A stretch of DNA of 64,000 nt from a virus (taxonomy: Duplodnaviria; Caudoviricetes). The stretch is taken from positions 1 to 64,000 of the IMG/VR virus record IMGVR_UViG_3300031555_003117. One strand, given 5' to 3'. Positions 1 to 64,000 of the stretch are shown here, piece by piece (the first letter of the stretch is position 1; each line of letters opens with the position of its first letter). A program made the position numbers and the translations under genes. Below the pieces are notes generated by a model. It saw only the letters and a program-made list of their open reading frames with translations. It had not been told where the DNA came from and did not search any database.

Positions 1-35
1 CAGTGTCGGTGGTTCGATTCCGCCCCAAGGCACCA
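1..35 (+). tRNA. 3' half of a tRNA, probably tRNA-Phe (truncated by window edge)
   Basis: T-arm GGTTCGATTCC and CACCA end; GTGTCGGTGGTTCGATTCCG resembles tRNA-Phe 3' halves; anticodon not in window. Confidence 0.6.
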
Positions 36-111
36 GCGGTAGTAGCTCAGTTGGTAGAGCGCCACCTTGCCAAGGTGGAGGTCGCGAGTCCGAGTCTCGT
101 CTACCGCTCCA
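36..111 (+). tRNA. tRNA-Gly(GCC)
   Basis: 76 nt cloverleaf, anticodon arm CCACC-TTGCCAA-GGTGG, encoded CCA. Confidence 0.95.
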
Positions 112-118
112 TTTATTT

Positions 119-193
119 GGTGCCATAGCCAAGTGGTAAGGCAAAGGTCTGCAAAACCTTCATTCCCCGGTCCGAATCCGGGTGGCACCTCCA
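119..193 (+). tRNA. tRNA-Cys(GCA), likely prophage integration site
   Basis: Anticodon arm AAGGT-CTGCAAA-ACCTT, encoded CCA; integrase gene ends 66 bp downstream. Confidence 0.95.
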
Positions 194-200
194 CAGAATT

Positions 201-235
201 AAGCAAGTTGCTGAAAAGTGACTTGCTTTTTCTTT
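201..235 (+). terminator. Intrinsic terminator after tRNA cluster
   Basis: AAGCAAGT...ACTTGCTT stem followed by TTTCTTT. Confidence 0.7.
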
Positions 236-259
236 GCAAAAGTGACAAACAACATAACA

Positions 260-1180
260 TTAATCCAACACAGATCGCATCTCTTCCAGACCATCACCAT
301 ATAGATTTATATATGTGTTGTAGGTTATAGTCGTTGAACTATGTCCAAGTAGTTTAGAGAGTATTTTTATATTGCAACCTTTATAATAACAATTTGTTGC
401 AAAGGTGTGACGAAGAGAATGGACGCCACAATAGGTAATACCATGCCTTTCGCAGACGGTTTTGTAGTGTTTTGAAATTCTTCCGTAGTTTATAAGCTCT
501 CCTTTATCTGTAAAAACAAACTCGTTATACTTTTGCTTGCTCATAACATCAAGAATTTCAACTGCACGCTTGCTCAACGGTATTGTTCTTTCAGAACTTT
601 TTGTTTTAGGACTTGCTTGAATTTTAACAATGCATTGTTTGGAATTCAAAGCAGTTGCCCTGATCGTAATGCACTTTCGACGAAAGTCAACGCATTTCCA
701 AGTTAAAGCCTGCGCTTCTCCAACTCTTAAACCCGTCTCTAAGACGAATTCGATTATATATGAAGAAGTTCTAGGATCTTTGTGTAAAGCCGCTCTCAGC
801 GCCTCCTGCTCACTCTCAGACAATGCTACAACCTCTTTGCTCTGTTTTACTACAGATTCTCGCTTTGGCATCTTCACGCCTACTGTGTAATCCCGGTCAA
901 TCAGGTTGGCAGTAAAGGCATATCTAAGAGGCGCGGTGACAATAAGACGCTGTTTTGCAATTGTGGTATATGAATATCCGCTTTTTGTAAGTTCGTTCAC
1001 ATAATCTTGAATATGGTGCAGCCGGATATCCCGAATTTTCATCGAAGAAATATTATACCCACATAGAGCTTTTGCTTCGCCTTTGAGACGATTCAAAGTT
1101 CCCTCTTTAACAGAAAGGTGCTTTACGTTGTCAAGCCAATACGTAATGAAGTTCTCTAGCGTACTATTCCTCAATTCCAT
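260..1180 (-). CDS. int: Tyrosine recombinase (prophage integrase), 306 aa
   Basis: ETGLRVGE and HSLRHTFAT...LGH...Y motifs; start moved to ATG 1180 behind GGAGG RBS. Confidence 0.92.
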   Translation of the reverse strand: MELRNSTLENFITYWLDNVKHLSVKEGTLNRLKGEAKALCGYNISSMKIRDIRLHHIQDYVNELTKSGYSYTTIAKQRLIVTAPLRYAFTANLIDRDYTVGVKMPKRESVVKQSKEVVALSESEQEALRAALHKDPRTSSYIIEFVLETGLRVGEAQALTWKCVDFRRKCITIRATALNSKQCIVKIQASPKTKSSERTIPLSKRAVEILDVMSKQKYNEFVFTDKGELINYGRISKHYKTVCERHGITYCGVHSLRHTFATNCYYKGCNIKILSKLLGHSSTTITYNTYINLYGDGLEEMRSVLD

Positions 1181-1368
1181 TTCTAATCCTCCCTCATCAT
1201 CGGCAGGATGGCAACTATAAGTTTTCAAGGTTCTCAGCTGTAGGTTATCATTTTTCATTTCTAAAGTCAATTTGATTTCCTCTGTAATTAAGTATTTGCC
1301 CCATATTTGCAGCATTATAACCACAGGCTAGGGACATCTCATGCCTTAGATGTTCCCGTCACACTTTT

Positions 1369-1397
1369 ATTATAACATTATATAGAAAACATGTCAA
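1369..1397 (-). promoter_or_regulatory. sigmaA-type promoter for integrase
   Basis: TTGACA-17 bp-TATAAT with extended -10 TG on minus strand. Confidence 0.8.
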
Positions 1398-1442
1398 TAG
1401 TTTAAATGACAAAAATAAAGGGAATTGCTTTTTGCAACTCCC

Positions 1443-1793
1443 TTATCCAGCAGCTTCATCAGATTCTTCATTATCACAGACTTTATTCCCAAATTCGTCA
1501 ATGCCGTACTTATTCCTACTATTCTTTTCTGCAAAGCTTTTCGCCATATATCCTGAGACTATGCCTATGCAAGCAATAATAACGTTTGAAGTGATTTCAC
1601 TACACGTGTCCAATCCACACATGGCCAAAGCGTAAGATATAAATACACAAATAATCGTAAAAGCAACCGCCCATAAAACGATATATTTAGAGAACTCAAT
1701 CTTCTTCCTTTTTTTTAAGTGTTCTTTTCTAACAAGGACAAAATTTCTTTTATTTTGCCCGCGTTTCATATCACAGTTAGTAGGCAATGCCAT
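1443..1793 (-). CDS. Small two-TM membrane protein (holin-like)
   Basis: Two hydrophobic helices, basic N-terminus, acidic C-tail; last gene of late region. Confidence 0.6.
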   Translation of the reverse strand: MALPTNCDMKRGQNKRNFVLVRKEHLKKRKKIEFSKYIVLWAVAFTIICVFISYALAMCGLDTCSEITSNVIIACIGIVSGYMAKSFAEKNSRNKYGIDEFGNKVCDNEESDEAAG

Positions 1794-1799
1794 TTATCA

Positions 1800-2015
1800 T
1801 CACCACTTATGCCAGATGTTATCGTTACCTAACATGTAGGTGCTAGTTAAATCTGCTGTGTATGCAATTGAGCCAGGAGCACAAATCATCTCAATTTCTG
1901 TTCCCTCAGCTTCAGAAGTGGGAAGATCTGCTATGTCAGTTTCTGAATCAATAAGAAACTCAACTTTATATTTAGGGCTTTGAGGTCTCTCATGAATGTT
2001 TTGAATAGAAATCAT
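1800..2015 (-). CDS. Small phage protein, 71 aa
   Basis: RBS GGTGGTG; fits the tightly packed operon. Confidence 0.6.
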   Translation of the reverse strand: MISIQNIHERPQSPKYKVEFLIDSETDIADLPTSEAEGTEIEMICAPGSIAYTADLTSTYMLGNDNIWHKW

Positions 2016-2039
2016 GTTGTTTCACCACCTAAAAATCCA

Positions 2040-2414
2040 TTAAATCACAGAAAGCGCAGCTTCAATTGAACTACTCAGAGAAACGCTGCCGTTACCATCG
2101 TGATATCCGGCAGGTATTGTATATGCGACTTCTTCTAAACCGTCAATTTCTGCGGCAATAGCGCCATTGTTAGTCATAGTACCCTCGACCTTGCCACCGT
2201 TGATATAGGCGGTTTTCCCGGCAAGAATATCTGATTCAACTGCGCTCGCATCTGAAATGTTGGAGAATTCATCTGATACAGGTTGTACTTTGACGTATGA
2301 TAAGCCATAATAACCATCATCTGGAGTCACAATTTGTTCCTGCTTAGAAGGTTCAACGGTTTTTCCTTCAAGTAAAAATGCATCCTTAGTCTTGATTAAA
2401 ACTCCCATTCCCAT
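2040..2414 (-). CDS. Tail-fibre repeat-type protein
   Basis: DASAVESDILAGKTAYING and YTIPAGYHDGNG motifs typical of phage fibre repeats. Confidence 0.65.
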   Translation of the reverse strand: MGMGVLIKTKDAFLLEGKTVEPSKQEQIVTPDDGYYGLSYVKVQPVSDEFSNISDASAVESDILAGKTAYINGGKVEGTMTNNGAIAAEIDGLEEVAYTIPAGYHDGNGSVSLSSSIEAALSVI

Positions 2415-2418
2415 ATTA

Positions 2419-2835
2419 TCACCACCTCATACGAATCGGTATTCCAACAGTTGGAATGCTGCGCACACATATTTCGACACTTTCATTTGAAGTGTGAATC
2501 CACCTTACATTTTCATTCCACTCTGTCTCTGCAATATCATCTGATTCTCCAATATAATAAATTGTTGGATCATTAACGTCTGATATTCCATTAATGGGCA
2601 TAGTAAGAGTGTAGTATTCACCGCTTTCAGCCCAACCAGTAGTTGGAATAGTGGTGTCAATAACAACAGGAGCAGATATTTGGGCAAGTTTTTCTTTTTC
2701 GCTTGTAGAAAAGTCGTTTGTTGATAAACCCTTGCCATCTACCTTATCAACCTTATCCGTCAACCTGGCAACAATATCATTCCATAGTCTTTCGGCAAAA
2801 TCTCTAAACCCAGATTTACTTAAATATGCCACCAA
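2419..2835 (-). CDS. Accessory tail/fibre protein
   Basis: KVDKVDGKGLSTNDFST motif common in Firmicute phage fibre proteins. Confidence 0.6.
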   Translation of the reverse strand: MVAYLSKSGFRDFAERLWNDIVARLTDKVDKVDGKGLSTNDFSTSEKEKLAQISAPVVIDTTIPTTGWAESGEYYTLTMPINGISDVNDPTIYYIGESDDIAETEWNENVRWIHTSNESVEICVRSIPTVGIPIRMRW

Positions 2836-2924
2836 TTATTCACCCCCTTCATTTATCATTTTCAAAATTTCAAGGCACAAAAAATCAAACCATCAATTTC
2901 AGGTTTGACTCGTTATATCAAATT

Positions 2925-3152
2925 CTAAATGAATATCTCATTGCAGATTTCATTAATCTCTTCGCTTGTGATTGCTGTTAAGCAAAATGGAAGAGCAGTA
3001 ACCGTTGTTTGGCCATCACCAATTTTCATTCGAGGTTCAGAATTGTTGTCATCAATATCATAGATAATCAGTTCGCCATCAAGCGGAACGAAGTTAATAG
3101 CTTTATTCCAATTCGCTTCGGTGTCGTGTTTATTCTGAATTCTTGTTTTCAT
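2925..3152 (-). CDS. Small Mtd_N/hyaluronidase-N-like domain protein
   Basis: RIQNKHDTEANW...KIGDG...LPF motif; start moved to ATG 3152 behind GGAGG. Confidence 0.65.
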   Translation of the reverse strand: MKTRIQNKHDTEANWNKAINFVPLDGELIIYDIDDNNSEPRMKIGDGQTTVTALPFCLTAITSEEINEICNEIFI

Positions 3153-3218
3153 GGTGTTTGAATTGCCTCCTTCCAATATCGAGGTGGGGTTGAGTATTAA
3201 GCTCAACCCCGATATTCA

Positions 3219-4847
3219 TCAGATATTCTTGGTAGAGCTGCCACAATCAAAGATGATATAGTCGCCTTCATCCTGCACAAGATCATTTACATTACCAGTA
3301 GTAGCAATTGTAGCCAGAGCAACTTCAGTCTTAGCAGTCAGCTTACCATCAGTGATGGTAACGCCGGTCAGCACAGAACCCTCGGTTGCAACGATCTCAG
3401 AATCCAGATCTGCAACGGCAGCTTCAACAGCGCCGGATACAGTGGACTGAGTAGCAACCTTGTTCTCGGCGCTAACTTCGCCATCAATCTCCAGAGCATC
3501 CTGCTTGGCATCCCACTTTGCCTTATCGCCTACGGCAATCTTGTCGAGTTCTTCCTTGTTTGCGTGCTCATGATCGATAGCCTCCAGAGCTTCAACGCGG
3601 GAGTTCATCTGGGTGTTCAGCCCATCAGCATAATCCTTAGCATTCTGCTCGGCAGCATCCCAGTTTGCAACCTTGGCTTCCATGGCAGCGATACGGCCAA
3701 TGGCAGCGGTCAAATCAGTAGCAAGAGCGTACTTGTCTACACCTTCCACCTGCAGTGCAGCGGCGATAGCTTCAGTAATCTGAGTAGCTACAGCCTTTTC
3801 GCCTACCAGCCCTTCGAGGGCGGCGATATCCTCCTCATTAGCAGACACCTTGTTGCTCAGTTCAAGAGCATCCTCAGCGTGGCCATTGATCCAAGTAACG
3901 AGCTCGTTGATGGAGTTCATAGTGTCATCGGGATTCTCCATAATGGCAGCTACAGCCTGAGCAATCTTGTAATCGACAGAGCCTTCGACCTCAGCACCGT
4001 CATTCAGTGTTGCGATGGCGTCAGTGTTAGCCTTGATGTCAGCCTTCACCTGAGTGTCATCGTAGGTGGCAGCGGTCTGAGCTTCAGAAATCATCTGAAC
4101 GACGGTCTTATCTGCGGGAACTTCGCCAACCTTGCCGGACAGAGTATCAACTGCAGTCTGAGCAGCAGCAGCCTTATCATCCGCAGCCTTTGCAGCGGCA
4201 GCATTTTCACTCTCGACCTTCTTTGCACGTTCGATTTCTTCATCCAGCTTGGTCTGCACTTTGGCAGCCTCACCCTTTGCCTCATAGGTATTGGCGAGAT
4301 CCAGTGCAGCAATTGCGTTTGCAATCTGAGTTGCAACGGCTTCGTTACCCACCAGACCCTGCAGAGCTTCGATAGCGGCGGTGTCATTGGGGATTACAAT
4401 TGCGGAACCCTCAACGTCTGCCCATGCAGAGTCAGTCTTGCCCTTGCTTTGCAGCTTGTAGTTGTAATCGTCAACTTTTACGATCTGATACTGAGTATCA
4501 GTATCAACTGAGATACCCATCTGCTCTTCAACATAGTTAGCAATGTAAGCATCAATGCCGGTAATGTCTTTTGCTTCATAAGTGGGCTTAGTTGCCGCCT
4601 TTGCCCAATCATAAACGTCAGCAGCCTTTGCAGAAACAAAGGGAAGAGCGTTGTAGTTACTTGTGCCATCGCCAACCTTAATCAGCACTTGCGGTGCAGT
4701 TACGCTGTTTACTTCCTGAGTATTACCAGATGCGATGGTAGCGATTGCCATTTCGCCAGCTTTTAGAACAGGGTTGTTGGTAGTCCAATTTGTATACGTG
4801 TCGTATTTGAGCAGAATTCTGGTATTAATAGTGTTGATATTAGCCAT
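3219..4847 (-). CDS. Fibre-like protein: Mtd_N-like N-terminus plus long Ala/Glu-rich coiled coil
   Basis: RILLKYDTYTNW...NPVLKAGE...KVGDG...LPF motif then heptad-like helical region. Confidence 0.7.
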   Translation of the reverse strand: MANINTINTRILLKYDTYTNWTTNNPVLKAGEMAIATIASGNTQEVNSVTAPQVLIKVGDGTSNYNALPFVSAKAADVYDWAKAATKPTYEAKDITGIDAYIANYVEEQMGISVDTDTQYQIVKVDDYNYKLQSKGKTDSAWADVEGSAIVIPNDTAAIEALQGLVGNEAVATQIANAIAALDLANTYEAKGEAAKVQTKLDEEIERAKKVESENAAAAKAADDKAAAAQTAVDTLSGKVGEVPADKTVVQMISEAQTAATYDDTQVKADIKANTDAIATLNDGAEVEGSVDYKIAQAVAAIMENPDDTMNSINELVTWINGHAEDALELSNKVSANEEDIAALEGLVGEKAVATQITEAIAAALQVEGVDKYALATDLTAAIGRIAAMEAKVANWDAAEQNAKDYADGLNTQMNSRVEALEAIDHEHANKEELDKIAVGDKAKWDAKQDALEIDGEVSAENKVATQSTVSGAVEAAVADLDSEIVATEGSVLTGVTITDGKLTAKTEVALATIATTGNVNDLVQDEGDYIIFDCGSSTKNI

Positions 4848-4933
4848 TTTTCATTCTCCTTCGTCAAAAAAACATATTATATAATAAGAGCCCGACAATA
4901 TTGCCGGACTCCTTTATATTGATTAGTTATATA

Positions 4934-6898
4934 TTAAACAGCGGATGTACCACCATTTAGGATAAATGCTTCGCCTTCGGTCTGAACAAGTTTATTTACG
5001 TTCACCTTGCCAACACCAAGAGAGCCATCACTGGAAATGGTTACTTCGTCGGTTGCTTTAAGACCAGCACCAATCGGGATTGTCACACATTTCTCAGCAA
5101 TCTCTAGGAGACTATCGCCGAGTTTTACAGATTCAATCTTGTTAACCTGCGCTGACTCTTCTATGCCCTCTAATTTACTGATAAGGGTGTCACTTACCAG
5201 AGATTTGCCTTCTTCAGCAGTAACTTTCTCGGCAACTTCTGTTTCGATATCTGCAACACGCTGGTCATTGGAAGTTTTGTATGTTTCCAAAGCCTGCGCT
5301 ACGGAAGCAGCCGTCTCGGAAGTGTCGCTCAAGCCGTCAAGAACTTCCTGAATCCTGCTTTCTGTCTCAGTCTTTGTATAAGCATCTGTAATTCCGTAGT
5401 CTGCCAAAGTTGATCCACGGTTTGCCTTGCCATCAAGAGCATCAGCCAAACCGCTCACTTTGCCCATTGCAACTTCGATCAGGGTAAGCTTCTTGCTTTC
5501 GTCAATTGCAAACTGAGTTTCGTCAACGCTATCAATCTTATTAACCTGAGCACCAGCTTCAATGCCTTCTAGTTTTGTACCCTCAGCATCAGTCATAAGA
5601 CGCTTGCCATCTTCAACATTTACCTTACCAGCAAGTGCGTCAGAAAGCCCATCGACCTTCTCCATGGGAACGTCAAGTAGGGAAAGTTTGCGATCAGAAT
5701 CAATATTGAACTGGGTTTCATCCACAGTTTCAATCTTGTTTGCCTGAGCGCCATCTTCAATGCCAGACAGCTTGTTTTCGATTGTAGTAACGCGGCCAGC
5801 AAGCTCTGTCAGGTCAGATGCCTTGGCATAGTCGCCTATCTTGAGGGCATCTACAACCTCTTGAATGTATGCAACGACAGTAGTTGAAGCTGCACCTTCC
5901 GGCAGAGCGCCTACGAATTCTTCAAGCGCATCGATTTCATTCTGTAGTTCAGTTTTGTCAGCGCCCTTCAGATAATCCTTTTCGATATTATCTACACGGG
6001 TGATGAGCTGTGCGCTACTGGTGGTATCAGCCAGAATCCAGTCAGCTACTTCGCGCAAGGTGTCGTACTTTTCGTCAATGCCAGCTTCACCAATGATAGC
6101 GTCAATAGCCTCTTGCTTGGCGGTTGCAATTGCAGTGTCGGCCTCAGTCTTGGTGTAAACATCGGTCTTTGTGTATACGTTCGCAATCTGCTCCTGGAGA
6201 GTGTCAATCTCGCCTTCGGCAGTTGTTACACGGCCAGCAAGTGCAGTATCATCGTAAGTGGCAGCTTCCTGCGCATCTTCGATCATTTCAACTACAGTCT
6301 TGCCTTCTGCAACAGTGCCGATCTTTTCATTGATGGCAGCAACGTTGGCAGTATTGTCGGCAACGCCTTTTACAAGGCCACTCTCTGCATTACCCACTGT
6401 GCTTTCCAGTGCAGCAATGTCAACTTTTAGTGCTTCAATTTCAGCAGCTAGTCCTTCAACAGTCGTAGCAGACGGACGAACCCAGGTTAAACCTGCGCTT
6501 GTCATTAAGGGCTGATATTTTATTTGAACCTCTTCGCCTTCGTCGTTCTCTTCTGTAAATGTCAGACCAGAAATTCCAGCCAGCGATACAGTGCCATCTT
6601 CTGCAACTACAATGCTCTTTTCGTCACCGATGGGGGAGATGCCGATTTCACTTAGAGATCCATCTACCTGAATGCAGAAGTTGGTTACAGTATTAGCGGT
6701 AGTATCAATATATACAACACGCTGACCTACGAAAGCTGCATCAGTAAGAGCATAATCCTTTAGAGCCTGAAGATCATTATACCAAACCTCAGATTTATCC
6801 AACGGCTGGCCGTTGAGTCGGCTGAAGCTCTTACCGAAAGACATTAGATTATCAGCATGAAAATCAACGCTTGCATTCTGTCCATAAAGTTTTGCCAT
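4934..6898 (-). CDS. Coiled-coil fibre-like protein with internal repeats
   Basis: 654 aa; LxGIExxAQxNKI motif three times; helical acidic composition. Confidence 0.7.
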   Translation of the reverse strand: MAKLYGQNASVDFHADNLMSFGKSFSRLNGQPLDKSEVWYNDLQALKDYALTDAAFVGQRVVYIDTTANTVTNFCIQVDGSLSEIGISPIGDEKSIVVAEDGTVSLAGISGLTFTEENDEGEEVQIKYQPLMTSAGLTWVRPSATTVEGLAAEIEALKVDIAALESTVGNAESGLVKGVADNTANVAAINEKIGTVAEGKTVVEMIEDAQEAATYDDTALAGRVTTAEGEIDTLQEQIANVYTKTDVYTKTEADTAIATAKQEAIDAIIGEAGIDEKYDTLREVADWILADTTSSAQLITRVDNIEKDYLKGADKTELQNEIDALEEFVGALPEGAASTTVVAYIQEVVDALKIGDYAKASDLTELAGRVTTIENKLSGIEDGAQANKIETVDETQFNIDSDRKLSLLDVPMEKVDGLSDALAGKVNVEDGKRLMTDAEGTKLEGIEAGAQVNKIDSVDETQFAIDESKKLTLIEVAMGKVSGLADALDGKANRGSTLADYGITDAYTKTETESRIQEVLDGLSDTSETAASVAQALETYKTSNDQRVADIETEVAEKVTAEEGKSLVSDTLISKLEGIEESAQVNKIESVKLGDSLLEIAEKCVTIPIGAGLKATDEVTISSDGSLGVGKVNVNKLVQTEGEAFILNGGTSAV

Positions 6899-6920
6899 GA
6901 TTATTTACCTCCATTGTACA

Positions 6921-8294
6921 TTACTGTAGAGTTACACGATACTGCGTCGCAGCTTCAAAGCCAGCAGGGTTTGCATGTGTAAAGGTGTACACAGTGTATG
7001 CAACCTTACCATTGTCGCCACCACGATAATCTGCTACTTCTACATCTGTTGTCTGCACAAATCCACTGAAGTTCTCCCAGCTCATGGTGAAGTATTCAAA
7101 CTTCGGAGCTTTGGAAGTATAAATCTTGGGATAGGCAACAACGATTTTCTGTGCGCCAACAGGTACAGTAAAGGTTTGTGCAGTTTTGCTTGTCTGCTTA
7201 TTAACCAAGCTTAATGCACGAATATTGGCAGAATTTAGTTCGTCTTCGGCGTTCATTGTACCCATGAACATCTTGCGCCAACCTGATACGGTAGCAGATG
7301 CAGTCTTTTTGGTGCCAGCATCAATAGTCCAGGAGCCGCCAGCCTGTGGCGTGTATTCAACGCCGGTTTCGCTGTTGCTTGTTTCGCCCACGTTGTTAGT
7401 AGGGGTGCGAGTAGATGCGGGATAAGTGCATTCTGCTGTGAAGTTATAAGTGATAGAAGTATCGTCAACAATCAGATCCTGCAACTCGGTATCCTTCAGG
7501 TTAGCAGAAGTCATGGTAAGCTTTGCAGAATTGGCATTAGTAACGGTCTTAACGTCAGTGCTCTGATCGCAAGTCACTTCAATTTCAGATGCAGTAATAC
7601 CTGCGGCAGTATCAGTACCAGACACCTTATTGCCTTCCGCATCTACATAGCCGTAAGTGTACTTACCGTCGTTAAAAGTAGCAGTAGCAGTAGGCAGGGT
7701 ATAAGTAGTACCAACTTCTTGAGAAATATTGCCAGAAGTAATCAGGCTAAAACCGGGCGCAGTCTTAGTAGGGTTGATAATATCCACATGAGCGCCCATC
7801 AGCAGTTCTTTTAGGTTTTTTCCAGCAGAGGGAATAGTAACATTGCCGTTCGTAAGCTTGTATTTACCGAATGCGTAAGTAAAAAGCATATCTTCGCTAA
7901 AATAAACGTTTTCGGCATTGTAGTTGCCATCCATCGCCGCCCAAGCAGTTCCGTTATATACATAAGCGGTATATGAATAATGCCCAGTGGAGATCGGTTC
8001 TTTTACAATAGCGGAGTCGCCTTTGACCGGCTCAGTTGCACCAACCACTCGTGCAATTGCATCAGGGTGACTTTCGCCTTCTTCAAGCGTAGCTTCGAAG
8101 GTATGACCCTCTTCGCCGCCCCAATAGGGAAGTTCTTTCCAGCTTTTAACGCCGTCGCCGATTTTCATTTTTACTTTGCCGTCAGCAGTGAATTCCACGC
8201 CAACTTCGCTTTTAAGCAAAACAACATCTTCGTTAGTCAGCCAGTTTGCGCTAGTATCGTTACGCAGTACAATTCTGGTATTCAGTTCAGCCAT
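6921..8294 (-). CDS. Mtd_N-like domain protein with Thr-rich beta-sandwich C-terminus
   Basis: RIVLRNDTSANW...KIGDGVKSWKELPY; Thr-rich Ig-like remainder. Confidence 0.7.
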   Translation of the reverse strand: MAELNTRIVLRNDTSANWLTNEDVVLLKSEVGVEFTADGKVKMKIGDGVKSWKELPYWGGEEGHTFEATLEEGESHPDAIARVVGATEPVKGDSAIVKEPISTGHYSYTAYVYNGTAWAAMDGNYNAENVYFSEDMLFTYAFGKYKLTNGNVTIPSAGKNLKELLMGAHVDIINPTKTAPGFSLITSGNISQEVGTTYTLPTATATFNDGKYTYGYVDAEGNKVSGTDTAAGITASEIEVTCDQSTDVKTVTNANSAKLTMTSANLKDTELQDLIVDDTSITYNFTAECTYPASTRTPTNNVGETSNSETGVEYTPQAGGSWTIDAGTKKTASATVSGWRKMFMGTMNAEDELNSANIRALSLVNKQTSKTAQTFTVPVGAQKIVVAYPKIYTSKAPKFEYFTMSWENFSGFVQTTDVEVADYRGGDNGKVAYTVYTFTHANPAGFEAATQYRVTLQ

Positions 8295-8315
8295 TTTTAC
8301 ATTCCTCCCAAATAA

Positions 8316-8687
8316 TTAATCCACGGCAGCATGTCCGCCATGGATTAGTTCAATATCAATCAGTGAACCAGATTCATCTGTGCTAGAAATAATTTCGTAT
8401 TTCAAAGCCGTCGAATTCCACTGATAGATTTTCTTTTCAGTTTCAGCTTTATATATTACATTAGCTCTTCCAATTGAAGGAAAGTCGTAATGCGTATTGG
8501 CATTTACTACGCTACTTTCGCCCATATACGGAAGATCTTTCCATGCAGTAATGCCATCGCCAATTTTTAGCCTGTTTTCATCTGTGACAAATCCAGGCTC
8601 ACTTTCTGCTAAAACAGGATTTACTTCATTCCATCTAGCAGCCGTTCCTTTTTTGAATTGGAAGGTTACATTTACAGTTGTAGACAT
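8316..8687 (-). CDS. Mtd_N-like domain protein
   Basis: FQFKKGTAARWNEVNPVLAESEPG...KIGDGITAWKDLPY. Confidence 0.72.
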   Translation of the reverse strand: MSTTVNVTFQFKKGTAARWNEVNPVLAESEPGFVTDENRLKIGDGITAWKDLPYMGESSVVNANTHYDFPSIGRANVIYKAETEKKIYQWNSTALKYEIISSTDESGSLIDIELIHGGHAAVD

Positions 8688-8702
8688 TTCTTTTGTCCTC
8701 CG

Positions 8703-9053
8703 TTAAATGCTTCCACCAGAAAACGTGTATTCTGTCTCTGGATTAATACCAGTAGAAGTAACTTTCAATACACCATCTTGCAATTCCAATCCTTCGCCAA
8801 GTTCACTGATGGTGGGCATAGTTGAAAGTTTTTCTGCATCAGCTTGAGATACAAGAACCATGCCCTCTTCTTTATCAATTTTGTTGTCAATTTTTGTAGT
8901 TACTGTTTCTACAAAATCAGGATCTTCGTCTAAGACCTGCATGAAGTCTTTTAAGGTATCTACGGTTTCGGGGCTGCTGCCAAGCACGCTACTTACAGTG
9001 TTCTTAGCAATTGCCTTAGCGATAACCAATGCGCTTCCATCTATTCCAGGCAT
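8703..9053 (-). CDS. Accessory tail protein
   Basis: SPETVDTLKDFMQVL motif seen in phage fibre proteins; RBS GGAGG. Confidence 0.55.
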   Translation of the reverse strand: MPGIDGSALVIAKAIAKNTVSSVLGSSPETVDTLKDFMQVLDEDPDFVETVTTKIDNKIDKEEGMVLVSQADAEKLSTMPTISELGEGLELQDGVLKVTSTGINPETEYTFSGGSI

Positions 9054-9136
9054 CTGTTAATCGCCTCCTCATCATAATGATTTGCGCCTAAATAATTGAC
9101 CAACGCCTATATGACGTTGGTCGAATATTAAGTATC

Positions 9137-9268
9137 TTACTCTGCGATCATATCTTCACAGCCAGAATCGCGCAGTAGTTCTGCCACCTGCTCTTTGAGC
9201 TTTGCAGGAACCTGTGCATATGTCTTTTTTCCCAGAATAATCTGTTGACACCATAGCATAGCCATCAT
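9137..9268 (-). CDS. CD1375/XkdX-like small phage protein, 43 aa
   Basis: GKKTYAQVPAKLKEQVAELL motif; RBS AAAGGAGG upstream of ATG 9268. Confidence 0.65.
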   Translation of the reverse strand: MMAMLWCQQIILGKKTYAQVPAKLKEQVAELLRDSGCEDMIAE

Positions 9269-9320
9269 TTCTTCGCCCTCCTTTCCAAATAAGATTTGAA
9301 ATAAAAGCAAGTATAGCCTA

Positions 9321-9629
9321 TTAAGCATAGACAATCTCACTCATTTCCAGGATACATTCAGTGAGCATCGCATTCTGCTCTTCGAGCTCTGCATTGCGTT
9401 TAATCAGATCAAACATATTGTTGCCCAGATCAACTTCAACAGCAACCGCTTCGGGAGCATCCAGAATTGCAGTGCCACCCGCAACGTTGTAAGCAACACC
9501 GTTTGCAGCAATACCAATGGCATCGTCTTTTTCGCATTCAATGTAAGCACCGGTGTCCGGATTAAGTTTAATATATCGTGGAGTTTCGCAAATAGCGATA
9601 TTCACACCTTCGCTAACAATCATATACAT
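9321..9629 (-). CDS. Hypothetical phage protein with C-terminal coiled coil
   Basis: RBS GGAGG; adjacent to CD1375-like gene. Confidence 0.6.
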   Translation of the reverse strand: MYMIVSEGVNIAICETPRYIKLNPDTGAYIECEKDDAIGIAANGVAYNVAGGTAILDAPEAVAVEVDLGNNMFDLIKRNAELEEQNAMLTECILEMSEIVYA

Positions 9630-9644
9630 ATAATGTGTCCTCCG

Positions 9645-10070
9645 TTAAACTTTGATTTTTAGTTTATCAACAAGCTTTTGAAGCTCGTCAACTCCTGCAT
9701 TAAAAAAGTTGTCGTTAAAAAGGATGGTATCCACATCCTGCCGAAGCCAATGTGAATAATCGCGCTCCAACATTTTGCGTTCATCCTCTGTGAAACGGAA
9801 TCCATAAGGCTCTCCATTTGACATAACTGGCATATTTTTGCGTTTACCATATGCAATAGCATAGGTCAATTTCCCGCGTTCAAGCCCGTTCCCATCGCAG
9901 TTGTTTGCAAAATACTGCTTTGCATTTTCGCTGCCAGAGTAACAAATTAGTTTGCCATCATCCGTTGTGAGCCAACCGTCTTCTTCACTGATCTTTGTAC
10001 CATATGGAAGATTTAGTTTTTCTCCACATGCCGCTTCAAGCTTAAAGCGATGATGTACTATATATTCCAT
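9645..10070 (-). CDS. Hypothetical protein overlapping the 3' end of the DGR RT
   Basis: 141 aa ORF, RBS AAGGAG lies inside the RT coding sequence. Confidence 0.65.
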   Translation of the reverse strand: MEYIVHHRFKLEAACGEKLNLPYGTKISEEDGWLTTDDGKLICYSGSENAKQYFANNCDGNGLERGKLTYAIAYGKRKNMPVMSNGEPYGFRFTEDERKMLERDYSHWLRQDVDTILFNDNFFNAGVDELQKLVDKLKIKV

Positions 10071-11322
10071 TTTGTTTTTTCTCCTTTTCTCTTGTTAAAC
10101 GCTGCCGATATTTCCATCCGTTTATAGTCTTTATTGCTTTTAGTGTACATGGAAATTTCTTTTTGCGCTGACTAAGTTCATAAGCAAATAACTTCGCAAA
10201 TCTAGCATCCATAGCTCGAAGCGTATGGTAACTGTTACACCTTCTGGCATGTGCACGCCAAGATTGATAGAACTGAAATGCATCTTCTGGGAGCATCCTC
10301 CCTGTATCAACCCACGTTCTAAAAATGTCAAGCTTCCTGCGGATTGAACGAATGCTCACTCTGCCAAGTTTATTTGTAACTTTGCCGTTGTCGTTTAGCG
10401 AAAACCGCATTTTAAGAAATGTAAAACTGTGATGTTTAAAAGGTGTAATTACATTCTTTTTGTCACTCATTTGGATGCCAAGCTCATCGGCAATTCTATA
10501 AAGACTTTTCTTTATGTCTTCCAGTTCATTCAGATCATGACTGATAATATATCCGTCATCCATATATCTTCCGTAACCTTTTATTCTGCGCACATCCTTT
10601 ATATAGTGATCTATCGGATTGGCATAGTCCAAAGCTATAATTTGTGATATTTCACTACCAAGACCAACACCACGCATACAATCAGAATCCGCATCAAATC
10701 CCTGCATTAGTTTAAAATCATCAATATATTCACAAAGCAGTTCATATATACGGTCATCCTTTATTTTCTGACGTGCACGTTTCTTTATTTCATCATGCGG
10801 GAGGCTTCTGAAATAACCTTTGAAATCAAACTGGTATATTCCGCCTTCTGTACCATACACTCTGAAATGATGCTGCAAGTGCCCTCTGAGTCGTTTAATT
10901 GCAAAATCCATCCCTTTGTTTTCGAGACTTGCGGCGTTGTCGTATATAAAACTGCGTGAATATGCTTTGGTAAGCAAGTTGCTGCAAAGACACTTTTGTG
11001 CAGTTCTTTCTGCAATTGGAAGAGCGTCTATTTGCCTTGCTTTACCATGTTCTATTGTTACAAAGCTATGGAATCCCTTAAAATTCCGCGTATGGTTAAA
11101 TAGGTCTTTTTGAATCTTATTGCACTCAGATAGTAAGTTGTTCTCAAAGTTGATCGTGGATGTTTTCCACCGAACACCATCACAACATTTCTTGCCAGCC
11201 TTACATAAATTACCGAAGGAGAATACTTCTTCAAAAGTCTTTCCACCTGCAGCCTGTGCTTTGGCTTCTCTGCGTGCCTTTCTTCTTTGGTATCGAGCCT
11301 CATGTCTCTCTACACTGTTCAT
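10042..11322 (-). CDS. DGR reverse transcriptase
   Basis: GVGLGSEISQ and YGRYMDD motifs; adjacent TR and avd. Confidence 0.95.
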   Translation of the reverse strand: MNSVERHEARYQRRKARREAKAQAAGGKTFEEVFSFGNLCKAGKKCCDGVRWKTSTINFENNLLSECNKIQKDLFNHTRNFKGFHSFVTIEHGKARQIDALPIAERTAQKCLCSNLLTKAYSRSFIYDNAASLENKGMDFAIKRLRGHLQHHFRVYGTEGGIYQFDFKGYFRSLPHDEIKKRARQKIKDDRIYELLCEYIDDFKLMQGFDADSDCMRGVGLGSEISQIIALDYANPIDHYIKDVRRIKGYGRYMDDGYIISHDLNELEDIKKSLYRIADELGIQMSDKKNVITPFKHHSFTFLKMRFSLNDNGKVTNKLGRVSIRSIRRKLDIFRTWVDTGRMLPEDAFQFYQSWRAHARRCNSYHTLRAMDARFAKLFAYELSQRKKKFPCTLKAIKTINGWKYRQRLTREKEKKQNGIYSTSSL

Positions 11323-11634
11323 AATCGCAAATTGGATGCTTGTTATATGTACAACGAACAGAACAGATGAAGTATGCAGGCCGCATCAATTCCTGCGCCT
11401 TTTTATCCACTCTGTAATGGTTTTACCTAGCTGCGTGATGATCTACCCATGAAATCGCGATAACTCCATTAAACCTCGCAACCATGCAAAAAGCGTCCGG
11501 GCATTCATATCATATAACGACTTTAGGAATGAAATCCTTTACAGGATCAGGCTCCAAGGAACGAAATCTCCTTTAAGGGTGGGATAATGCTTCGCATAAT
11601 ATTATGCTACTTGTTCGTATCCCCGAATCTCAGT

Positions 11635-11761
11635 CTTAAATCACGGCGCAAACCCATTCGAATTGTAGGCGTTGTTATTGTTCGCACTACCATCGGTATT
11701 CACATTGCAGAAGTTGTTGCTGTTGTCCGAATTCACCGAACGCAACCACCAATTGCAGGCA
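11635..11761 (-). repeat. DGR template repeat (TR), 127 nt
   Basis: Aligns gap-free with 12352-12478; 12 of 13 differences are at TR adenines; AAC/AAT-rich. Confidence 0.95.
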
Positions 11762-11789
11762 AGGCCGTCAGATTTCGTCCTGCGTTCTC

Positions 11790-12257
11790 TCACGCCGTCA
11801 TGCTCATCCTTTCTTTTAATATTTTTTCATATCGTTGTTTGTCACTTGAAATTAAACCGCGTATTTTGGCATACGCATCATCTGCAAGCTGAATCCATGC
11901 TTGAAATACCCTGTCATAATCAGCACGGTTTTTGAAATAATTATTTCCGTCGTTCACAAGTTCATATAAGAATGTAATTTCGCTTCTCAATGCTCTTGTT
12001 GCACACTTCGCTTCAAGCAAAAGATTATGCCTTGTCAAATAATCATTTTCACTCAAAGTCTTGCAAATGAATATATCATTGGCTTTTTCGCAATTTACTA
12101 CAATTTCCCGAACAAGCTCTAGCAGGCCATTTGTAATCTCCCACCGATAGCTTTTCGGAAATTTGCGTACAATACGCATTGTTTCTTTGCGCAATTCCTT
12201 AGTAATCTGTAGAAATTCGGCTGATGCCGGTGCTCTTGCAGATTTGTATACTGACAT
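11790..12257 (-). CDS. avd: DGR accessory variability determinant (Avd-like four-helix bundle), 155 aa
   Basis: FPKSYRW..L motif, helical and basic; RBS GAAAGGA; lies between target and TR. Confidence 0.85.
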   Translation of the reverse strand: MSVYKSARAPASAEFLQITKELRKETMRIVRKFPKSYRWEITNGLLELVREIVVNCEKANDIFICKTLSENDYLTRHNLLLEAKCATRALRSEITFLYELVNDGNNYFKNRADYDRVFQAWIQLADDAYAKIRGLISSDKQRYEKILKERMSMTA

Positions 12258-12342
12258 AGTTCCATCCTTTCTTTTGTGCCGCAGATCCCCCAAAGCGCTT
12301 TCAGCTTTCGCTTCTGCGCTTATGGGAAGATTTGATTCAAGA

Positions 12343-14640
12343 TTAGGCCACCTTAAAGCACGGCGCAAACCCATACGAATAGTAGGCGTTGTTAGTGTTC
12401 GCACTACCACCGGTATACACACTGCAGAAGGTGTAGCTGTAGACCAAATACACCGAACGCAACCACCAATTGCAGGCAGTTGATGTGCCGTTACTCTTGT
12501 ATTTAATTTTTGAGTTGCCATTTGCATAATAGGCGTATTGTTTCTGATAGTTCTGCTCGGCGGAGTTTGCATAACTTCGTGTGCCTTGCACCTCAAATTC
12601 AGCGGGCAACCAGATCTTCGAAGAGGAGGATGTAACGTAGCTCGCAGTATTAGAACCGCCGCCAGTGTTATCGCTGTATTTCGTACATGCAGAAATTGCA
12701 CTCTGCAATGCGGAAGGCAATGCACTTAGGAAAGCGGGGCAAATTGTCTTGTTCATGTAGCTGCCGCTCCATCCGCCAGAGTTGGTATTGGTAGTATTCA
12801 TGCGGAATGCTGCCGTTGAACCACTTGAGCCATAGCTGCTGTCGCAGAACGCAATGTCTACGCCGCCAGATGCAGCCGTTTTACCCATCATAAAGTGAAT
12901 GCCATTGCCCTCAACGGAGGAGTTGTGGTTGAATCCAAGAATATAGGCGTAATACGTACCGCTCAGAGATGCCGCACCAACCGTGCCGCTCACTGCCACA
13001 GATTTGCGGTCGCCAACACTCCAATAGTTCGCACCCGTACCCGCAGCGCCAACAGACTTGATTACACTCCAATCATTGTTTTCAAGTGTAGTGCTAATGG
13101 TAGATACTGATACACTAATTGTACAGGTGTCACCCGTGTAATTATCGCCTTCCGCCAATGTAATTGTAATTGTGGCAGAACCATCGGCAACCGATTTCAC
13201 TGTAACAGTTGTACCGGAAATAGTAGCCGTTGCAACACCCGTTTTGTTGGAGGCTACACTCACCGCGCCGTCTCCAGTCTTTGTTATCGTTGCAGACTTT
13301 GTAGATCCTGCCGCGCCAGAAATAGTCAGTGAAGTGGGGGATACCGTAATAGAACCAGTTGCTTTCGCTATGCTCCAAGAAAGAGCAATATCTGCCGTAC
13401 CGCCGCCCGTCCACTGCGTACTTGTTTTGTCTTTTAGAGAAATGGTCACAGTGTAATCACCAGCGCCAGATGCGGATGTGTCGCCACTCTGGGTTTGGTA
13501 TGTTGCATTATAGTTGCTGATCGTGGGCGTCTTTGTATTACCGTCGTAGGTAAATGCACTTGTAGTGGTCGGCTTCGTCAAAGACAGTTTGCCAATTGAC
13601 CAGCTCAAAGACAGGGTAGTAGTAGTATTGTCACTCCATTGCGTATTATCGGGATCTGCAAGCGCAACAGTTACGATGTAACTACCAGCAGCCTTGCCCT
13701 CCGTATCACCGCCAAGGGTATGATAAGTTGAATTGTAGTCTTTTAAGCTAACAGCTTGCGTATTGTTGTTGAACGTGTACGTGCCGCTTACAGTGGGCTT
13801 TACAAGCGACATCTTTGCAATTGACCAATCAAGAGAAAGTGCGTCATTTGTGCCATCGCTCCACTGTGTATTATCAGGGTCGTTTAAGACAATAACCAGT
13901 GTATAATTGCCTGCATCAGTTGCAGAAATATCGCCACTCTTCGCGGTGCGGTTCGTATCAATGTTTTGAACAGTTACACTTTGTACCTCGCCATTATAAG
14001 TGTATGTGCCAGAAAGAGAGGGTATAGCGATGTTCATTTTCTCAATTGTCCATTGGAGCTGAATTGCATCGCTTGTATCATCATTCCACTCGGTATTAAG
14101 CGGGTCACTTAGGGATACTGTCAGTGTATATGTGCCAGCATCTGATGCGGATTCGTCACCGCTTTTGCTCATCTTGCCCGCATCAAAACCATCAAGCGCG
14201 ACCGTCTGCGTATTGCCAGTATAAGTGTAACTTCCTGTAATAGTGGGCTTATCAATTGCAATTCTTTCAATTGTCCACTCAGCAGTTGCAACTCCGCCAT
14301 ATTCCATAATTCCAAGAATAGAGAGAGTGTGTGTGCCTGCATTGACGGCAGTATTATTTGTAATAATATAATCTGTGCCTTCAACCAGCGTTACACCGTC
14401 AAGGACAACAGATTCAACTTTCTGTTCTTTCTCGGTTCCATCATATAAAAAAGCTGCGGTCTCCAATGTAACCACAGCATCCTCGATTGATTTTCCAGCC
14501 CCCGCAGAAATTCCTCTGATTAGTGGGGCAAGATCATCGCTATTCGCATCGGTCGGCACTTCAACACCCTTATTTGCAATTTCTTCAAGCGCGGAAGTTA
14601 CATTGCCTGCAATGCGCGTGATTTCAGATTGAATACTCAT
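12343..14640 (-). CDS. DGR target: receptor-binding/fibre protein with tandem Ig-like repeats and C-terminal CLec-type (DUF6273-like) domain
   Basis: About five repeats of TYTYNG..Q...AG.YT...L.D..NT.W; C-terminal NWWLRS...APCF encoded by the VR. Confidence 0.9.
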   Translation of the reverse strand: MSIQSEITRIAGNVTSALEEIANKGVEVPTDANSDDLAPLIRGISAGAGKSIEDAVVTLETAAFLYDGTEKEQKVESVVLDGVTLVEGTDYIITNNTAVNAGTHTLSILGIMEYGGVATAEWTIERIAIDKPTITGSYTYTGNTQTVALDGFDAGKMSKSGDESASDAGTYTLTVSLSDPLNTEWNDDTSDAIQLQWTIEKMNIAIPSLSGTYTYNGEVQSVTVQNIDTNRTAKSGDISATDAGNYTLVIVLNDPDNTQWSDGTNDALSLDWSIAKMSLVKPTVSGTYTFNNNTQAVSLKDYNSTYHTLGGDTEGKAAGSYIVTVALADPDNTQWSDNTTTTLSLSWSIGKLSLTKPTTTSAFTYDGNTKTPTISNYNATYQTQSGDTSASGAGDYTVTISLKDKTSTQWTGGGTADIALSWSIAKATGSITVSPTSLTISGAAGSTKSATITKTGDGAVSVASNKTGVATATISGTTVTVKSVADGSATITITLAEGDNYTGDTCTISVSVSTISTTLENNDWSVIKSVGAAGTGANYWSVGDRKSVAVSGTVGAASLSGTYYAYILGFNHNSSVEGNGIHFMMGKTAASGGVDIAFCDSSYGSSGSTAAFRMNTTNTNSGGWSGSYMNKTICPAFLSALPSALQSAISACTKYSDNTGGGSNTASYVTSSSSKIWLPAEFEVQGTRSYANSAEQNYQKQYAYYANGNSKIKYKSNGTSTACNWWLRSVYLVYSYTFCSVYTGGSANTNNAYYSYGFAPCFKVA
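12352..12478 (-). repeat. DGR variable repeat (VR)
   Basis: Encodes the C-terminal ACNWWLRSVYLVYSYTFCSVYTGGSANTNNAYYSYGFAPCFK; A-specific divergence from TR. Confidence 0.95.
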
Positions 14641-14688
14641 CTATTTCCTCCTGTGACATACCAATACTTTAATTGATATGTTGTATAG

Positions 14689-16902
14689 TTAAATTGCTGC
14701 AAGTTGTGCAGCCAATCCTTGTATTGCTGCAAGATCAGCGTAAAAAGTCGATTCCGTATCAGTATATCCGCCAGCTTGAGCTGCCGCATAAGCGCTTTGA
14801 CCGCTTTCGCCAGTATCGCCCTTCATATTTTTAAATTCAAAATGAAAGGTTCGTGCAGTATCTGTTCCGCCAAGGCTTACTTCTACTTCGGGCACACCGA
14901 TGTCATTATTTACATTGGCAGTTGCGTTGATAATAGTTGCATTCTCGCCATTCATAACATCAATAACTTCTTCGCCATCAATATCAGTAATGGTAAGCCT
15001 GTGCCCATCTTCAATATCCGTCGATGTAATAGTGGGTGAGAACGCGGTTTTGCCAACTTCGTCAATGATATTGCGCACACTGGCGTCAAAGTTGTTTACT
15101 TGCGAAACTGCAATTGATGCATCATCGGCAAGGCTAGAAGCGACATCGGCGCAATCTGCACGGTTTACAACGCCGTCTTTATTATCGTCGTATGTAGCTG
15201 CCAACATATCACCAGATCCATCACCGTCTGCGCCATCATTAATCGTGGCAGTATGCGTTCCATTCACATCTACGATAGTGACCGTTGTTACTTTGCCCGC
15301 TTTCGACACGCTAATTATGGGCGATATGCCATCCGCACCATCAAGAATATCTGTTGATTGTGTGCCATTTGCATCTGTAACAGATAAACGATGTCCATCT
15401 GTAATCGCTTCGATATTTACGATGGGGGAAACCCCATCTTCGCCTTTTGAGCCGTTCTGTACTGTAAAATCACTTGTACTACCATCGCTTAGAGTGACAG
15501 TCAATACATTATCCCCATCATTTGCGTCTGATTGAAATGTCTGCTTAACGCTTGTTATACTTATACCGTCTGTGCCGTTAAGGGAGTCCAACCATTCTTC
15601 TTCGCTGCCCTCAAATCCATGCTGAGTGGCAATTTCAAAAGCAGAATCACCTGTATCGCCTTTGTGCCCGTGGATATTTACGGTAGCCGGATTGTCCAAT
15701 CCCTTATCATTTGTCCAGCTCAAATCGCCTTCGTCAGTTAGCGACGGCGTAAAAGTAGCACCATTATCGCCAGTGTCGCCCTTAAGATCAACTGTACTTG
15801 TTCCGCTTGCAGACGTAAGCGTTAGCTCTGTTCCACTAAAACTGTGTTCAACAGAAACGCCATTATCGCCAGTGTCGCCCTTTTTACCATCCAATATTTC
15901 AAAGGTACTGCTGTCATTTTCGTTTACAACGGTTACTTTGTGCCCTCCGGAAATAGTCTCAACATTAATTGACGGAGAATAACCAGTATCGCCTTTATCG
16001 CCTTTCTCTCCGTGTCTGGCAGTAGCTGTGGTCGTTCCGTTTTCGTCTGTAATGGTGATAACTGCGCCATCTTCTGTCTCTTCAACATTGGCAGATGGGC
16101 TGTATCCATCCATAACATCAAATGTGATTAAGTAATCACCATTTTGAATCGTAACACTATGACCACCTTCTATATCTGCGCTGGAAATTGTAGCACGCGG
16201 AAGAACAAGCGTCTTATTGGCGATAGTGGGCATTTCATTATTGCTTGCAGTGAAGCTTACGATCACCCTGTCTCCATCCTGTGTAAATACCGGTTTGTAA
16301 TAACCACCATCTTCGCCATTCAGGATTGTAGTCGTAGTTGTACCGGTTTTATCTGTCACAGTTAATATTGCGCCATCGGACGTCTGTCTTGTCGCAGCAG
16401 AAGGTGAATAGTTTGTCAATGTACCATTTGCAATGTATTTTTCAAATTCACTTTGAACAGTTTCTTCAACAAGTTCGACAGTGGTTCCACTGTGCTCAAT
16501 CTCGTACATCTTCTGATTGGCTTCGTTAACCATCTCTACCAACTGAGCATATAACGAATTTGACACTTCTGTACTATCTGCATTTGCAAGCAGCATGTTT
16601 TCATCAATCGTTAATTCAAGATGGTTGCTTGTACCAATAACTGCGTTGTTATTTGAACCGAACAACATAAGTAGACACTTACCAGCCTTAATCTCCGCTG
16701 GCATATATGCCGCATAGTTTCCGTCAAGATACTGATTGTAGGCAATATCTCCCTGCCTGAATTGGGCAAATGTAGTCAATTCTTTCCATTCGTTCGGCAG
16801 ATCAAATATAAACCTTACAAAACGCTGCGTTCCGGCGACATACCTTTTTAAGTTTGTCGTTATCTTCAACTTCTGATTAACGACAGTAACAAGTATATCC
16901 AT
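14689..16902 (-). CDS. BppU-like baseplate/fibre protein with collagen-like G-X-Y repeats
   Basis: N-terminal RFIFDLPNEW...FAQF; repeated GxKGDxG triplets. Confidence 0.75.
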   Translation of the reverse strand: MDILVTVVNQKLKITTNLKRYVAGTQRFVRFIFDLPNEWKELTTFAQFRQGDIAYNQYLDGNYAAYMPAEIKAGKCLLMLFGSNNNAVIGTSNHLELTIDENMLLANADSTEVSNSLYAQLVEMVNEANQKMYEIEHSGTTVELVEETVQSEFEKYIANGTLTNYSPSAATRQTSDGAILTVTDKTGTTTTTILNGEDGGYYKPVFTQDGDRVIVSFTASNNEMPTIANKTLVLPRATISSADIEGGHSVTIQNGDYLITFDVMDGYSPSANVEETEDGAVITITDENGTTTATARHGEKGDKGDTGYSPSINVETISGGHKVTVVNENDSSTFEILDGKKGDTGDNGVSVEHSFSGTELTLTSASGTSTVDLKGDTGDNGATFTPSLTDEGDLSWTNDKGLDNPATVNIHGHKGDTGDSAFEIATQHGFEGSEEEWLDSLNGTDGISITSVKQTFQSDANDGDNVLTVTLSDGSTSDFTVQNGSKGEDGVSPIVNIEAITDGHRLSVTDANGTQSTDILDGADGISPIISVSKAGKVTTVTIVDVNGTHTATINDGADGDGSGDMLAATYDDNKDGVVNRADCADVASSLADDASIAVSQVNNFDASVRNIIDEVGKTAFSPTITSTDIEDGHRLTITDIDGEEVIDVMNGENATIINATANVNNDIGVPEVEVSLGGTDTARTFHFEFKNMKGDTGESGQSAYAAAQAGGYTDTESTFYADLAAIQGLAAQLAAI

Positions 16903-17019
16903 ATAATCCTCCGAACTGCATATAATAGCGTACTATATATAGATATTTCGGATTGCAAAATATACTATATATAGTGAGTTTATGCAAATAAAAAGCTGAT
17001 TTTATTCTTAATATCAATG

Positions 17020-17478
17020 TCAGCCCTCAAGATCGCCAACGATTGGAAGACGCCTTACGCGCTCTACAAGCGTTTTAACATATCCATTGCCATGAAAAAT
17101 CTCAGTATACTCTTGATACATTTCTTCAAGCGATCTCAGCTTTCCAGCGGAGATTTCGTTCAAGCTTAATGCATCATCGCATGTGTGAACAATTTGATAT
17201 CGTATCTGTTTAAGATTTACTTCTCTTTGTTCTTCCAAGGAATATTTGATTTCTCGCAATGAATCCTTGATCTCTTTTAGGGTATCATCATGTTTATTAA
17301 GGAGTGTTCGTTGCTTTTCATTTTCATCCTTAATTTTGTTGTACTTGGTAAATAGTTTATAGAGCTTAATGGCAGCAGTGCAAAGTGCGGCAATTATAGC
17401 GCAGATTACAACAATCCACGCTACAATCGTACCAACCGGAATACCCGCCAATAGCTCCCATATTGATTTTGTGTCCAT
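17020..17478 (-). CDS. Holin-like single-TM plus coiled-coil protein
   Basis: N-terminal TM helix, LEEMYQEY..GNGYV motif; follows endolysin. Confidence 0.65.
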   Translation of the reverse strand: MDTKSIWELLAGIPVGTIVAWIVVICAIIAALCTAAIKLYKLFTKYNKIKDENEKQRTLLNKHDDTLKEIKDSLREIKYSLEEQREVNLKQIRYQIVHTCDDALSLNEISAGKLRSLEEMYQEYTEIFHGNGYVKTLVERVRRLPIVGDLEG

Positions 17479-17499
17479 TACAGGCACCTCACGTTATTG

Positions 17500-18513
17500 T
17501 TATTTCTTATCAAGGTATACCGAAGAACAGTATCCTGCCATACCGTTGTAAGTGACCTGCAGCCACTTTGTACCATTAACAACCTGGTATTTCCCAGTGC
17601 AGACAACTGTTTTCCCCTTTGGAATAACTGTAAGCACCTTATTATCTGTACCAGCACCGTATCTCATATTTAGCTTTCCAGTAGTAACATACGCTCCAGA
17701 AATCAAACTGGTATTCTCAACAAAACTATAATAGGCTTCATTACGATTGCTGGTATAAGCATAACCCTTATCGCAACTGGGGTAAGCGATCTTCAACCAT
17801 CCATTATTGTTTTTCTCTAGGACTTCAACCTGCGTTCCCTTTTTAATTACTCCATATGAAGAATATGAAGTGCCAGCACCACTGCGAATATTCATGGCCT
17901 GTTTTGCCGTCGCAGTACCAATACCCTTCCCAACATATGATGTATTTTTTGAATTGGTTGTAGTACCTACCGCCTCTTCTTCCGCATCGTCTCCGTTATC
18001 TAGAACGATGGCTGTATGCCCTTTTACGGAAGTACATAAGATGTCTCCGCGTAGCAACAGCTTGTCAGAATGAATATACTTGGATGCAGTGTACACTTTG
18101 AATAGCCCAGTCTTTTTTAATGCTGTAGCTTCGCTTGCGGTGTAGAAGTCAGGAACCTTAATGCCGTTGCCGACTTTTACACAAGCATACTGTACACAAA
18201 CACGAACCAAACGAGCGCAGTCAGTTTCTGTCGGATCATCAGCCTTGGATGGATCAAATCCATTATCCTTCACATCATCCCACAGATCTTGATTCTGTAG
18301 CTGGTCGTATCCAATATTGTCATTTTTTGCAGCCTTTTCGCCTGCTTCTGCAATATAAGGGCGCATTTTAGGATCAGTACAGCGAATCAAAACCCAGTCT
18401 TTAGAATGATCGTACCAGTTACGAATGCAAACTTCTTTGCCAGTCTGATCGCCAGCCGTACCTCGAATCGTGCCATTTTCAGATATAGAAGCATGTGCTA
18501 ATCTTACGCTCAT
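17500..18513 (-). CDS. Endolysin: NlpC/P60-like catalytic domain plus two SH3b domains
   Basis: IGYDQ...ETDCARLV...GHTAIV catalytic pattern; two NIR/NMR-xGAGT SH3b repeats. Confidence 0.8.
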   Translation of the reverse strand: MSVRLAHASISENGTIRGTAGDQTGKEVCIRNWYDHSKDWVLIRCTDPKMRPYIAEAGEKAAKNDNIGYDQLQNQDLWDDVKDNGFDPSKADDPTETDCARLVRVCVQYACVKVGNGIKVPDFYTASEATALKKTGLFKVYTASKYIHSDKLLLRGDILCTSVKGHTAIVLDNGDDAEEEAVGTTTNSKNTSYVGKGIGTATAKQAMNIRSGAGTSYSSYGVIKKGTQVEVLEKNNNGWLKIAYPSCDKGYAYTSNRNEAYYSFVENTSLISGAYVTTGKLNMRYGAGTDNKVLTVIPKGKTVVCTGKYQVVNGTKWLQVTYNGMAGYCSSVYLDKK

Positions 18514-18555
18514 GTTACTATCCCTCCAATACATAAGTAATAAAGTGCAGATACA

Positions 18556-18957
18556 TTATGCTGCATCTGCACTCTCAGTCTTGTTTCCCGCAATAATCTC
18601 ACGAAGAGTATTAAGGGAATTATCAATTTCTTTGTCAATCCATTGAATGATTTCTTCCTGATTGGCTATCTTTTTCAGAATGGGATATTCTGCATATACC
18701 CTTGCAATTACCTGTGAGCGCTTAATGCTCCCAGCTTTATTCCATTCCTCAAAATCCATTTCAGCATCAGTAATCAGTTTAAGAATGCTTTCACGAATAT
18801 ACGATTTTGCAATTTCAACCTTTTCTTCATTGCTCTTGACAACGTAACTTTTTACTTTTTTGACCAGCCCAATAATAAGGCCGATTGTCACCATAATCGC
18901 AGTCCAGTTGTTGCTGATAAATTCCAGAAATCTGTTTAATCCATTTAGAAAATTCAT
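18556..18957 (-). CDS. Holin-like protein
   Basis: N-terminal TM (NNWTAIMVTIGLIIGLV), GSIKRSQVI motif; upstream of endolysin. Confidence 0.65.
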   Translation of the reverse strand: MNFLNGLNRFLEFISNNWTAIMVTIGLIIGLVKKVKSYVVKSNEEKVEIAKSYIRESILKLITDAEMDFEEWNKAGSIKRSQVIARVYAEYPILKKIANQEEIIQWIDKEIDNSLNTLREIIAGNKTESADAA

Positions 18958-18970
18958 GCCGCTTCCTCCA

Positions 18971-19336
18971 TTATTCAAATGCCACAAAACCATCAAGATT
19001 CATAATGTCAATAGGCGTCAACTTCTGATTCTCCATTGCGTCAAGCGAAATGGTAATGGGTTTGAATTCAATTTCAGGTTCAAAATCTCCAAGCTCTTCT
19101 AACTCGCCTCTGAATCCAATAAGTCCTTCTCGATCTTTAAAACGAATTGCACCATCATCACCAATCGTGCCACCGTATTTTTCCATTAGCTTGCGCTCCT
19201 GTTCGGCTTCAAACTTATAGGATGGTTCAAGTTGCTTCATCAATAGATATACATTATGTGAATCTCGGATAGGGAGAGGCATATTTGCAATGCGGTTCAA
19301 AGCATTGTATGCCTTGTTAATCTGATTCTGTTTCAT
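18971..19336 (-). CDS. Conserved phage protein downstream of tail spike
   Basis: 121 aa, RBS GGAG; typical position. Confidence 0.6.
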   Translation of the reverse strand: MKQNQINKAYNALNRIANMPLPIRDSHNVYLLMKQLEPSYKFEAEQERKLMEKYGGTIGDDGAIRFKDREGLIGFRGELEELGDFEPEIEFKPITISLDAMENQKLTPIDIMNLDGFVAFE

Positions 19337-19357
19337 GTTTTTCTCCTTCTTTATGTG

Positions 19358-22300
19358 TTATGTGAATTGGCAAGTGGTAACGCCATGTGTATGAATTTCA
19401 GATCCACTGGAATCTGTTCCAAAAGCAATCCAATAGATGTAAATGTATCCAAGGGAAGAGGGGCTTGAGCAGTTTGTTGCTACTCTAAATGTACACGAAC
19501 CTGTTCCGTGCATATTTATCATGCAGTTTACAAACTCTCCGTTGCTCAACGAGGAATAAGTAGCAGTCTTTGCAGTAGCTACAACCGTAGGCTCTGAAGC
19601 AAAGCTTACTCCATAAGTTATTCGTGTGGTGATAGAAGTCCACGTTCCCGTACTTCCACTGGAAGATTCGCCAGAACTGCTGCTGCCAGATACGAGCACC
19701 CAATCACCACTATTGTTGTAGTAAGTTGCGCCCGGAATCATGCATACTTGTCCATCTACGCCAGATAATGGCAAACTCGATTTGTACGAAACGCCAAGCG
19801 TATTCAATGCAGTTTTAGCCATACTTGAAGTCATACCCTCATGGAATACTCTGTATGTACTGTATGTTCCACCAACTGCAGTTCTTAACGCCAAGGCATC
19901 ATCGAGGCTAGACTTGTAGTTTGCAGATCGTACTTCCAGCATTCTTCTGTTATTGCCAGATGTATCATCATATATTGAAATTGAAGTAGCACCCTGATAA
20001 CTGGTTTCCAAAACGCCAACCTTGCCAGTAGAAGTATTGTTGTACGTCGGATATAGTCGAATAGTCGGATAGTATGTGTTCTGCATTGTTAGTGTGCCGG
20101 TCATCGTTCCGCCTGCAAGTGGCACATAATCTCCACTTGTTGTTTCACCGGAACTTGAACCGGGCAAATAATAAGGAATACCTCCTACAATGGGGCATGC
20201 AACGTATCCGCCACTTGAAATCTGAGATGTCGTTGTAATACTGCTATTTCCAGATTTCACAATACCATATGTGCTTGAATTTGCTGTCGGAACATTAATT
20301 GTTCCGTCCAGATCAACGCTAAGCGTAGAACCGATAATTACGCCGCCCAAATTTGTTTTGTCGGCAGGTGTGAGGACAAAGCCAGTGCCACTGCCGCCAG
20401 CAATTGCTTGCCAACCGCCGCCAGACTTCACATATATTCCATGCTCGCCCGTCATGGCTTCGCCAGAATAGATGCTCCCAGTCTTGATCCACATCAGCGA
20501 ATTCGCAGATTTGGAATAGAACAGTAGATAATAGGAACCCTGTGTGATGGAAAGCCCGTCAATACATGTTAGCGTAATGCTTGCACTACGATCTACGTTT
20601 GTACTCTTATTCCATCCAGATGGCGGCGTATAGGATGTGTTTGCAACCTCCGTATTTGTGTTGCCGCTTGCGCGGAAGAGCTTAATCTTAATGGGGTTAA
20701 CAAGTTTACTTTCATAAGGCTTGTCTCGGCTTGCGCCAGAAGGCCACGTGTTAAAAGTAAAGTTTACCTGTATTGAAGATAGCGAAGAAATACCAGAAAG
20801 TGTGATATCAAAAGGAATCAAATAACCAGCATGTGCGGAAGATACTGTACCTGCGCCAACACGCGCATATCCGCTAATGCTATCGCCGTCCAGACCGGTT
20901 GTATTCCAATACTCAAGCTTTATGCCGCAATAGGTATCATCTCTGTAAGTTTTATAAGATGCAAGTGCCAAATAGCCAGGGTTAGAATATCCGGAATTGT
21001 ATTGGTGCGATGTAACGACTGCGCCCGACATGGATGCAGACGCTGTTCCATCGGAATACAATGTGCAGATATCGCCATTTGTTGTACCGCTAATTCGTTC
21101 CATGGCCGCTTCCGATGCAGCTCTGTAAAATCCAACCAGCATGCCGATAGCGCCTTTATCGCCGCCGCCAGTGCCGCCATTTTCAACAGGAAGGATAAAG
21201 TCACTTGAGAATTTTACGTTTCGACCGATTCTTAACTCATAGCTGGTTACGCCATCGTAGGTTGAAGACGAAATTTCAAAGATATTGTCTGCGCCTTCTG
21301 AATCTGCGCGAACAATAAAGGCACCTTGTATGCTGATGCCATCTGAACCAATATAAGTACCGCCCGTAGAATAAAGCGTACTTGCACTTCCGCTGTATAT
21401 GGCACCGCTCTTGATCGTCCATCCGCCAGCTCCGCCAATATATCCTGTATTGGCATAAATATCGCCAGTAATCGACAATACCCCTGTTGATTTGGTATAT
21501 TTAAATGCACTACCGCCAATGCTGATACCATCGGTTCCAAGATATGTTCCACCACTTGCGCCAAGCGATGAAGCTGTACCATTGTAAATGCTATTGGTGC
21601 CAATGACCCATCCGCCAGTTCCGCCAATGTATCCTCCGAGCGCAGTAATATAACCGCTCAAATACATATTGCCGTTTTCGTAATAAAGCATAGATGAATC
21701 ATCTGAACGGAAGAATCCCATTGCATCATTCATTACTTGGAAATAGGTATTGTCTTTGCCGGTTATTTTCAGGCCAACTTTTTCGTTTAACAGCAGTTCA
21801 TTGACATTAGAATTTGTAAAATAGATGCCAGTAGTGCCATTATAAATGCTGTTGGCAAAGATTCTTGCAGCCTCCGCTTCTTCAGAAGCACTATCCGCCA
21901 ATACTTTTGCATTGTCTGCAGATGTTTGTGCAGAGTTTGCTTTTGCGAGTGCATTAAGCGCCTCTTGCTTTGCTGCGTCAGCAGCCTCTTGTGCGTCTAC
22001 AATTGCTTGATCTTGATAAACGACCCATTTGGTTCCGCTCCAACGATATAATTTGTTACCTTCGGAAGTGTTAATCCATAGATCGCCTATGGCTGTTGCA
22101 GTCGGCTGAGTAGATTGTGCAAACGTAACAATTTTTCCATCTGCGGTTGATTGTGCGTCACTGGCAGCATCCAGCGCGGCCTTAAGTGCCTGATTTGTAA
22201 TATCAACCCATCCACTGTTTGTATATCGAAAAATCTTACCATTCGCAGTATCATACCAAATATCATTTACTGCAGGATCGCTTGGCTTTGCACCGTAATA

Positions 22301-25300
22301 AGTAGTAGTCTTTCCGTCAATGCAGTCGGTAAGTTCTGCTTTTAATGCGTCAAGCTCTGCCTTGGTCATTTCATCAATATAATCTTCAATTGGAGTTTCC
22401 TCATCATCTCCGCCAAGGATTCTTAGGCTTGTCGCTACAACTTCGCCTGTAAATTTCCCTTCTGCTGCTTCAAGCGTACCGATAAAATGAAGATTGCCTG
22501 CATTGTCCGCGTAAAGTAGATTAACGTATTGCTCATTCCCGTCAAGGTCATAATCCTTGCGACGTATCACAAATACATTTTTATCCTCTGGTACATTTTC
22601 GCCATTGGTTGTAAGCGTCAAACCATGCTGGTCGAGAACGATGCTGTTGTTCTGATTATAAATGCCAACTTTTTCACCAAGGATTAAATTACCTACCAGT
22701 GTATCTGCAATTACGCCATATGATTCCTCTAAGTCTCCAGTTTCGGGATTATAGAATGTAAAATCACCAATGCCAGCCTTGGAAGTCAGCCATCCATCAT
22801 CCGTCAAATATAAACCACGGTTGATGATCTTTAACTGCTTATCATCATAATCATCTGTAATCGGCAGATACTGTCTGCATAGAAACCCTCGTTCATCCCA
22901 TGTAATATTCTGGTCTTTGGCACTGTCTACAATCTTCATCTTCGTCAATGCCAAGCCTTCAGTTACCCAGCCATCAAGAAACGTCTGTGTTTTCTTTGCG
23001 CTTCCAGCCTGTCGCTTCACAGAGTCATAAGAAGATGCCATGGAATATGCTTGCCGCAATATACTCTCACTGTCGCTTGAAGCATCTGCTGCACGGATAA
23101 CATCTGAAAAGGTTATGGAAATATTTTCTAGATTATCATAATCTATCTCGTATGAAATCAGCCTGAGTCTGTAAATTTCACCGTCAACATTAATTCGAAG
23201 CCAGTTGCCCACCTTGAAATTATCCACAATCACCTTAAATTCTGGCATTACAAGTAGATTCTTTAGCGTCGCAGTGATTGAATGCTGCAGAGTCGCAGAT
23301 TTAACCAATTCTTTCTTGGCAATCTCCATGAATTCCAATGCGTTTGCGAATAACTGTGCGTTGTCTAGACCATCCGAAATGTAGTTTTCATTGCGAAAAG
23401 TGGATTCTCTGCGGTAAGTATGGAATTCCTTCCATAGATCCGTTCCAAGATATGCTTCGAAATTCAAGGCGTCCTGAATGGCATTATTTTCATCAATAAT
23501 CAAGTTTTGCAAGCCATCAGCAATCAGATCGCCATCTCGATCAAATGAACCAATAATAATGGCAATTTCGCTTTCTCGTAATTTCATTTCAGCCTGTATT
23601 GCCATCAGCTTTTGATAGTAGGGGAGATAAATTGTCTGATAAAGGTCTTGCTCTTGGCTTGCCCATGTCTCATCATTTGCAACGCCTTGCTCAATTAAGA
23701 TATCAAGGCATGCTTGACAGGCATCGGCAAAGCTCTGTAGGCTTGTTAAACAGTATCTGCGGAGTCTGACCTTAAAATTACCCAGGCTCAGTTTGAAAAG
23801 TCCACTGATCTCAGTCGGACTTTCTGATGCGCCGCTTACAGCCTTTTCAAGTCGCTGATAAATGAAATCTGTATAGTTATCAGTGATCGTTATACTTATA
23901 GTAGAACTGTCGGCGGTGTCTTCCTCGTCAGAATAATTTGTAACTGTAAATACGCCGCTCCATACGTTGCCGCTATAATTGCTGCTCTTTACTTTTACCT
24001 GATACCGTGGATCAATCAGCGTTTTGGCCATTGCCAGAACAGAGCTTGTCGCAGTTGCATGCGAACAAATTGAAAGATCTGTCACAGCCACGGGGGAGAG
24101 TGCGCCCGAAGTAAGCCTGTCTGCCTGATCATCAGCGCTCGTGTCTGAAATTTCCACGCTCGGCATCAATGTGTTCTGCAAGATATGATAAAAATCAATT
24201 GTATCGTAATATGCGTTCATCAGCGCCGGATAGCCGACGATGGGCGATGCTATGGTTCGAATGCCTGCCCTGTATTCGCTATATTTTTCAACAAGGTTGT
24301 TGTACGCTGATAGCACATCTGCCCTGAATGAAATTTTGTGCTCAAGCTGATAGTATCGGTAGAGATCATCATAGCTTTGCAGACGCGATCTTAAACCGTC
24401 ACTCATGTCATTCCTTGTGGAATTCGGGAAATACCATATATAGCCACTGCCGTTTGGGTTGCAGTTAACTAGCGTAGCGGTCATCAGATCATCACCGGCT
24501 TCAAGTTTAAAGCAATTCTTTACGGATGCATTGTCTGATGCATATGTAATCCCATCTGCAAGGTTTTCTTTAGAAATATAAATCCCCGTATCTTCACCAT
24601 AGCCAAGGCGTATGTTTTCACTTTCGCAGTTTGAACATGTGTGAAGGAACTCTCCACGGGTTTTGCAATCATAGCAATAAGATTCCAGATCATAAATGCT
24701 GATCTCGCGCTTTATGCCGCCATCGCTATTCATGCCAGAATCAATGATGAAGATACAGTTTATCTCTGTGGCAATCTCCTGAAATGCATCATAAATGCTG
24801 ATTTCGTTAAACTCAAAGGTGCGCTGAATCTTCGCAATGCTGGCATCCACATGTTTAATCGTGTAGTGTGGCGCTTTCTCCATTATGCGGTTCAACAGAG
24901 ACGCATTCGGATTTGTTTCATCAAACAGAACCGTTACCTCATAATCGTCTCTTGAGATATCGGTTTCAGTATTAATCTCTATACCATAAAGATTGATCTG
25001 AGAAAGTTCCGCTTCGCCAATGGATACAGCAGAAATATGTTTAATTACTTCTGCATCATCAACAAATTCTACATAGATTTCAAACCAACGATCATACTCT
25101 GGACAATAGATTAGCCGAAAATCTTGAACTTCATCCCAAACGGGGTTTATCAGTTCACCTATATACTTATGAACTTCAAATTTAAAGTCAAAGCAAGCGT
25201 TTAAGGAATCTACAGCTTTTAGATTATAAGCAACGACTGATCCAAGCCGCTTTCCTCCGCGTGTTGACAACATTAAAGTTGGCTGAATTACGTTATACGA

Positions 25301-25327
25301 ATTATCAAATTTTATTTTCACTGCCAA
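19358..25327 (-). CDS. Central tail spike / baseplate hub (Tal-like), 1989 aa
   Basis: Follows Dit; coiled-coil middle, DIWYDT/DLWINT repeats, Gly-rich GGWxI beta repeats, lectin-like C-terminus. Confidence 0.8.
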   Translation of the reverse strand: MAVKIKFDNSYNVIQPTLMLSTRGGKRLGSVVAYNLKAVDSLNACFDFKFEVHKYIGELINPVWDEVQDFRLIYCPEYDRWFEIYVEFVDDAEVIKHISAVSIGEAELSQINLYGIEINTETDISRDDYEVTVLFDETNPNASLLNRIMEKAPHYTIKHVDASIAKIQRTFEFNEISIYDAFQEIATEINCIFIIDSGMNSDGGIKREISIYDLESYCYDCKTRGEFLHTCSNCESENIRLGYGEDTGIYISKENLADGITYASDNASVKNCFKLEAGDDLMTATLVNCNPNGSGYIWYFPNSTRNDMSDGLRSRLQSYDDLYRYYQLEHKISFRADVLSAYNNLVEKYSEYRAGIRTIASPIVGYPALMNAYYDTIDFYHILQNTLMPSVEISDTSADDQADRLTSGALSPVAVTDLSICSHATATSSVLAMAKTLIDPRYQVKVKSSNYSGNVWSGVFTVTNYSDEEDTADSSTISITITDNYTDFIYQRLEKAVSGASESPTEISGLFKLSLGNFKVRLRRYCLTSLQSFADACQACLDILIEQGVANDETWASQEQDLYQTIYLPYYQKLMAIQAEMKLRESEIAIIIGSFDRDGDLIADGLQNLIIDENNAIQDALNFEAYLGTDLWKEFHTYRRESTFRNENYISDGLDNAQLFANALEFMEIAKKELVKSATLQHSITATLKNLLVMPEFKVIVDNFKVGNWLRINVDGEIYRLRLISYEIDYDNLENISITFSDVIRAADASSDSESILRQAYSMASSYDSVKRQAGSAKKTQTFLDGWVTEGLALTKMKIVDSAKDQNITWDERGFLCRQYLPITDDYDDKQLKIINRGLYLTDDGWLTSKAGIGDFTFYNPETGDLEESYGVIADTLVGNLILGEKVGIYNQNNSIVLDQHGLTLTTNGENVPEDKNVFVIRRKDYDLDGNEQYVNLLYADNAGNLHFIGTLEAAEGKFTGEVVATSLRILGGDDEETPIEDYIDEMTKAELDALKAELTDCIDGKTTTYYGAKPSDPAVNDIWYDTANGKIFRYTNSGWVDITNQALKAALDAASDAQSTADGKIVTFAQSTQPTATAIGDLWINTSEGNKLYRWSGTKWVVYQDQAIVDAQEAADAAKQEALNALAKANSAQTSADNAKVLADSASEEAEAARIFANSIYNGTTGIYFTNSNVNELLLNEKVGLKITGKDNTYFQVMNDAMGFFRSDDSSMLYYENGNMYLSGYITALGGYIGGTGGWVIGTNSIYNGTASSLGASGGTYLGTDGISIGGSAFKYTKSTGVLSITGDIYANTGYIGGAGGWTIKSGAIYSGSASTLYSTGGTYIGSDGISIQGAFIVRADSEGADNIFEISSSTYDGVTSYELRIGRNVKFSSDFILPVENGGTGGGDKGAIGMLVGFYRAASEAAMERISGTTNGDICTLYSDGTASASMSGAVVTSHQYNSGYSNPGYLALASYKTYRDDTYCGIKLEYWNTTGLDGDSISGYARVGAGTVSSAHAGYLIPFDITLSGISSLSSIQVNFTFNTWPSGASRDKPYESKLVNPIKIKLFRASGNTNTEVANTSYTPPSGWNKSTNVDRSASITLTCIDGLSITQGSYYLLFYSKSANSLMWIKTGSIYSGEAMTGEHGIYVKSGGGWQAIAGGSGTGFVLTPADKTNLGGVIIGSTLSVDLDGTINVPTANSSTYGIVKSGNSSITTTSQISSGGYVACPIVGGIPYYLPGSSSGETTSGDYVPLAGGTMTGTLTMQNTYYPTIRLYPTYNNTSTGKVGVLETSYQGATSISIYDDTSGNNRRMLEVRSANYKSSLDDALALRTAVGGTYSTYRVFHEGMTSSMAKTALNTLGVSYKSSLPLSGVDGQVCMIPGATYYNNSGDWVLVSGSSSSGESSSGSTGTWTSITTRITYGVSFASEPTVVATAKTATYSSLSNGEFVNCMINMHGTGSCTFRVATNCSSPSSLGYIYIYWIAFGTDSSGSEIHTHGVTTCQFT

Positions 25328-25351
25328 GCGCCATCACCTCTCTTTCCTCTG

Positions 25352-26170
25352 TTACGGTACATCTTTGATGATCGGGTCATATTGAATATCAATAATACAT
25401 GGTAAACTAACGGAGATTATATTGCTTCTGTCCTCAAGGGAATTCTCAATGCGCAAAAAGTGGAAATTGAAATCATTGTATATTTCGTGTGCGCTATCTG
25501 ACGAGACTAGAATCTGTTCATTTCCCTGAATGGTAATGGTTTCGCCTTCTGTGCAATTCAAAATCTCCATGAGCGTACCGTTAGTCAGATTCTGAATCCT
25601 TAAATTACCGCCTGCATTACATATTACCGTAATATCTGGATAAATATATCCAATTTCGTCTGACCTATCAATGATTTCAAATTCTTCGCCTGCATGAATA
25701 ATTGTTTTTAGATATTGTTCTCTTTCGCCATACCCGAACGGCCTGTTCGTTTCCATTGTTAGTCGGAGTCCAAATAGCTTTTTGTGAATCTCTATCTTGT
25801 CTATATTAAAACTCGCATCAAAATAGCAAGGGCTATGCTCCAAAGCGTCTTCGACCACCACCTGAAATTTCAGGAACTGCTTCCGATTAAGCCATCTTAC
25901 CAGATCCCTGAACTCATCGTTGCTGATCTCCATATCGCTTGGTTGATACAAATCGGGATTCTTACAAATGTCAAATGTAGTTTGAATACATTCGTCATAT
26001 TGAGTACCGACACTGTATCGTATTTTACCCTTGTGGTTTGAAACAGTATTAAATACAATCTTTGAACCTGCATTTACAATATCGGCACCGGATGGACTAT
26101 TAAAATCACAGATGATAAATCCATAATCGCTCAAATGCTGTCCATCATACTCAAAATCTAAAGCATACAT
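25352..26170 (-). CDS. Distal tail protein (Dit)
   Basis: DFEYDGQHLSDYG start and position directly after TMP. Confidence 0.75.
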   Translation of the reverse strand: MYALDFEYDGQHLSDYGFIICDFNSPSGADIVNAGSKIVFNTVSNHKGKIRYSVGTQYDECIQTTFDICKNPDLYQPSDMEISNDEFRDLVRWLNRKQFLKFQVVVEDALEHSPCYFDASFNIDKIEIHKKLFGLRLTMETNRPFGYGEREQYLKTIIHAGEEFEIIDRSDEIGYIYPDITVICNAGGNLRIQNLTNGTLMEILNCTEGETITIQGNEQILVSSDSAHEIYNDFNFHFLRIENSLEDRSNIISVSLPCIIDIQYDPIIKDVP

Positions 26171-26276
26171 AGTACATCCGTACCTTTCTTAGTTTTGTAG
26201 CATAGAATGAGTTTTAGGTCTTCATTCCGACCAATTGAATGGGTTTAATGCCTCCATTCCGGCTGTACATGAAAAG

Positions 26277-26303
26277 GGGAGGGCAGTCAAACCCTCCCGC
26301 TTT
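26277..26303 (-). terminator. Terminator-like hairpin after TMP
   Basis: GGGAGGG-loop-CCCTCCC followed by CTTTTC on minus strand. Confidence 0.6.
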
Positions 26304-26313
26304 CCTAAAACCA

Positions 26314-28391
26314 TCAAGTCCAATGGTATTTATATTTTTCCAGTTTACTCTTTCCCATCATACGGTCAGTTGTCATGGACTGAATAAACTTTTCAAACTT
26401 GCCGTCATGCTGCATCTTATACATCAGATCATTATAATCATCAACATGGTCAATCGGCATATTGAATTCAAAGTGATTCGTCACGCTACCGATGCTCTCA
26501 CCGCCAGCCGGTTCGCCCATCCTTGAATACAATTTTTCCAGAGCAACCGTAGTATCCATTGCCCTGCTCATCACGTGCAGGTTATTCGCCAGCTTAGAGA
26601 AATTCGTAGCCTGATCCGGCGTCAGAACTGCTTCACCACGTTTCAGCGTGTTCACAGTAATTACGTCATCGCCCTGCATCTGAGCAATTCTTTTCAGTTC
26701 GCCTACATAGCCGCCTTCGCTAAAGCCCTGAATCAGCTTGGAACCATTCTTTGAAACCCAAGCCTTTTCGCCCTTGTAGATAATGGAATGCCAGTTGCCT
26801 ACGGTTTCTCCGCCGTATTCAAATGTCTGGCCTTCCTTTACCGTACCGATGTCCTTGTAGCTCTTGCCTGCACCTGTTCTTACATTCCATCTGCCGTCCA
26901 GAATTTCAACCTTCATCGGCTGAGTTTCGGGTTCGTCCGGTTCTTCCGGAGTAGTCGGAATTGAAGGAGGTGTTATCGGCTCCGTGCTTTCAGGCTCGGT
27001 TGGAATGGTAGGCGTTGTGGTGGTCGTATTCGTAATTGTTTCGCCAGCAGTTGTATTGCTGCGCAGAACCATAGAAGAAACGTTGGCGGAAATACCGTTC
27101 AGCACAGCATTCAAGCTCGTAAGCTGAGTAGTGAAATCCGTGCCATACTTGGTAATAACGCCGCTGATACCACCATCGCCAGACCAGATAGCGGTCATGG
27201 TGTTTGAAAGCTTCAAGCCCAGCTTGTCGCTGACCGTTGTGATCGTATCCTCAATCGTCTTTGAATCGGCGTTGATTGCGTCGATCATGTCAGAAATCAA
27301 GGCGTCTGTATCATCAAGACGTTGATTCAGAACGGCTTCGTAATCTGAGTAGAGGTCGTCAAGAAGCTTTTTCTGGTCTTTGATGTACTGGTCATACTGA
27401 CTTTCTGCCAGTTCATCTTCGGCTTCTGCAAGCTCAACCTGCAGTTTTTGAATTCTGGCCTTGTTTTCCTCAGAAGTATCATTGGCGTATGCACTCAATT
27501 GCTTCTGAAGCTTCTGTACTTCCGAGGATTGCTTCTTGATCTTTTTCTGATAATCATATAGGTCTTTGGCGCTGTCAAGAGATTCTTCATAGGCGTCAAT
27601 CAGTTCCCGCAGTGAATCCAGTTCCAGATTGATACCTTCCTCTACCATGTCGATGATCGCTTGCTTTTCTTCCTCTGCCGCAGAAACAGATTCATGCTGC
27701 AAACTCAGCAGTTCTTCCCTGCGCTCAATCAGGTCAGTATTGTAAGGATCATTGGCAATCTGCTTGTCGATCTTTTCTATCTCATCGGCATACTTTTCTG
27801 CCTGTGCAAGATAAGTATTATAATTCTGACCATGCAAGCCCATTGCAGCCATACCTTCATCAGTTAGCTGTCCGCGCTCAGTGTAGAGGTCTGAGTTTTC
27901 CAACAGAGAAATCAGCGTGTTCGCTTCATCTGTAATCTTGGAAATGCGGTCTTGCACATAGTCGAAGTAAGACCATTCAAGGTTTTGTATCTCTGCGCCA
28001 TATTCGGCAACGGCAACCTGGCTTTCCTGAATTGCTTCCTTGGTATCATTGATCTGAATCTGCATTGAATACCAGGCTTCGCTGCCTTCTTCAATTTCAC
28101 CAGAATTGATACCTTGGCTCATAGCCTGAATCAAATCAGCCAATCGCTTTTCAGAGATGCCTTGCTTGGATTGTTCAACTGCCTGCAGCTCCTTGTAGAA
28201 GTTAATGCTTCCGAGGTAGCCCTGTGCGTCAAGTTGAGCAATGCCGTTGTTAATGGTATTTGCCCTGTGCTCTTCAAGCGCAAGTTCGTTATCCATCTGG
28301 GTAGTGATGGTGTCGAATCGCTCCTGATAAAGAGAAGCAAGGGATTCATGCAGTTCATCAATCGCATCCTTGCAGTCAAGGGCTTTTTCAT
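26314..28391 (-). CDS. Tape measure protein exon 4 (includes C-terminal SH3b domain)
   Basis: Joins exon 3 as TGG T|AT GAA AAA (W-Y-E-K-A-L-D), in frame with ORF 26314..28296; WNVRTGAGKSY SH3b motif. Confidence 0.85.
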
Positions 28392-28493
28392 CGTTATCTT
28401 TAGTTGGTTAGCTACACCAACTGGATTGTTAATCCCACATAGTTTCCTATGTGACGAGACTATATCTTCTACACTAAAAATAACAGTATGATA

Positions 28494-28521
28494 TTGACAT
28501 AACAATAAATCTACATATAAT
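28494..28521 (+). promoter_or_regulatory. sigmaA-type promoter inside intron 3 (peptide mRNA)
   Basis: TTGACA-16 bp-TATAAT. Confidence 0.75.
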
Positions 28522-28687
28522 AAAGATGTGGAAACCACCGTCAGGTCAGGGTTCTTTTCGTATCGTTTTCTGCCTTGGCGGTTGATGGTAAAAGGGCGGT
28601 TGCCTCCTAATTCGACACTCGCGTGAGCTGAAAGGAGGTGCAATGTGCGGCTCCCGACGAGAATACTTTTTCGGAGGTGAATTGCGC

Positions 28688-28822
28688 ATGAAAGCTATTT
28701 CATTTATGGGAGACCTTTGTGGCATCTTAGGATTTATCCTAACGATTCTATTCCGTGTAATAGACTCTTTTAAATGGAAAGCGAGCCGTCTCGCTACAGA
28801 CGACTCGCTTAGGGGTATCTGA
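28688..28822 (+). CDS. Putative type I toxin, 44 aa membrane peptide MKAISFMGDLCGILGFILTILFRVIDSFKWKASRLATDDSLRGI (in-frame upstream ATG at 28643 gives 59 aa)
   Basis: RBS GGAGGTG; one hydrophobic helix then basic residues; convergent antisense promoter; below the ORF-track size cut-off. Confidence 0.65.
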   Translation: MKAISFMGDLCGILGFILTILFRVIDSFKWKASRLATDDSLRGI

Positions 28823-28885
28823 GGTCGTAAGCCTCAATGCCTTTGTATAAGCCTGTTTCTCGTGGCGACCGTCTAGGTTTCCACA
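28775..28885 (-). ncRNA. Putative antisense antitoxin RNA (about 110 nt, ends approximate)
   Basis: Minus-strand promoter at 28891-28919; terminator-like 12 bp hairpin at 28779-28810; overlaps 3' part of peptide ORF. Confidence 0.55.
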
Positions 28886-28890
28886 TCTTT

Positions 28891-28919
28891 ATTATATATA
28901 GCATTTTTTATCGTGTCAA
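28891..28919 (-). promoter_or_regulatory. sigmaA-type promoter inside intron 3 (antisense RNA)
   Basis: TTGACA-17 bp-TATAAT on minus strand. Confidence 0.75.
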
Positions 28920-29173
28920 GATACATTTTGAGTATATTTTAGGTAGTCTACCTTTTCGAATCGCCAATCGCTTGCGATCCTACTCCCTTGCGGGATAGTC
29001 GTTGAACGTTCCCCTGTTCAGGGCTTCGCTGCTGATTGCCCAATCCTTACGTTTTTCAAACCATCGCACTTCGGTTTATTTCATCCGTATGCTGTGGTTG
29101 TAAGGCTCTAAGGGGTTTCCAGCAATTAAATAGAATACCCCTATTCGTTACCGAATAGAGGGGCAATTTGTTT

Positions 29174-29775
29174 ACCATTCTGTATAAGAGTCTATAAGTT
29201 CAGCGGTTTCCTCGTCATATTCCTTGATGTCGATTGTACCGTCATGAACCTTCTTTTTCAGTTCGTCAGACAGGCCAACAGAATTTGCTTCCTGCATATA
29301 GCGCTCAAAACCAGCCTCTTGAATTGCCAATTCTTCACGCATCTTGCGCATCTGTTCTGTTGCCGCTTCAAGTCTCTTGGGAAGCGGCTTAAAAATGCTG
29401 GCAAATGCATTTGCAGCCTTTTCAACCAGACGCTGAATGCGACTGATAGCAACTTCGATCCAGTCTTTGATGGAAGGATCGGATTCTTCATCGGAAGAGC
29501 TACTGGAAGAACCTTTGTTTGAGGAACTACTACCTGATGGTTTAGTCGTTACCTGACCACCGATGATAACCGACCCATTAGCCGTGCCACCATACTCAGT
29601 ATTGGACGCAAAAGCCGTACCCTCAGCAAGTGCTTTTCCTCTCGGCGTAATGCCTGAGATTTTACCATTTTTCAGCAATTGCTCTGTCTGCTTATGGTTA
29701 AAGATTATGTCGCCCTTCTTGTATTGGAAGAATTCTGCGCCATAATCGCCGATGGTGAAGTATTTGCCGTTACGT
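29174..29775 (-). CDS. Tape measure protein exon 3
   Basis: Joins exon 2 as GTG GT|A CGT AAC GGC (V-V-R-N-G-K-Y-F), in frame with ORF 29172..29678. Confidence 0.85.
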
Positions 29776-31355
29776 CAAATATGTTTCGCTGGTTCGCTAC
29801 GCCAGCGAGGAATAAAACCTCTCATGCTTTCACATGAGTTCAGACTATATCTTTGTGTAAATGATGATTGATGATTGTTTCTATATTGTTGTATTCCCAG
29901 TATGGGAAACGAATTAATTCGATTTTGTGCTTATGACAGTAGTTTGTTTTAATTTGATCATGCGCCTGTATGTATGAGAGAGTATTACCGAATTTGCCCT
30001 TGTCCATGAAGTGTTGCTCGCCATCAAATTCAATGCACATATTCTGGCTGGGAAGATAAAAATCAAACGGAAGTGGCCTTATATCCCTACAATCCTGAAA
30101 TATCTTTTCCTGCACATAGGGTATATTCATGTTCATAAGATGATTACGTATCTTTCTTTCGCCATTACTTTCTATATGAGAACACTCAGGGCATACTTGG
30201 CCTCCATGCTGTACAAACAAAACCAGCGAGGTAATAAAAACGCCTCCGCATCTGTTACACAGAATACGAAGGTTTTTTCGATATTGATTTATATACTCAC
30301 TCTTATTAAGCAGCAACCCGCCTAACTGTGTAATTCTATTCTCCACTTCATCAATAGACAGACTGAACTGTTTTGAAGCTTTATCCTTTGCACAACCGGG
30401 ACATCCTTTTCCGATTTTGAAATTTGAAACCCTCATACGTTGTTTGCCGTGAATAGGGCATAAGTAAGTAATATAGTCAGTATTCCTTTTGATCTCTGAT
30501 AGATCACCGATAATCTCATAGCCTTTTTGATCGGCTACTGACATAATCCCATCTATATGCGCTTCTTGCCTGTCGCGTAGTGTTGAATTTGCCTTTGCAT
30601 TACCAGCCGCAGTCCGACCACACGCATAGCACGCCTTTCCTTGAAGAATATTGGTTACTTTAGTACGCTGCTTGCCATGTTTAGGACAAATATAGTATAT
30701 ATCACTTTGAACATTGGCAATATCACTTTCATTAGAAATAAGCACATACTCATTTTTGTCGCACCATTCTTGGATCTTTGAATAATGTGATAGGCGTCGG
30801 CGAAGAATAGTTGCTTCATTGATTTTTTCGCCAGAACATTTTTGACATGCTATCTTTTGCTTATTTCTTTCTACAACACGATAAGCTTGATATGGTTTGG
30901 AAAACGAAGCTCCGCAATAATCGCATATTACCTGTACATGCACATTGGACTTATCCATTAAATCTTCTGGATGAACAATAAACTTCTCTCTATACTTTGT
31001 AAATTGATAACCTTTAGATTCAAAATGATTTCTGTTCTTCGGATTCCAACTTACTTCTATTTCTTGATTTTCAACTAAAATATTGATTCACCACTTATTG
31101 AATGTATTTCAATCATTCATTTACACATCTACCTTTTCGGATCGCCTATCGCTTGCGATCCTACTCCCTTGCGGGATAGTCGTTGAACGTTCCCCTGTTC
31201 GGGGCTTCGCTGCTGATTGCCCAATCCATTCGTTTTCAAGCATTTACGTTCAGGCTTATTTCATCCTCACGCTGTAGCCGAATGGCTCTAAGGGTTTTCC
31301 AGCAATTAAATAGATTATTTGTTCTGCTTGTTGCCAAACAGTGTGGCATCGTAAT
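29776..31355 (-). ncRNA. Group I intron (TMP intron 2), 1580 nt, with homing endonuclease in P8
   Basis: Canonical core elements; P1 GUGGU/GCCAC with U-G wobble; AAGATATAGTCT; frame restored. Confidence 0.93.
29840..30958 (-). CDS. Intron-encoded homing endonuclease: Zn-ribbon repeats plus PD-(D/E)XK/Vsr-like nuclease (frame open upstream to 31081)
   Basis: CxxC/CPxHG repeats; LPFDFYLP...IEFDGEQH motif; stop codon embedded in the P7 3' strand. Confidence 0.8.
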   Translation of the reverse strand: MDKSNVHVQVICDYCGASFSKPYQAYRVVERNKQKIACQKCSGEKINEATILRRRLSHYSKIQEWCDKNEYVLISNESDIANVQSDIYYICPKHGKQRTKVTNILQGKACYACGRTAAGNAKANSTLRDRQEAHIDGIMSVADQKGYEIIGDLSEIKRNTDYITYLCPIHGKQRMRVSNFKIGKGCPGCAKDKASKQFSLSIDEVENRITQLGGLLLNKSEYINQYRKNLRILCNRCGGVFITSLVLFVQHGGQVCPECSHIESNGERKIRNHLMNMNIPYVQEKIFQDCRDIRPLPFDFYLPSQNMCIEFDGEQHFMDKGKFGNTLSYIQAHDQIKTNYCHKHKIELIRFPYWEYNNIETIINHHLHKDIV

Positions 31356-34300
31356 ACCACGATTTCGCGCCCCAACTCACCACCGAGAGCAGTTCCAGAA
31401 CGCTTAGTACTCCAATCGCCTTGTGCATATGCAGTGCCACTTGCATACGGGCCGACACCGGGAGTGGGACTGCCAGAAGTATTGGTACTTGTAGTGGTCT
31501 TATTAACGGTTTTATATACGTTTGTCCAAGTAACAGTACCACTTGCTTTAAACTCCGTCTTGACCTGGGTTTCATCGTTTTTATTCCAGAATACTGTGCC
31601 AAATGCACGCTTGCGTATTCCTTCATATCTGACGATTGCTTTGGCGTCGTTGCTCCATTTTACAATGCCAGTAGCGGTATGATCTGCATTCAGGTATTCA
31701 TCAACCAACGTAGAATCAACGCCAGCTTGAATGAGCATTTCAGGAGTGACTTCTTTAAGCTGTGCATTTAATTCTTCTGTAGATGCCGTTGGATCAATAC
31801 CAAGTTTTGCAGCAATTGCCCGTTCCTCACTGCTGAAAGAAGCAATAATTGTATTGATTTCAGTTTCAAGCTGTTTTGTATCTGCTCCAAGGGAAGCCTT
31901 GAGCTGCATGTCGTTATGGCTATTTCTCAGGCGTTCAAGCTTGCGCAGTGTTTCACCAACCGTTCCGTCAATATCGCCCAAATCAATATTGAAAATGGTT
32001 GGGGTTTCCAGCGCTTGCTTTTGCAGTATCAACGCAGAGAGGACATATTGCGCTTCTTTTGCACCTTCAGCCTCGATGTCAATATTTCCGTCTTCATCTC
32101 TGAATTCATCAAGCGCCTTTTCAGCTTCTTTGATCTGTTCTTCAACACGCGCTACATTGGTAGTATCAAAATTGAATTGATAATCTGTTGCGCCCATAGA
32201 GTTCAGTGCTTTTGCTGCTTTATCGGCCTTTGTGGTGATTGTGTCGAGATCACCATACTTCATATCAAGCTCTACATCGAAACCATAGTCCGAGAGCTTG
32301 CGCATGATGATTTCAACGGCTTCCGCGCTGATTCCAAGTTCTTTGGCTACTTCTGAGAAATCATCAATATTGATGTCCCAAGAATTGTCTTCATTTAGCG
32401 TCGCCCAACCCTTTCCAAGTTTCTCAACATCGTTAAGGAAGTGCAATACGCCGTCTGAGCTATCTTTGAAGTACCGCTGCATCTTGGGGTAGGATTCCTC
32501 GTATATGGATACAAGGTCAGCGGATGAAGCACCACTCAGGTCTTCATCGGTCATGAGTTGAACAGCGGATCTGAACTTATTGGTTCCGATCAAACCATCT
32601 TCATATAAACCCTTTATGTCTTCAAGGCCACCCGTGATGCCATCATACATGTCGCCTTCTTCGCCCATACTCTGTGCCTGTTCCCATTTACGGTAAGCGG
32701 AAGTCAGGCCGTCGTACTGTGAAATCAGGTCGGCTGTATCGTTAATCTGTGCAGCAATTTTGTCGCGCTGTGCATATAGATCAACCGTGCTTGCAGTATT
32801 ACCGGCAGCATTAATCTGTTTTGTAAGGTCTTCATACTGCGCAATCAGTTCATCCATCTTATCGGATGTTTTCTGCTTTGTGAATTTCTCGTACTCACTT
32901 TCCAGTTCGCGCAGTGCCTTGGTATTCAGATGAATGCCGTGCTGGGTGCGTTCAAACAGGTTTGTAGTATCAACACCCGATAGGGAAGCATACCGCTTTT
33001 TCAGGTTTTCTATGGATTCAGCAGCCAAGCCCGTTGAAGAAACGGATTCCTTGATTGCAGTGAACAGGTTGTCCATACCTTCTGCCTCGGCATTGATGTC
33101 AATGGCAAACTGAGTTTCACCAACGACTTTGCCAACAGCAAGAACAACTTCCATGAAGTCTTCAAGCTCTTTGCGGTCTTCTTCGGAATCGCATTTACCG
33201 AATTGCTCATTGAAGGCTGCAATTACATCTGCGTCCATGGAGCCTAGAAGATCAATAATTGCACCTTCTAAATCCTCGCTCTTGCCTTTGAGTTCGGGGA
33301 ATTCGTCCATGAGCTTGTACATGTCGATGGGTTCAAGGCCATCTTCCTGTACCTTTTTGAGCGCGTCTTGCAGGGTTTGTGCGTCTGCGATGTAATTGTC
33401 AATAGCTGTGTCAAAAGTATTTTCCTCAACTTCAATCGCAAACGACTCTTTTATACTGTCTGCGTATTCCTGAGTAATAGTTTTTGCCTCTGCCAGCTTA
33501 TCAATATAGGAGTTTACCCAAGTTGTTAGGAAATCAGATTCGTAAGTAATGGAGCCATCATCGCCAAAGGTGAAGAAATCCTCCAGCGAATAACCTTCGC
33601 CTAGTACATCTAAAAGACTAATCGCCTTTTCCAGAGCTTCATTAAATGTGAAGTTACCGCTATTTAGGAAATCTAAGTAGTTGGACACATTGGACACTCG
33701 ATCAAGCGCATTAGACATCGCATCTAGTTCATCTACGGTGTCACTGAAACCCATATTCAACGCCGCGTCAAGTGTAATCGCCTGTTCAACGGTAAGGTCG
33801 CCGGCTCCATCTTTGAACTCGTTCAAAGCATTTACGTATGCTGTTTTTACGGCATCTGTATCAATGATAATCTTGCCATCAATTACTTTGTACATACCCT
33901 TGACAGTCTCTTCGTCAAAGGTATTCATCAATTCCAGAAGAGTTTCAACGGAATTGCTTCCGTTCTCAACAAGTTCTTCCTGAACCTTGCTTACAAAATC
34001 AGAAGCGTCGCCTATTCCTTCCATGGCTTCGGCAAAACTGTGGAATGTCAGAGGGGCTTCTTCGGAAAATCCAACTATGCTGCGAAGCGTTTCCAAATAT
34101 GTTTCTAGTGCAGCAATGTTTTCTTCGGTGAGCTCCATGTCCTCTGCCATTTTGCCCACATATCCGAAAAGATTATCATAACTTGATTCGGAATACCAAC
34201 CTTCAAGGCCAACAATTTCCCGTCGTGCCCGTTCAATTGCCTTCTCATAACTGCCAGTTTCAGCAAGCAATTGATTTAGATCTGCTTCTAGCAACCTGTC

Positions 34301-35995
34301 AAGATCAAAAAAGTCCTTGTCATCAAAGTTACCGGATTTAATCTTTTCAAGCGCATCATCAAGCTTCTCAATATCTTCAAGATAGCCATTGATTGTGTCT
34401 GAAACGTCATCGTCTCTTTCTGGATCATTGAAGAATATCTCGTCAAAGGATTTGCCTTTGTATTCAGAATCTCTTTCTAGTTCTTCGTAGAACCCATCGT
34501 ATCTTTCGTACTGCTTCAAGAGATCATCTACTGCTTGGCCTACTTCAATTCCGTAAGTAACAAAGTCACCCGAACTTAAAAACTTGCCGCTAGAGATTAC
34601 AGCTTCTCTGATGGCATTATTAAATTCTCGGAATTCCTCGGTTGTTTCAGGTAAACCTTGCTCATTTACAACTTTATTGAAAGCAGAATGTACTGCCGTA
34701 GCATTCGCTTCGTCAATCAGCCCTTGTAAGGTCGTATATTCATCTTCGAGCTCTTCAATTTTATCGCCAATATGTTGAAATATGTTGCTTGCAAACAGCT
34801 CATCTTCATCATAAAGACCTGAACCTAAGCCTTCGATTAAATCATCACGCAACTCAATCAGGTATTCGTAAGCTTTAACCGCATCGTCTGACGTTTTAAT
34901 TTCTCCGAGTTCGATAACACCACGGCCAAGTATACCATCAGTAGTGCCAACTTTGTGTCCAGCTTCGCGTAAGTATTCAACAAACGGCGCATCTTCCTTG
35001 CCATATCTTACAGCATCAAATCTAAAAAAGCCGTCTCCTGCGGCTTTAAGAAGTTCTTCTTTAGCACCTTGAATGCCAGAAACTATGTTTGCGTATTCGG
35101 TATCGAGCGCCTTCTGGGTAGCCTCGTCTATTGTTCCATTAAGAGCATCATAATCATCAATTAGCTTTTTGATCTCGGCATCTTCAAAGCCTAAAGCCGC
35201 GAGAAGAGCTTCTGTAGCCGAAGTGAAACTTTCTTTTGAACCAGTACCCGACTCATAAGCCAATTTTGCATCATCATATGACGAATAGAGATCGCGAATA
35301 CTAGACGCTTCTTCCTTGGCCGCTTCAGCGGTTTCAATAGCTTCATTGCGAAGCTCTTTTTCGTGGTTAATAAGCGAACTAATTCCAGAAACAATAGCAG
35401 TTACGGCAAACGAAATGGCAAGGGTCTTAAGAGTAGAAATGACCGCATTTGCAGTAGCAGTTGCTGCCGACAAAGCAACCGTAGCAGTTTTTGATTTAAC
35501 TAAATATCCAATATAACCCTTGAATGAAGCTTTTGCTCCATTTAAGCTTGTAAGATATTGTCCTAAAACATTGTTGCCATTACCGACCGAATTTATATAT
35601 TCCGAAGTTTCTAAACCGGTAGCCGATATCCCATTATTATATCCGTCGATCAAAGAGCGAATGCTTTTAAAAGACTTTCCTGCGGCTAAAGTTGATACCT
35701 GCAATTCTCTTTGCTGTTTTGAAAAACTATCAACTTTTATACTTAATGGATCAACAAGTTTTGCATACTCTTTGGCTGCAATGCTTGCACCATCCATTGC
35801 TTTTGCCAAAGCTACTTCTTTGGGAATATGTGCTTTAACAAGTACACCGTAGCGCCTTAGTGCTTTTTCGTCTACTTCAAGTTGTTTTGAAAAATCAGCC
35901 CCATAACCGAATTTTTCAACAGAGAATAGCCCCTTAATAGAATCCGATATTGCTATTTTACTTTTTCCAAGCTCGTCCTGGACAATTTTGAATAT
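31356..35995 (-). CDS. Tape measure protein exon 2
   Basis: Long acidic helical ORF; joins exon 1 as GGT|ATA TTC (K-N-V-G-I-F-K); ends in TALGGELGREIV. Confidence 0.85.
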
Positions 35996-36035
35996 CAATA
36001 CTGTAAATATAAAAGCGATGCTTGAAGTCGCTTCA

Positions 36036-36063
36036 TTGACATTGCTCGAAAAATAAGTATAAT
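36036..36063 (+). promoter_or_regulatory. sigmaA-type promoter for plus-strand cargo genes
   Basis: TTGACA-16 bp-TATAAT followed by AGGAGG RBS and ATG 36099. Confidence 0.75.
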
Positions 36064-36098
36064 TAACATAACATTATTACACAATTAGGAGGATTGAA

Positions 36099-36569
36099 AT
36101 GGGATATATCTACTATTGTCCTGTATGCGGATGCGATCAATTTAGAGATGCAGCCAAATGTACGCATTGCTATAATCCAGTACGACCCGTACAGTCTAGA
36201 TATGAATACGAATACTATCAAAGAAAAGCTTTTATGCAATACGGTAGTTCTTCGGAATGGAAACGTGTATTGCAGGAAGAAGAGGTCAAATATCATCCTC
36301 TTTATAACGGAAGAACAGCCTCTCAAAGAAAGACTACCCAAGAAATTGAGCAACATAATAAAGAGATTTTAGACAACTTAGCCTCTAAACAATTAGAACA
36401 GCTTAAGTATTCTGCTTCTACCAACCAACCCAAATGCCCCACATGCAATTCCGCCAACATTCAACGCATTTCCACTCTCAAACGTGCTACACATGGCTAC
36501 CTATTCGGCATTTTCAGTAACACTGCAAGATCTCAGTTTGAATGCCTTAACTGTAAGTATAAGTGGTGA
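36099..36569 (+). CDS. Cargo: double zinc-ribbon protein
   Basis: CPVCG/CTHC N-terminal and CPTCNS...CLNCKYKW C-terminal Cys pairs; RBS AGGAGG. Confidence 0.8.
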   Translation: MGYIYYCPVCGCDQFRDAAKCTHCYNPVRPVQSRYEYEYYQRKAFMQYGSSSEWKRVLQEEEVKYHPLYNGRTASQRKTTQEIEQHNKEILDNLASKQLEQLKYSASTNQPKCPTCNSANIQRISTLKRATHGYLFGIFSNTARSQFECLNCKYKW

Positions 36570-36607
36570 GTGATTCTGATCCGTCGAAGTAAGGAAGGCG
36601 GTTACAA

Positions 36608-37174
36608 ATGAGCAGAGGATCTAGGGGTGGCGATTTCCCAATATGGGCATCCGTTGGGCTTTTAATATGTTCATTCGTGTGTCCATTTCTGGTAATTCTA
36701 CTGCTTTTCTTATCCTATAAGCCAAGCCAAAGCGCTAGGGATCGTATCTCGTTAATGCAAGGCATACTCGTTATCGGCGGCGCGATCCTTGCCGCAATTC
36801 TCTGCCCGATAATTGTAATCGTCGGTTGTGCAGTCGATGGCATTTCATACACGTTTAGTGAATATGGTTTTGCTTTTGCGGTTGTAATCATGGATATACA
36901 TCTGGCATTACATCTCTGGCACAAACGTATTGCCGCAAGAAATACATCGGTGCTTGGCGAGGATGAAACAACTTCCATAGATAATCCTCTCTATAAGCAA
37001 CCAAATCAGTCTGTTACGCAAGAGAAAAGAGAACAGGGTTGTTCATTTACTCTATTGGTGTTCGCTTACTTAGGTGTTGTATGCTTCTGCTTTTTCAATG
37101 AGAGCATAAACGATTTCTTCACTGCGCTTATTTTTGGATATGGGATGGCATACCTGTTAAAGCATTACTTCTGA
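36608..37174 (+). CDS. Cargo: multi-pass membrane protein
   Basis: About five hydrophobic segments; RBS AAGGAAGG. Confidence 0.7.
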   Translation: MSRGSRGGDFPIWASVGLLICSFVCPFLVILLLFLSYKPSQSARDRISLMQGILVIGGAILAAILCPIIVIVGCAVDGISYTFSEYGFAFAVVIMDIHLALHLWHKRIAARNTSVLGEDETTSIDNPLYKQPNQSVTQEKREQGCSFTLLVFAYLGVVCFCFFNESINDFFTALIFGYGMAYLLKHYF

Positions 37175-37209
37175 ACAACGACACTGCAAATATGAGTTTT
37201 GGACACAAG

Positions 37210-37240
37210 AAAAGAGAGTCAGTTTGTCTGACTCTCTATT
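37210..37240. terminator. Bidirectional terminator between convergent cargo genes
   Basis: AGAGAGTCAG-TTTGT-CTGACTCTCT 10 bp stem with A/T tracts on both sides. Confidence 0.8.
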
Positions 37241-37357
37241 TAAGGTCAAAACCTTTAAATCCTCTAAGAGAATTCACCTTGTCTCTCCGGTGCGAGCGCG
37301 ATATCCTACCGAATATCTAATAGCGTTTTGACCTTTTAAATCTATTGCATAGTCTGT

Positions 37358-38077
37358 TCATTGCTTGCAAATATAATGCTTTTTGCGCTTTTTAATTTCC
37401 CTCTGTAAATTCTCCCAAAGGCAATTATCAACCTTACTAAACTTCTTTGAAGACCGCGAAGGTTTGATCTCAGATTCGTCAATATCTTCTGTAGTTGTCG
37501 GCCAGATTTCTAGATGTTTTACTTTACGAACATCAAATACAAAGCATCTATCTGGATCTTCACAGATATATGTAGGCTCGTTTGTCTCAAGGTTATAAAA
37601 AGCATAATATTTCAATGACATATGTGGATCATTGGGATCATTGCTATAACCAGCAACCGCACCTTTGATATAATAAGGTAATCCGTCTATATGAACAATT
37701 GCCACACTGCCGTATCCACCAAGCGTGATTGTACCCGCTAATACGGTTGGCGTAGACGAAAAATGGAACACTTTAAGTAATACAGATTCAACTCGTTTGC
37801 TCTGTGCCAACAAGGAAAATATTACTGAACCAATAATCGCAAATACGCATGCGGAAATTGCTTTCCATGCGTAATTCTTAATCAGCTCTTCGGGCAATAC
37901 AATTCCAGATATGGCTACTACAATATAACTTATCACGCACGATATCCACAATGTATTTGCACCATTTGATTTTGTACTTGTGAACAAACGATATACTGAT
38001 ATTGCAATATATCCAGGAATAAAGTATATCAACAAGTCTGGTATCTTAGTTACGTCAAATCCACTAATATAAATCAC
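37358..38077 (-). CDS. Cargo: membrane protein, DUF6338-like
   Basis: YFIPGYIAI and further N-terminal TM helices with a soluble C-terminal domain; GTG start overlaps upstream TGA. Confidence 0.7.
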   Translation of the reverse strand: MIYISGFDVTKIPDLLIYFIPGYIAISVYRLFTSTKSNGANTLWISCVISYIVVAISGIVLPEELIKNYAWKAISACVFAIIGSVIFSLLAQSKRVESVLLKVFHFSSTPTVLAGTITLGGYGSVAIVHIDGLPYYIKGAVAGYSNDPNDPHMSLKYYAFYNLETNEPTYICEDPDRCFVFDVRKVKHLEIWPTTTEDIDESEIKPSRSSKKFSKVDNCLWENLQREIKKRKKHYICKQ

Positions 38078-38229
38078 TTCCCACTCTTCTCTTTGGAACT
38101 CTGTGCCTGCTGCTTACTCCCATGTGAAATTTTTGAAGTTGTTGCTCCATTCCAACTAAAATTCTCATGAGTTACTTTTTTGTCGGGCTCATTCGTATTC
38201 CGAACATTTGCGTTGTTTTTATCAGCCAT
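38074..38229 (-). CDS. Cargo: 51 aa hydrophilic peptide coupled to DUF6338-like gene
   Basis: MADKNNANVRNTNEPDKK...KSGK; RBS AGGTGGTG; TGA overlaps next GTG. Confidence 0.55.
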   Translation of the reverse strand: MADKNNANVRNTNEPDKKVTHENFSWNGATTSKISHGSKQQAQSSKEKSGK

Positions 38230-38262
38230 AATGCACCACCTATTAATCATGTTGTCAATATA

Positions 38263-38291
38263 ATAACACTTTGATAAATAGGTGTCAACGC
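38263..38291 (-). promoter_or_regulatory. sigmaA-type promoter for minus-strand cargo genes
   Basis: TTGACA-17 bp-TATTAT with extended TG. Confidence 0.6.
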
Positions 38292-38721
38292 ATATGCATC
38301 AAGCTACCACTGTTTGACCATCCAAGCTCATGGCAGGGGAGGGTAGCCCCACTATTTTCTATACGCCAGTTAGCCCACTGGTTTGGTTTTTACCCCGGCA
38401 TTTGCTGCTGCCGGGTACAGTTTGCAACATACAATCACGATTTTCACCGCGCAGGTTTATGTCCTCTGAACCCACCCAATCTCGCATTTGGGCGATGGCT
38501 GCTGATAGCTTCATGCGCTATTATATGCAGCTTTACGCATGAAACGTCCCAGTCTATCGGCATAAGAACCATTACTTATGCCAGTTTATCCTGTTTTCCC
38601 TAGCCCCTCTTGGCTACGCAGCGAGTCTTCGCGCAACCTCGTTCATGTTACCATTAGTAAAGGCTTCGTGGGCATATTCAACTCGTAGTATAATCCGAAA
38701 TTGGAACTGATTAATTAGTTC

Positions 38722-41136
38722 ACCCACGTTTTTCAGTGAGAGTGCAGCAGTTATTGCACCAATAAGCGTAGGTATAGTACCTATCTTTTCAATAACGCCG
38801 TCAAATACTGAAAGTATGCCGGTTCCGGCATCAACAAGTCCCTTTAAAAAGTCAGCCTCAAGAACCGTATTGGAAAGAGACTGCCATGCAGTGGTCAGCT
38901 TATTAAGCTTACCCTGTAGTGAATCTACATATGAAGCATTTTCCTTTGCCGCAGATCCCGTAGCATTGGTTGCAGCTCTCATTGCTGCTTCTACCTGCTC
39001 CCAGTTATTGATCATTGCAGCTACATCACTGGCACGGTTCTTACCAGCAATCATTTCAAGTACATTGGATTGAACGTTTCCACTGAGAGAATCCCAAACA
39101 TTGGCAAGGTCATCCATTACTTCATAAGTAGATCGAAGTTCGCCAAGAGAATCAACCAGGCTTACACCTGTCAAATCCTTCATGGCAGAATTCATCTTAG
39201 AAGTAACTTCAATCAACCCTTCAGCATCTTCGCCAATTGCAGTAAGTTCTTCTGCCGTAGTGCCGCGTAAACGCATTGAAAGCGTTCTAAGTGCGTTACC
39301 TGCTCTGCTGGCATTCTGAGTTACTTCAATCATACCCGTTGCCATTGCTGAAGATTGCTGAATACTATTACCAGCAACTTCAAGCGCAGAAGCACTATTC
39401 TTCAAGGCTGCGCCAACATCGGAGGCTTCTACGGCAAATTTGTTTCCGAGTTCATTAAAGATGTCGGCAACATATTCTACCGCCTTGGTTACATCGCCGT
39501 CTTTAAGTTGAAGTAGCTGATCTTGGAATCCCTTATATGCGGTCACTAGATCATCAACTGCAGCACCGTGTTCAAGGTCAGTAACATGCTGATACATCGA
39601 AGTGACATTAGCAAGCTTTTGTGCATCGTATGCATTAAAACCAAGCTTTGCCCAATCAGCAGTTGAATTGATAATATCGGTCAGTTCCGCACCGTATTCT
39701 TTGGCCGAAGAAGTCATTCTCTTGTAGAGATTCTTATATCCTTCGTCCGTTAGGTTTGTAACGCGGTACAAACCCGTCATTGCAGTGTCAACAGCCAAAA
39801 CGTTTTGAGCCATCTGTTCAAATACTTCTTTTAATTGGCTCAAAATCGTTGCTACACTGACATATCTTAAAATACTCCCGAACGCCTTGGTCATCTGTGA
39901 TCCAAGGGTTTGCCCGGTTTTGCCTAACCTTTCTGCTTCGATCTTAGTTTGTTCAAATGCTCTTCTGACATTCTCAAACTCTGCACGAGTTAGGCTTCCG
40001 CTTGCATTCAACGTACTTAGTCTTGAACGCAAAGCATCAATACTTGAGCCGAATTGCCCAGCCGCCTTTGTATTCTTTTGAAGCCAGCTAGACATTTCAT
40101 TATCAAGCTTGCCTACTTCGATTATACCTACACTTTGCCTATCCTCAGTCTTAATTGTTGAAAGAGTGCTTTTGACTCTGGTAAGTACAGTTTCAAACTC
40201 ACGGTAAGATGCAATCAAGTTGTCAGCATCTATATCTGGCTCCTGCATTGTAGCACTCAGAGTGCGCAATTTCTCCAAATCGTTTGCAACGGTCAATAGA
40301 CTATGATGCCCCGTGCTGCCAAGCTGCTGATATTGCGTGGTGACTTTTGCAATGTCAGTTTCAAGACCAACACCACGTTTACCCCCTGCTGCAATAACAG
40401 AAAGCGTATCCTTAACCCTTTTAAGAACAATCTCAAATTCATTATAGGACTGCGCTAATGTATCCGCATCTATATCTGGGCTCTTAATAGTTGAGCTCAA
40501 ATTCCGCAGCGCTTCCAAGTCGCTCTTGACCATCGATAGACTGCGATGCCCTGAATTACTGAAATCCTGGTACTTTGCAGTTACACTTTCGATGCTCTTG
40601 TCAAGATTTATACCGCGTTTTCCCTCTGCAGAAATGGTAGTCAGCGTATTCCTAACCCGCGCAAGCGTGTTTTCAAATCTTTGATAGGATTGTATAAGCG
40701 CACCTGCGTCAATATCGGGCGTTTTCATTGTGTCGCTTAAACTTCGTAGCTTCTGCAAATCGTCCGCAACAATTGAAAGACTATGATGCCCCGTGCTGCC
40801 AAGCTGCTGATATTGCGTGGTGACTTTTGCAATCGAACTATCTATTTTGCTAAAGTCGAGCGAATCTGCAAGCCTATTGTTGATTCCCCTTGAAAAACTC
40901 TGTCCAGAATTTTTAAAAGCGGCGTCAAACTGTTTTTCGAGACCTGAAAAATTAACGTTGTCAAATGTGATTTTAAATTTATGTTTATCAAGCTCAGACT
41001 GAATCTCAGAAACAAATCCCTTGGTATTAAGTGAAATATTGCTCAACTTAATTGGCGTTTTGCCTATGCCAGCAACTTGCTCTGGGATTTTTGACGTGTC
41101 TAAAATCGCTTGTATTCTAGCTGTATATTCAGACAT
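38722..41136 (-). CDS. Tape measure protein exon 1 (805 codons; TP901-type core)
   Basis: VDTAMTGLYRVT, ADWAKLGF, ASRAGNALRTLSMRLRG motifs; three 80 aa tandem repeats. Confidence 0.9.
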
Positions 41137-41183
41137 GGTTATCCTCCCTTAGAAATGAAAAATCACCATGTCAAAATGGTGAG

Positions 41184-42233
41184 TTACAATTCTTCTAGTG
41201 AAGTTTGTTTAGTTTTCTTGATGCCTTCTGCACCAAAATATTTTTCAAACTGCTTATCCGCCTCTGTATCAATATATACTTTCAGCATATCCGCAGACTC
41301 CCATCCGATCATTTCCTGAATTATATTATCAGGAATGCCGTATTCATGTAATTTGGTAGTTAGATGATGTCTCATACTGTGCCAGTAGAATGGTCTTCCG
41401 AGGATCTGCCCGAAACTTCTTGCCCATGAATCCAACGTTGTAGTTGGGATTGGTTCATCAAGCCATTGTCCAGCATAGTATTTAGGAAATAACCAATCGG
41501 TGTTGATTTTTAGTTCTTTCCTCTGTGCCATCCAGAGATCAAGGTAGGGCTTAAATGGTTTGGCAAGTGTATAGATATCTAATAGCTTGCCTCGCGATCC
41601 ACGCCCTTTAGTTGTTACCTTTTCGGGTGTCTTATATAAGGCACCCTCACAAATTAGATTATCCTTATCAAAATAACTAACCTTAAATCTGGGAAGTTCC
41701 GCCTTGCGCCTTCCATTATTAATTGCAAGTGCAAGCATGCAAGCTTTCATATATTCCTTGTTTTCAACCAAGATATCCAGCAGTTTTTGCAAATCATCTT
41801 CAGTAAACACACTTTTTTCTCGCACTGCAATATCTGCTGGAGACTCAATTTTACGCACAATTGGTTTATAATCCTCAAATTCATCGTCGAGTATATTTTC
41901 TACGTAGTTGCTCAACGATGAAATGGTGGCCTTTACTGTACGAATACGCTTAGGAGACCATTTCCATACGTTGATAGCATGACTCTGAAACTTAGCGATC
42001 TCGCGTTTAGTTAAGTCTACAAAATGTTTATTCTTATTGAATTCTAAGTTCCAACACCAAAAAATATGCAAATTAGCCTTATATTGAAATATCGTCCCCT
42101 TTGAACGATCAATCGATGAAAGATAGTCAAGGAAGCCTTCTTCTAAGTCAATGTTATCGGGGTTTACTTGAGCCATCTTTTCATCGGAAGTAATAGTGTT
42201 ATAAACAGTTTTTCGTCCATCATTTTTACTCAT
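41184..42233 (-). CDS. Second tyrosine recombinase embedded in tail operon (SPbeta YomM-like position)
   Basis: NGRRKAE and WHSMRH...IGW....Y motifs. Confidence 0.85.
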   Translation of the reverse strand: MSKNDGRKTVYNTITSDEKMAQVNPDNIDLEEGFLDYLSSIDRSKGTIFQYKANLHIFWCWNLEFNKNKHFVDLTKREIAKFQSHAINVWKWSPKRIRTVKATISSLSNYVENILDDEFEDYKPIVRKIESPADIAVREKSVFTEDDLQKLLDILVENKEYMKACMLALAINNGRRKAELPRFKVSYFDKDNLICEGALYKTPEKVTTKGRGSRGKLLDIYTLAKPFKPYLDLWMAQRKELKINTDWLFPKYYAGQWLDEPIPTTTLDSWARSFGQILGRPFYWHSMRHHLTTKLHEYGIPDNIIQEMIGWESADMLKVYIDTEADKQFEKYFGAEGIKKTKQTSLEEL

Positions 42234-42251
42234 ATACTTTACCTCTTCTAT

Positions 42252-42668
42252 TTACGGGAAGAAGCTTTTCATGGTTGTATCGAGTGTTTCAGCAATCTTA
42301 TCTTCAGCCCTGTCCCAGAATCCCTCATTGCCAACTGGCGGTCGGAGTTTATGGGATGAAGCCAGCGAATGATCGTTTGCAACATCCAATACTGCGTTCA
42401 TAGATGGATGTTTGCCGGTGGTATATTGATGTGCTGTATCCAGATATGCTTCAAACGAAACGGAATTTCCATTTGTAGAAATAGCGGTTGTCTTTGGCGT
42501 ATCACCTAACGCACCGGTTCTTTGATATACTTTAGGTTCGGCCTTCGTGTAAAAATCGCCAGTTTCCTCATACATATCAGCTTCTACCTTCGCAGCAACG
42601 ACTGTGAGCGCCTTTTTGACATCTCGCATCAATGCCGCCAGCAGTTGCTGGTCGTTCGTTATAACCAT
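42252..42668 (-). CDS. Tail-completion/neck-like protein
   Basis: YQRTGAL motif and position in the tail module. Confidence 0.55.
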   Translation of the reverse strand: MVITNDQQLLAALMRDVKKALTVVAAKVEADMYEETGDFYTKAEPKVYQRTGALGDTPKTTAISTNGNSVSFEAYLDTAHQYTTGKHPSMNAVLDVANDHSLASSHKLRPPVGNEGFWDRAEDKIAETLDTTMKSFFP

Positions 42669-42673
42669 GTAAG

Positions 42674-43222
42674 TTATTCTTCCTTTTTCATCTGCAATAT
42701 CTTGCCAAACATCTTAGAATCTGCGTAACTTTCCATGAAATTATCTACATTAAGTTCGCCATTTTTGATATTCTCTACAATTGCAGAAATAGCTTCGATA
42801 TTTTCCTTTGTCACAGCATTATTTGCCTGCGTGACTAATTCATTGAACATTTTTTTGATTGAACCAAACAGCCTGGCGATAGATCCCCTTTTAGTAGATA
42901 CAATTTCAAGTGCATCCCTGTGTGCATTGGCAAAGTCAAGGCAAACACGATCTACATGGATTGCCTTATTGAATTCCTCAATAAATTCCTTATCACACAT
43001 GATTTCTTCCATTTTAAGAGGATCAGTGGTATCATGTGCAATTTTCTCATCAAATCGGCTCTCTTTTACACAAAGACTGTAAAATGTCCGCATAGCATTC
43101 ATCATGCCAAGATGGGGAGTATATTCTCCATTGGCATCAAAATATTCATTTGCAATCTCGTTTACTACAATAAGGTAATTGACCATACCGAGGTTTGTAT
43201 CAACAATCATAGTCTTTTCCAT
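42674..43222 (-). CDS. Hypothetical tail-module protein (possible chaperone)
   Basis: Helical; start moved to ATG behind GGAGG. Confidence 0.55.
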   Translation of the reverse strand: MEKTMIVDTNLGMVNYLIVVNEIANEYFDANGEYTPHLGMMNAMRTFYSLCVKESRFDEKIAHDTTDPLKMEEIMCDKEFIEEFNKAIHVDRVCLDFANAHRDALEIVSTKRGSIARLFGSIKKMFNELVTQANNAVTKENIEAISAIVENIKNGELNVDNFMESYADSKMFGKILQMKKEE

Positions 43223-43238
43223 GTTGTTTCCTCCAAAA

Positions 43239-43772
43239 CTACAATTCATAATTTTTATCTTTTTCAATCTGGTTCACCATATATTCAATATCATAACGGT
43301 ATTGTGTCCGCAATTTCTTTTGCGGCACAATCACATAGGGCACTTTGTAATCATCCAAATCTTTCATGTTAAAGCTCTTTTTCGGAATTGTATCTATTAA
43401 GGCTTCAAAGCTGTGGATCGGGACAAAAACAGTAGTCTCACTAGAACGAAACTCAATCACAAACCCCGCCGTTATTCCATCATATTTGTTCCACTCTCGG
43501 AGACCTTCAACTTGATGGAAATGGATATCTCCAACATCTTCGGATGTTCTTTCAAAAGATATGGATTTACCAGCAACAGTCTTTAACTCCAGTGCGAACA
43601 ACATATGTCGCCGTGAATCCCAGAGCAGATAGTCAAAAGGATTCTTTCGGCTAAATCTGAGCTTGCTTCCACCACCAAATGACTGCGCTGCATCCGGCAA
43701 ACGGTAGAGCAGCATGTAGTCCGGTGCGGATCGCTTTATTGCATTTTCAAATTTCTTTCCTATGTTGCTCAT
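43239..43772 (-). CDS. recU: RecU-like Holliday junction resolvase
   Basis: NPFDY...ALELKT...IHFHQ PD-(D/E)XK pattern. Confidence 0.8.
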   Translation of the reverse strand: MSNIGKKFENAIKRSAPDYMLLYRLPDAAQSFGGGSKLRFSRKNPFDYLLWDSRRHMLFALELKTVAGKSISFERTSEDVGDIHFHQVEGLREWNKYDGITAGFVIEFRSSETTVFVPIHSFEALIDTIPKKSFNMKDLDDYKVPYVIVPQKKLRTQYRYDIEYMVNQIEKDKNYEL

Positions 43773-43781
43773 ATATCATTA

Positions 43782-44006
43782 TCATGGCCTGTTTTTCAGC
43801 CACTTCTTATATACATAGTTGGTTTCATTTTTCAAATACCAGCATGTCAACTTGCCAGGCTCAGTTTCTTTTTCCCAAATAAACTTTGGTTGACAACCGT
43901 GCGTAGTATAGAAAATAATCTGCTTAATGCAATCAATTGCCACTAGGTTTTCACGGCCATAGCACTCGATTGCTTCCTCAAGCGTTTCAAAATATAATAC
44001 CTTCAT
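43782..44006 (-). CDS. Small hypothetical protein
   Basis: 74 aa, RBS AAGGAG. Confidence 0.6.
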   Translation of the reverse strand: MKVLYFETLEEAIECYGRENLVAIDCIKQIIFYTTHGCQPKFIWEKETEPGKLTCWYLKNETNYVYKKWLKNRP

Positions 44007-44112
44007 CTTTCATTCTCTCCTTGTGAAAATGGAAAAAGAATAGGGTAGACAAAGCCTAAACATGTGTTGTCAGGATCGTCTACCCTAAAATAAAATACAA
44101 TACAACACAATG

Positions 44113-44397
44113 TTATTCTTCATCCGTAGCTATAATTGCCTCTTCATCAGAAACAGTTTCTTCCATTATAGTTGTTTTCTTAGCAGCTCTTTTTCTAGGC
44201 TGTTCAATAGTTTCCGCAACAGATGCGGGTCTTTCAATATAATCGTCTGCAACAATTCGATACTTGCCATTTTCGTGTAATAGGTTAACTTCCTTTAGAT
44301 CAGCTCCGATAGCAGGTAGCTGTACTAATTTAGAGTCATTAACCTTAACGACAGTTACAAGTGCATTGTTGAGAACGACCTTACAACGCTTAACCAT
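44113..44397 (-). CDS. Small hypothetical protein
   Basis: RBS GGGGAG; follows tail tube gene. Confidence 0.55.
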   Translation of the reverse strand: MVKRCKVVLNNALVTVVKVNDSKLVQLPAIGADLKEVNLLHENGKYRIVADDYIERPASVAETIEQPRKRAAKKTTIMEETVSDEEAIIATDEE

Positions 44398-44473
44398 GTC
44401 ATATCTCCCCATGCATCCATATTAATAAGCGAGGATGTTATAAGCATCCTCGCTAAAAATGTGTCGCCTTAGA

Positions 44474-45244
44474 TTAGGCAGGGTTAACAGTCAGTTCTTC
44501 GGTGATTTCTACCATGTCGAAGATATTCTTTTCGTTATCTTCCAGCAGATCAAAGGTCAGGGTAACAGAGGCAGGATCGCCCTCAGAAGTGTGAGACAGC
44601 TCAAAGCTACGCTGAATGCTTGCCTTGTAAGCGGTCATCAAGAAGGGAGTCATAACGCCCTGTTCATCCTTGTCCAGAGTGCTCATGGTGATGAAGTAAT
44701 CACGCGGCAGTGCGCTGTTGTTGAAGCTGATGCGCTTGACGCCAGCATCACGCTTTACAACGTAACCCACTTCGAACTTAGAACCAGCAACCAGCTTTTT
44801 AGCATCGGCTGCTTCCTCAGTGAACTTGCCATCAGCAAAAGTGCCAGCAATCATGGCTTCCTCATCGCCAAACTGACCTTCCGGATATACGAATACGGTG
44901 CCAGCAACGATTTCACCATTGCCAATAGCCAGCGGCAGTTCGCCTTCGGTGGCGCAAGCAACAGTGCTCTTGCCAGCATAGGCGGCATCAGAGTGGATTA
45001 CACCATCAGAAAGCAGAGCGAAGAACTTGAAGGGATAAACCTGTGCCTCAATGGTCATAGTACCCTCAAGAGGATTCGCAAAGGCAATTCGACGGGAACC
45101 CTTTGCCATGGCGTATACGCTATCACTGGACAGGCCAGCGGTAGTAGTGTTTGCTGTATCGAAGAACAGGAAGGGAGCCATGGTCTTAAGATCGCGAATA
45201 TCTACGTCACATACTTGTCGATTAGCTTTATTCAGTTCAGGCAT
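44474..45244 (-). CDS. Major tail tube protein
   Basis: ANRQVCDV...FFDTANTT N-terminus, EGDPASVTLTFD C-terminus; position in module. Confidence 0.7.
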   Translation of the reverse strand: MPELNKANRQVCDVDIRDLKTMAPFLFFDTANTTTAGLSSDSVYAMAKGSRRIAFANPLEGTMTIEAQVYPFKFFALLSDGVIHSDAAYAGKSTVACATEGELPLAIGNGEIVAGTVFVYPEGQFGDEEAMIAGTFADGKFTEEAADAKKLVAGSKFEVGYVVKRDAGVKRISFNNSALPRDYFITMSTLDKDEQGVMTPFLMTAYKASIQRSFELSHTSEGDPASVTLTFDLLEDNEKNIFDMVEITEELTVNPA

Positions 45245-45271
45245 GTGTATTTCCTCCATTCAAAACTCGTG

Positions 45272-46069
45272 TTATTTGTCGTGGTTATTTTGATACCAAA
45301 GTGATGGATCAAAAGTCTTTTTCTCGTCGCCCCAAACGGCAGTGCGCGTCCAACCAATTTCGTAGAATGCATTCGCCTGTAGGCGGTTAAAACAATCTAA
45401 AAGCTGAAAAATCGTAAGCTCCCAGATATTTACAAAATTGATAGAAGGGTGTCTACTGGCAACCGCAGAAATTATATTTGGAATCGAATGGTTTTTATCC
45501 ATCGTTTCCTTTTTCTTTTGCTCCATTTCCTTCTGAGCCTTTTGCATTCGTTCATACATTGCTTTTGCAATGCTGTTTTTGAACTTTATCTCAGCAGGTT
45601 CTTCTTTTTCCTCATCATAAATGCAGCAAACCTGCTGTATGATCTCCACGACTTGTGAAAATAATTTATCTGTAATCACACCGCGAATAGAATCCACTGG
45701 TATGTCAGAGTCTCCTGGTTCAATATTTCTATCGAACACAATAAAAAAGCCCTCCCGATAGGCAACCTTGTCTTCAAAAAAGAAGCAGAAGATTTCTTCA
45801 AAAATCTCCCGCACCCAGTCATCACGCTCAATTAAATTATACATTGTCATGGAAGTCTTTTCTGCTTCGGTGAATGAATCCCAGATTTCAGAACCATTTT
45901 CTAAAAGCTTAGTATAAAAAATCTCCGGTGTAGCTTTTAAAAATACCTCATACATCATAAATCTTCCGAATGTAATCTGCGCAATGTTTTTAAGCCTTGG
46001 TTTGCGAATCGTACCTATGGACAGCACAATTGGTTCGGGGCTTAACTGCGTACCGTAGTCAAGTTTCAT
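45272..46069 (-). CDS. Tail/baseplate assembly protein
   Basis: PEPIVLSIGTIRKPRL...ELTIFQL motif; ATGA overlap with upstream gene. Confidence 0.55.
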   Translation of the reverse strand: MKLDYGTQLSPEPIVLSIGTIRKPRLKNIAQITFGRFMMYEVFLKATPEIFYTKLLENGSEIWDSFTEAEKTSMTMYNLIERDDWVREIFEEIFCFFFEDKVAYREGFFIVFDRNIEPGDSDIPVDSIRGVITDKLFSQVVEIIQQVCCIYDEEKEEPAEIKFKNSIAKAMYERMQKAQKEMEQKKKETMDKNHSIPNIISAVASRHPSINFVNIWELTIFQLLDCFNRLQANAFYEIGWTRTAVWGDEKKTFDPSLWYQNNHDK

Positions 46070-46554
46070 CTGAAGTTTGGTACGCTGAATACCATAAGGC
46101 ATCCATAGAATCTTTGGGCATTGTAGACGTCAATGCTGTCCAACGTCAATTCACCAATGCCAAATTTATTTTTAACGCTTTGATCGTTAATTAACGAATC
46201 CTCGACCATCTGAGAAAGAGCGTCGATTCTGTCACCGTAATACCCTTCTTTGTAATAGTTCTCAAGAATATCCCGATGACAAATCAAATACATGACTACC
46301 CTGCAGGTCTTAATATTACTACCAAGTCTGGGGAATGTTACATCATAAAAAATGAATGTATCCGTCTCTGTGATCGTATCGTCAATAAACAAATGCGATT
46401 TGACATGTTCCTTGAATTTTTTCTGAATCTCAATGGGCTTCATTGCAGAAGTATCTCCCAATATCAGCTCTCTAATATCTGCATTCTTGTATAGAGCGCT
46501 GTGTATCTCTTGTTTAAACCTGCCCTTTTCGGCAGTGGTCTTTTGTTTTGCCAT
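46066..46554 (-). CDS. Tail terminator-like head-tail protein
   Basis: Size and position between head-closure and tail tube genes. Confidence 0.5.
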   Translation of the reverse strand: MAKQKTTAEKGRFKQEIHSALYKNADIRELILGDTSAMKPIEIQKKFKEHVKSHLFIDDTITETDTFIFYDVTFPRLGSNIKTCRVVMYLICHRDILENYYKEGYYGDRIDALSQMVEDSLINDQSVKNKFGIGELTLDSIDVYNAQRFYGCLMVFSVPNFR

Positions 46555-46566
46555 ATATCGCACTCC

Positions 46567-47637
46567 TTACAAAAATGCCTTTAACACAACATTAAGCTGT
46601 ACTGGCTCATACGAGTCAGCGCTTAGAGTCAAGATAAAGCTTTTGTTTATACATTGAGTTTTGTTTGTAGATATTAGAATTGTATCTCCCACATATTCAA
46701 CATCAAGATCATCCAAGAAATCACATTCAATAGTCCATGTCGGAGCCACGCCAACTTCAAAGCCGTTGGCATCATAGAATTTTGCAGTATATGAACAAGC
46801 ATCGAGGCCAACATAAATTATGTCGGAATCATATTCAATGTTGCATCTGTTCGGTTTAGCTTGCCCCTTAGCTTCTCTGGGAATATCACACAACCAGTAG
46901 CCTTTCCCGTCAACAACATAGTATCCGTCATTTTCATGTTGCTCATCCTGATAGGCCATAAATGCCGAATGACCGCTATCCTGATAATCATATAGAACAG
47001 AATCAAGCCGTGTTACTTTGTATACGGTTATTGGTTTGGTAACATCACATATTACATCATCGCCAAATTCTTTTTCATATACCTGGCATCGTCTGTCAAT
47101 TACCATGCGCTGACCAGAATTCAACATAAGGCACTCATCATCATCTGGTGTAAGCACCATCAACTGGTCGCTTCTTACAAAATAGTATTTTGTGCTCGTT
47201 TCGCCATTATTGTATTGCGAAGCAGAAGTAACATTAACCCATCGCTGAATAATCCTTCCTTCCTGATTAATCCAAGAAAGATGGAAATTGCAGAAGGATA
47301 AAACCGCTTTTTCATAAACCTTGTTATCATCTACCAATCCAGTTATTAGCCAATATCTTTCTTTATACTTCACATACATGCCAGCTCTGCAGGTTCCGAT
47401 AGGAACTAGCATTTGTCTATTCAAAGTGCTTAACTTTGTATCGGATATCGTATTCTGAATAATTGCTTTTATCGGTGTGCAAACAGAAAGATCGTAATTA
47501 AACAGTTCAACATCGGTTTCTAAACCTGAGTCCAATGCTTCATTAAACCAATCTGTGGCATACTCATCAAGCGCTTCTTTTTCAAAGCCACTAAGCTGGC
47601 TGTAAGGTGGATTGATTAAATACCATTCTTTTGCCAT
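46567..47637 (-). CDS. Head-closure-like protein with C-terminal Ig-like domain
   Basis: GMYVKYKERYWLIT motif; C-terminal beta-sandwich. Confidence 0.55.
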   Translation of the reverse strand: MAKEWYLINPPYSQLSGFEKEALDEYATDWFNEALDSGLETDVELFNYDLSVCTPIKAIIQNTISDTKLSTLNRQMLVPIGTCRAGMYVKYKERYWLITGLVDDNKVYEKAVLSFCNFHLSWINQEGRIIQRWVNVTSASQYNNGETSTKYYFVRSDQLMVLTPDDDECLMLNSGQRMVIDRRCQVYEKEFGDDVICDVTKPITVYKVTRLDSVLYDYQDSGHSAFMAYQDEQHENDGYYVVDGKGYWLCDIPREAKGQAKPNRCNIEYDSDIIYVGLDACSYTAKFYDANGFEVGVAPTWTIECDFLDDLDVEYVGDTILISTNKTQCINKSFILTLSADSYEPVQLNVVLKAFL

Positions 47638-47648
47638 CTAATCACCGC

Positions 47649-48050
47649 CTATACATATGCAGTAGGCTTCAAATTAGCAATCATCTGTTCGGCCTTGCTA
47701 GTATCATAATCAAGTTCGTTCTTTGCGGCAGTCTTAGAGCCATTATTGCCATCAATACTAAGATCTTTGCCAACAATAGAAACGCGCTTGTTTACCTTTG
47801 AAACTTCGCGCTCCTGATATGACTGTTTCATAAAAGCCGCCAAAAGATCAATTGAATACCGATCTAATTCAGAACCAAAACTCAGGCTATCCTTGTCAAA
47901 TGCCAATGGCTCTAACTCAACAGAATATCTGCCGATTGCTTTTAATAGCCATTCGAGTTTGAGGTCATCCGGTATAATGCTTTTATCTCTGAATGAGGCT
48001 TCAAAGCTATCGTATACTTCATTAGCCATTGTATTTGTCACGTTGAACAC
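47649..48050 (-). CDS. Head-tail adaptor-like protein
   Basis: 133 aa helical, position after capsid genes. Confidence 0.5.
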   Translation of the reverse strand: MFNVTNTMANEVYDSFEASFRDKSIIPDDLKLEWLLKAIGRYSVELEPLAFDKDSLSFGSELDRYSIDLLAAFMKQSYQEREVSKVNKRVSIVGKDLSIDGNNGSKTAAKNELDYDTSKAEQMIANLKPTAYV

Positions 48051-48055
48051 CTCAG

Positions 48056-48547
48056 TTATTGAAGTTTGTATCCGGTATAATTCTCGGCAAAGCGAATCTT
48101 GCTATAATCATTAAGCTTCAGGCGCTTGATTGCTTGCATCATTGCGTACTTCTCAGCTCTGGTGCAAATTTCAGCCTTCAATTTCTTTTCAAAATCAGCC
48201 TGTCTCTTTAGCTCAAACAGCGCCTTCACCTTGGCATCGCTAAAGATATCCTGCTTCTTTTCGCCGTCCTCGGAGTCAAATTCAAGCTCGATCCTGGTGG
48301 GGGTGTCTTCTACAAAAATCGTAGCATGACCGCCCATACCATCAATGCCAGTGAATAGTTTATTACCGCTCTGTACCTGCGCAATAATTTCATTCCTGGA
48401 TAGTCTGGTGCTACCAAGCGGAGGGATATTTACATCACCAATTCCGTCAGCAATTCTTGCAAAACCAACATTCCAGCCAGCAATATTGCGAATCGTAACC
48501 TTTGCGTCAAGGTTAAGCGGCTCTTTTACAATAGTATTTTCTGCCAT
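48056..48547 (-). CDS. Hypothetical head-module protein
   Basis: RBS AGAGGA; operon position. Confidence 0.55.
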   Translation of the reverse strand: MAENTIVKEPLNLDAKVTIRNIAGWNVGFARIADGIGDVNIPPLGSTRLSRNEIIAQVQSGNKLFTGIDGMGGHATIFVEDTPTRIELEFDSEDGEKKQDIFSDAKVKALFELKRQADFEKKLKAEICTRAEKYAMMQAIKRLKLNDYSKIRFAENYTGYKLQ

Positions 48548-48579
48548 AATAAATCCTCTTTTCAACTAATCTATCGATT

Positions 48580-48768
48580 TCAACTAAAGCTATATTTAGT
48601 CTTGTTATATGATTCAATGATCCTGTCTAAGCGTTCTGATTTCATAAAAGTCCAGTAGCGCTTACCGCTCCTAGAATTAATCTTCGAAGTGATACAGCGT
48701 TCATTGAAAGCAGACAGATAATGAAACAGGCGTAATGAGTAGCAGAAATAAACATTTTCTTCGCCCAT
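48580..48768 (-). CDS. Small hypothetical protein (DUF5659-like)
   Basis: FYCYSLRL...GKRYWTF pattern; RBS AGGAG. Confidence 0.55.
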   Translation of the reverse strand: MGEENVYFCYSLRLFHYLSAFNERCITSKINSRSGKRYWTFMKSERLDRIIESYNKTKYSFS

Positions 48769-48830
48769 TTACATACATCTCCTAAATAGAAGCAGGGTAC
48801 ATCCTATGACATACCCTGCGATTTATTTAA

Positions 48831-49934
48831 TTAGGCAAGACCGCCAATCTGAGTGTCATACAGCACGCCAATCTTGTGCTCATGTCCCTTGGCTACGTCG
48901 CAAGCCACTTCGATATCGAAGCGAGTCAGGATCTTGCCGCTCTTCACATCGTTGCCGGTGAAAGAGGTCAGACCGCCGCGAGTCCAAGTTGCGATGGGAG
49001 TCTGAATGCCAGCAGGAATAACGAAAGCAAGGCCAGCAGGCAGCAGAGTCTTGAAATTGTCGCCATCCTCATTTAGCTGATAGAAATCATAGGGATTGGG
49101 CATTTCAGTCAGGATAGCGCCATTATAAGAAGACAGTGCGCCATTCTGAGCCAGTTCATTCATGGCCTTTTCAGAAATACCAGTAATAGTATTGCCGTTT
49201 ACAGTACCAACGTAACCCGCCCAAGGGGTGAACTGAGAAATTACAGCATAATCACCAACAACAGTGGGGCGGCCATTGCGACGAACATTAAGCAGAACGC
49301 CGTCTACGCCGGTCTTGGTCAGGCCAGCGCCCTCGAAGTGATACTTCACGCCAGAAGCATTCTTAATGGCCTCATAAACGCGCTTCATGATTGCCATCTT
49401 AGCACGGTTCAGAATATCAATCTTCACATGCTGAATGCCTTCATTTTCCTTGCTCATGTCGCCCAGAGCAACGCGACGATAGTCAACTGCGTAGCCACCG
49501 GATACGGTGAAAGAGGGCACCTGATAAGTAACCTTGTTAATTACAGGGAACACAACGTCGCCATTAGCAGCCTGCTCGCGAGAACGTTCGCCAGCTTCAG
49601 TATATACTTCGCGTTCGATGGTCTCATCGTAACCAACTGCCTGATAGGAACCGAAAATGCCCAGCAGCTTCAGCTCTTCCATAACGGGAGCTTCGATCAC
49701 AAAGCGGCGCAGAGTATTCAGCTCGGATACGGCCATCATATCGCCGTTTTCGCAACGAGTGCCCAGATCCTTGATGTAATTTACAGCCACATCAGCCTTC
49801 TTGCCGAAACGATCCAGAGATTCGCCATTTACGAGAGCGGCGAAAACTTCAACAACGGGAGAGGTCTTGGTGAACTTGCCGTTGAAAATATCAGAGTCCT
49901 TACGGACGTTATTCATCTCAAATGTAGTATTCAT
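48831..49934 (-). CDS. Major capsid protein
   Basis: 367 aa, follows scaffold and decoration genes; highly biased (GC3-rich) codon use. Confidence 0.75.
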   Translation of the reverse strand: MNTTFEMNNVRKDSDIFNGKFTKTSPVVEVFAALVNGESLDRFGKKADVAVNYIKDLGTRCENGDMMAVSELNTLRRFVIEAPVMEELKLLGIFGSYQAVGYDETIEREVYTEAGERSREQAANGDVVFPVINKVTYQVPSFTVSGGYAVDYRRVALGDMSKENEGIQHVKIDILNRAKMAIMKRVYEAIKNASGVKYHFEGAGLTKTGVDGVLLNVRRNGRPTVVGDYAVISQFTPWAGYVGTVNGNTITGISEKAMNELAQNGALSSYNGAILTEMPNPYDFYQLNEDGDNFKTLLPAGLAFVIPAGIQTPIATWTRGGLTSFTGNDVKSGKILTRFDIEVACDVAKGHEHKIGVLYDTQIGGLA

Positions 49935-49967
49935 GTTATATTACCATCCTTCTTAAGCTACTTTTGA

Positions 49968-50393
49968 TTAGGCGCACATAACGCGAGCCTTAACAGCCTT
50001 GCCAGTCAGAGTAGTCTTGTCGGTTACTACAAAGTAGACACCGGCAGCGGGGGCAGCATCTGCAACTTCCAGCTTGCCCTCATCATTTGCGGCAAGAATG
50101 GTTGCGTTGGCTTCCAGATCAGCATAGGATTTGCCCTCTGCATAAGCAATATGCTCCTCGTCGATGACCAGCTTCTGGCCTTCCCACGCCTTGACAGCAT
50201 AACCATTGAGATATTCGCCAGCCTTAAAAGTAACATCCTTGGCATAGGCGTTATCGCCGGTTACAGTGTTGGATACCAGATAAAGGATGTCATTATCCTT
50301 GATAAATGCATAATTGGCAACCTCCTTCTCGGCTTTGAGAACGGGGTTAATCTTGGCAACTTCAATCATGCCCAGAGTTTCAACCTTAATCAT
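49968..50393 (-). CDS. Capsid decoration protein
   Basis: 141 aa between scaffold and major capsid gene. Confidence 0.6.
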   Translation of the reverse strand: MIKVETLGMIEVAKINPVLKAEKEVANYAFIKDNDILYLVSNTVTGDNAYAKDVTFKAGEYLNGYAVKAWEGQKLVIDEEHIAYAEGKSYADLEANATILAANDEGKLEVADAAPAAGVYFVVTDKTTLTGKAVKARVMCA

Positions 50394-50446
50394 GTTTGGG
50401 TTCCTCCCTTATATAATGTCAAATAAACATATGATATGTTATATGA

Positions 50447-51637
50447 TTAGAAAATGCTATCATCTTCCTCTACTTCAGAAGCAGAGTTGATCTCGCTGAA
50501 AATGTCTTCAACAGTATCTTCGTGTACAGCATTCTGCTCTGCAACAACGGCGGCTTCCTTGGCCTTCTTACCAATGCCTTCCCAGATCTTGTTGACAACA
50601 GAATTCAGTTCGGCTTCAATGGGGTTTTCGGTGAAAGCGTTAATCTCAGCCTGAGCATATGCCTTTTCCTCTTCGGTAAACTCCTTGATAGCCTCATTCA
50701 TTTCGCTTACGCGCTCCTTGGCCTGTGCCTTTGCAAGCTCTTCGCGCAGCTCCTTCATCTCTTCGTAGAGATTGTCGATCTTCTCATAAGCCTGCTTCAG
50801 CTCTTCGCGGCATTCCTCAAGCGCAGTCTTAATCTGCTCGGAACTGCCAATGACCTCATTCTTTTCGCTGGTAGCAGCTTCTACAAGGGCGTTGGCTTCG
50901 TTAATCTTAGCCTCACACTCTTCCTTGCACTTGTTGATTTCATTTATATGTGCGGTCATCTCGCTAACAGTTTGAGCAACGAGAGCCTTGATCTCAACAT
51001 CATTCATAGTAGTCATATCCTCCTTGGTGTTTTTGTTTAGCTCCAGCAAACAAGCCGCATCATCTGCGGGCTGGACGCCTAACAACGCATATCCAGAAAA
51101 CTGGAATTCAGTGGGAATTCTTCCGAAATCCACATAACCATATTTATAAACAATCCCATCGTTATCATCGGTTTTCATTATTTCGACGCTGCCATATAAG
51201 GTATCACCCTTTGAAATATCTTTGAGCGTCTTAGTAACAAAATTATGATAGCAAGAAGCATCTATTTCGCCCTCGCCAATGCAATATTCCTTTACACCAT
51301 CTTCGGTTTCTACCTCTTCGATATATCCTTTTGTAAAGGTGCCAATGGTTGTAGCGTTTTCAAAAATGGGCATGCCATCAATAATTCCTGTTTCTCCATG
51401 TCCCGATAACTCGGTTCGGTCATCGTCTAAAAACTCGGCGCGTAGAAACATCCCAGGGATTGTGTCAAGGTTTTTCTTTACATAGCTGCTGATCCATGAA
51501 ATACCATTTCGGTTGTACTGTGTTCCAACCTTATTTTCTTCATCGATTGAAGAATCTGGGAATACCTCGCATAACACCATCTTGAATTTTCTACGACCAT
51601 TTTTCAGGTTTCTCTTTGAAATCTCGAATGTCTTCAT
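50447..51637 (-). CDS. Prohead protease/scaffold (SPbeta YonD-like)
   Basis: N-terminal protease-like domain (GHG...GSVE..FSGYALLG) and C-terminal acidic coiled coil. Confidence 0.7.
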   Translation of the reverse strand: MKTFEISKRNLKNGRRKFKMVLCEVFPDSSIDEENKVGTQYNRNGISWISSYVKKNLDTIPGMFLRAEFLDDDRTELSGHGETGIIDGMPIFENATTIGTFTKGYIEEVETEDGVKEYCIGEGEIDASCYHNFVTKTLKDISKGDTLYGSVEIMKTDDNDGIVYKYGYVDFGRIPTEFQFSGYALLGVQPADDAACLLELNKNTKEDMTTMNDVEIKALVAQTVSEMTAHINEINKCKEECEAKINEANALVEAATSEKNEVIGSSEQIKTALEECREELKQAYEKIDNLYEEMKELREELAKAQAKERVSEMNEAIKEFTEEEKAYAQAEINAFTENPIEAELNSVVNKIWEGIGKKAKEAAVVAEQNAVHEDTVEDIFSEINSASEVEEDDSIF

Positions 51638-51712
51638 TTTCTCACCACCTTCCAGGCTTTCCTAATAAAAAACAGGCCAAGCTTGCCTGCAAGATTGGAG
51701 CGCTATGCTCCA

Positions 51713-53365
51713 TTATTTCTTATCACTTGGACTCGGCAATGCATTGCCGTTATTGCTTCGTGATTGAACCGTCTTTTCTGATGGGTTGTCAGTCACTGGT
51801 CTACCGCCCTTATTATCGTCAGATGACAATGTGTAGCTCGTCTGATGCGGTTTATACTTTTCGTATATACCAGATTCAATCTCTTCGTCCAACATGGCGA
51901 AGAATACATCTGGCTGAATCCCACATGCAGCGATCCAAAGGTTCAAGCTCCCACATCCCTGCAGGTATAGATCTTTGATATGCCCGACCATGCTCTTCTT
52001 GTTCAGGTGAGTCATGGGTAAGTATTTGCATTCAACCCAATTTCGATTATCCTTAATAACGTTTGCATTGATGCACTTATTCAGTTCGCTTTCAATTTGC
52101 TCAATCCATTGAAATAGCTGCGAAGAAACAAGTTCAAGATTCGATTCCTGAGATGAATAACTTCCGCTACCGCTACCAGACAGAGCATTTGCAGCAAATC
52201 CAAGATCAAGTGCGATCTTTTCATCGAGAGACGATTCATTTTTCTCATCAAAGATGCTAGTATTTGCAGTATCAAGCGCATTAATTTTTGTGCCAGAAGC
52301 TATGGAAAAGAAACTCGTTCCACCACGGTTATTCTTGTTCATAACTGCAGTTTTAACTGCTTCATGCTGATCCTTCTGCTGAGATTTGGTAAGCGCGGAT
52401 GTTCCTTTTTCCTTTCCTTCTGGGAAAGTCTGGTATACAACGCGGTTGTTCATCTCATTTAGCACATTGCGTTTGGTATCAGTAAAATAATCCCTATATA
52501 AAATATCAGATATAGCAGCAAGAACAATCGGTCGCCCATATTGTTCTTCTCGTTTAGATCTGATCTTGTGAGTAATCGTTCTACTATTGTCAAGAATTAC
52601 CCAATTCCCATTATCATCAGTAGAACTGCGCTTACCTCTGGAATGATAGGCATCACGGATTTCCTTTGGATATTTCCTGAGCTTTCGTTCACATGATTCG
52701 CCACTTGGCTCATTGAAATAATCCAGATTAAAAGCGAGAACGTAGGACGAATTCTTTATGCCCACAATTCGTGTATAATCCACTGGCAACGAAATTACAC
52801 TTGCATTTATTCCGAGCTCGTTAATTTCAGTGATAGTGTTCACATCGTAATCAGTAAGCGTTTTGCGGTTGTTAACCGGACGATTGGTGGTCTCAAAGTA
52901 ATAGAACGCACATCCATCAATCATTCCACGGAATAGAGCATCGCGAACAATCTCTTTGTCTTTGATTGTTCTGAGCGTAGAAAGCATGCGATCCTTGTTG
53001 ACTCTTTTCTTATTCTCGCTTTTACCGTGCGGAACAACCACTCTATCCAGCGTTGGAAGCGCTGTCATATAGTCAACAGTATTTGTATAAGTACCATTTG
53101 CGCTATAAAGGATGTTGGAAATCTCACGCAGCAGAGCATTATTCTCCATTGGATTCCGAACCAATGCCGCTAGGTGCTCAGGTTTATACAAATCAAAAAT
53201 ATTCATGCAAAAGTATTGCATTGAATACCGCATAGAACTATTGTATGAACAAAATTCGTTGGTATGGTTTTGTTCAGTAGCTTGATTGCGTCCACTAGAA
53301 TTGTCTTTGCCAGAAGGAGGACGCTTCACTTTGGCAGGAGTGGGGGAGGGATGTTTATTCTCCAA
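51713..53365 (-). CDS. Portal protein (SPbeta YonE-like)
   Basis: 550 aa directly after terminase. Confidence 0.75.
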   Translation of the reverse strand: MENKHPSPTPAKVKRPPSGKDNSSGRNQATEQNHTNEFCSYNSSMRYSMQYFCMNIFDLYKPEHLAALVRNPMENNALLREISNILYSANGTYTNTVDYMTALPTLDRVVVPHGKSENKKRVNKDRMLSTLRTIKDKEIVRDALFRGMIDGCAFYYFETTNRPVNNRKTLTDYDVNTITEINELGINASVISLPVDYTRIVGIKNSSYVLAFNLDYFNEPSGESCERKLRKYPKEIRDAYHSRGKRSSTDDNGNWVILDNSRTITHKIRSKREEQYGRPIVLAAISDILYRDYFTDTKRNVLNEMNNRVVYQTFPEGKEKGTSALTKSQQKDQHEAVKTAVMNKNNRGGTSFFSIASGTKINALDTANTSIFDEKNESSLDEKIALDLGFAANALSGSGSGSYSSQESNLELVSSQLFQWIEQIESELNKCINANVIKDNRNWVECKYLPMTHLNKKSMVGHIKDLYLQGCGSLNLWIAACGIQPDVFFAMLDEEIESGIYEKYKPHQTSYTLSSDDNKGGRPVTDNPSEKTVQSRSNNGNALPSPSDKK

Positions 53366-53380
53366 TTCCTTGTCCTCCTT

Positions 53381-53905
53381 TTAGTTTATATATACTGAGT
53401 ATTCATACTCGTCATTCTTTGAAATCAGATCTTTTTCAAGCAGCGAAGCAAAATATGAGCCATAGCTGCAAGAAGTATATCTATCCTTGCGATTTGCACC
53501 TTGTTCTTTAATAACAATTACACCAGTTTGTTCTTTCTTTTCATAAACTAGCGCAGTCGTTTCACCAATTAAAGCCTGCGTTTCCAGAAAAGGCGCTTCA
53601 TAGAAAGATTGAACCTCTGGATCTGGAGATGAAATGTACTCTTTGATGTTCGGCAGTATCTCTTCATATGCTTTTTCAAAGCTAATCAGAAAATCAATCT
53701 GCTTTCCATCAAGCACATACCTGAAATCATGCGCAATATCGCTATTGAGCTTCTGGCTTGCATTAATCGCAAAGATACATGGAAGCGCACCTTCTATCTT
53801 AATACGATTAGCAATTGTATCATCATTCATGCATGTCAACGGAGCGTATTCGCAATCGCGCTCCTCGTCATACATGATCTTTGCCAACATATCGTATATA
53901 GCAAT
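53381..53905 (-). CDS. Terminase large subunit exon 2
   Basis: Joins as GCA GGT|ATT GCT (D-T-R-N-A-G-I-A-I-Y-D); nuclease motif RKDRYTSCSY. Confidence 0.85.
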   Translation of the reverse strand: MAIYDMLAKIMYDEERDCEYAPLTCMNDDTIANRIKIEGALPCIFAINASQKLNSDIAHDFRYVLDGKQIDFLISFEKAYEEILPNIKEYISSPDPEVQSFYEAPFLETQALIGETTALVYEKKEQTGVIVIKEQGANRKDRYTSCSYGSYFASLLEKDLISKNDEYEYSVYIN

Positions 53906-55103
53906 CATTTGTTATCGTATTGGCTTTTTATCCAATACTTCTGGCAGTTGTCCTTTCTGCCAGTTCAGCATATCTTTTTACCATGGTCTTTTAAGAAATT
54001 AAATAGTTGGAATTTAGTAGTATGGCTTTTCCCAAACAGCCTATGGAATTCAATATGACAATCTTTGCAAAGGGTTATGCCGTTATCTACATCATAGCGA
54101 AGGCTGACATTATCCTTCCAATTGTTTATATGATGTGCATTTAAAAATACAGCCGTTCCACTCCTGCTCCTGCGACCACATTTTCGGCAAGTATAATCAT
54201 CTCTTTCAAACACCCTGCGTCGCCAAGTTATATACTCAGACGTAGAACGTTCTGCTCTATGAAAAGCAACTCCGCCTTTCCATTTATGGTTGTCAGCACC
54301 CGTTTTATGGTAATTACATATATAATATGGAACACCATACTTGTCCTGACAAGTGCGCATTGTTTTTCGTTGAATAAGAGTTGATTGCATTGGTGATTTT
54401 ACACCATAGCGCATAAGATTGGTGGCATAGATTTTCTTTTGAACTTCCTCAGATCCAAAAGGATTTTCCACACCATATCTTTCAATGTTTGTAATTTTGA
54501 CCTTCTCCTTTACCTCTGGAAGTAGAAGAACATTTGTAACGCCATATTTTGCCATAGCAGTATCAGATATCTTATGTTTTCTGCAATCAATACAACAGTC
54601 TGTATGAACTTCAGAATCACGATTTTCTCTAATATATCTGTACCACGGCTTAGAATATACTTTCTTACAGTAATCGCATTTGATTTCAACTTCTACATTA
54701 CTTCCATCTGGAAGATCAATAACCTTTAAACAAAATTTCATTCCCATAGCTGAAAAGGGGTATCCTTTTTCAACATACCATTTTTTATTTCTTGCATTCC
54801 AACTTTGTTGAATAGTTGTGGTTAATAGCATTACATCATCCCTTTATATAAAAACGAGATGATATAATTCATCATCTCGTGCATGATATAGAAGGTCGGT
54901 GTCTATCCAACAATTCTATCTTATCAAACTTTAGGTAACGCAGACTCATGGATGGGTTATAGTCTATCTAAATAGGATCACCATCTATGCGTTGCCCATG
55001 ACCACGCTTTTAAACATAGCCTTCAGGTCGGATTCGCGTTTCAGCGTCCCCGATTTTTTCTGCGTTCATAATGACATGTGTTTCCACATGAAACGGCATT
55101 GCT
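53906..55103 (-). ncRNA. Group I intron in terminase, 1198 nt, with HNH endonuclease
   Basis: P1 GGU/GCC, P10 AGCAAU/AUUGCU, P3 AACGCAGA/UCUGCGUU, P7 GCAUA/UAUGC; frame restored. Confidence 0.9.
53965..54831 (-). CDS. Intron-encoded HNH homing endonuclease
   Basis: CRKCG...AHHINNW...NGITLCKDCHIEFH; KYGVxN repeats; stop codon within the P7 3' strand. Confidence 0.88.
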   Translation of the reverse strand: MLLTTTIQQSWNARNKKWYVEKGYPFSAMGMKFCLKVIDLPDGSNVEVEIKCDYCKKVYSKPWYRYIRENRDSEVHTDCCIDCRKHKISDTAMAKYGVTNVLLLPEVKEKVKITNIERYGVENPFGSEEVQKKIYATNLMRYGVKSPMQSTLIQRKTMRTCQDKYGVPYYICNYHKTGADNHKWKGGVAFHRAERSTSEYITWRRRVFERDDYTCRKCGRRSRSGTAVFLNAHHINNWKDNVSLRYDVDNGITLCKDCHIEFHRLFGKSHTTKFQLFNFLKDHGKKIC

Positions 55104-56417
55104 ACCTGCATTTCTTGTATCTAATACGATATAATCCGCCCCAAAATCCTCAAAAAGCTGTCGTATGCGAACGGCTTGCTTGGCCGTATCGCCGCCCTGT
55201 ACAGATTCAATATAGGAAACCACTCTGCGATAGCCATTATCTACTACAACATCATTGCTTGAATTTTCACGCTTATGGATCGTCCTTTCTGGTAAAAGTC
55301 GCATCAGGGTGAAAATCGAATTATCGTTGCGCTTGTTTTCAATAAACGCCATATCGCAAGAAACAATTCGGATTTCTCCGTGCTGTTTTTGAATGTCATG
55401 CGGGTTTTTACGGTTTGCCCGAACATCCATCGCATTTCGTGGATAGAATACTTTCTTCAGTCGTTGGTTTTGCTGCAACATTGAATATGTAAAGAATGCA
55501 TGTTCATTTTCCTTTACACGCTCATTCAAGAATTCAATTCTCCATGTAAGAGGATCTTGCTTCTTCTTTTCACGCTGCATCTGCCTCATTGTCCTGATAT
55601 TATGCTTTAGAGTAATACTTTCATCAAAAGCCAAAAGACAGGAGCCGTCATCCTTGTGCATTCCATTGAAAGCCTGATCGACGATATTCCACATCCAATG
55701 CCCGTTATCAATCCAACTAGAACTGATATAGACATCAACAGGCTCCTCCTGTAACTCAACAACCTGCGCATAATACGGGTCAATCATATAAGGAGGTTGC
55801 CGTATAGTCTGGAATGGAGAAAGAATCTTGTCATCAATGATTTTGTCAATCTGGCGAAACTCCTCTCTGATAACACAGTTAGATCGGTATCCGCGCCCGT
55901 TCTCGCTTGCGGGAACAACAGTAATTGTGCTACTATTCTTGAAGTAGACAATAACTTCGTTCTGATTGTCCTTGATACTTCGAATTTCTCGTCGCAACAT
56001 AGGAGACATATTCATAAGCTCATTGCGGATCTTTTCCGAAATAATCAATTTGCTCTGTCCCTTTGTAGCTGATGATAGCGTTATCTTTGCATATGGTCGC
56101 AAAATGCACCTGCAGCAAGCGTATAGAGCGATAATGAAAGACTTTGCCGCAGCACGGCTTGCAACAATCACAATAAATTGGCATATACCCATAAGGTATA
56201 ATAGTATTGCCTGATAATTGTGTAGGTTGATACCCAGAAAATCTATCGCAAACCTGTGTAAATTGCGCCTAAAAAAAGTGTTCCAAAGGAACACATGATC
56301 CATATTCTGTTCATTTCCAAGAAAGCTGTTATTGGGAAATTTCTTATAGAGCTCTTTTTGCCGATCATCCGCATGGCGACTTTTATAGTGCTTACTCGGC
56401 GTAGTCACCATTATCAT
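55104..56417 (-). CDS. Terminase large subunit exon 1 (SPbeta YonF-like)
   Basis: ASRAAAKS Walker A variant, GRGYRSNCVIREE Walker B, VSCDMAF nuclease start. Confidence 0.88.
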
Positions 56418-57297
56418 CCTCGTCCTTTACACAGAACTCAGCATCCCTGTCCTGCGTGCCAAACATCAAATTTCGCAACGGCCTTAAAACAAAGCGCTCA
56501 AAGTAATCTCCTAAACCATCAAAGTCTTTATACAGCTTCTTGTTTTTATAGTATTCTTCGGGAGTGTACTGCGAAATGCGTTCCTGCCAAATACCCCAGC
56601 AATCATCACTGTTCATGCTGGTATCCTGAACGGTCTTTAATCCTGCCTGCGTAAAGGTCTTTCGATAGGATTCAGTCAACTTGTTATAATCGTCAACGCG
56701 ACCCTCGCGAACAGCACGCATCTGCTGCATCTTCGTATAACACAAATCAGTAATGAAGATTTCCTGATTGCTGTCGCAGTTGGGATTTGCGGATTTAAGA
56801 TACTTATAATGGTCTTCCAGCGTATTATAATCCAAAGGGCTTGGTAATCCTTCTCCCCACTTGCGAATGAGCGCAGGATCAATCAAGTCTGCATGGTCGT
56901 CTTCTCGTTTTTCCAGCTCAATGCTGGATTTCTCGCCGGTAAAGTAAAACCCGTCATCAATTGTGCAATCAAATGTTTTACCTCTATGTTGACCAAGATT
57001 CATATGTCGCATGTATTTACCTACGGCTGTATTATCATCAATATCACATAGATCAAACACATCGGCATTGAAATAAATATCAAAAGCCATGCACAATCTT
57101 TGCATGGCTCTTTGTGAACTTCCGTACATGATCTTGTACTTTTTATATTCTAAGACAAGGCAATCCTTACAGATAGGCAAATGCCCAGTATCTGAATAAA
57201 GTTCACTGTGACTCCTGAAGTGATTCTTCTCGGCAGATTCATTTCCGCATTTACAGCACTTATACTTGATTGTTTTCGTTCCAGTATTTGCCGCCAT
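56392..57297 (-). CDS. Zn-finger protein upstream of TerL (possible small terminase subunit)
   Basis: CCKCG...CKDC; overlaps TerL start. Confidence 0.55.
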   Translation of the reverse strand: MAANTGTKTIKYKCCKCGNESAEKNHFRSHSELYSDTGHLPICKDCLVLEYKKYKIMYGSSQRAMQRLCMAFDIYFNADVFDLCDIDDNTAVGKYMRHMNLGQHRGKTFDCTIDDGFYFTGEKSSIELEKREDDHADLIDPALIRKWGEGLPSPLDYNTLEDHYKYLKSANPNCDSNQEIFITDLCYTKMQQMRAVREGRVDDYNKLTESYRKTFTQAGLKTVQDTSMNSDDCWGIWQERISQYTPEEYYKNKKLYKDFDGLGDYFERFVLRPLRNLMFGTQDRDAEFCVKDEDDNGDYAE

Positions 57298-57314
57298 AAA
57301 TCCACCTCCGCAGA

Positions 57315-57791
57315 TTAATCATCTGTGCAAAGCAGATTTCTGATAAACTCTTCAACGCTTTTCCGGTCAATGTTTTCGCATTTGATGCAATCAAAGCATT
57401 CCTCAGCTTCAAATTCAAGTTGATAGCAATTATCAGAATCCTGACCAATCAGGATTGATGAACTTGCTCGTGCATCAATAAACAGCATATCTGCATCAAA
57501 CCACAAATATCCGTTTTCATTGCATCCATCTTCGCCCTGCCATGCAGGTTCAATATTGAGAATCAGATCAGGGTCAAGTGAAATGTAATACTCCTTGTAA
57601 TATCCATTCACATCACCAGGCGCAATATTGATGGCATCTACATCAACGTTAATGCTATCAAGTAGACATCGCATTAATTCAACTGCTTCTTCATAAAAAA
57701 GAGCAGCATATACAACTTTTCCGCTATATGCTGCATCTTGCATAATATCCGCCAATGCATCAATGTCGTGAACATATATCTGTTTCTCCAT
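57315..57791 (-). CDS. Hypothetical acidic protein
   Basis: 158 aa; ATG overlaps the HU stop. Confidence 0.6.
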   Translation of the reverse strand: MEKQIYVHDIDALADIMQDAAYSGKVVYAALFYEEAVELMRCLLDSINVDVDAINIAPGDVNGYYKEYYISLDPDLILNIEPAWQGEDGCNENGYLWFDADMLFIDARASSSILIGQDSDNCYQLEFEAEECFDCIKCENIDRKSVEEFIRNLLCTDD

Positions 57792-58078
57792 TACAATTCA
57801 CCACATTTCTTGACGGCATCCTTGATATTCTTGCTGACTTTACACTTCACACTCTTAACAGCGGGGAAGTGCTGCATTTCGCCTGTAGCGGGATTGCGTG
57901 CGGTGCGCTCTGTGCGTTCAGTTACCTCAAAACTCATAAAATCTTTGATAATAACCTTTTCGCCATTTACCAGAGCATCAGTAATTTCCCGTGCAAAAGC
58001 ATCTACTACAGCTTCACAGGATTCCTTTTTAATACCTGTACGGTATGAAATTTTTGATACTAATTCATTCTTTCCCAT
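57791..58078 (-). CDS. HU/IHF-family DNA-binding protein
   Basis: FMSFEVTERTERTARNPATGE HU signature. Confidence 0.9.
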   Translation of the reverse strand: MGKNELVSKISYRTGIKKESCEAVVDAFAREITDALVNGEKVIIKDFMSFEVTERTERTARNPATGEMQHFPAVKSVKCKVSKNIKDAVKKCGEL

Positions 58079-58081
58079 TGC

Positions 58082-59311
58082 TTATTCTCCATCTTTTGTC
58101 TTCAGATTTATCGGATAGCAGCACTTTACGCCGTTTGCGTCAACTACCGCCACCATTTGGGCAGGTGCACCAGTAATTCTCTTTGATACACAATAATCAC
58201 TACCTGACCCGCAGAAACTGCCGCTTCGGATCAATTTAACATCCGCAATATCGTCAAAGCTGTTATGGTGCATATGTCCCATAAAAATAGCAGTAGGCTT
58301 ATAACCAATCATCATTACCAGCTTTGAAACGCCTGATTCACTGTATGAGTCCCAATCGCCATGTACCAGAAGATAATCCTGTTTACGAATCTTCACATGT
58401 CCAATTGTTGGATCATAGTTGTCACCGTCAATAAAGTGGATGTTCTGAATATGTTTAAGTTCGGCTTTCATGTACCAAGGAATCAGATTGTCCAACCGAT
58501 TTCCGCGAAGAACCTGATCCTTAAATGATGTGCGGCTATGGTTTCCAGCCACACCATTAATATATACGTTTTTAAATGTCAAACTCAGTGCATGTGCGAA
58601 AATTGACAATTCCTCTGCGCAATGCTGAACCTGTTCAATCAGCGATTCGCGGTTTTCAAGCTGCGTAGTGAAGTGAATCTCGCCATTGATAAGATCGCCA
58701 AGGAAGAAAATATAGGCATTCTCCGAATGATGTGCCTGTTGCACTTCTAAGATCTTCTGATAATACAGGTTAAGTCTCTCTGCAGCTATATCAGAATCGT
58801 ATTTCCCAAAACGGTTGTCGTTTTTGGCGCCTATATGAAAATCGGACAGGCAAATCACCAAGTCATTGTCCGAAGAAATTGTCGGCGTGTCATGTGCGGG
58901 CATACTACGCACTCCGCGTTCACTGATGATCCGCTCCAGATACTTCAAATCATTCTCAGCTCGCGCCTGTTCTCTGAGCGATTTATTCAATTCTTTGCGT
59001 TCGTCGAATACTTTTTGCTTTTCCATGCGAATAGCCTGTCGCTCTGCTCGCATTTCTTTGAGGTAACGATCCTCAGATTTTTCCTCGGCATGTTTGGCTT
59101 TGAAGTATTCTGATACAAAAGCGCCGCCAAAAACCGTCTGAGTGGCTTTGCGCAGCGTATCATAATGGATGTTCAATCCGTATTTGTCAATTATTTCCTG
59201 CCAGTCAATATCAATGATCCGATTGGCTTTTGCATAAGCATCTGAAAGGCATGCTTCATATAGCTCAGGCGTTAGCCCCAGCTCTTCGATTTTCTTTTTT
59301 AAATTGTCCAT
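58082..59311 (-). CDS. Calcineurin-like metallophosphoesterase (SPbeta YonJ-like)
   Basis: SDFHIG, GDLING, GNH, HGD, GHMH motifs; start approximate. Confidence 0.8.
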   Translation of the reverse strand: MDNLKKKIEELGLTPELYEACLSDAYAKANRIIDIDWQEIIDKYGLNIHYDTLRKATQTVFGGAFVSEYFKAKHAEEKSEDRYLKEMRAERQAIRMEKQKVFDERKELNKSLREQARAENDLKYLERIISERGVRSMPAHDTPTISSDNDLVICLSDFHIGAKNDNRFGKYDSDIAAERLNLYYQKILEVQQAHHSENAYIFFLGDLINGEIHFTTQLENRESLIEQVQHCAEELSIFAHALSLTFKNVYINGVAGNHSRTSFKDQVLRGNRLDNLIPWYMKAELKHIQNIHFIDGDNYDPTIGHVKIRKQDYLLVHGDWDSYSESGVSKLVMMIGYKPTAIFMGHMHHNSFDDIADVKLIRSGSFCGSGSDYCVSKRITGAPAQMVAVVDANGVKCCYPINLKTKDGE

Positions 59312-59512
59312 CATCATTCTCCTACTTCTGTAGGCACTTCTGCGATGGTGGCGCTTTTCTAATTCGGGCATATTTACCCTATCCTGGCAACGGCTCAACG
59401 CCTAACCCCAGCAAAATCTCCGATTTCACTCCCAGGACGAGATCCACCATCATCGACCATTCGTGCATAGAAATGCCGACTAATTTGTTTTGTTCTATCT
59501 TCCTCAAAGTTA

Positions 59513-59588
<76 letters not shown>

Positions 59589-59591
59589 AAA

Positions 59592-59667
59592 TGGCGCTCG
59601 GTACTGGGCTCGAACCAGTGACCCTTCGGTTAACAGCCGAATACTCTACCAACTGAGCTAACCGAGC
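59592..59667 (-). tRNA. tRNA-Asn(GTT), phage-encoded
   Basis: TTCGG-CTGTTAA-CCGAA anticodon arm, CCA. Confidence 0.93.
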
Positions 59668-60027
59668 ATATGAGCAGAGACGCTTGCTGATCTGCTCATA
59701 AAAGAAAAGAAAGGATTAAATGATTGCGGGAATCCGAGAGTCTGAAAACAACTTATCATCAGTATCGAAACATAGAATAGAAGGAAGACCCTCTCAGCCG
59801 CAATGAATGTATAGCCCGCACTCAAAGGTGGCGGAACACCTTGAAGCTCAATTTGCACTGGCACAGTGCAATAACCACCGTACCAGCACAAGACACAAAA
59901 GAAAAGAGAGAAAGATGAGAACGTAGAGAGCCTATATACCCTCCATAAATACCAAAATTTAGACCTTTTGAAAATACCCCTTCAAAACCAGCAAACTTTG
60001 CGGGTTTTGAGGGAACTTTTTAGACCT

Positions 60028-60912
60028 TCATTCTGAAATTGATAGCGTCTTAACTTTGTCGTAGTACCTCTTATTTCGCTGTTTTTTATATTCAATCTCG
60101 GCTTTGTTTTGACATGCTGGGCAACGTTTGCTGCGATTATTCTTTGACTTTAGCCAGAATAGATCTCCGCAGTCGATGCATGTACCAGCTTTTACGATTT
60201 GTGGCTCAGGGTCTTTGCATATTGCGCAATATTTCCTTATTTGGTTCTTGCTTCCCTTAATCAAAATGCCGCATTCAGCGCAATGGACGAAATTTTCGCC
60301 CTTGTATTTGCGATACTCATAGCCAAGTTCTCTAAAATCCGAAATAAAGAGAACTCCGTCTGATTCCTCATCGAGAAATTCAACCCTGTAACTTGCATTG
60401 AACATATTTGACAACCTGATTAGCCCTTTTCGATAAAGAGTTTCTATGCGTCCATGTCGGTCGCCGACAGGATCGGTAACTCTTGCGATGCCAAAAACTT
60501 CTTTGTCGCTTGTGCGCACCCAATTGTCATTCTTCGGATTGCATCTGTTGTTGAATTTGGCTATGCAGAGCATGGTAAACATCAGGCGCTCTAAAACATC
60601 ATCGTTCAACGACTTAATGACGTCAAGCTCGCTTGCAGTAATCCATACGCCGTCTACCTCTCGCAGAGGATATTTGGATGCATTCTTAGCCATCCTCTCA
60701 ATTAAGCTGTCCCAGTACGACCTATCTTGCGAATATTCGAAAATGTGCTTTGATACAAACTCATGTAGCGCAGATTCGATTCTTTCGCGCTTATAGCCTT
60801 TGTGATGGTAATAATACTTTGCAATCGTAAACAGCGCTGCCATTGGCTTAACCTTTGGCAGACCATATTTTAAACAATCTTCGGCATATTCTTTTTCATT
60901 CAGAATAATCAT
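60028..60912 (-). CDS. Conserved SPbeta-like phage protein with C-terminal Zn ribbons
   Basis: CAECG..C..C and CIDCG..CPAC; directly downstream of RNAP. Confidence 0.65.
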   Translation of the reverse strand: MIILNEKEYAEDCLKYGLPKVKPMAALFTIAKYYYHHKGYKRERIESALHEFVSKHIFEYSQDRSYWDSLIERMAKNASKYPLREVDGVWITASELDVIKSLNDDVLERLMFTMLCIAKFNNRCNPKNDNWVRTSDKEVFGIARVTDPVGDRHGRIETLYRKGLIRLSNMFNASYRVEFLDEESDGVLFISDFRELGYEYRKYKGENFVHCAECGILIKGSKNQIRKYCAICKDPEPQIVKAGTCIDCGDLFWLKSKNNRSKRCPACQNKAEIEYKKQRNKRYYDKVKTLSISE

Positions 60913-61757
60913 AGTATTCCTCCGTAACAACGTGCTCCGTCATATTGAAATAATTACCTGCGTACATGAATTCACCCATATCATCTGTTTTAATGGGGTA
61001 GTGGATAACCGTACGATCTTTATTCGCAAGCCTTTTCAATAACACATCACCTACAACATCCCAAACAAACTGCTTAGAATTTTCTTTCGTGTAGCACATA
61101 TCCAATATAATATCGCACAAATCATCACTGTTTGTACAAACTCGTGAGCATTCAGACCTGAAAAACTGTTGTATTTGCAATCTGAACATGTAGAAATATT
61201 CCTTGTCTACTTTTTCGGTCTTTGCCTTTATCGCAGCCTTCATGAGCCTATTGGTGTAATTATTATAAATATCTGATACATCGTTGAAGTATTTTCTAGG
61301 AGTTATTGTGTCACTCCTAAGAATAGAGTAGTCAAATTCGATATCCTTTAAACCGGACTCTTTAAAGGATTTGAATTCTCTCTCAAAAATCCAACAGATA
61401 CGGTTTATAACACAAGGATTTTCACCGGTGGGGTTGTATCTGTTATATCGATCAAGAATTTCCATCATTTCATCTGTCTTAGATTCATATGCCTGCAAAT
61501 CCTTGATACTCTTGATTCCCAATGAAAAATATCGTCTAGCTGCAAAGGCTGTACCATTTTTGATATGATCCTTGTATTCTTTTTTGAGCGAGGGATAGAT
61601 GTAAATCATGAAATAGGGCTTCCGCTCTGCTGAAATGGAGCGGTTAAACTCCTTCATTGCAACTACATCTGGATCGTCACCATCTTCAATTTTCATTCCT
61701 CTGTTACTATACCAGTATTCGGGCATAGGTTTTGCGATAATGCCCTTTGCCCTATCA
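60896..61757 (-). CDS. YonO-like RNA polymerase exon 2
   Basis: Joins as ACG AT|T GAT AGG (N-T-I-D-R-A-K-G-I), in frame with ORF 60896..61726. Confidence 0.82.
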
Positions 61758-62844
61758 CCTTTATACCCTCGGTTTCCCGATATTTAGTAGGGGAGTAGAC
61801 TATATCATCATCTTATTGACAAATCAATAAGAGCAAGGCGCTTCCCTGCAGGACTTTCACCTGCGCGGTACGAACTTCATCTTCTGAATCAGAAGGTTTG
61901 TTCTAGTCGTTAGACCTTCTGCAACATCGCTGTCGCAGCTTGGCACTGGATTATCATGCGTATGGTTTATATAGCATCTTTCCATCGTCGATATGTCGCA
62001 ATTAAATAAACAGTGTGCCGAGGTATGCCTGTAATATCTGCAATTTCAGAATACTTCTTACCCTCTTTTTCATGTAAGAATCTTATTTTTCTCACATCAT
62101 CCAAACTGTATTTTGCTCCATTTTTATTATTTTCCATCTTTCTTTTTGATTCCTCAGACCAAGTATATCCTCTGCTCTTTTCAGACAGCATTTCGCCATA
62201 GGATTTACGTTCCTCTGCACTCATGCTTGCAAATCGTCTTTTCTGAGACTCTGACATCTTTAATTTGGTCTGTTCTGACAATTTCCGGCCAGTCATATTC
62301 ATTCGATTTTTAGCGCCTATCTTTTTCTTGGTTTCCTCAGATAAGTGCTTCCCTAAATATAACCCTTGCGAACCACCATCGTGTATATTATAAGCCATCC
62401 CCTGTTTCTTATATTTAGCGATTTCTGACATTTCCAACGCATCAATGTTTTTAATATCATTCATCGAGGTACAATCATGTAATATTACAAACTCAAATGT
62501 ATCTTCGCCAAATTTCAACCAATCGGATTGCAAATCAGAATTGCTGTGTTTGTTTGACCTTAAAAGAGCTTTATGGTGATCCCATCTATCGCCAAAGGAA
62601 TTCATCGTTTTTCCAACATAAATCTTTTTGTTTGCTCTGTTTCTTATGCCATATATTCCATAGGTTTTATATACGCTCATATTATCACCTCTATTGATAA
62701 TATAAACCATACGTTTAGACTTCCCAGTTAGCCGATTGATTAACCGCCATTTCCTGCGGCGACTATTCGCTCAATCGACACCTTGCATTTGCAAGTTCAC
62801 CTTGTTTTTCAATACATATCACTATGTAAAGCGACTATATACAA
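61758..62844 (-). ncRNA. Group I intron in RNA polymerase, 1087 nt, GIY-YIG ORF inserted upstream of P6/P7 (P5 region)
   Basis: P1 CGAU/GUCG; GGTCTAACGACTAG and GATATAGTCT P7 strands; ORF bracketed by the CGTATGGTTTATAT/ATATAAACCATACG inverted repeat. Confidence 0.88.
61967..62680 (-). CDS. Intron-encoded GIY-YIG homing endonuclease with NUMOD3-like repeats
   Basis: YGIYGIRN...IYVGKT...RW motif; HLSEETKKKI repeats; RBS GAGGTG. Confidence 0.9.
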   Translation of the reverse strand: MSVYKTYGIYGIRNRANKKIYVGKTMNSFGDRWDHHKALLRSNKHSNSDLQSDWLKFGEDTFEFVILHDCTSMNDIKNIDALEMSEIAKYKKQGMAYNIHDGGSQGLYLGKHLSEETKKKIGAKNRMNMTGRKLSEQTKLKMSESQKRRFASMSAEERKSYGEMLSEKSRGYTWSEESKRKMENNKNGAKYSLDDVRKIRFLHEKEGKKYSEIADITGIPRHTVYLIATYRRWKDAI

Positions 62845-64000
62845 ATCGTATTTTGCTGGTAATTTTGGCCGCACATGATGCGGTAGCTCAATGCATCGTA
62901 TTCCTTCGTACCTGGCTTAAATCCGGCTTGTTTTTCAATCATGCTGGTTACATGGTTGGTTACTACGCCGATATCGTCATTGAAGGCAAGTTTGTTCGCC
63001 TGAATAATGTCGGCCTCTTCGACAATTTTCTTTTCTGCCTTGCGCTGCATGCACATGATAGTAGGGGAGTTCAATGTGCGCCTGAGCAGAATAGGATTAT
63101 CCGTACACATGTTAGTGTCGCCATCGAAGTCGCTGCCGTTCATCGCTTCGCATGCAGTGTCCCAAGCGTTGTAAATCAGAGCAGTTTCGATATACTGATA
63201 CCAATGCAGCGCTTCACTACTGGAACATAGTTTCATCTTACGGATGTTGTTATGCGCGGTCATTGGAGCCCTGAAGCAAACCAGCTCCGTTGCCCCTTTG
63301 TCTATCCAATACTTATGATAGATCTCCTGCCTTTTCAGAAGTCCGGTAATCTCCATCCCGAACATACTCTGACATAGCGCATATGGATCGCCAGAGATCA
63401 TCGCATAATTGGCATTTACACGAATCGTGCCGTGCTTGGCCTTCTGGATGCGATTAGAAATCATCCTCCAGACCTTCTTGCGGATATATGGATCATTAAT
63501 CATCCGCTTATCAATCATGAGAGCCTTGATATAAGAATCAAATTCCGCCCGATCAATATTGTCCTCATTCAAGCCGTAGCCGACCAGAAATGCAAGCGTC
63601 TTCCTGTAATCTAAGCCCAGCACGTCGTTGATCTCGTCTATCGTAGGCTGGCACAATTCCTGCAGCTCTTCATCTGTGAAAGTATAGCTCTGCAAAAACT
63701 GATAATTGGTATCACGCACATGCTCCAATTCCATCGGCGTTGTCTTGGTTACAGAAAACTCGTAGTGGTTTTTCTGGCAATTGGCGTAGTAATCCTCCCA
63801 GCTCTCATAGCAGTTCCAGAGCTTTAGCATTGAAGCGGTAAGAATTACTTCTGCGTCGCGCACATCGCGCTTATGTCCCCAAATATCTGTGATCTCATAA
63901 GTTCCAGCTACTTTCTCGGCAAACTCCACGAAGTCGAAGGTGTAAACCATTCCCTTTGTCCATGAATACCGCGTATTCATACCAGAGATCGTATGCTCGC
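62845..64000 (-). CDS. YonO-like single-subunit (two-barrel) RNA polymerase exon 1, 5' part outside window
   Basis: FRAPM and NGSDFDGD catalytic motifs; frame stays open to the window edge. Confidence 0.88.

What the first reader, a model, noticed from the sequence alone, without database searches (positions are those of the whole stretch)
26314..41136. Tape measure protein assembled from four exons (predicted 3244 aa)
Seen: exons 41136-38722 (2415 nt), 35995-31356 (4640), 29775-29174 (602) and 28391-26314 (2078) sum to 9735 nt, or 3245 codons, with all junctions in frame. Automated annotation would call four unrelated ORFs. Inference: three splicing events are needed for each tail, a possible timing or quality checkpoint; partial splicing would give truncated TMPs.
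Basis: partly seen in the sequence, partly recalled or inferred. Interest (0 to 1): 0.7.

Follow-up and report, generated by a model that had tools for sequence, protein, structure and literature searches.

The report
Phage tape measure gene with three introns
A gut phage's tail-length ruler gene is cut into four pieces by three self-splicing (group I type) introns and reads as one 3244-residue protein once they are removed; interrupted tape measure genes are already known, but the first intron is an unusual, unannotated type that carries extra genes.

Summary
The four minus-strand segments sum to 9735 nt and give one open 3244-aa frame with the predicted junction peptides. It has a strong ribosome-binding site only at exon 1.

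All three junctions align without gaps to uninterrupted homologues of 3000-3300 aa.

Introns 2 (29776-31355) and 3 (28392-29173) are Rfam-positive, paralogous group I introns. Intron 2 carries a homing-endonuclease gene. A natural intron-less allele of intron 3, reading TEWYEK, occurs in DNA contigs from two metagenome studies.

Intron 1 (35996-38721) has no Rfam match. It still shows a 12-nt internal guide pairing both exon ends (U.G at the 5' site), a terminal G, and compensatory changes in homologous insertions at the same site in at least eight other phages or prophages. It carries an antisense zinc-ribbon gene with its own consensus promoter, plus variable membrane-protein cargo. I rate its splicing as probable, not shown.

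No RNA data were available. The "timing or quality checkpoint" idea has no support.

Multi-intron tape measure genes and three-intron phage genes are published, so this is a new member of a known kind. Intron 1 is the novel part. Earlier notes of this scan had already flagged the same features on this genome.

The parts
38722..41136 (-). TMP exon 1 (805 codons). ATG at 41136 with a GGGAGG ribosome-binding site 7 nt upstream. Contains the PhageMin_Tail domain.
   Evidence: (PF10145, E 1.9e-22). Aligns to the Brevibacillus phage Sundance and SPbeta YomI tape measure proteins.
35996..38721 (-). Intron 1 (2726 nt): Rfam-negative, group-I-like intron with cargo genes.
   Evidence: It interrupts the conserved KNVG|IFK motif exactly. 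The exon ends in U and the intron ends in G. Homologous insertions sit at the same site in G001/L012, L015, L016, L019, L027 and L029-L032. There is no RF00028 match even at E<=10.
38668..38679 (-). Internal guide sequence of intron 1. GAAUAU pairs with the first 6 nt of exon 2 (P10). GCCCAC pairs with the last 6 nt of exon 1 (P1), with a U.G at the splice site.
   Evidence: 12 of 12 pairs, reached by 11 of 5000 shuffles. The pairing covaries with the exon sequence in G001 (AUCGGU/GCCGAU; AUAUUU/AAAUAU) and L016 (GUCGGU/GCCGAC).
38290..38721 (-). Structured 5' block of intron 1, the presumed ribozyme core. R-like GUUCAGAGGACAU lies at 38471-38459. A GNRA-capped hairpin lies at 38451-38436. The candidate P7 3' strand AUGUU lies at 38430-38426.
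   Evidence: Fold z-score -4.2. At least 7 hairpins show compensatory changes between the window and L015. The assignment to group I helices is my own reading and is unproven.
36099..36569 (+). Antisense zinc-ribbon ORF (156 aa) inside intron 1, driven by a 12/12 consensus promoter at 36036-36063. It is the one ORF shared by all homologous introns.
   Evidence: (41% identity to the G001 copy). No nuclease domain was found.
36608..37174 (+). 188-aa membrane-protein ORF, variable cargo of intron 1.
   Evidence: A related strain in run X6 lacks 36567-37199 (633 nt).
37358..38229 (-). Sense-strand cargo of intron 1: a 51-aa ORF (38229-38074) overlapping the start of a 239-aa membrane-protein ORF (38077-37358). 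Promoter at 38288-38260; terminator-like hairpin at 37237-37213.
   Evidence: No family match.
31356..35995 (-). TMP exon 2 (4640 nt). There is no ribosome-binding site before it.
29776..31355 (-). Intron 2 (1580 nt): group I intron with the homing-endonuclease ORF 30958-29840 placed between the core and the J8/7-P7-P9 end.
   Evidence: RF00028 gives 66.3 bits at 31365-31054 and a weak 3' match at 29943-29822. The ORF matches phrog_559 (E 2e-55), phrog_9084 and phrog_7140. P1 is GUGGU/GCCAC and P10 is CGUAA/UUACG, read directly from the sequence.
29174..29775 (-). TMP exon 3 (602 nt).
28392..29173 (-). Intron 3 (782 nt): group I intron without an endonuclease gene. It is a paralogue of intron 2 and has a roughly 370-nt insert in P8.
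   Evidence: RF00028 gives 80.1 bits. The core is 83% identical to intron 2, and P9, P9.1 and P9.2 covary. An intron-less allele occurs in DNA contigs of runs X6 and X9.
26314..28391 (-). TMP exon 4 (2078 nt including the TGA stop). It contains an SH3_3 domain and is followed by a terminator-like hairpin at 26298-26277.
   Evidence: Of 36 listed strain differences at 26386-27114, 29 fall on third codon positions of this frame.

Best explanation
The region encodes one SPbeta-like tape measure protein of 3244 aa, interrupted by three self-splicing group I type introns. The primary late transcript would run from 41136 to 26314. Each intron would pair its internal guide sequence with the last bases of the upstream exon (U.G at the cleavage site) and with the first bases of the downstream exon. 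It would be released after its terminal G, and the ligated mRNA would be translated from the single ribosome-binding site at exon 1.

Introns 2 and 3 are paralogous phage-type group I introns with extra helices after P7. Intron 2 still carries its homing endonuclease; intron 3 has lost it or never had it.

Intron 1 belongs to a lineage that Rfam does not detect. This lineage recurrently occupies the KNVG|IFK site of this TMP family in phages of gut Clostridia. Its ribozyme appears to lie in the first ~430 nt. The remainder is a long 3' tail holding an antisense zinc-ribbon gene with its own promoter and, in this phage, further membrane-protein genes.

Shown: the exon structure, colinearity with uninterrupted homologues, the Rfam matches, the guide pairings and their covariation, the intron-less allele of intron 3, and codon-level constraint on exon 4.

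Inferred: that splicing happens in vivo, for intron 1 in particular, and the mapping of its catalytic core.
For: Exon structure and translation signals:
- The joined frame is open for 3244 codons.
- A strong ribosome-binding site is present only at exon 1; none precedes exon 2.

Colinearity with homologues:
- Gapless alignment across junctions 1-3 to uninterrupted homologues, e.g. P0014 (3120 aa, 47-51% identity), P0087 (3293 aa), P0003 and P0076.
- Viral contigs L007, L009 and L010 read KNVG-IFKTIEDE without interruption.

Introns 2 and 3:
- RF00028 scores 66.3 and 80.1 bits.
- Their cores are paralogous and the P9 helices covary.
- Intron 2 carries a homing endonuclease.
- Runs X6 and X9, from two studies, hold DNA contigs joining 28389 to 29173 with one letter between. 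On the coding strand this reads ...TGG TAC GAA AAA = W Y E K, the predicted junction with a synonymous change.
- 29 of 36 listed strain differences in exon 4 lie on third codon positions.

Intron 1:
- The guide pairs 12 of 12 positions.
- P1 and P10 covary with the exon sequence in three lineages, and the intron ends in G in 9 of 9 cases.
- The exon ORFs on both sides stay intact in every carrier, including a provirus rated 100% complete.
- In the group C relatives, RNAalifold without any prior recovers a P3/P4/P5/P6 nesting, with compensatory changes in P3 and P4.
- The exon 1 read-through tail is not conserved as protein: L016 has stop codons after 8 codons.
Against: - No RNA evidence exists: no run on record as RNA holds the region.
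- Intron 1 has no RF00028 match at E<=10, and neither do its relatives.
- My mapping of the intron 1 core (P3, P7, P8) rests on motif resemblance and on two nearly identical sequences.
- One hairpin, which is well supported by covariation, conflicts with a canonical P4-P5 reading.
- The 3' splice site of intron 1 lies about 2.3 kb from the presumed core. The intervening stretch contains a terminator-like hairpin on the TMP strand and convergent promoters, which could make splicing inefficient.
- The P1 helix of intron 3 has only three standard pairs.
Confidence: 0.78

Rival explanations
1. Intron 1 is not spliced, and the tape measure is a 'gene in pieces'. An 840-aa N-terminal protein (exon 1 plus a 35-aa read-through tail) and a ~2440-aa protein started at the TTG at 35998 (after removal of introns 2 and 3) are made separately and work together. 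The inserted cassette is then a mobile gene block rather than an intron.
For: Exon 1 runs on to its own stop codon at 38614. A TTG directly precedes exon 2. 29 of 150 representative homologues are called as proteins that start at this point, most of them with M placed directly before IFK. The insert has no Rfam intron match. Split functional phage genes are known from my own knowledge, e.g. Aeromonas phage Aeh1 nrdA split by mobE.
Against: No ribosome-binding site precedes exon 2 in the window, G001, L015, L016 or group C. L016 has TCG, not a start codon, at that position. The read-through tail is not conserved as protein. This model gives no reason for a 12-nt guide to pair with both exon ends and covary with them, nor for the invariant terminal G.
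Confidence: 0.12
2. The 2.7-kb insert is a DNA-level insertion that inactivates the gene (a defective phage), or it is excised as DNA by the tyrosine recombinase encoded just upstream (41184-42233).
For: A Phage_integrase family gene lies directly upstream of the TMP. The record is only about 48% complete.
Against: No direct or inverted repeats lie at the insert ends. A homologous integrase-like gene also sits just upstream of the uninterrupted TMP of Brevibacillus phage Sundance, so it is not tied to the insert. The exons downstream stay open in all nine carriers, and exon 4 evolves under codon-level constraint. No DNA contig lacking intron 1 was seen in four runs, though contigs can miss rare forms.
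Confidence: 0.04
3. One reading: the three splicing steps act as a regulated timing or quality checkpoint for tail assembly, with partial splicing giving shorter functional TMPs.
For: The literature discusses introns as possible 'on-switches' and reports exon skipping in multi-intron phage genes (PMC11878797, which cites Landthaler and Shub 1999).
Against: The introns show the marks of selfish mobility: a homing endonuclease, paralogous copies, presence/absence polymorphism, and many alternative sites in relatives. Unspliced products stop 35 codons, 34 codons or immediately after the exon ends and would lack the conserved C-terminal region.
Confidence: 0.05

Closest known systems
Group I introns TMP-IVS1, IVS2 and IVS3 in tape measure genes of Bacillus cereus-group prophages (Tourasse and Kolsto 2008, PMC2504315)
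   Same: These are group I introns of phage type (IA1/IA2) inside prophage TMP genes of Firmicutes. They occupy several sites per gene family, with up to two in one gene. Closely related introns sit at different sites with adapted guide sequences, some lack an endonuclease gene, and they insert at the most conserved stretches.
   Different: Here three introns sit in one much longer TMP (3244 aa against more than 1200 aa). The host lineage is gut Clostridia rather than Bacillus. One of the three is not detected by the Rfam model and carries an antisense gene plus cargo.
Staphylococcus phage Twort orf142, a single gene with three group I introns (Landthaler and Shub 1999, as cited in PMC11878797)
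   Same: Three self-splicing group I introns lie in one late structural phage gene. That gene was later found to encode the tail tube protein.
   Different: A different gene and phage family. Twort splicing, including exon skipping, was shown experimentally; here nothing is shown at the RNA level.
Bastillevirinae DNA polymerase and terminase genes split by two or three group I introns (Weglewska et al. 2025, PMC11878797)
   Same: Multi-intron phage genes in Firmicutes phages that are fragmented by automatic annotation.
   Different: According to that paper, those introns are confined to DNA-metabolism and terminase genes. Here a tail gene is hit.
Phage T4 nrdD (sunY) intron, whose ORF lies downstream of a compact catalytic core (my own knowledge, not checked here)
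   Same: If my mapping is right, intron 1 likewise has its core near the 5' end and a long ORF-bearing 3' extension ahead of the 3' splice site.
   Different: The T4 ORF is a sense-strand homing endonuclease. Here the conserved ORF is antisense, has a consensus promoter of its own and shows no recognisable nuclease domain. Further unrelated genes ride along with it.

Membership tests
Group I intron (Rfam RF00028), introns 2 and 3 | Covariance-model match above the curated gathering score | tested here: met
   80.1 bits (28436-29183) and 66.3 bits (31054-31365) against a gathering score of 50.
Group I intron (Rfam RF00028), introns 2 and 3 | The 5' exon ends in a U paired to a G of an internal guide (P1), and the intron ends in G | tested here: met
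   Intron 2: GUGGU/GCCAC with U.G, and the intron ends ...UUUG. Intron 3: only GGU/GCC (3 pairs), and the intron ends ...AACG.
Group I intron (Rfam RF00028), introns 2 and 3 | Precise removal restores a colinear host gene, and intron-less alleles exist | tested here: met
   Gapless alignments across both junctions. An intron-less DNA allele of intron 3 occurs in runs X6 and X9. No intron-less close allele of intron 2 was seen.
Group I intron (Rfam RF00028), introns 2 and 3 | Guanosine-dependent self-splicing | not testable with these tools
   No RNA run holds the region.
Group I intron, intron 1 | Covariance-model match to RF00028 | tested here: not met
   No match at E<=1 over 15.5 kb or at E<=10 over the 561-nt block. 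None in the relatives either.
Group I intron, intron 1 | An internal guide sequence forms P1 (U.G at the 5' site) and P10, and the intron ends in G | tested here: met
   GAAUAU|GCCCAC pairs 12 of 12 positions. Compensatory changes occur in G001, L016 and group C. The terminal nucleotide is G in 9 of 9 introns.
Group I intron, intron 1 | Conserved core P3-P9 with the P7 guanosine-binding helix | tested here: inconclusive
   R-like GUUCAGAGGACAU and Q-like AUCAGCAGC motifs and a P7/P3'/P8/J8-7 arrangement can be read but lack covariation support. The group C relatives show a canonical P3/P4/P5/P6 nesting.
Group I intron, intron 1 | Precise removal restores a colinear host gene | tested here: met
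   KNVG|IFK is continuous in homologues. 39 representative proteins span the site.
Tape measure protein (SPbeta YomI-like) | PhageMin_Tail domain (PF10145) in a very long, largely helical protein | tested here: met
   PF10145, E 1.9e-22. tblastn matches to annotated tape measure proteins of Sundance, SPbeta and relatives.
Tape measure protein (SPbeta YomI-like) | Gene position directly upstream of the distal tail protein and tail tip genes | tested here: met
   The downstream ORF 25352-26170 matches the Dit family phrog_33 weakly (E 2e-4). It is followed by a 1989-aa ORF with weak tail protein and tail fibre matches.

The most novel reading that the evidence does not exclude
Intron 1 represents an undescribed lineage of group I introns that current RNA family models miss. 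It is specialised for one conserved site of long tape measure genes in gut Clostridia phages. It is maintained not by a sense-strand homing endonuclease but by, or together with, an antisense, independently promoted zinc-ribbon gene. It also serves as a neutral landing pad for lysogeny-expressed membrane-protein genes. The TMP transcript must then be made through convergent transcription and an internal terminator, and spliced across more than 2 kb.
Probability: 0.55. Interest if true: 0.7.

Novelty: new member of a known kind. Interest (0 to 1): 0.45.

Why it matters
Practical point: tape measure genes of large gut phages are systematically mis-annotated as several unrelated ORFs. In the protein library searched here, the junction 1 site alone accounts for 29 of 150 representative 'proteins' that start there. 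This distorts tail-length predictions and protein-family statistics.

Biological point: the case adds a third host lineage and a three-intron example to the known invasion of tail genes by group I introns.

Intron 1 would matter more. If it splices, it shows that standard models miss a widespread intron lineage. It would also show that a self-splicing intron inside an essential late gene can carry promoter-bearing genes on both strands.

Tried and rejected
- RNA evidence: no RNA holder was listed for the region, so splicing could not be observed.
Genomic context of the library proteins had to be obtained by pattern and protein scans instead.
- Megablast and blastn of the region or of the intron 1 5' block against 50,697 phage records found only short matches to other group I cores, or nothing.
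- tblastn of the exon 2 N-terminus against the same records found nothing.
- The first protein-based scans of viral contigs found no relatives.
- Exact core motifs of intron 1 found only the loci already known.
- Group II intron was rejected: there is no GUGYG start, no AY end, and no domain V match in Rfam.
- Transposon or recombinase cassette was rejected: there are no terminal repeats.
I rate this less likely. The closest relative, L015, has CGUCAA there, and the AU-rich tails of G001, L016 and group C offer no partner. A conserved AUGUU within the 5' block fits canonical spacing.
- I could not settle the P3-P5 part of the intron 1 core by hand.
- PADLOC, PHROGs and Pfam gave nothing for the three cargo ORFs.
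- I did not check whether the genome encodes a YonO-like RNA polymerase.


Full report
**Source and setting.** The window is the first 64 kb of a 74-kb IMG/VR virus record rated about 48% complete. Genes run almost entirely on the minus strand. The stretch in question lies between a tyrosine-recombinase-like gene (41184-42233) and a weak Dit match followed by a 1989-aa tail protein. That is where a siphovirus tape measure gene (TMP) belongs. Exon 1 carries the PhageMin_Tail domain. By tblastn it resembles the annotated tape measure proteins of Brevibacillus phage Sundance (2528 aa), SPbeta YomI and many other Firmicutes phages. Related loci come from Lachnospiraceae, Butyrivibrio, Acetatifactor and other Clostridia MAGs. 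Near-identical DNA is held by faeces, gut and sheep metagenomes.

**The observation.** Joining the four segments on the minus strand gives 9735 nt. This is one frame of 3244 codons with a single terminal stop, and the junction peptides are KNVG|IFK, EIVV|RNGK and TEW|YEK. A strong ribosome-binding site (GGGAGG) precedes the ATG at 41136. No such site precedes exon 2.

**Colinearity with uninterrupted relatives.** I searched the first 600 residues of exon 2 against 1.84 billion representative proteins. This returned 554 relatives, of which 150 were listed. BLAST of the joined protein against those 150 gave the following:
- HSPs span junction 1 in 39 proteins, junction 2 in 58 and junction 3 in 57.
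- P0014 (3120 aa) aligns over residues 257-924 at 47% identity and over 1443-3243 at 51%.
- P0087 (3293 aa) covers all three junctions.

Local multiple alignments are gapless at each junction. Homologues read ..SLKN-VG-WFKT.. and ..SFKN-IG-IFKT.. at junction 1, ALGGELGxELxVRxGKxFTIG at junction 2, and Y(Q/K)xWYEKALDC at junction 3. Three viral contigs read KNVG-IFKTIEDE without interruption.

Called proteins in the library also pile up at the junctions:
- 29 N-termini project to residue ~805.
- C-termini cluster at ~2356 and at 2552.
- Further clusters at ~623, ~872 and 2829 point to other insertion sites used in relatives.

So this TMP family is widely invaded, and automatic annotation does fragment it.

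**Introns 2 and 3.**
- Rfam RF00028 matches 28436-29183 at 80.1 bits and 31054-31365 at 66.3 bits, against a gathering score of 50.
- The 3' end of intron 2 (J8/7-P7-P9; 29943-29822) is found separately, beyond a 372-aa ORF.
- That ORF matches homing-endonuclease families: phrog_559 (E 2e-55), phrog_9084 and phrog_7140.
- The two cores are 83% identical. Downstream of AAGAUAUAGUCU, both carry three hairpins whose stems differ by compensatory changes before the terminal G. They are paralogues with different guides and payloads.
- Intron 2 forms P1 as GUGGU/GCCAC and P10 as CGUAA/UUACG. Intron 3 has only three standard P1 pairs.

*A natural intron-less allele of intron 3.* DNA contigs of a ~96% identical strain occur in two runs from different studies (X6 from sheep, X9 from gut). 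They join 28389 to 29173 with one letter between. On the coding strand this reads TGG TAC GAA AAA, that is W-Y-E-K. This is exactly the predicted junction, with a synonymous TAT to TAC change next to the site.

*Constraint on exon 4.* In the same comparison, 29 of the 36 listed differences between 26386 and 27114 fall on third codon positions of the exon 4 frame. Exon 4 is therefore under protein-level constraint, although it has no start signal of its own.

**Intron 1: lack of a family match.** This 2726-nt insert gives no RF00028 match, even at E<=10 on the isolated 5' block. It holds two convergent gene units with near-perfect sigma-70 type promoters:
- Minus strand: a 51-aa ORF coupled to a 239-aa membrane-protein ORF, followed by a terminator-like hairpin.
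- Plus strand: a 156-aa double zinc-ribbon ORF and a 188-aa membrane-protein ORF.

**Intron 1: homologous insertions elsewhere.** Homologous insertions lie at precisely the same TMP site in other genomes:
- A 103-kb provirus rated 100% complete (G001; 909 nt).
- Two viral contigs (L015, 1117 nt; L016, 1191 nt).
- A further viral contig (L019).
- Five Clostridia MAG prophages (L027, L029-L032; 938-1229 nt).

All share an antisense zinc-ribbon ORF next to the 3' end (41% identity between the window and G001) and a hairpin right after the 5' junction.

**Intron 1: guide-sequence pairing.** In the window, the 12-mer GAAUAU|GCCCAC at 38679-38668 pairs with the first six bases of exon 2 and the last six of exon 1. 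A U.G sits at the splice site. Only 11 of 5000 shuffles reach this score. The pairing follows the exon sequence in the other lineages:
- G001: AUCGGU/GCCGAU and AUAUUU/AAAUAU.
- L016: GUCGGU/GCCGAC and UUUUC/GAAAA.
- Group C: UUUGCU/GGCUAA and CAAUUG/UAAUUG.

All nine introns whose ends I could fix end in G. This is the group I way of choosing splice sites, and the two rival models below do not account for it.

**Intron 1: mapping the core.** The core is only partly mapped.
- In group C, RNAalifold without any prior recovers the nesting P3[P4[P5]][P6]. P3 (GAGGA/UCCUC against GAGAA/UUCUC) and P4 (UGCUGG/UCAGCA against UGCUUG/CGAGCA) show compensatory changes.
- Group C also has R- and S-like elements, such as GUUCAGAGACAUACC and AAGGUAUAGUG, in canonical order.
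- In the window's own lineage (the window plus L015) at least seven hairpins are supported by compensatory changes.
- There I can read a Q-like AUCAGCAGC and an R-like GUUCAGAGGACAU.
- After the R-like element comes AAA-CCUG, then a GNRA-capped hairpin, AUUGU and AUGUU. This fits P7-J7/3-P3'-P8-J8/7-P7' in spacing.
- That part is invariant between the two sequences, so it is unproven. One well-supported 9-bp hairpin also conflicts with a simple P4-P5 reading.

I consider this less likely, because L015 and the other lineages have no matching sequence there.

On my reading the ribozyme is complete within the first ~430 nt. The cargo then sits in a long 3' extension, and P10 recruits the distant 3' splice site.

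**Intron 1: why the gene is not dead or split.**
- The exons on both sides remain open in every carrier. G001, for example, has 783-aa and 2610-aa ORFs flanking the insert.
- No ribosome-binding site precedes exon 2 in any lineage. L016 lacks even a start codon there.
- The read-through tail of exon 1 is not conserved as protein.
- No terminal repeats flank the insert.
- A homologous integrase-like gene also sits just upstream of the uninterrupted TMP of phage Sundance.

The cargo is variable: the X6 strain lacks 36567-37199, the 188-aa ORF.

**What remains uncertain.** No RNA data exist for this phage. Splicing of all three introns is therefore inferred. For intron 1 there are additional obstacles: an internal terminator-like hairpin on the TMP strand (37237-37213) and convergent promoters. 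In SPbeta the late genes are transcribed as one operon by the phage polymerase YonO (PMC5467207). Whether this phage has such an enzyme was not checked.

**Comparison with the literature.**
- Group I introns in prophage TMP genes are published. They occupy three sites, with two in one gene. Closely related IA2 copies sit at different sites with adapted guides, and some copies lack an endonuclease gene (Tourasse and Kolsto 2008, PMC2504315).
- Single phage genes with three group I introns are known from Twort orf142 and from Bastillevirinae polymerase and terminase genes (PMC11878797, citing Landthaler and Shub 1999).

The four-exon TMP is thus a new member of a known kind. It is larger, and from a different phage and host group. 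The part that goes beyond the literature I could find is intron 1: a widespread lineage missed by Rfam, with an antisense promoter-bearing ORF and extra genes. Earlier notes of this scan on the same genome had already flagged its guide sequence and cargo. I checked those points independently here.

**Verdict.** Confidence that the three introns are removed to give one 3244-aa TMP is about 0.78. Individually I put introns 2 and 3 at about 0.95 each and intron 1 at about 0.8.

Noticed in passing
window 36567-37199: A ~96% identical strain in metagenome run X6 lacks these 633 nt, which hold the 188-aa membrane-protein ORF inside intron 1. The intron cargo is therefore a variable module.
   Followed up: partly
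window 28494-28521 (+), 28919-28891 (-), 36036-36063 (+), 38288-38260 (-): The only 11-12 of 12 matches to the sigma-70 promoter consensus in the 15.5-kb TMP region all lie inside introns 1 and 3, as convergent pairs. Earlier notes read the intron 3 pair as a type I toxin-antitoxin-like cassette.
   Followed up: partly
window 37213-37237 (-) and 26277-26298 (-): A terminator-like hairpin with a U-tract sits on the TMP strand in the middle of intron 1. A second one lies right after the TMP stop codon. The first would have to be read through to make a full TMP transcript.
   Followed up: no
L015:1470-1579 (-): The homologous intron in viral contig IMGVR_UViG_3300024272_000384 contains a 'drum RNA' match (RF02958, 74.1 bits, E 4.9e-12). 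It lies between the conserved 5' block and the antisense ORF. The window's intron has none.
   Followed up: no
window 10042-14640: A reverse transcriptase ORF (RVT_1, 10042-11322) lies next to an RT-2 RNA match (11340-11621, 76.6 bits). Just beyond is a 765-aa ORF ending in DUF6273. This looks like a diversity-generating retroelement next to a tail or receptor-binding gene.
   Followed up: no
window 41184-42233: A tyrosine-recombinase-like gene (Phage_integrase, E 1.5e-14) lies directly upstream of the TMP. Brevibacillus phage Sundance has an 'integrase' in the same place, so this looks like a conserved feature of the tail module rather than the lysogeny integrase.
   Followed up: partly
joined TMP residues ~623, ~872 and 2829 (library proteins P0049, P0078, P0053, P0029 and others): The ends of called proteins in relatives cluster at three further positions that are uninterrupted in this window. 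This suggests additional intron or insertion sites in the TMP family.
   Followed up: no
window 26284-26329: In the X6 and X9 strains, the 46 nt between the TMP stop and the next gene are replaced by 319 other letters.
   Followed up: no
window 29854-31173: One X9 contig joins 29853 to 31174, skipping the endonuclease ORF region of intron 2. The anchor is short (31 nt) and what lies between is not known. It may be an ORF-less intron variant or another intron of the same family.
   Followed up: no
window 36-190 and 59516-59667: Two pairs of tRNA genes lie near the two ends of the window (Rfam RF00005, 63-69 bits).
   Followed up: no

Follow-up and report, generated by a model that had tools for sequence, protein, structure and literature searches.

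Results

Group I Intron in the Tape Measure Gene

The window is the whole 64,000 nt stretch of DNA that was analyzed, and its source is a 74 kb IMG/VR virus record of a gut phage. tRNA genes and a tyrosine integrase gene are located at its start, and the presence of the integrase beside the tRNAs indicates that the phage is temperate. The tape measure gene is interrupted by intron 3, a group I intron of 782 nt on the minus strand (28392..29173). An Rfam search provided a match to RF00028 at 29183-28436 (−) with a score of 80.1 bits (cut-off of 50) over the full model (1-253), which bears out the canonical core described in the initial annotation. In P1 of intron 3 the last exon base, U, pairs with G, and the terminal base of the intron is G.

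The splice sites had been placed at 29173 and 28392, and both agree exactly with two viral contigs (L211 and L212) in which the tape measure region is uninterrupted. In these contigs exon 2, one Tyr codon, and exon 3 follow each other without a gap, and the Tyr codon is exactly the codon that is split by intron 3. The intron-less reading and the split codon thus confirm the intron and its borders. The junction was settled using these viral-contig homologues; a tblastn search with exon 2 and exon 3 on cultured phages was uninformative. Judged from sequence, intron 3 is a splicing-competent and putatively self-splicing intron whose removal restores the tape measure reading frame. It had been described as lacking an endonuclease, and no ORF of intron 3 matches an endonuclease family. 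Approximately 440 nt of extra sequence are placed by the Rfam alignment in the loop of P8, the basal stem of which is formed by a 5′ arm at 28936..28945 (−) and a 3′ arm at 28471..28481 (−) in the alignment to the consensus structure.

Peptide and Antisense Cassette in the P8 Loop

The cargo of the P8 loop is a cassette of ∼390 nt with two convergent promoters, a peptide ORF, and an antisense RNA. The toxin promoter (TTGACA-16-TATAAT, 28494..28521, +) and the antisense RNA promoter (TTGACA-17-TATAAT, 28891..28919, −) match the sigma-70 consensus at 12/12 positions each. The −10 box of the former ends 6 nt before the start of the conserved GTGGAAACC, and the latter is kept across the cassette family. 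Within 10 kb these are the only two 12/12 TTGACA/TATAAT sites, and they converge as had been claimed; the next best site scores 10/12. Both promoters fall within an imperfect inverted repeat (28504-28536 with 28876-28908).

The full-length toxin transcript is predicted to extend over 28528..28884 (+), or ∼357 nt, and possibly ends in the T-rich tract just past 28884. The minimum free energy of the transcript is −122.8 kcal/mol (z = −4.2), and both Shine-Dalgarno sequences are paired in this fold. The 44 aa membrane-peptide ORF, the putative toxin, is located at 28688..28822 (+) in the ORF list, and the peptides of the family align with it; an in-frame version of 59 aa begins at 28643. The strong ribosome binding site ascribed to this hydrophobic ORF is found as GGAGGTG at 28673..28679 (+), 8 nt before the ATG, a spacing that is kept in the family.

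The antisense small RNA, the putative antitoxin, covers 28772..28884 (−), opposite the 3′ third of the toxin transcript, to which it is fully complementary. A unit of ∼110 nt that ends in a hairpin over the end of the ORF had been proposed, and this is what was found, with the hairpin now counted as 13 bp. The predicted fold of the antisense RNA consists of three hairpins (−41.1 kcal/mol, z = −4.4). The 5′ hairpin (28862..28884, −) is invariant, and its complement in the toxin transcript provides the 3′ partner of the closing helix described below. The middle hairpin is predicted at 28820..28836 (−). The 13 bp hairpin at 28779..28810 is common to the predicted folds of both transcripts; it is the antisense terminator, lies over the last codons of the ORF, and corresponds to helix 3 of the family RNA model, which is conserved throughout the family.

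Two further proposals for the insert were rejected. No direct repeats flank the cassette, as a transposon-like insertion with target duplication would leave. A weakened U-tract at the antisense terminator that would spare transcription of the tape measure gene was also considered, and the window copy has 6 T in 10 positions in a family range of 5-9.

Homologous Cassettes outside Introns

An exact search using the antisense-start sequence identified a homologous cassette in a viral contig (L005), where it is found beside an integrase gene and without an intron. The family was gathered using a DNA motif from the 5′ end of the antisense RNA. A shorter form of the motif gave 63 viral loci, ∼45 of them with the cassette; ∼17 of the 63 matches were due to chance and were dropped after blastn. 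A longer form gave 25 genome contigs from Oscillospirales, with titles that include Oscillospiraceae, Ruminococcaceae, Butyricicoccus, Monoglobus, Faecousia, Evtepia, and Hominicoprocola. Two carriers labeled as Prevotella MAGs are probably binning errors. The search of viral contigs with the 59 aa peptide returned no relatives. One further carrier was detected using the antisense RNA model among 150 sampled genomes of the order, which indicates a patchy distribution.

No group I intron is present at the cassette in any of the 38 family loci scanned with Rfam. The occurrence of homologous cassettes outside introns indicates that the cassette is an autonomous module and not a structure of the intron. 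The contexts include the flank of a prophage integrase and the junction between an endolysin gene and a host aminoacyl-tRNA synthetase gene, and in chromosomes the cassette is intergenic, adjoining the SRP RNA, tRNAs, or metabolic genes. The Rfam matches at the family loci are those of neighboring drum, RAGATH-31, and RT-2 RNAs alone. A search of 28300-31500 at E values up to 1 gave nothing besides the intron, and the RNAs of the cassette match no Rfam family.

The length is 308-382 nt across 34 distinct homologous cassettes. In most members both promoters match at 10-12 of 12 positions and the −10 box ends 6-7 nt before GTGGAAACC, which is conserved and opens both transcripts; one subgroup has the antisense promoter ∼36 nt further upstream. 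On these sequence comparisons the cassettes look like a previously undescribed, widespread family of the type I toxin-antitoxin kind.

Covariation in the Antisense RNA

The middle hairpin of the antisense RNA was left out of register by MAFFT, and a covariance model (R1) was used for realignment. R1 was built from 32 sequences and realigned 38. The antisense RNA of the window is matched by R1 with 67.3 bits (E = 3 × 10⁻¹³), a value to be read with the window sequence itself being part of the seed alignment, and this is the lowest score in the family (67 bits versus 79-116).

The 5′ hairpin is identical in 38 of 38 aligned members, an invariance that is partly due to ascertainment since the members were gathered using a motif located there. 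Compensatory changes appear at all six pairs of the middle hairpin and at four pairs of the terminator stem. Over the whole antisense RNA, paired cells amount to 92%, and double changes are seen in 10 pairs, in an alignment that was fitted to the model and is therefore biased toward it. The observed pairing values were reached by none of 500 shuffles, and slid partners are 27-46% paired. The T-rich tract past the terminator is the reverse complement of the Lys codons of the toxin.

Predicted Closing Helix of the Toxin Transcript

The toxin transcript was analyzed using RNAalifold on a MAFFT alignment of 22 full-length cassettes that was not fitted to a model. In the closing structure predicted in this way, the final 18 nt of the cassette are taken up by two neighboring helices, one with the 5′ partner GGAAACC (28530..28536, +; supported by RNAalifold and pair counts) and one with an element of the 5′ UTR ∼70 nt downstream (28595..28604, +). 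The closing helix comprises 18 pairs, and 99.2% of cells are paired, as compared with 25-52% for slid partners. The helix at 28530..28536 is paired in 98.7% of cells, with a compensatory change at the adjacent pair, and helix 2, formed by the UTR element, is paired in 99.6%. In the window copy the UTR element has an alternative pairing with the first Shine-Dalgarno sequence in the minimum free energy fold, and the closing helix has one mismatch and two wobble pairs.

Two positions on the 3′ side were left free by the search pattern, and matched changes are found there in L072, L075/L011, and L084. In every one of the 21 one-sided changes that preserve pairing, an A on the 5′ side has become G or a C has become U. 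Read on the toxin strand, the products are G-U or U-G wobbles, whereas the opposite strand would have mismatches; the validity of the changes on the toxin strand alone indicates that the toxin RNA is the target of selection. Copies of the L076 type have a 17 bp hairpin and a T tract after the 3′ partner of the closing helix, and a terminator in this position implies that the toxin transcript extends that far. The predicted pairing of the Shine-Dalgarno sequences and the conserved 5′-3′ helix suggest a toxin mRNA that is folded so that its translation is restrained. If the antisense RNA paired with the 3′ end, the closing helix would be opened as well, and the sign of the effect on translation is therefore not obvious.

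Peptides of the Family

The ORFs of the family encode peptides of 27-32 aa. They begin at a fixed distance after GGAGG(T/C)G, and the stop codon abuts the terminator. At least three subfamilies can be distinguished that share little sequence; each of them has one hydrophobic helix followed by a Lys-rich tail. The start codon is AUA, AUU, or AUC in most of the ORFs; ATG is found at the equivalent codon in subfamily B, in the window copy, and in a database protein (P0001). Within subfamily A, the third codon position is the most variable (43%, versus 33% for the first and 24% for the second). The helix of the window peptide is nearest to that of subfamily B. The window ORF is without the stop codon and the Lys tail of the family; it passes through the terminator and ends 14 residues later.

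The peptides were compared with several collections. None of 22 family peptides matched Pfam or NCBIfam at an E value of 0.01 or better, the best result being Hol_Tox at E = 0.17 for one member. Profiles in these collections for the known toxin families (Fst, TxpA/Bsr, Hok, Ldr, TisB, and Hol-Tox) gave no significant match. Ten of the 22 peptides weakly match a PHROG annotated as holin (∼20 bits, E values of 10⁻⁴ to 10⁻³); these are peptides of subfamily A, and the match covers the single helix. The window peptide does not match the holin-annotated PHROG. A tblastn search of 50,697 phage records at E values up to 10, made with the subfamily B peptide of L062 only, returned one chance match in Staphylococcus. 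The database homologues of the peptide are unnamed or automatically labeled, and a query of the protein atlas using the 44 aa peptide gave no usable match.

Related Introns and Possible Mobility of Intron 3

Related introns share a core of 25 nt. P8 could be measured in ∼108 of them; it is short in ∼100, with a hairpin of only ∼15 nt, and in seven it has inserts of 400-500 nt that encode HNH or LAGLIDADG proteins. A search for alternative passengers of P8 had been suggested, and these seven inserts indicate that P8 is the customary cargo site. Among the related introns, that of the window is the only one found with a toxin-antitoxin-like cassette.

The promoter regions and the ends of the cassette are predicted to pair in the intron RNA as a stem of ∼45 bp that encloses the cassette (z = −11.5). 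When the complementarity of the promoter arms was compared among 29 distinct cassettes, that of the window was the highest (−50.1 kcal/mol versus −44.5 to −10.6 kcal/mol), with an alignment score of 22 versus 8 or less in the others. The discriminators of the window are identical on the toxin and antisense sides. The likeness of the two promoter arms, in this single case, is consistent with a putative adaptation to residence in a stem.

Six contigs that derive from at least four samples have the exact 59 aa product among their called proteins, with the intron and cassette in an unchanged gene context. In an independent contig of 127 kb from a second phage (L213), intron 2 is absent and intron 3 is present with the cassette. 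The window and L213 show zero differences over 28204..29272, a tract of 1069 nt that is composed of the intron together with 188 nt and 99 nt of exon. Exon 3 differs at 32 positions in 2250 nt (1.4%) and exon 2 at many; at 1.4% divergence ∼15 differences are expected in the tract, and 0 are observed. The contrast of the tract with the diverged flanks of L213 rules out an assembly artifact. The sequence pattern suggests a recent gene conversion or homing of intron 3 together with its cargo, and the initial proposal that addiction instead of homing maintains the intron is weakened by it. Another contig (L214), in which the cassette intron is linked to intron 2 and exon 1, may be an assembly chimera formed via the shared core and was excluded from the evidence. 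A scan of metagenomes for the junction between intron and cassette returned four matches, all due to chance and without similarity to the window.

Discussion

Comparison with Known Systems

The type I architecture that was proposed for the insert holds with respect to the convergent promoters, the peptide, the antisense RNA, and the shared terminator, all of which are conserved in the family; a match to a known toxin family did not emerge. The systems txpA/RatA and bsrG/SR4 are type I systems of the skin and SPbeta prophages of Bacillus subtilis. Their genes are convergent and are transcribed from housekeeping-type promoters, the antisense RNA and the 3′ part of the toxin mRNA have an overlap of ∼100 nt, and a small membrane peptide serves as the toxin. 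The cassette is like them in its convergence, 3′ overlap, membrane peptide, prophage location, and promoters. Sequence similarity to the cassette is absent, and two features set it apart: a conserved closing helix whose 3′ partner is found inside the antisense overlap, and toxins that, in most of the family, begin with AUA, AUU, or AUC. The par system of the Enterococcus plasmid pAD1 (fst RNA I / RNA II) has convergent transcripts, a bidirectional terminator, and a toxin of ∼30 aa with a charged tail. It is resembled by the cassette in the convergent transcripts, the shared terminator, and the short peptide with a charged tail, although the cassette peptides have no Pfam match to Fst_toxin. 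In par, complementarity at the 5′ ends is provided by direct repeats, whereas the cassette has an inverted repeat and both of its RNAs have the same 5′ sequence.

The type I systems of Clostridioides difficile prophages (CD0977.1-RCd11 and relatives) encode peptides of 34-47 aa that are hydrophobic in the N-terminal part and Lys-rich in the tail (PMC7699646). They are found in prophages of Clostridia, with Sigma A-type promoters on both genes, and stabilization of the prophage has been shown; the CD0956.2 toxin family was defined by tblastn similarity (PMC7699646). The L062 peptide found no relative by tblastn in the 50,697 phage records, among which C. difficile phages are assumed to be included. 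The host order is different, the cassette being of Oscillospirales, and none of the C. difficile systems is reported inside an intron.

[quoted passage not shown] The full-length toxin mRNA of the cassette is likewise predicted to be closed by 5′-3′ pairing. The antisense RNAs of aapA1/IsoA1 and hok/Sok target the 5′ region, whereas that of the cassette covers the 3′ third and the 3′ partner of the closing helix, and neither system has a sequence relation to the cassette. The phage group I introns that bear endonucleases share with the window the intron subfamily and the P8 cargo site. They differ in the cargo, which in the window is a two-promoter RNA and peptide cassette that is transcribed in part against the host gene. 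A full-text search of the literature returned no paper that relevantly connects group I introns and type I toxin-antitoxin systems, and no account of a toxin-antitoxin system located within such an intron.

Interpretation of the Cassette

The preferred reading, to which a probability of about 0.6 is assigned, is that the P8 of a splicing-competent intron carries an autonomous type I toxin-antitoxin-like cassette that belongs to an undescribed family of gut Oscillospirales and their prophages. A plain extension of P8, in which the promoter hexamers arose by chance from an AT-rich stem, would account for promoters that lie in a stem-forming inverted repeat where one mirrors the other. This explanation is refuted by the members outside introns, since the cassette is present at ∼70 other loci and an intron at none of the 38 scanned. 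Both hexamer pairs are 12/12 despite their different spacers, and the P8 hairpins of related introns reach only ∼15 nt. It is highly improbable that the cassette consists of two structured non-coding RNAs with a short ORF that is not translated. The 5′ UTR, the closing helix, and the antisense RNA are indeed more strongly conserved than the peptide, and most of the ORFs do not have a canonical start codon. Yet the distance to the Shine-Dalgarno sequence is fixed, the length of the ORF and the position of its stop are conserved, ATG appears at the equivalent codon in several members, and the third codon position is the most variable. The combination of a hydrophobic helix and a Lys tail also persists across subfamilies that are unrelated in sequence.

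Two further explanations concern the function of the peptide and the state of the window copy. The peptide and antisense module could be real and the peptide not a toxin, acting instead in superinfection exclusion, in holin-like lysis timing, or in the regulation of a membrane partner, with an antisense RNA that merely tunes the peptide level. This is considered unlikely. The lack of a match to toxin families speaks for it, as do the holin-annotated PHROG matches of 10 of the 22 peptides (E values of 10⁻⁴ to 10⁻³) and the frequent location of cassettes in prophage accessory regions, where exclusion genes also sit. The near-cognate start codons, sequestered ribosome binding sites, and closed mRNA suggest a very tight repression, as is typical of toxic products; the chromosomal copies are far from lysis genes, and the PHROG match is limited to one helix at ∼20 bits. 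The loss of the family stop codon and Lys-rich tail, the ORF that runs through the terminator, the lowest score with the RNA model, and the mismatch and two wobbles in the closing helix would also be expected of a decaying passenger that persists by hitch-hiking, with the family functional elsewhere. Such decay is decidedly unlikely for a copy in which both promoters are perfect, the Shine-Dalgarno sequence and ATG exceed in strength those of most other members, and the hydrophobic helix is intact. The closing helix and the three antisense hairpins are kept in this copy as well, and the identical sequence is present in independent samples.

If the cassette is a type I toxin-antitoxin system, both RNAs would be transcribed in the lysogen by the host RNA polymerase. 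The full-length toxin mRNA would be closed and poorly translated, as in hok and aapA1, with contributions from weak start codons and paired Shine-Dalgarno sequences. The antisense RNA would pair with the 3′ third of the toxin mRNA and lead to its decay, as in txpA/RatA and bsrG/SR4, and peptide that escaped this control would damage the membrane. On the intron strand, the ends of the cassette and the mirrored promoters would pair to form the P8 extension of ∼45 bp. The cargo would thereby be folded away from the ribozyme core, and splicing would restore the tape measure protein. The cassette would gain an insertion site that is mobile and harmless, and the intron and prophage may gain a module that stabilizes the prophage or protects against other phages, unless the module serves itself alone.

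A closer relationship between intron and cassette is possible but doubtful. The two would be co-adapted partners with mutual benefit, in which the closing helix and promoter arms that have become more alike would double, on the opposite strand, as a P8 extension that insulates the ribozyme. The intron may then provide the cassette with a position in an essential late gene that leaves no scar and retains mobility, and the cassette may give an intron without an endonuclease, and the prophage, a selective hold on the host. The toxin transcript has a complement for its entire length in the lytic pre-mRNA and in the excised intron, which could thus act as a large antitoxin. If the intron acts in this manner, the release of the toxin would be linked to the state of the phage.

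Implications

The persistence of group I introns in phages is attributed to homing endonucleases. A cassette with its own promoters, a peptide, and an antisense RNA in the place that endonucleases have in related introns would represent a different cargo and a possible alternative strategy of persistence. The sequences point to two novelties, a type I-like family and a type of intron cargo. The first defines a candidate type I toxin-antitoxin family in Oscillospirales, which are abundant and little-studied bacteria of the gut, and its unusual features include AUA, AUU, or AUC as start codons and an antisense RNA directed at the 3′ partner of the closing helix. The tight linkage of the cassettes to the orphan drum RNA may hint at the function of drum. 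The intron of the window provides a natural test case for the tolerance of a ribozyme to a transcriptionally active insert.

Structured RNAs in Cassette-Bearing Sequences

The drum RNA (RF02958), an orphan motif in Rfam, was identified by an Rfam scan in 13 of the 37 cassette loci that were scanned. In each case, it is found on the same strand as the conserved 5′ motif of the antisense RNA and 79–83 nt upstream of it, with the antisense promoter located between the two. The drum RNA of contig L076 appears at L076:6075-6185 (+), and the other drum-linked loci are those of contigs L017, L033, L042, L050, L062, L063, L065, L067, L077, L083, L084, and L088. The linkage between the drum RNA and the cassette spans three toxin subfamilies.

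Other structured RNAs were detected in cassette-bearing sequences. The RAGATH-31 RNA (RF03101) is located on the toxin strand approximately 150–200 nt past the antisense promoter in a single cassette subgroup (L040:105-158, L056:7340-7392, L061:368-420, and L025:7562-7614). The RT-2 RNA (RF03077), a type of RNA linked to reverse transcriptase genes, appears at positions 11340-11621 (−) of the window and also in the cassette-bearing loci L017, L050, L065, and L076. In one genome contig, the antisense RNA is duplicated in tandem at L081:2346-2465 and 2522-2640 (+).

Initiation Codons of the Toxin ORFs

The first codon in most of the toxin ORFs of the cassette family is AUA, AUU, or AUC, positioned 8 nt past GGAGG(T/C)G, as exemplified by L076:6367-6450 (−), L019:1917-2012 (+), and L085:3112-3195 (+). 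Since ATG occupies this very codon in several family members, near-cognate initiation seems to be the rule for the toxin ORFs of the family.

Probable Prophage End and Intron Variation

At the start of the window, tRNA genes and an adjoining tyrosine integrase are found (36-190 and 302-823, −), and the prophage attachment site is likely to lie at this end. Another integrase-like gene is located mid-window (41262-41810, −).

An ORF of 372 aa at 29840-30958 lies in intron 2 of the window (29815-31365, −). It encodes zinc ribbons together with a CapR-homology domain and is probably the endonuclease of this intron. In the independent 127 kb contig L213, exon 2 is continuous with the upstream coding sequence (L213:3030-5180), and intron 2 is therefore absent. 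Intron 2 shows a presence/absence polymorphism between the window and L213. In the 1.7 kb contig L214, the intron 3 core and its cassette are fused straight to exon 1 and to the 5′ half of intron 2 (L214:1-1285). The join runs through a core of approximately 190 nt common to introns 2 and 3, and L214 is either a recombinant from which exon 2 was lost or an assembly chimera.

In contigs L142 and L144, which carry a related gut-phage intron, a consensus promoter (TTGACA-17-TATAAT) precedes the intron core motif by approximately 100 nt and lies within the P5/P6 region, upstream of an intron ORF. Based on this promoter sequence, host-type promoters may be common inside these introns.

Follow-up and report, generated by a model that had tools for sequence, protein, structure and literature searches.

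Our analysis indicates that the 2726-nt insert at 38721-35996, which interrupts the tape measure gene of an SPbeta-like phage from the gut, is very likely a functional group I intron which splices in cis. It carries four genes, none of which codes for a recognisable homing endonuclease, and it is this cargo which seems to set it apart from the introns already known from such genes. The window, that is the whole stretch of viral DNA that was analysed, is 64,000 nt in length (IMGVR_UViG_3300031555_003117:1-64000). A group I intron was also the proposal of the first-pass annotation of the window, and it is supported by covariation, by colinearity with uninterrupted homologues and by the variability of the cargo, all of which are lines of evidence from sequence comparison. 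The exons and the elements that mark the splice sites are the following.

38722..41136, minus strand: tape measure exon 1, 805 codons, with the PhageMin_Tail domain
38722..38727, minus strand: exon strand of P1, GUGGGU, the last U forming the U.G wobble at the 5' splice site
35996..38721, minus strand: group I intron of 2726 nt, between codons of the tape measure gene
38668..38679, minus strand: internal guide, made of GAAUAU (P10 strand, the pairing extending to UUGAAUAU, 38681-38674) and GCCCAC (P1 strand)
35988..35995, minus strand: exon strand of P10, AUAUUCAA, formed by the first 8 nt of exon 2
from 35995, minus strand: tape measure exon 2; the stop at which its ORF seems to end (31256) falls within a second, canonical group I intron

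The gene had been described as breaking after AAC GUG GGU at 38722 and resuming with AUA UUC AAA at 35995, and the letters of the sequence bear this out. Both junctions fall between codons, so that splicing restores the frame (KNVG|IFK), and the final base of the intron is a G as had been claimed (35996). A terminal G was present in all 11 loci from which both splice sites were extracted. Splicing would yield the RNA junction AACGUGGGU|AUAUUCAAA, in which KNVG is joined to IFK, and one continuous tape measure protein. Left unspliced, the frame of exon 1 runs for 35 more codons into the intron up to a UAG at 38616-38614. The 12-nt guide GAAUAUGCCCAC (38679-38668, minus strand) is exactly complementary to GUGGGU (38727-38722) and to AUAUUC (at 35995), as had been noted, and it is the sole match in the 64 kb window on both strands, even with one mismatch. 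By our own arithmetic about 2e-4 exact matches would be expected by chance within 2.7 kb of the minus strand. The P10 pairing is actually 8 bp long, formed by UUGAAUAU with AUAUUCAA.

Related SPbeta-like phage contigs have an insert at the same KNVG|IFK site, and in these loci the guide is kept and covaries with both exons. Six combinations of exon and guide were found for P1. The exon sequence GUGGGU occurs with the guide GCCCAC (window, L002, L005) or GCUCAC (L009, L019, L094, L097), and the other combinations are AUCGGU/GCCGAU (L007, L057), GUCGGU/GCCGAC (L022, L065), GUCGGC/ACCGAC (L013, L023, L047), GAUGGU/GCCAUC (L067) and UUCGGU/GCCGAA (L070). The U.G pair at the splice site is swapped only for the same-shaped C.A, as seen in GUCGGC/ACCGAC. 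P10 covaries with exon 2 and reads AUAUUCAA/UUGAAUAU in the window, AUAUUCUC/GAGAAUAU in L007 and AUAUUU/AAAUAU in L067.

The non-coding part which follows exon 1 contains the elements of a group I core, and a short module at the other end of the intron completes them.

38293..38721, minus strand: ribozyme of about 430 nt, non-coding, with P1 extension hairpins, P2, the P3-P8 core and the P9 domain
38590..38593, minus strand: P3 5' strand CAGG, pairing with CCUG 38455-38452 and forming a pseudoknot with P7
38497..38508, minus strand: Q-like element CUAUCAGCAGCC, in which the P4 3' strand UCAG 38505-38502 pairs with CUGG 38552-38549
38455..38470, minus strand: R-like element UUCAGAGGACAUAAAC, with the P7 5' strand GACAUA 38463-38458; invariant
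38436..38451, minus strand: P8 hairpin CGCGG-UGAAAA-UCGUG
38424..38436, minus strand: S-like element GAUUGUAUGUUGC, J8/7 and the P7 3' strand UAUGUU 38431-38426
38416..38421, minus strand: P9.0 5' strand ACUGUA, directly 3' of P7, pairing with UACAGU 36005-36000
38318..38333, minus strand: last hairpin of the core, with a loop, GAGCUUGG (38329-38322), that is complementary to that of the 3' hairpin
36013..36033, minus strand: 3' hairpin AAGCGA-CUUCAAGCA-UCGCUU, with a conserved loop
35996..36005, minus strand: UACAGU as the 3' strand of P9.0, followed by AUU and by the terminal G (35996)

A second copy of GCUUGA lies at 38304-38299. The relatives were compared as two families, namely family A, which is that of the window (7 sequences), and family B, a sister family at the same site (11 sequences). 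In family A a group I model including the pseudoknot has 97.3% of 620 pair cells paired, as against 33-38% when the partners are slid. Both sides have changed in 36 of its 89 pairs, a value which none of 500 shuffles reached (17.9 +/- 2.5). P3, P5, P6 and P8 covary, a C-G of P3 being replaced by U-A in four of the seven sequences; P4 and P7 are invariant and were assigned by their fit to the consensus. In family B, P3, P4, P7 and P8 are 98-100% paired, with 3/4, 4/6, 2/5 and 6/7 of their pairs, respectively, changed on both sides. Across the related loci the RNA core is conserved and covarying, and the cargo differs, which is the pattern that the first-pass annotation had envisaged.

The tape measure gene of the window has at least three introns, and the two others provide a standard for the core.

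31054-31365, minus strand: intron 2 of the same gene, matched by RF00028 at 66 bits
28436-29183, minus strand: intron 3 of the same gene, matched by RF00028 at 80 bits

The order of Q, P6, R, P8 and S is common to the three introns. The series AAUCAGCAGC, P6, GUUCAACGACUA of introns 2 and 3 parallels UAUCAGCAGC, P6, GUUCAGAGGACAUA of intron 1, and the Q-like CUAUCAGCAGCC parallels AAUCAGCAGC. Introns 2 and 3 have the canonical P7 GACUA/UAGUC, P7.1/P7.2 hairpins and a compact P3-J3/4-P4, whereas in intron 1 there is a G.U in P7, P3 and P4 are separated by an extra, non-canonical hairpin, and the cargo, which follows the core, is much larger. Its P7 is GACAUA/UAUGUU, so that the first pair is G.U where canonical introns have the guanosine-binding G-C. 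Intron 3 has an insert of several hundred nt in L8, with no endonuclease match. The partners that RNAalifold suggested for GUUGC of family A (GCAGC 38501-38497 and GUAACAUG near 38650) were dropped for the layout which parallels Q, R and S of introns 2 and 3.

A search with group I models, which had been put forward as a check, turned out negative, as RF00028 has no match in the window intron at E up to 10, and Rfam cmscan of 35000-40000 (E up to 1) and 38240-38770 (E up to 10) returned chance matches only. The same model detects the two canonical introns downstream. RF00028 has no match on family B either (L013; 20 loci at gathering score), and since the core of that family is shown by covariation, the miss is read as a limit of the model. 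A covariance model of the P7-P8 region of family B (R1) finds neither the window core nor introns 2 and 3, and for this reason the assignment of P4 and P7 in family A rests on invariant bases and resemblance to the consensus. In 50,697 phage records neither blastn with the insert nor tblastn with exon 2 had a match, and a search with exon 1 among viral contigs gave no related locus. When the 19-mer CAGAGGACATAAACCTGCG was used as a search pattern, a single true locus (L005) and a single chance match (L006) turned up, and nothing in genome contigs.

The same intron could be drawn differently, with the 3' strand of the catalytic P7 at AUGUC 36041-36037, and the cargo would then interrupt the core and not the P9 region. 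GACAU/AUGUC would give the canonical G-C pair, and, as in P7-P9 of introns 2 and 3, AUGUC precedes an AAU, a hairpin and the final G. However, the presence of AUGUC is explained by its being the complement of TTGACA, the -35 box of a cargo promoter. Relatives retain only GUC or UGUC, placed anywhere between about 2 and about 35 nt from the hairpin and preceded by sequence that is not conserved. The local GAAUGUAUGUUGCAAACUGUAC, on the other hand, is invariant in six of the seven family A sequences (the window has GAUU for GAAU) with the P9.0 strand directly after it, and the local P7 of family B is shown by covariation. We consider the remote placement of P7 unlikely.

With P7 placed locally, a 5' ribozyme of about 430 nt and a 3' module of about 40 nt (hairpin, UACAGU and terminal G) would bracket 2.3 kb of cargo. 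Three pairings would bridge the cargo, namely a loop-loop kiss GCUUG/CAAGC (38329-38322 with 36027-36019), P9.0, and P10 formed by UUGAAUAU/AUAUUCAA. The 3' hairpin has one conserved loop on seven different stems in seven relatives. P9.0 is complementary in every member of family A and covaries between the families, being ACAGU/ACUGU in A and AGUACG/CGUACU, in the same place, in B. The kissing loops covary as well (UCAAGC/GCUUGA, UCAAAC/GUUUGA, GUUUAAAC/GUUUAAAC, CAAGCAAU/AUUGCUUG and CAAGCAC/GUGCUUG).

The cargo between the two modules has the following features.

38260..38288, minus strand: promoter TTGACA-17-TG-TATTAT, 11/12 with extended -10, for the 58-aa and 239-aa genes
38074..38250, minus strand: ORF of 58 aa, hydrophilic, its stop overlapping the start of the next ORF
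37358..38077, minus strand: ORF of 239 aa with a hydrophobic N-terminal part, probably membrane-spanning (by eye)
37213..37237, minus strand (the tape measure strand): intrinsic terminator, 10-bp stem and U tract, between the convergent cargo genes
36608..37174, plus strand: ORF of 188 aa, hydrophobic, probably a multi-pass membrane protein (by eye)
36099..36569, plus strand: ORF of 156 aa, double zinc-ribbon protein
36036..36063, plus strand: promoter TTGACA-16-TATAAT, 12/12, for the opposite-strand genes

The insert had been credited with four ORFs having their own promoters and a terminator. The four ORFs and one strong terminator are there, and the promoters amount to two near-consensus sigma-70 promoters. 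It was also correct that none of the four ORFs is a homing endonuclease, as judged by Pfam, PHROGs and PADLOC; endonucleases of the LAGLIDADG, GIY-YIG, HNH, His-Cys and PD-(D/E)xK types were absent from these ORFs and from about 25 cargo ORFs of relatives. No family was found for the 239-aa ORF, which is DUF6338-like by language-model features only, and none of the window's own four ORFs has a match to known defence families. Insert lengths in the relatives range from 980 to 5136 nt with differing gene content, which includes lipoproteins and GmrSD_N/NsnA-like (E 2e-39), PD-T4-2_A and NYN/HEC-09-like genes. The double zinc-ribbon gene is the commonest passenger beside the 3' splice site, and the 188-aa ORF is missing from a 99.5% identical relative (L003). 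When 20 loci were searched with Rfam at gathering score, the sole result was drum RNA (RF02958), previously an orphan motif, in L002 and L005. From one relative to the next the cargo content turns over, and the ribozyme and the 3' module are kept constant. Having host-type promoters and a terminator of their own, the cargo genes can be expressed independently, presumably in the lysogen. Like the morons and defence hotspots of prophages, this insert combines a fixed position and promoters of host type with variable content. Unlike the usual ones, it interrupts an essential virion gene within its coding sequence, where its harmlessness would depend on RNA splicing.

It should be noted here that the core is separated from the 3' splice site by the strong terminator at 37237-37213 and by the two opposite-strand genes, and a full-length pre-mRNA therefore needs read-through. 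The first-pass annotation suggested that cargo insertions would be neutral for tail assembly, and this idea meets with a real difficulty in the intron's own terminator on the sense strand. A YonO-like RNA polymerase was absent from nine ORFs of the window that were scanned, a weak result given that only about half of the genome is estimated to be in the record. The terminator and the convergent genes would fit a split intron working in trans. A transcript of exon 1 and the ribozyme would end at the internal terminator, the 3' module and exon 2 would be transcribed separately, and the two would be joined via the kissing loop, P9.0 and P10. Three covarying long-range pairings are what assembly in trans would need. 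But there is no convincing sense-strand promoter before the 3' module, the best one (9/12) being inside the zinc-ribbon gene, and introns of only 980-1130 nt (L009, L019, L002) leave little room for a separate transcription unit. Remote 3' modules are reportedly also used by introns which splice in cis, as in T4 sunY. Splicing in trans appears distinctly improbable, and a cis-splicing intron, transcribed through its terminator, would remain the better account.

A spliced product is also what comparison with uninterrupted homologues points to. As had been expected of intron-less homologues, they are colinear with the two exons, and single BLAST alignments span residue 805/806 (P0037, P0035, P0045, P0034); P0035 reads GKQVGVFK where the spliced product would read LKNVGIFK. 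The insert could instead separate two tape measure proteins, one of 840 aa ending in the insert and one of 1580 aa starting from TTG 35998, with the RNA serving in regulation or processing. ORF callers do return two proteins, no intron is found by Rfam, and an NTG directly precedes IFK in many relatives (ATG in L011 and L012, TTG in the window). The codon in this place is, however, ACG in L002, L013 and L047, and no Shine-Dalgarno sequence was seen by eye before exon 2. The tails that follow KNVG are unrelated between the families, the colinearity of uninterrupted homologues across the junction argues against two proteins, and the covariation of the guide with both exon ends would be left unexplained. 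The probability of this arrangement is of the same low order as that of splicing in trans. The unrelated tails also dispose of a split intein or a translational bypass, 2.7 kb being in addition too long for a bypass, and a group II intron was rejected as there is no GUGYG start or AY end and no Rfam group II match, and a wobble pair is present at the splice site. An intron that has decayed and no longer splices, or excision of the insert as DNA (for instance through a tyrosine recombinase whose gene lies just upstream, at 42233-41184) in a defective or excision-dependent prophage, is most improbable, for in spite of the non-canonical core (G.U in P7, extra hairpin) and of a recombinase gene adjoining the tape measure gene in all relatives examined, the structure-preserving covariation across many phages indicates selection on RNA, both exons are open and conserved, and the ends show RNA pairings instead of recombinase-type repeats.

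Group I introns in tape measure genes are not new. They have been described in prophages of the Bacillus cereus group, where IA1/IA2 introns occupy three sites, IVS1-3 (Tourasse and Kolsto 2008, PMC2504315). With these the present introns share the presence of several in one tape measure gene, a guide adapted to the site and near-identical copies in different phages, and some of those introns also have no complete endonuclease gene; the hosts there are lambda-Ba01-like phages and here SPbeta-like gut phages, with a core divergent enough to escape RF00028. The prophage section of that paper mentions no cargo of several genes with promoters of their own. A literature search, of incomplete coverage, likewise gave no description of a phage group I intron whose cargo consists of several non-endonuclease genes. 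What looks new is confined to the cargo, which is multi-gene, self-promoted, variable and of non-endonuclease type.

To our knowledge, bacterial group I introns carry either no ORF or one endonuclease gene. The intron of T4 sunY (nrdD) is said to have a remote 3' splice junction, with the core 5' of the ORF and a 3' module brought back by P9.0 and P10, and its cargo is reportedly one endonuclease-type ORF on the same strand. In contrast to sunY, the introns described here contain genes in both orientations which total as much as about 4.7 kb and come with promoters and a terminator, and the tether further includes a kissing loop that covaries.

Phages with only about 65% identity in the exon 1 flank have intron cores that are 98-100% identical. 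The window and L003 share 99.5% identity as far as intron nt 1539 and only 39% in the downstream half. It could be possible, with somewhat less than an even chance, that this intron lineage is an endonuclease-free, horizontally mobile platform for cargo, whose 3' module is tethered by the kissing loop, P9.0 and P10 and which accepts DNA of almost any length and orientation without harm to the tape measure gene. Engineering could also profit from a 3' splice-site module that is detachable and held by a programmable loop-loop contact. Many large gut-phage contigs have 'split' tape measure genes with 'intergenic' accessory genes, and these would be better read as one gene bearing an intron that the standard model misses. 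The finding would extend the cargo of bacterial group I introns to genes in both orientations that together span several kb, are transcribed independently and include candidates for anti-phage defence. If the lineage is such a platform, the intron may also mark a recombination boundary at which halves of the tape measure gene are exchanged, as the comparison of the window with L003 suggests, and it would be a main hotspot where SPbeta-like gut phages keep genes for defence and exclusion, driven by host-type promoters in lysogens.

The tape measure gene, encoded on the minus strand, is interrupted. An 840-codon ORF (41136-38614) bearing the PhageMin_Tail domain is followed 2.7 kb downstream by its second part, a 1580-codon ORF (35998-31256, minus strand). 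The first-pass annotation had placed a break after GUGGGU, a restart at AUAUUC 2726 nt on and a terminal G on the insert, with a 12-nt guide complementary to both junctions. Coordinates, letters and complementarity were all confirmed, the following being read directly from the sequence:

Exon 1 end, last base 38722, minus strand: AAC GUG GGU
38721-35996, minus strand: insert, 2726 nt, terminal base G
38679-38668, minus strand: guide, GAAUAUGCCCAC
Exon 2 start, from 35995, minus strand: AUA UUC AAA

The guide is the sole match to its sequence in the 64-kb window on both strands, even with one mismatch allowed, and its P10 pairing with exon 2 extends to 8 bp (UUGAAUAU with AUAUUCAA). The IMG/VR virus record to which the window belongs is 74 kb long and was estimated to be about half complete. 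The tape measure gene is directly preceded by a tyrosine recombinase gene (Phage_integrase plus SAM-like N-terminal domain; 41184-42233, minus strand), as it is in those relatives with that region recovered (L002, L003, L007, L009). Two canonical group I introns are found further down the same gene:

31054-31365, minus strand: intron 2, RF00028, 66 bits; it contains 31256, where the 1580-aa ORF has its 'stop'
28436-29183, minus strand: intron 3, RF00028, 80 bits, with a several-hundred-nt insert in the P8 loop

Together with the proposed intron 1, the tape measure gene would therefore have at least four exons.

Exon 2 homologues are found on contigs of SPbeta-like phages, whose upstream genes include YomU, YomV, YomX, RecU and a tyrosine recombinase; further loci were collected by pattern scans. 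Their common order is a PhageMin_Tail ORF, a conserved non-coding stretch of 350-550 nt, variable genes, a spacer of about 100 nt and a large ORF beginning (N)NG|AUAUUC (IFK). Two sequence families occupy this one insertion site: A (window, L002, L003/L004, L005, L009, L019, L094, L097) and B (L007, L013 and about 65 viral contigs with a common P8 loop, GUUAUAUGAAACGAUGC). When the two exons were joined in silico (junction residue 805/806), intron-less homologues proved colinear, as had been anticipated: single BLAST alignments of four uninterrupted proteins span the junction (P0037, 392-1122; P0035, 343-1096; P0045, 404-1354; P0034, 258-825), P0035 reading ...PTLIGASTLAFGLFGKQVGVFKSTS... against ...PTLIGAITAALSLKNVGIFKIVQ... 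in the joined product. No ribosome-binding site was seen by eye before exon 2, the codon preceding exon 2 is ACG in three lineages, and the families have unrelated translated tails downstream of KNVG.

The guide had been expected to be conserved and covarying in related loci, and this was observed.

Exon 1 ends and guide P1 strands
GUGGGU with GCCCAC: window, L002, L005
GUGGGU with GCUCAC: L009, L019, L094, L097
AUCGGU with GCCGAU: L007, L057
GUCGGU with GCCGAC: L022, L065
GUCGGC with ACCGAC: L013, L023, L047
GAUGGU with GCCAUC: L067
UUCGGU with GCCGAA: L070

An exon 1 ending in C always goes with guide A, and thus the U.G wobble is replaced only by the same-shaped C.A, an exchange predicted by the wobble-pair requirement at the group I 5' splice site. 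Of the 11 representatives of family B, 5 have this natural C.A (exon GGC, guide A); it is present in L013, L023, L047 and many viral contigs. P10 covaries as well (AUAUUCAA/UUGAAUAU in the window, AUAUUCUC/GAGAAUAU in L007, AUAUUU/AAAUAU in L067), and the terminal intron base is G in all 11 loci with both splice sites extracted.

For the family A core, a group I model including the P3/P7 pseudoknot was drawn on alignment A3 (7 sequences) and pairs were counted. It was found that 97.3% of 620 cells are paired versus 33-38% with slid partners, and both sides had changed in 36 of 89 pairs (shuffles 17.9 +/- 2.5; 0/500 reach 36). P3 pairs CAGG 38593-38590 with CCUG 38455-38452 and has exchanged C-G for U-A in 4 of the 7 sequences; covariation is also seen in P2, P5, P6, P8, four P9 hairpins and the hairpin that follows P3. 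P4 (CUGG/UCAG) and P7 (GACAUA/UAUGUU) are invariant in the seven sequences and so give no covariation signal; their assignment is suggested by the parallel with introns 2 and 3, whose element order is AAUCAGCAGC-[P6]-GUUCAACGACUA ... AAGAUAUAGUC, that of intron 1 being UAUCAGCAGC-[P6]-GUUCAGAGGACAUA ... UUGUAUGUUGC. Two features of family A are non-canonical: an extra hairpin between P3 and P4 and, in P7, a G.U at the position of the usual guanosine-binding pair. For family B (alignment A4, 11 sequences) covariation demonstrates the whole core.

Family B helices: cells paired, pairs with both sides changed
P3: 98%, 3/4
P4: 100%, 4/6
P7: 100%, 2/5
P8: 100%, 6/7

Its P-/Q-like elements are AAUAUGCGAGGAAA and GGUCAGCAGG, its R-/S-like elements UCACAGAAGCGACAAC and AUAAGAUGCGCUC. 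The proposed Infernal check failed for intron 1, as RF00028 matches neither family, yet finds introns 2 and 3; a small covariance model of the family B P7-P8 region did not find the family A core. That the 3' strand of P7 lies at 36041-36037 instead of in the local S-like segment is unlikely, because this stretch is the complement of a cargo promoter -35 box with neither context nor spacing conserved, whereas the local segment is invariant in 6 of 7 sequences and followed by P9.0, and the local P7 of family B covaries. GUAACAUG after the guide (38650-38643) can pair over 7-8 bp with the local P7 3' strand UAUGUUGC (38431-38424), and changes in relatives remain wobble-compatible; this may be an alternative fold competing with P7, or may be chance.

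In every member of family A the final 6-9 nucleotides of the intron (UACAGU..G, 36005-35996) can pair with ACUGUA (38421-38416), the stretch that immediately follows P7; at the equivalent place in family B the partners are (U)AGUACG and CGUACU(A). This pairing is P9.0, and it covaries between families. A 3' hairpin (36033-36013) stands 15-25 nt ahead of the 3' splice site. The 7 relatives each have their own stem sequence here but keep the loop, CAAGCA, which is complementary to that of the last core hairpin (38329-38322). This loop-loop pair covaries: UCAAGC/GCUUGA, UCAAAC/GUUUGA (L013), GUUUAAAC/GUUUAAAC (L047), CAAGCAAU/AUUGCUUG (L009) and CAAGCAC/GUGCUUG (L097). The cargo sits between the two hairpins. 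The T4 sunY intron reportedly has a 'remote 3' splice junction', which the distant 3' splice site of intron 1, held by pairings, would resemble. A third group of relatives, whose inserts were recovered in their 3' parts, has four tandem hairpins with differing stems and identical loops (CUCCACA or CUUCAAACA; L011:1230-1320, L012:5975-6090) just before ATG|ATATTTAAA, and L067 has one such hairpin; the tandem hairpins may be multiple kissing partners.

Four cargo ORFs with promoters and a terminator, none a homing endonuclease, had been described in intron 1. The ORFs were confirmed, with no match to endonuclease families among them, and the signals amount to two promoters and one terminator:

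36036-36063, plus strand: near-consensus promoter, 12/12
38288-38260, minus strand: near-consensus promoter, 11/12, with TG
37237-37213, tape measure (sense) strand: 10-bp terminator
Sense: 58-aa and 239-aa genes
Antisense: 188-aa hydrophobic and 156-aa double zinc-ribbon proteins

A sense-strand terminator inside the intron requires read-through, a terminator-insensitive polymerase or trans-splicing. Among relatives the intron measures 980-5136 nt, and the scanned cargo ORFs hold no endonuclease families. A lipoprotein-like gene is carried by L009, L019, L021 and L025, and a GmrSD_N/NsnA-like gene (E down to 2e-39) by L013, L021 and L044 (Pfam/PADLOC matches) and L048, L053 and L069 (N-terminal resemblance); L044 and L048 additionally have an NYN/HEC-09-like gene (scanned in L044 only). 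L002 and L005 carry a drum RNA with a zinc-ribbon gene. In both relatives the tape measure intron holds this orphan motif (RF02958, 72-74 bits; L002:9343-9452, plus strand; L005:1470-1579, minus strand) between the P9 kissing hairpin, which it immediately follows, and the reverse zinc-ribbon gene. In L002 a RecU-like gene is found upstream at a distance of about 5 kb. The drum RNA may be either cargo or a peripheral domain of the intron. Thus the predicted combination of a covarying core and differing cargo genes was found.

For the Bacillus cereus group, PMC2504315 describes tape measure genes of prophages that have group I introns at three sites, some of these introns lacking a complete endonuclease gene. 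On that account a group I intron in a tape measure gene is as such not new. The first-pass annotation knew of no description of the whole arrangement, and in the literature searched no account was found of several independently promoted non-endonuclease genes carried by a group I intron of a phage. Judged by its sequence, 38721-35996 is very probably a self-splicing group I intron with variable cargo.

Through exon 1 and on to intron nucleotide 1539, L003 (7943-10003 against window 35996-38721) matches the window at 99.5% identity. Beyond that point the two diverge: L003 is without the 188-aa gene, and the tape measure half downstream has only 39% identity. The cargo of the intron would therefore hold a breakpoint of recombination between tape measure modules. 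Phages with exon 1 flanks about 65% identical share a family B core at 98-100% identity, and such a near-identical core beside diverged exons is the pattern of an element that moves horizontally or is strongly homogenised.
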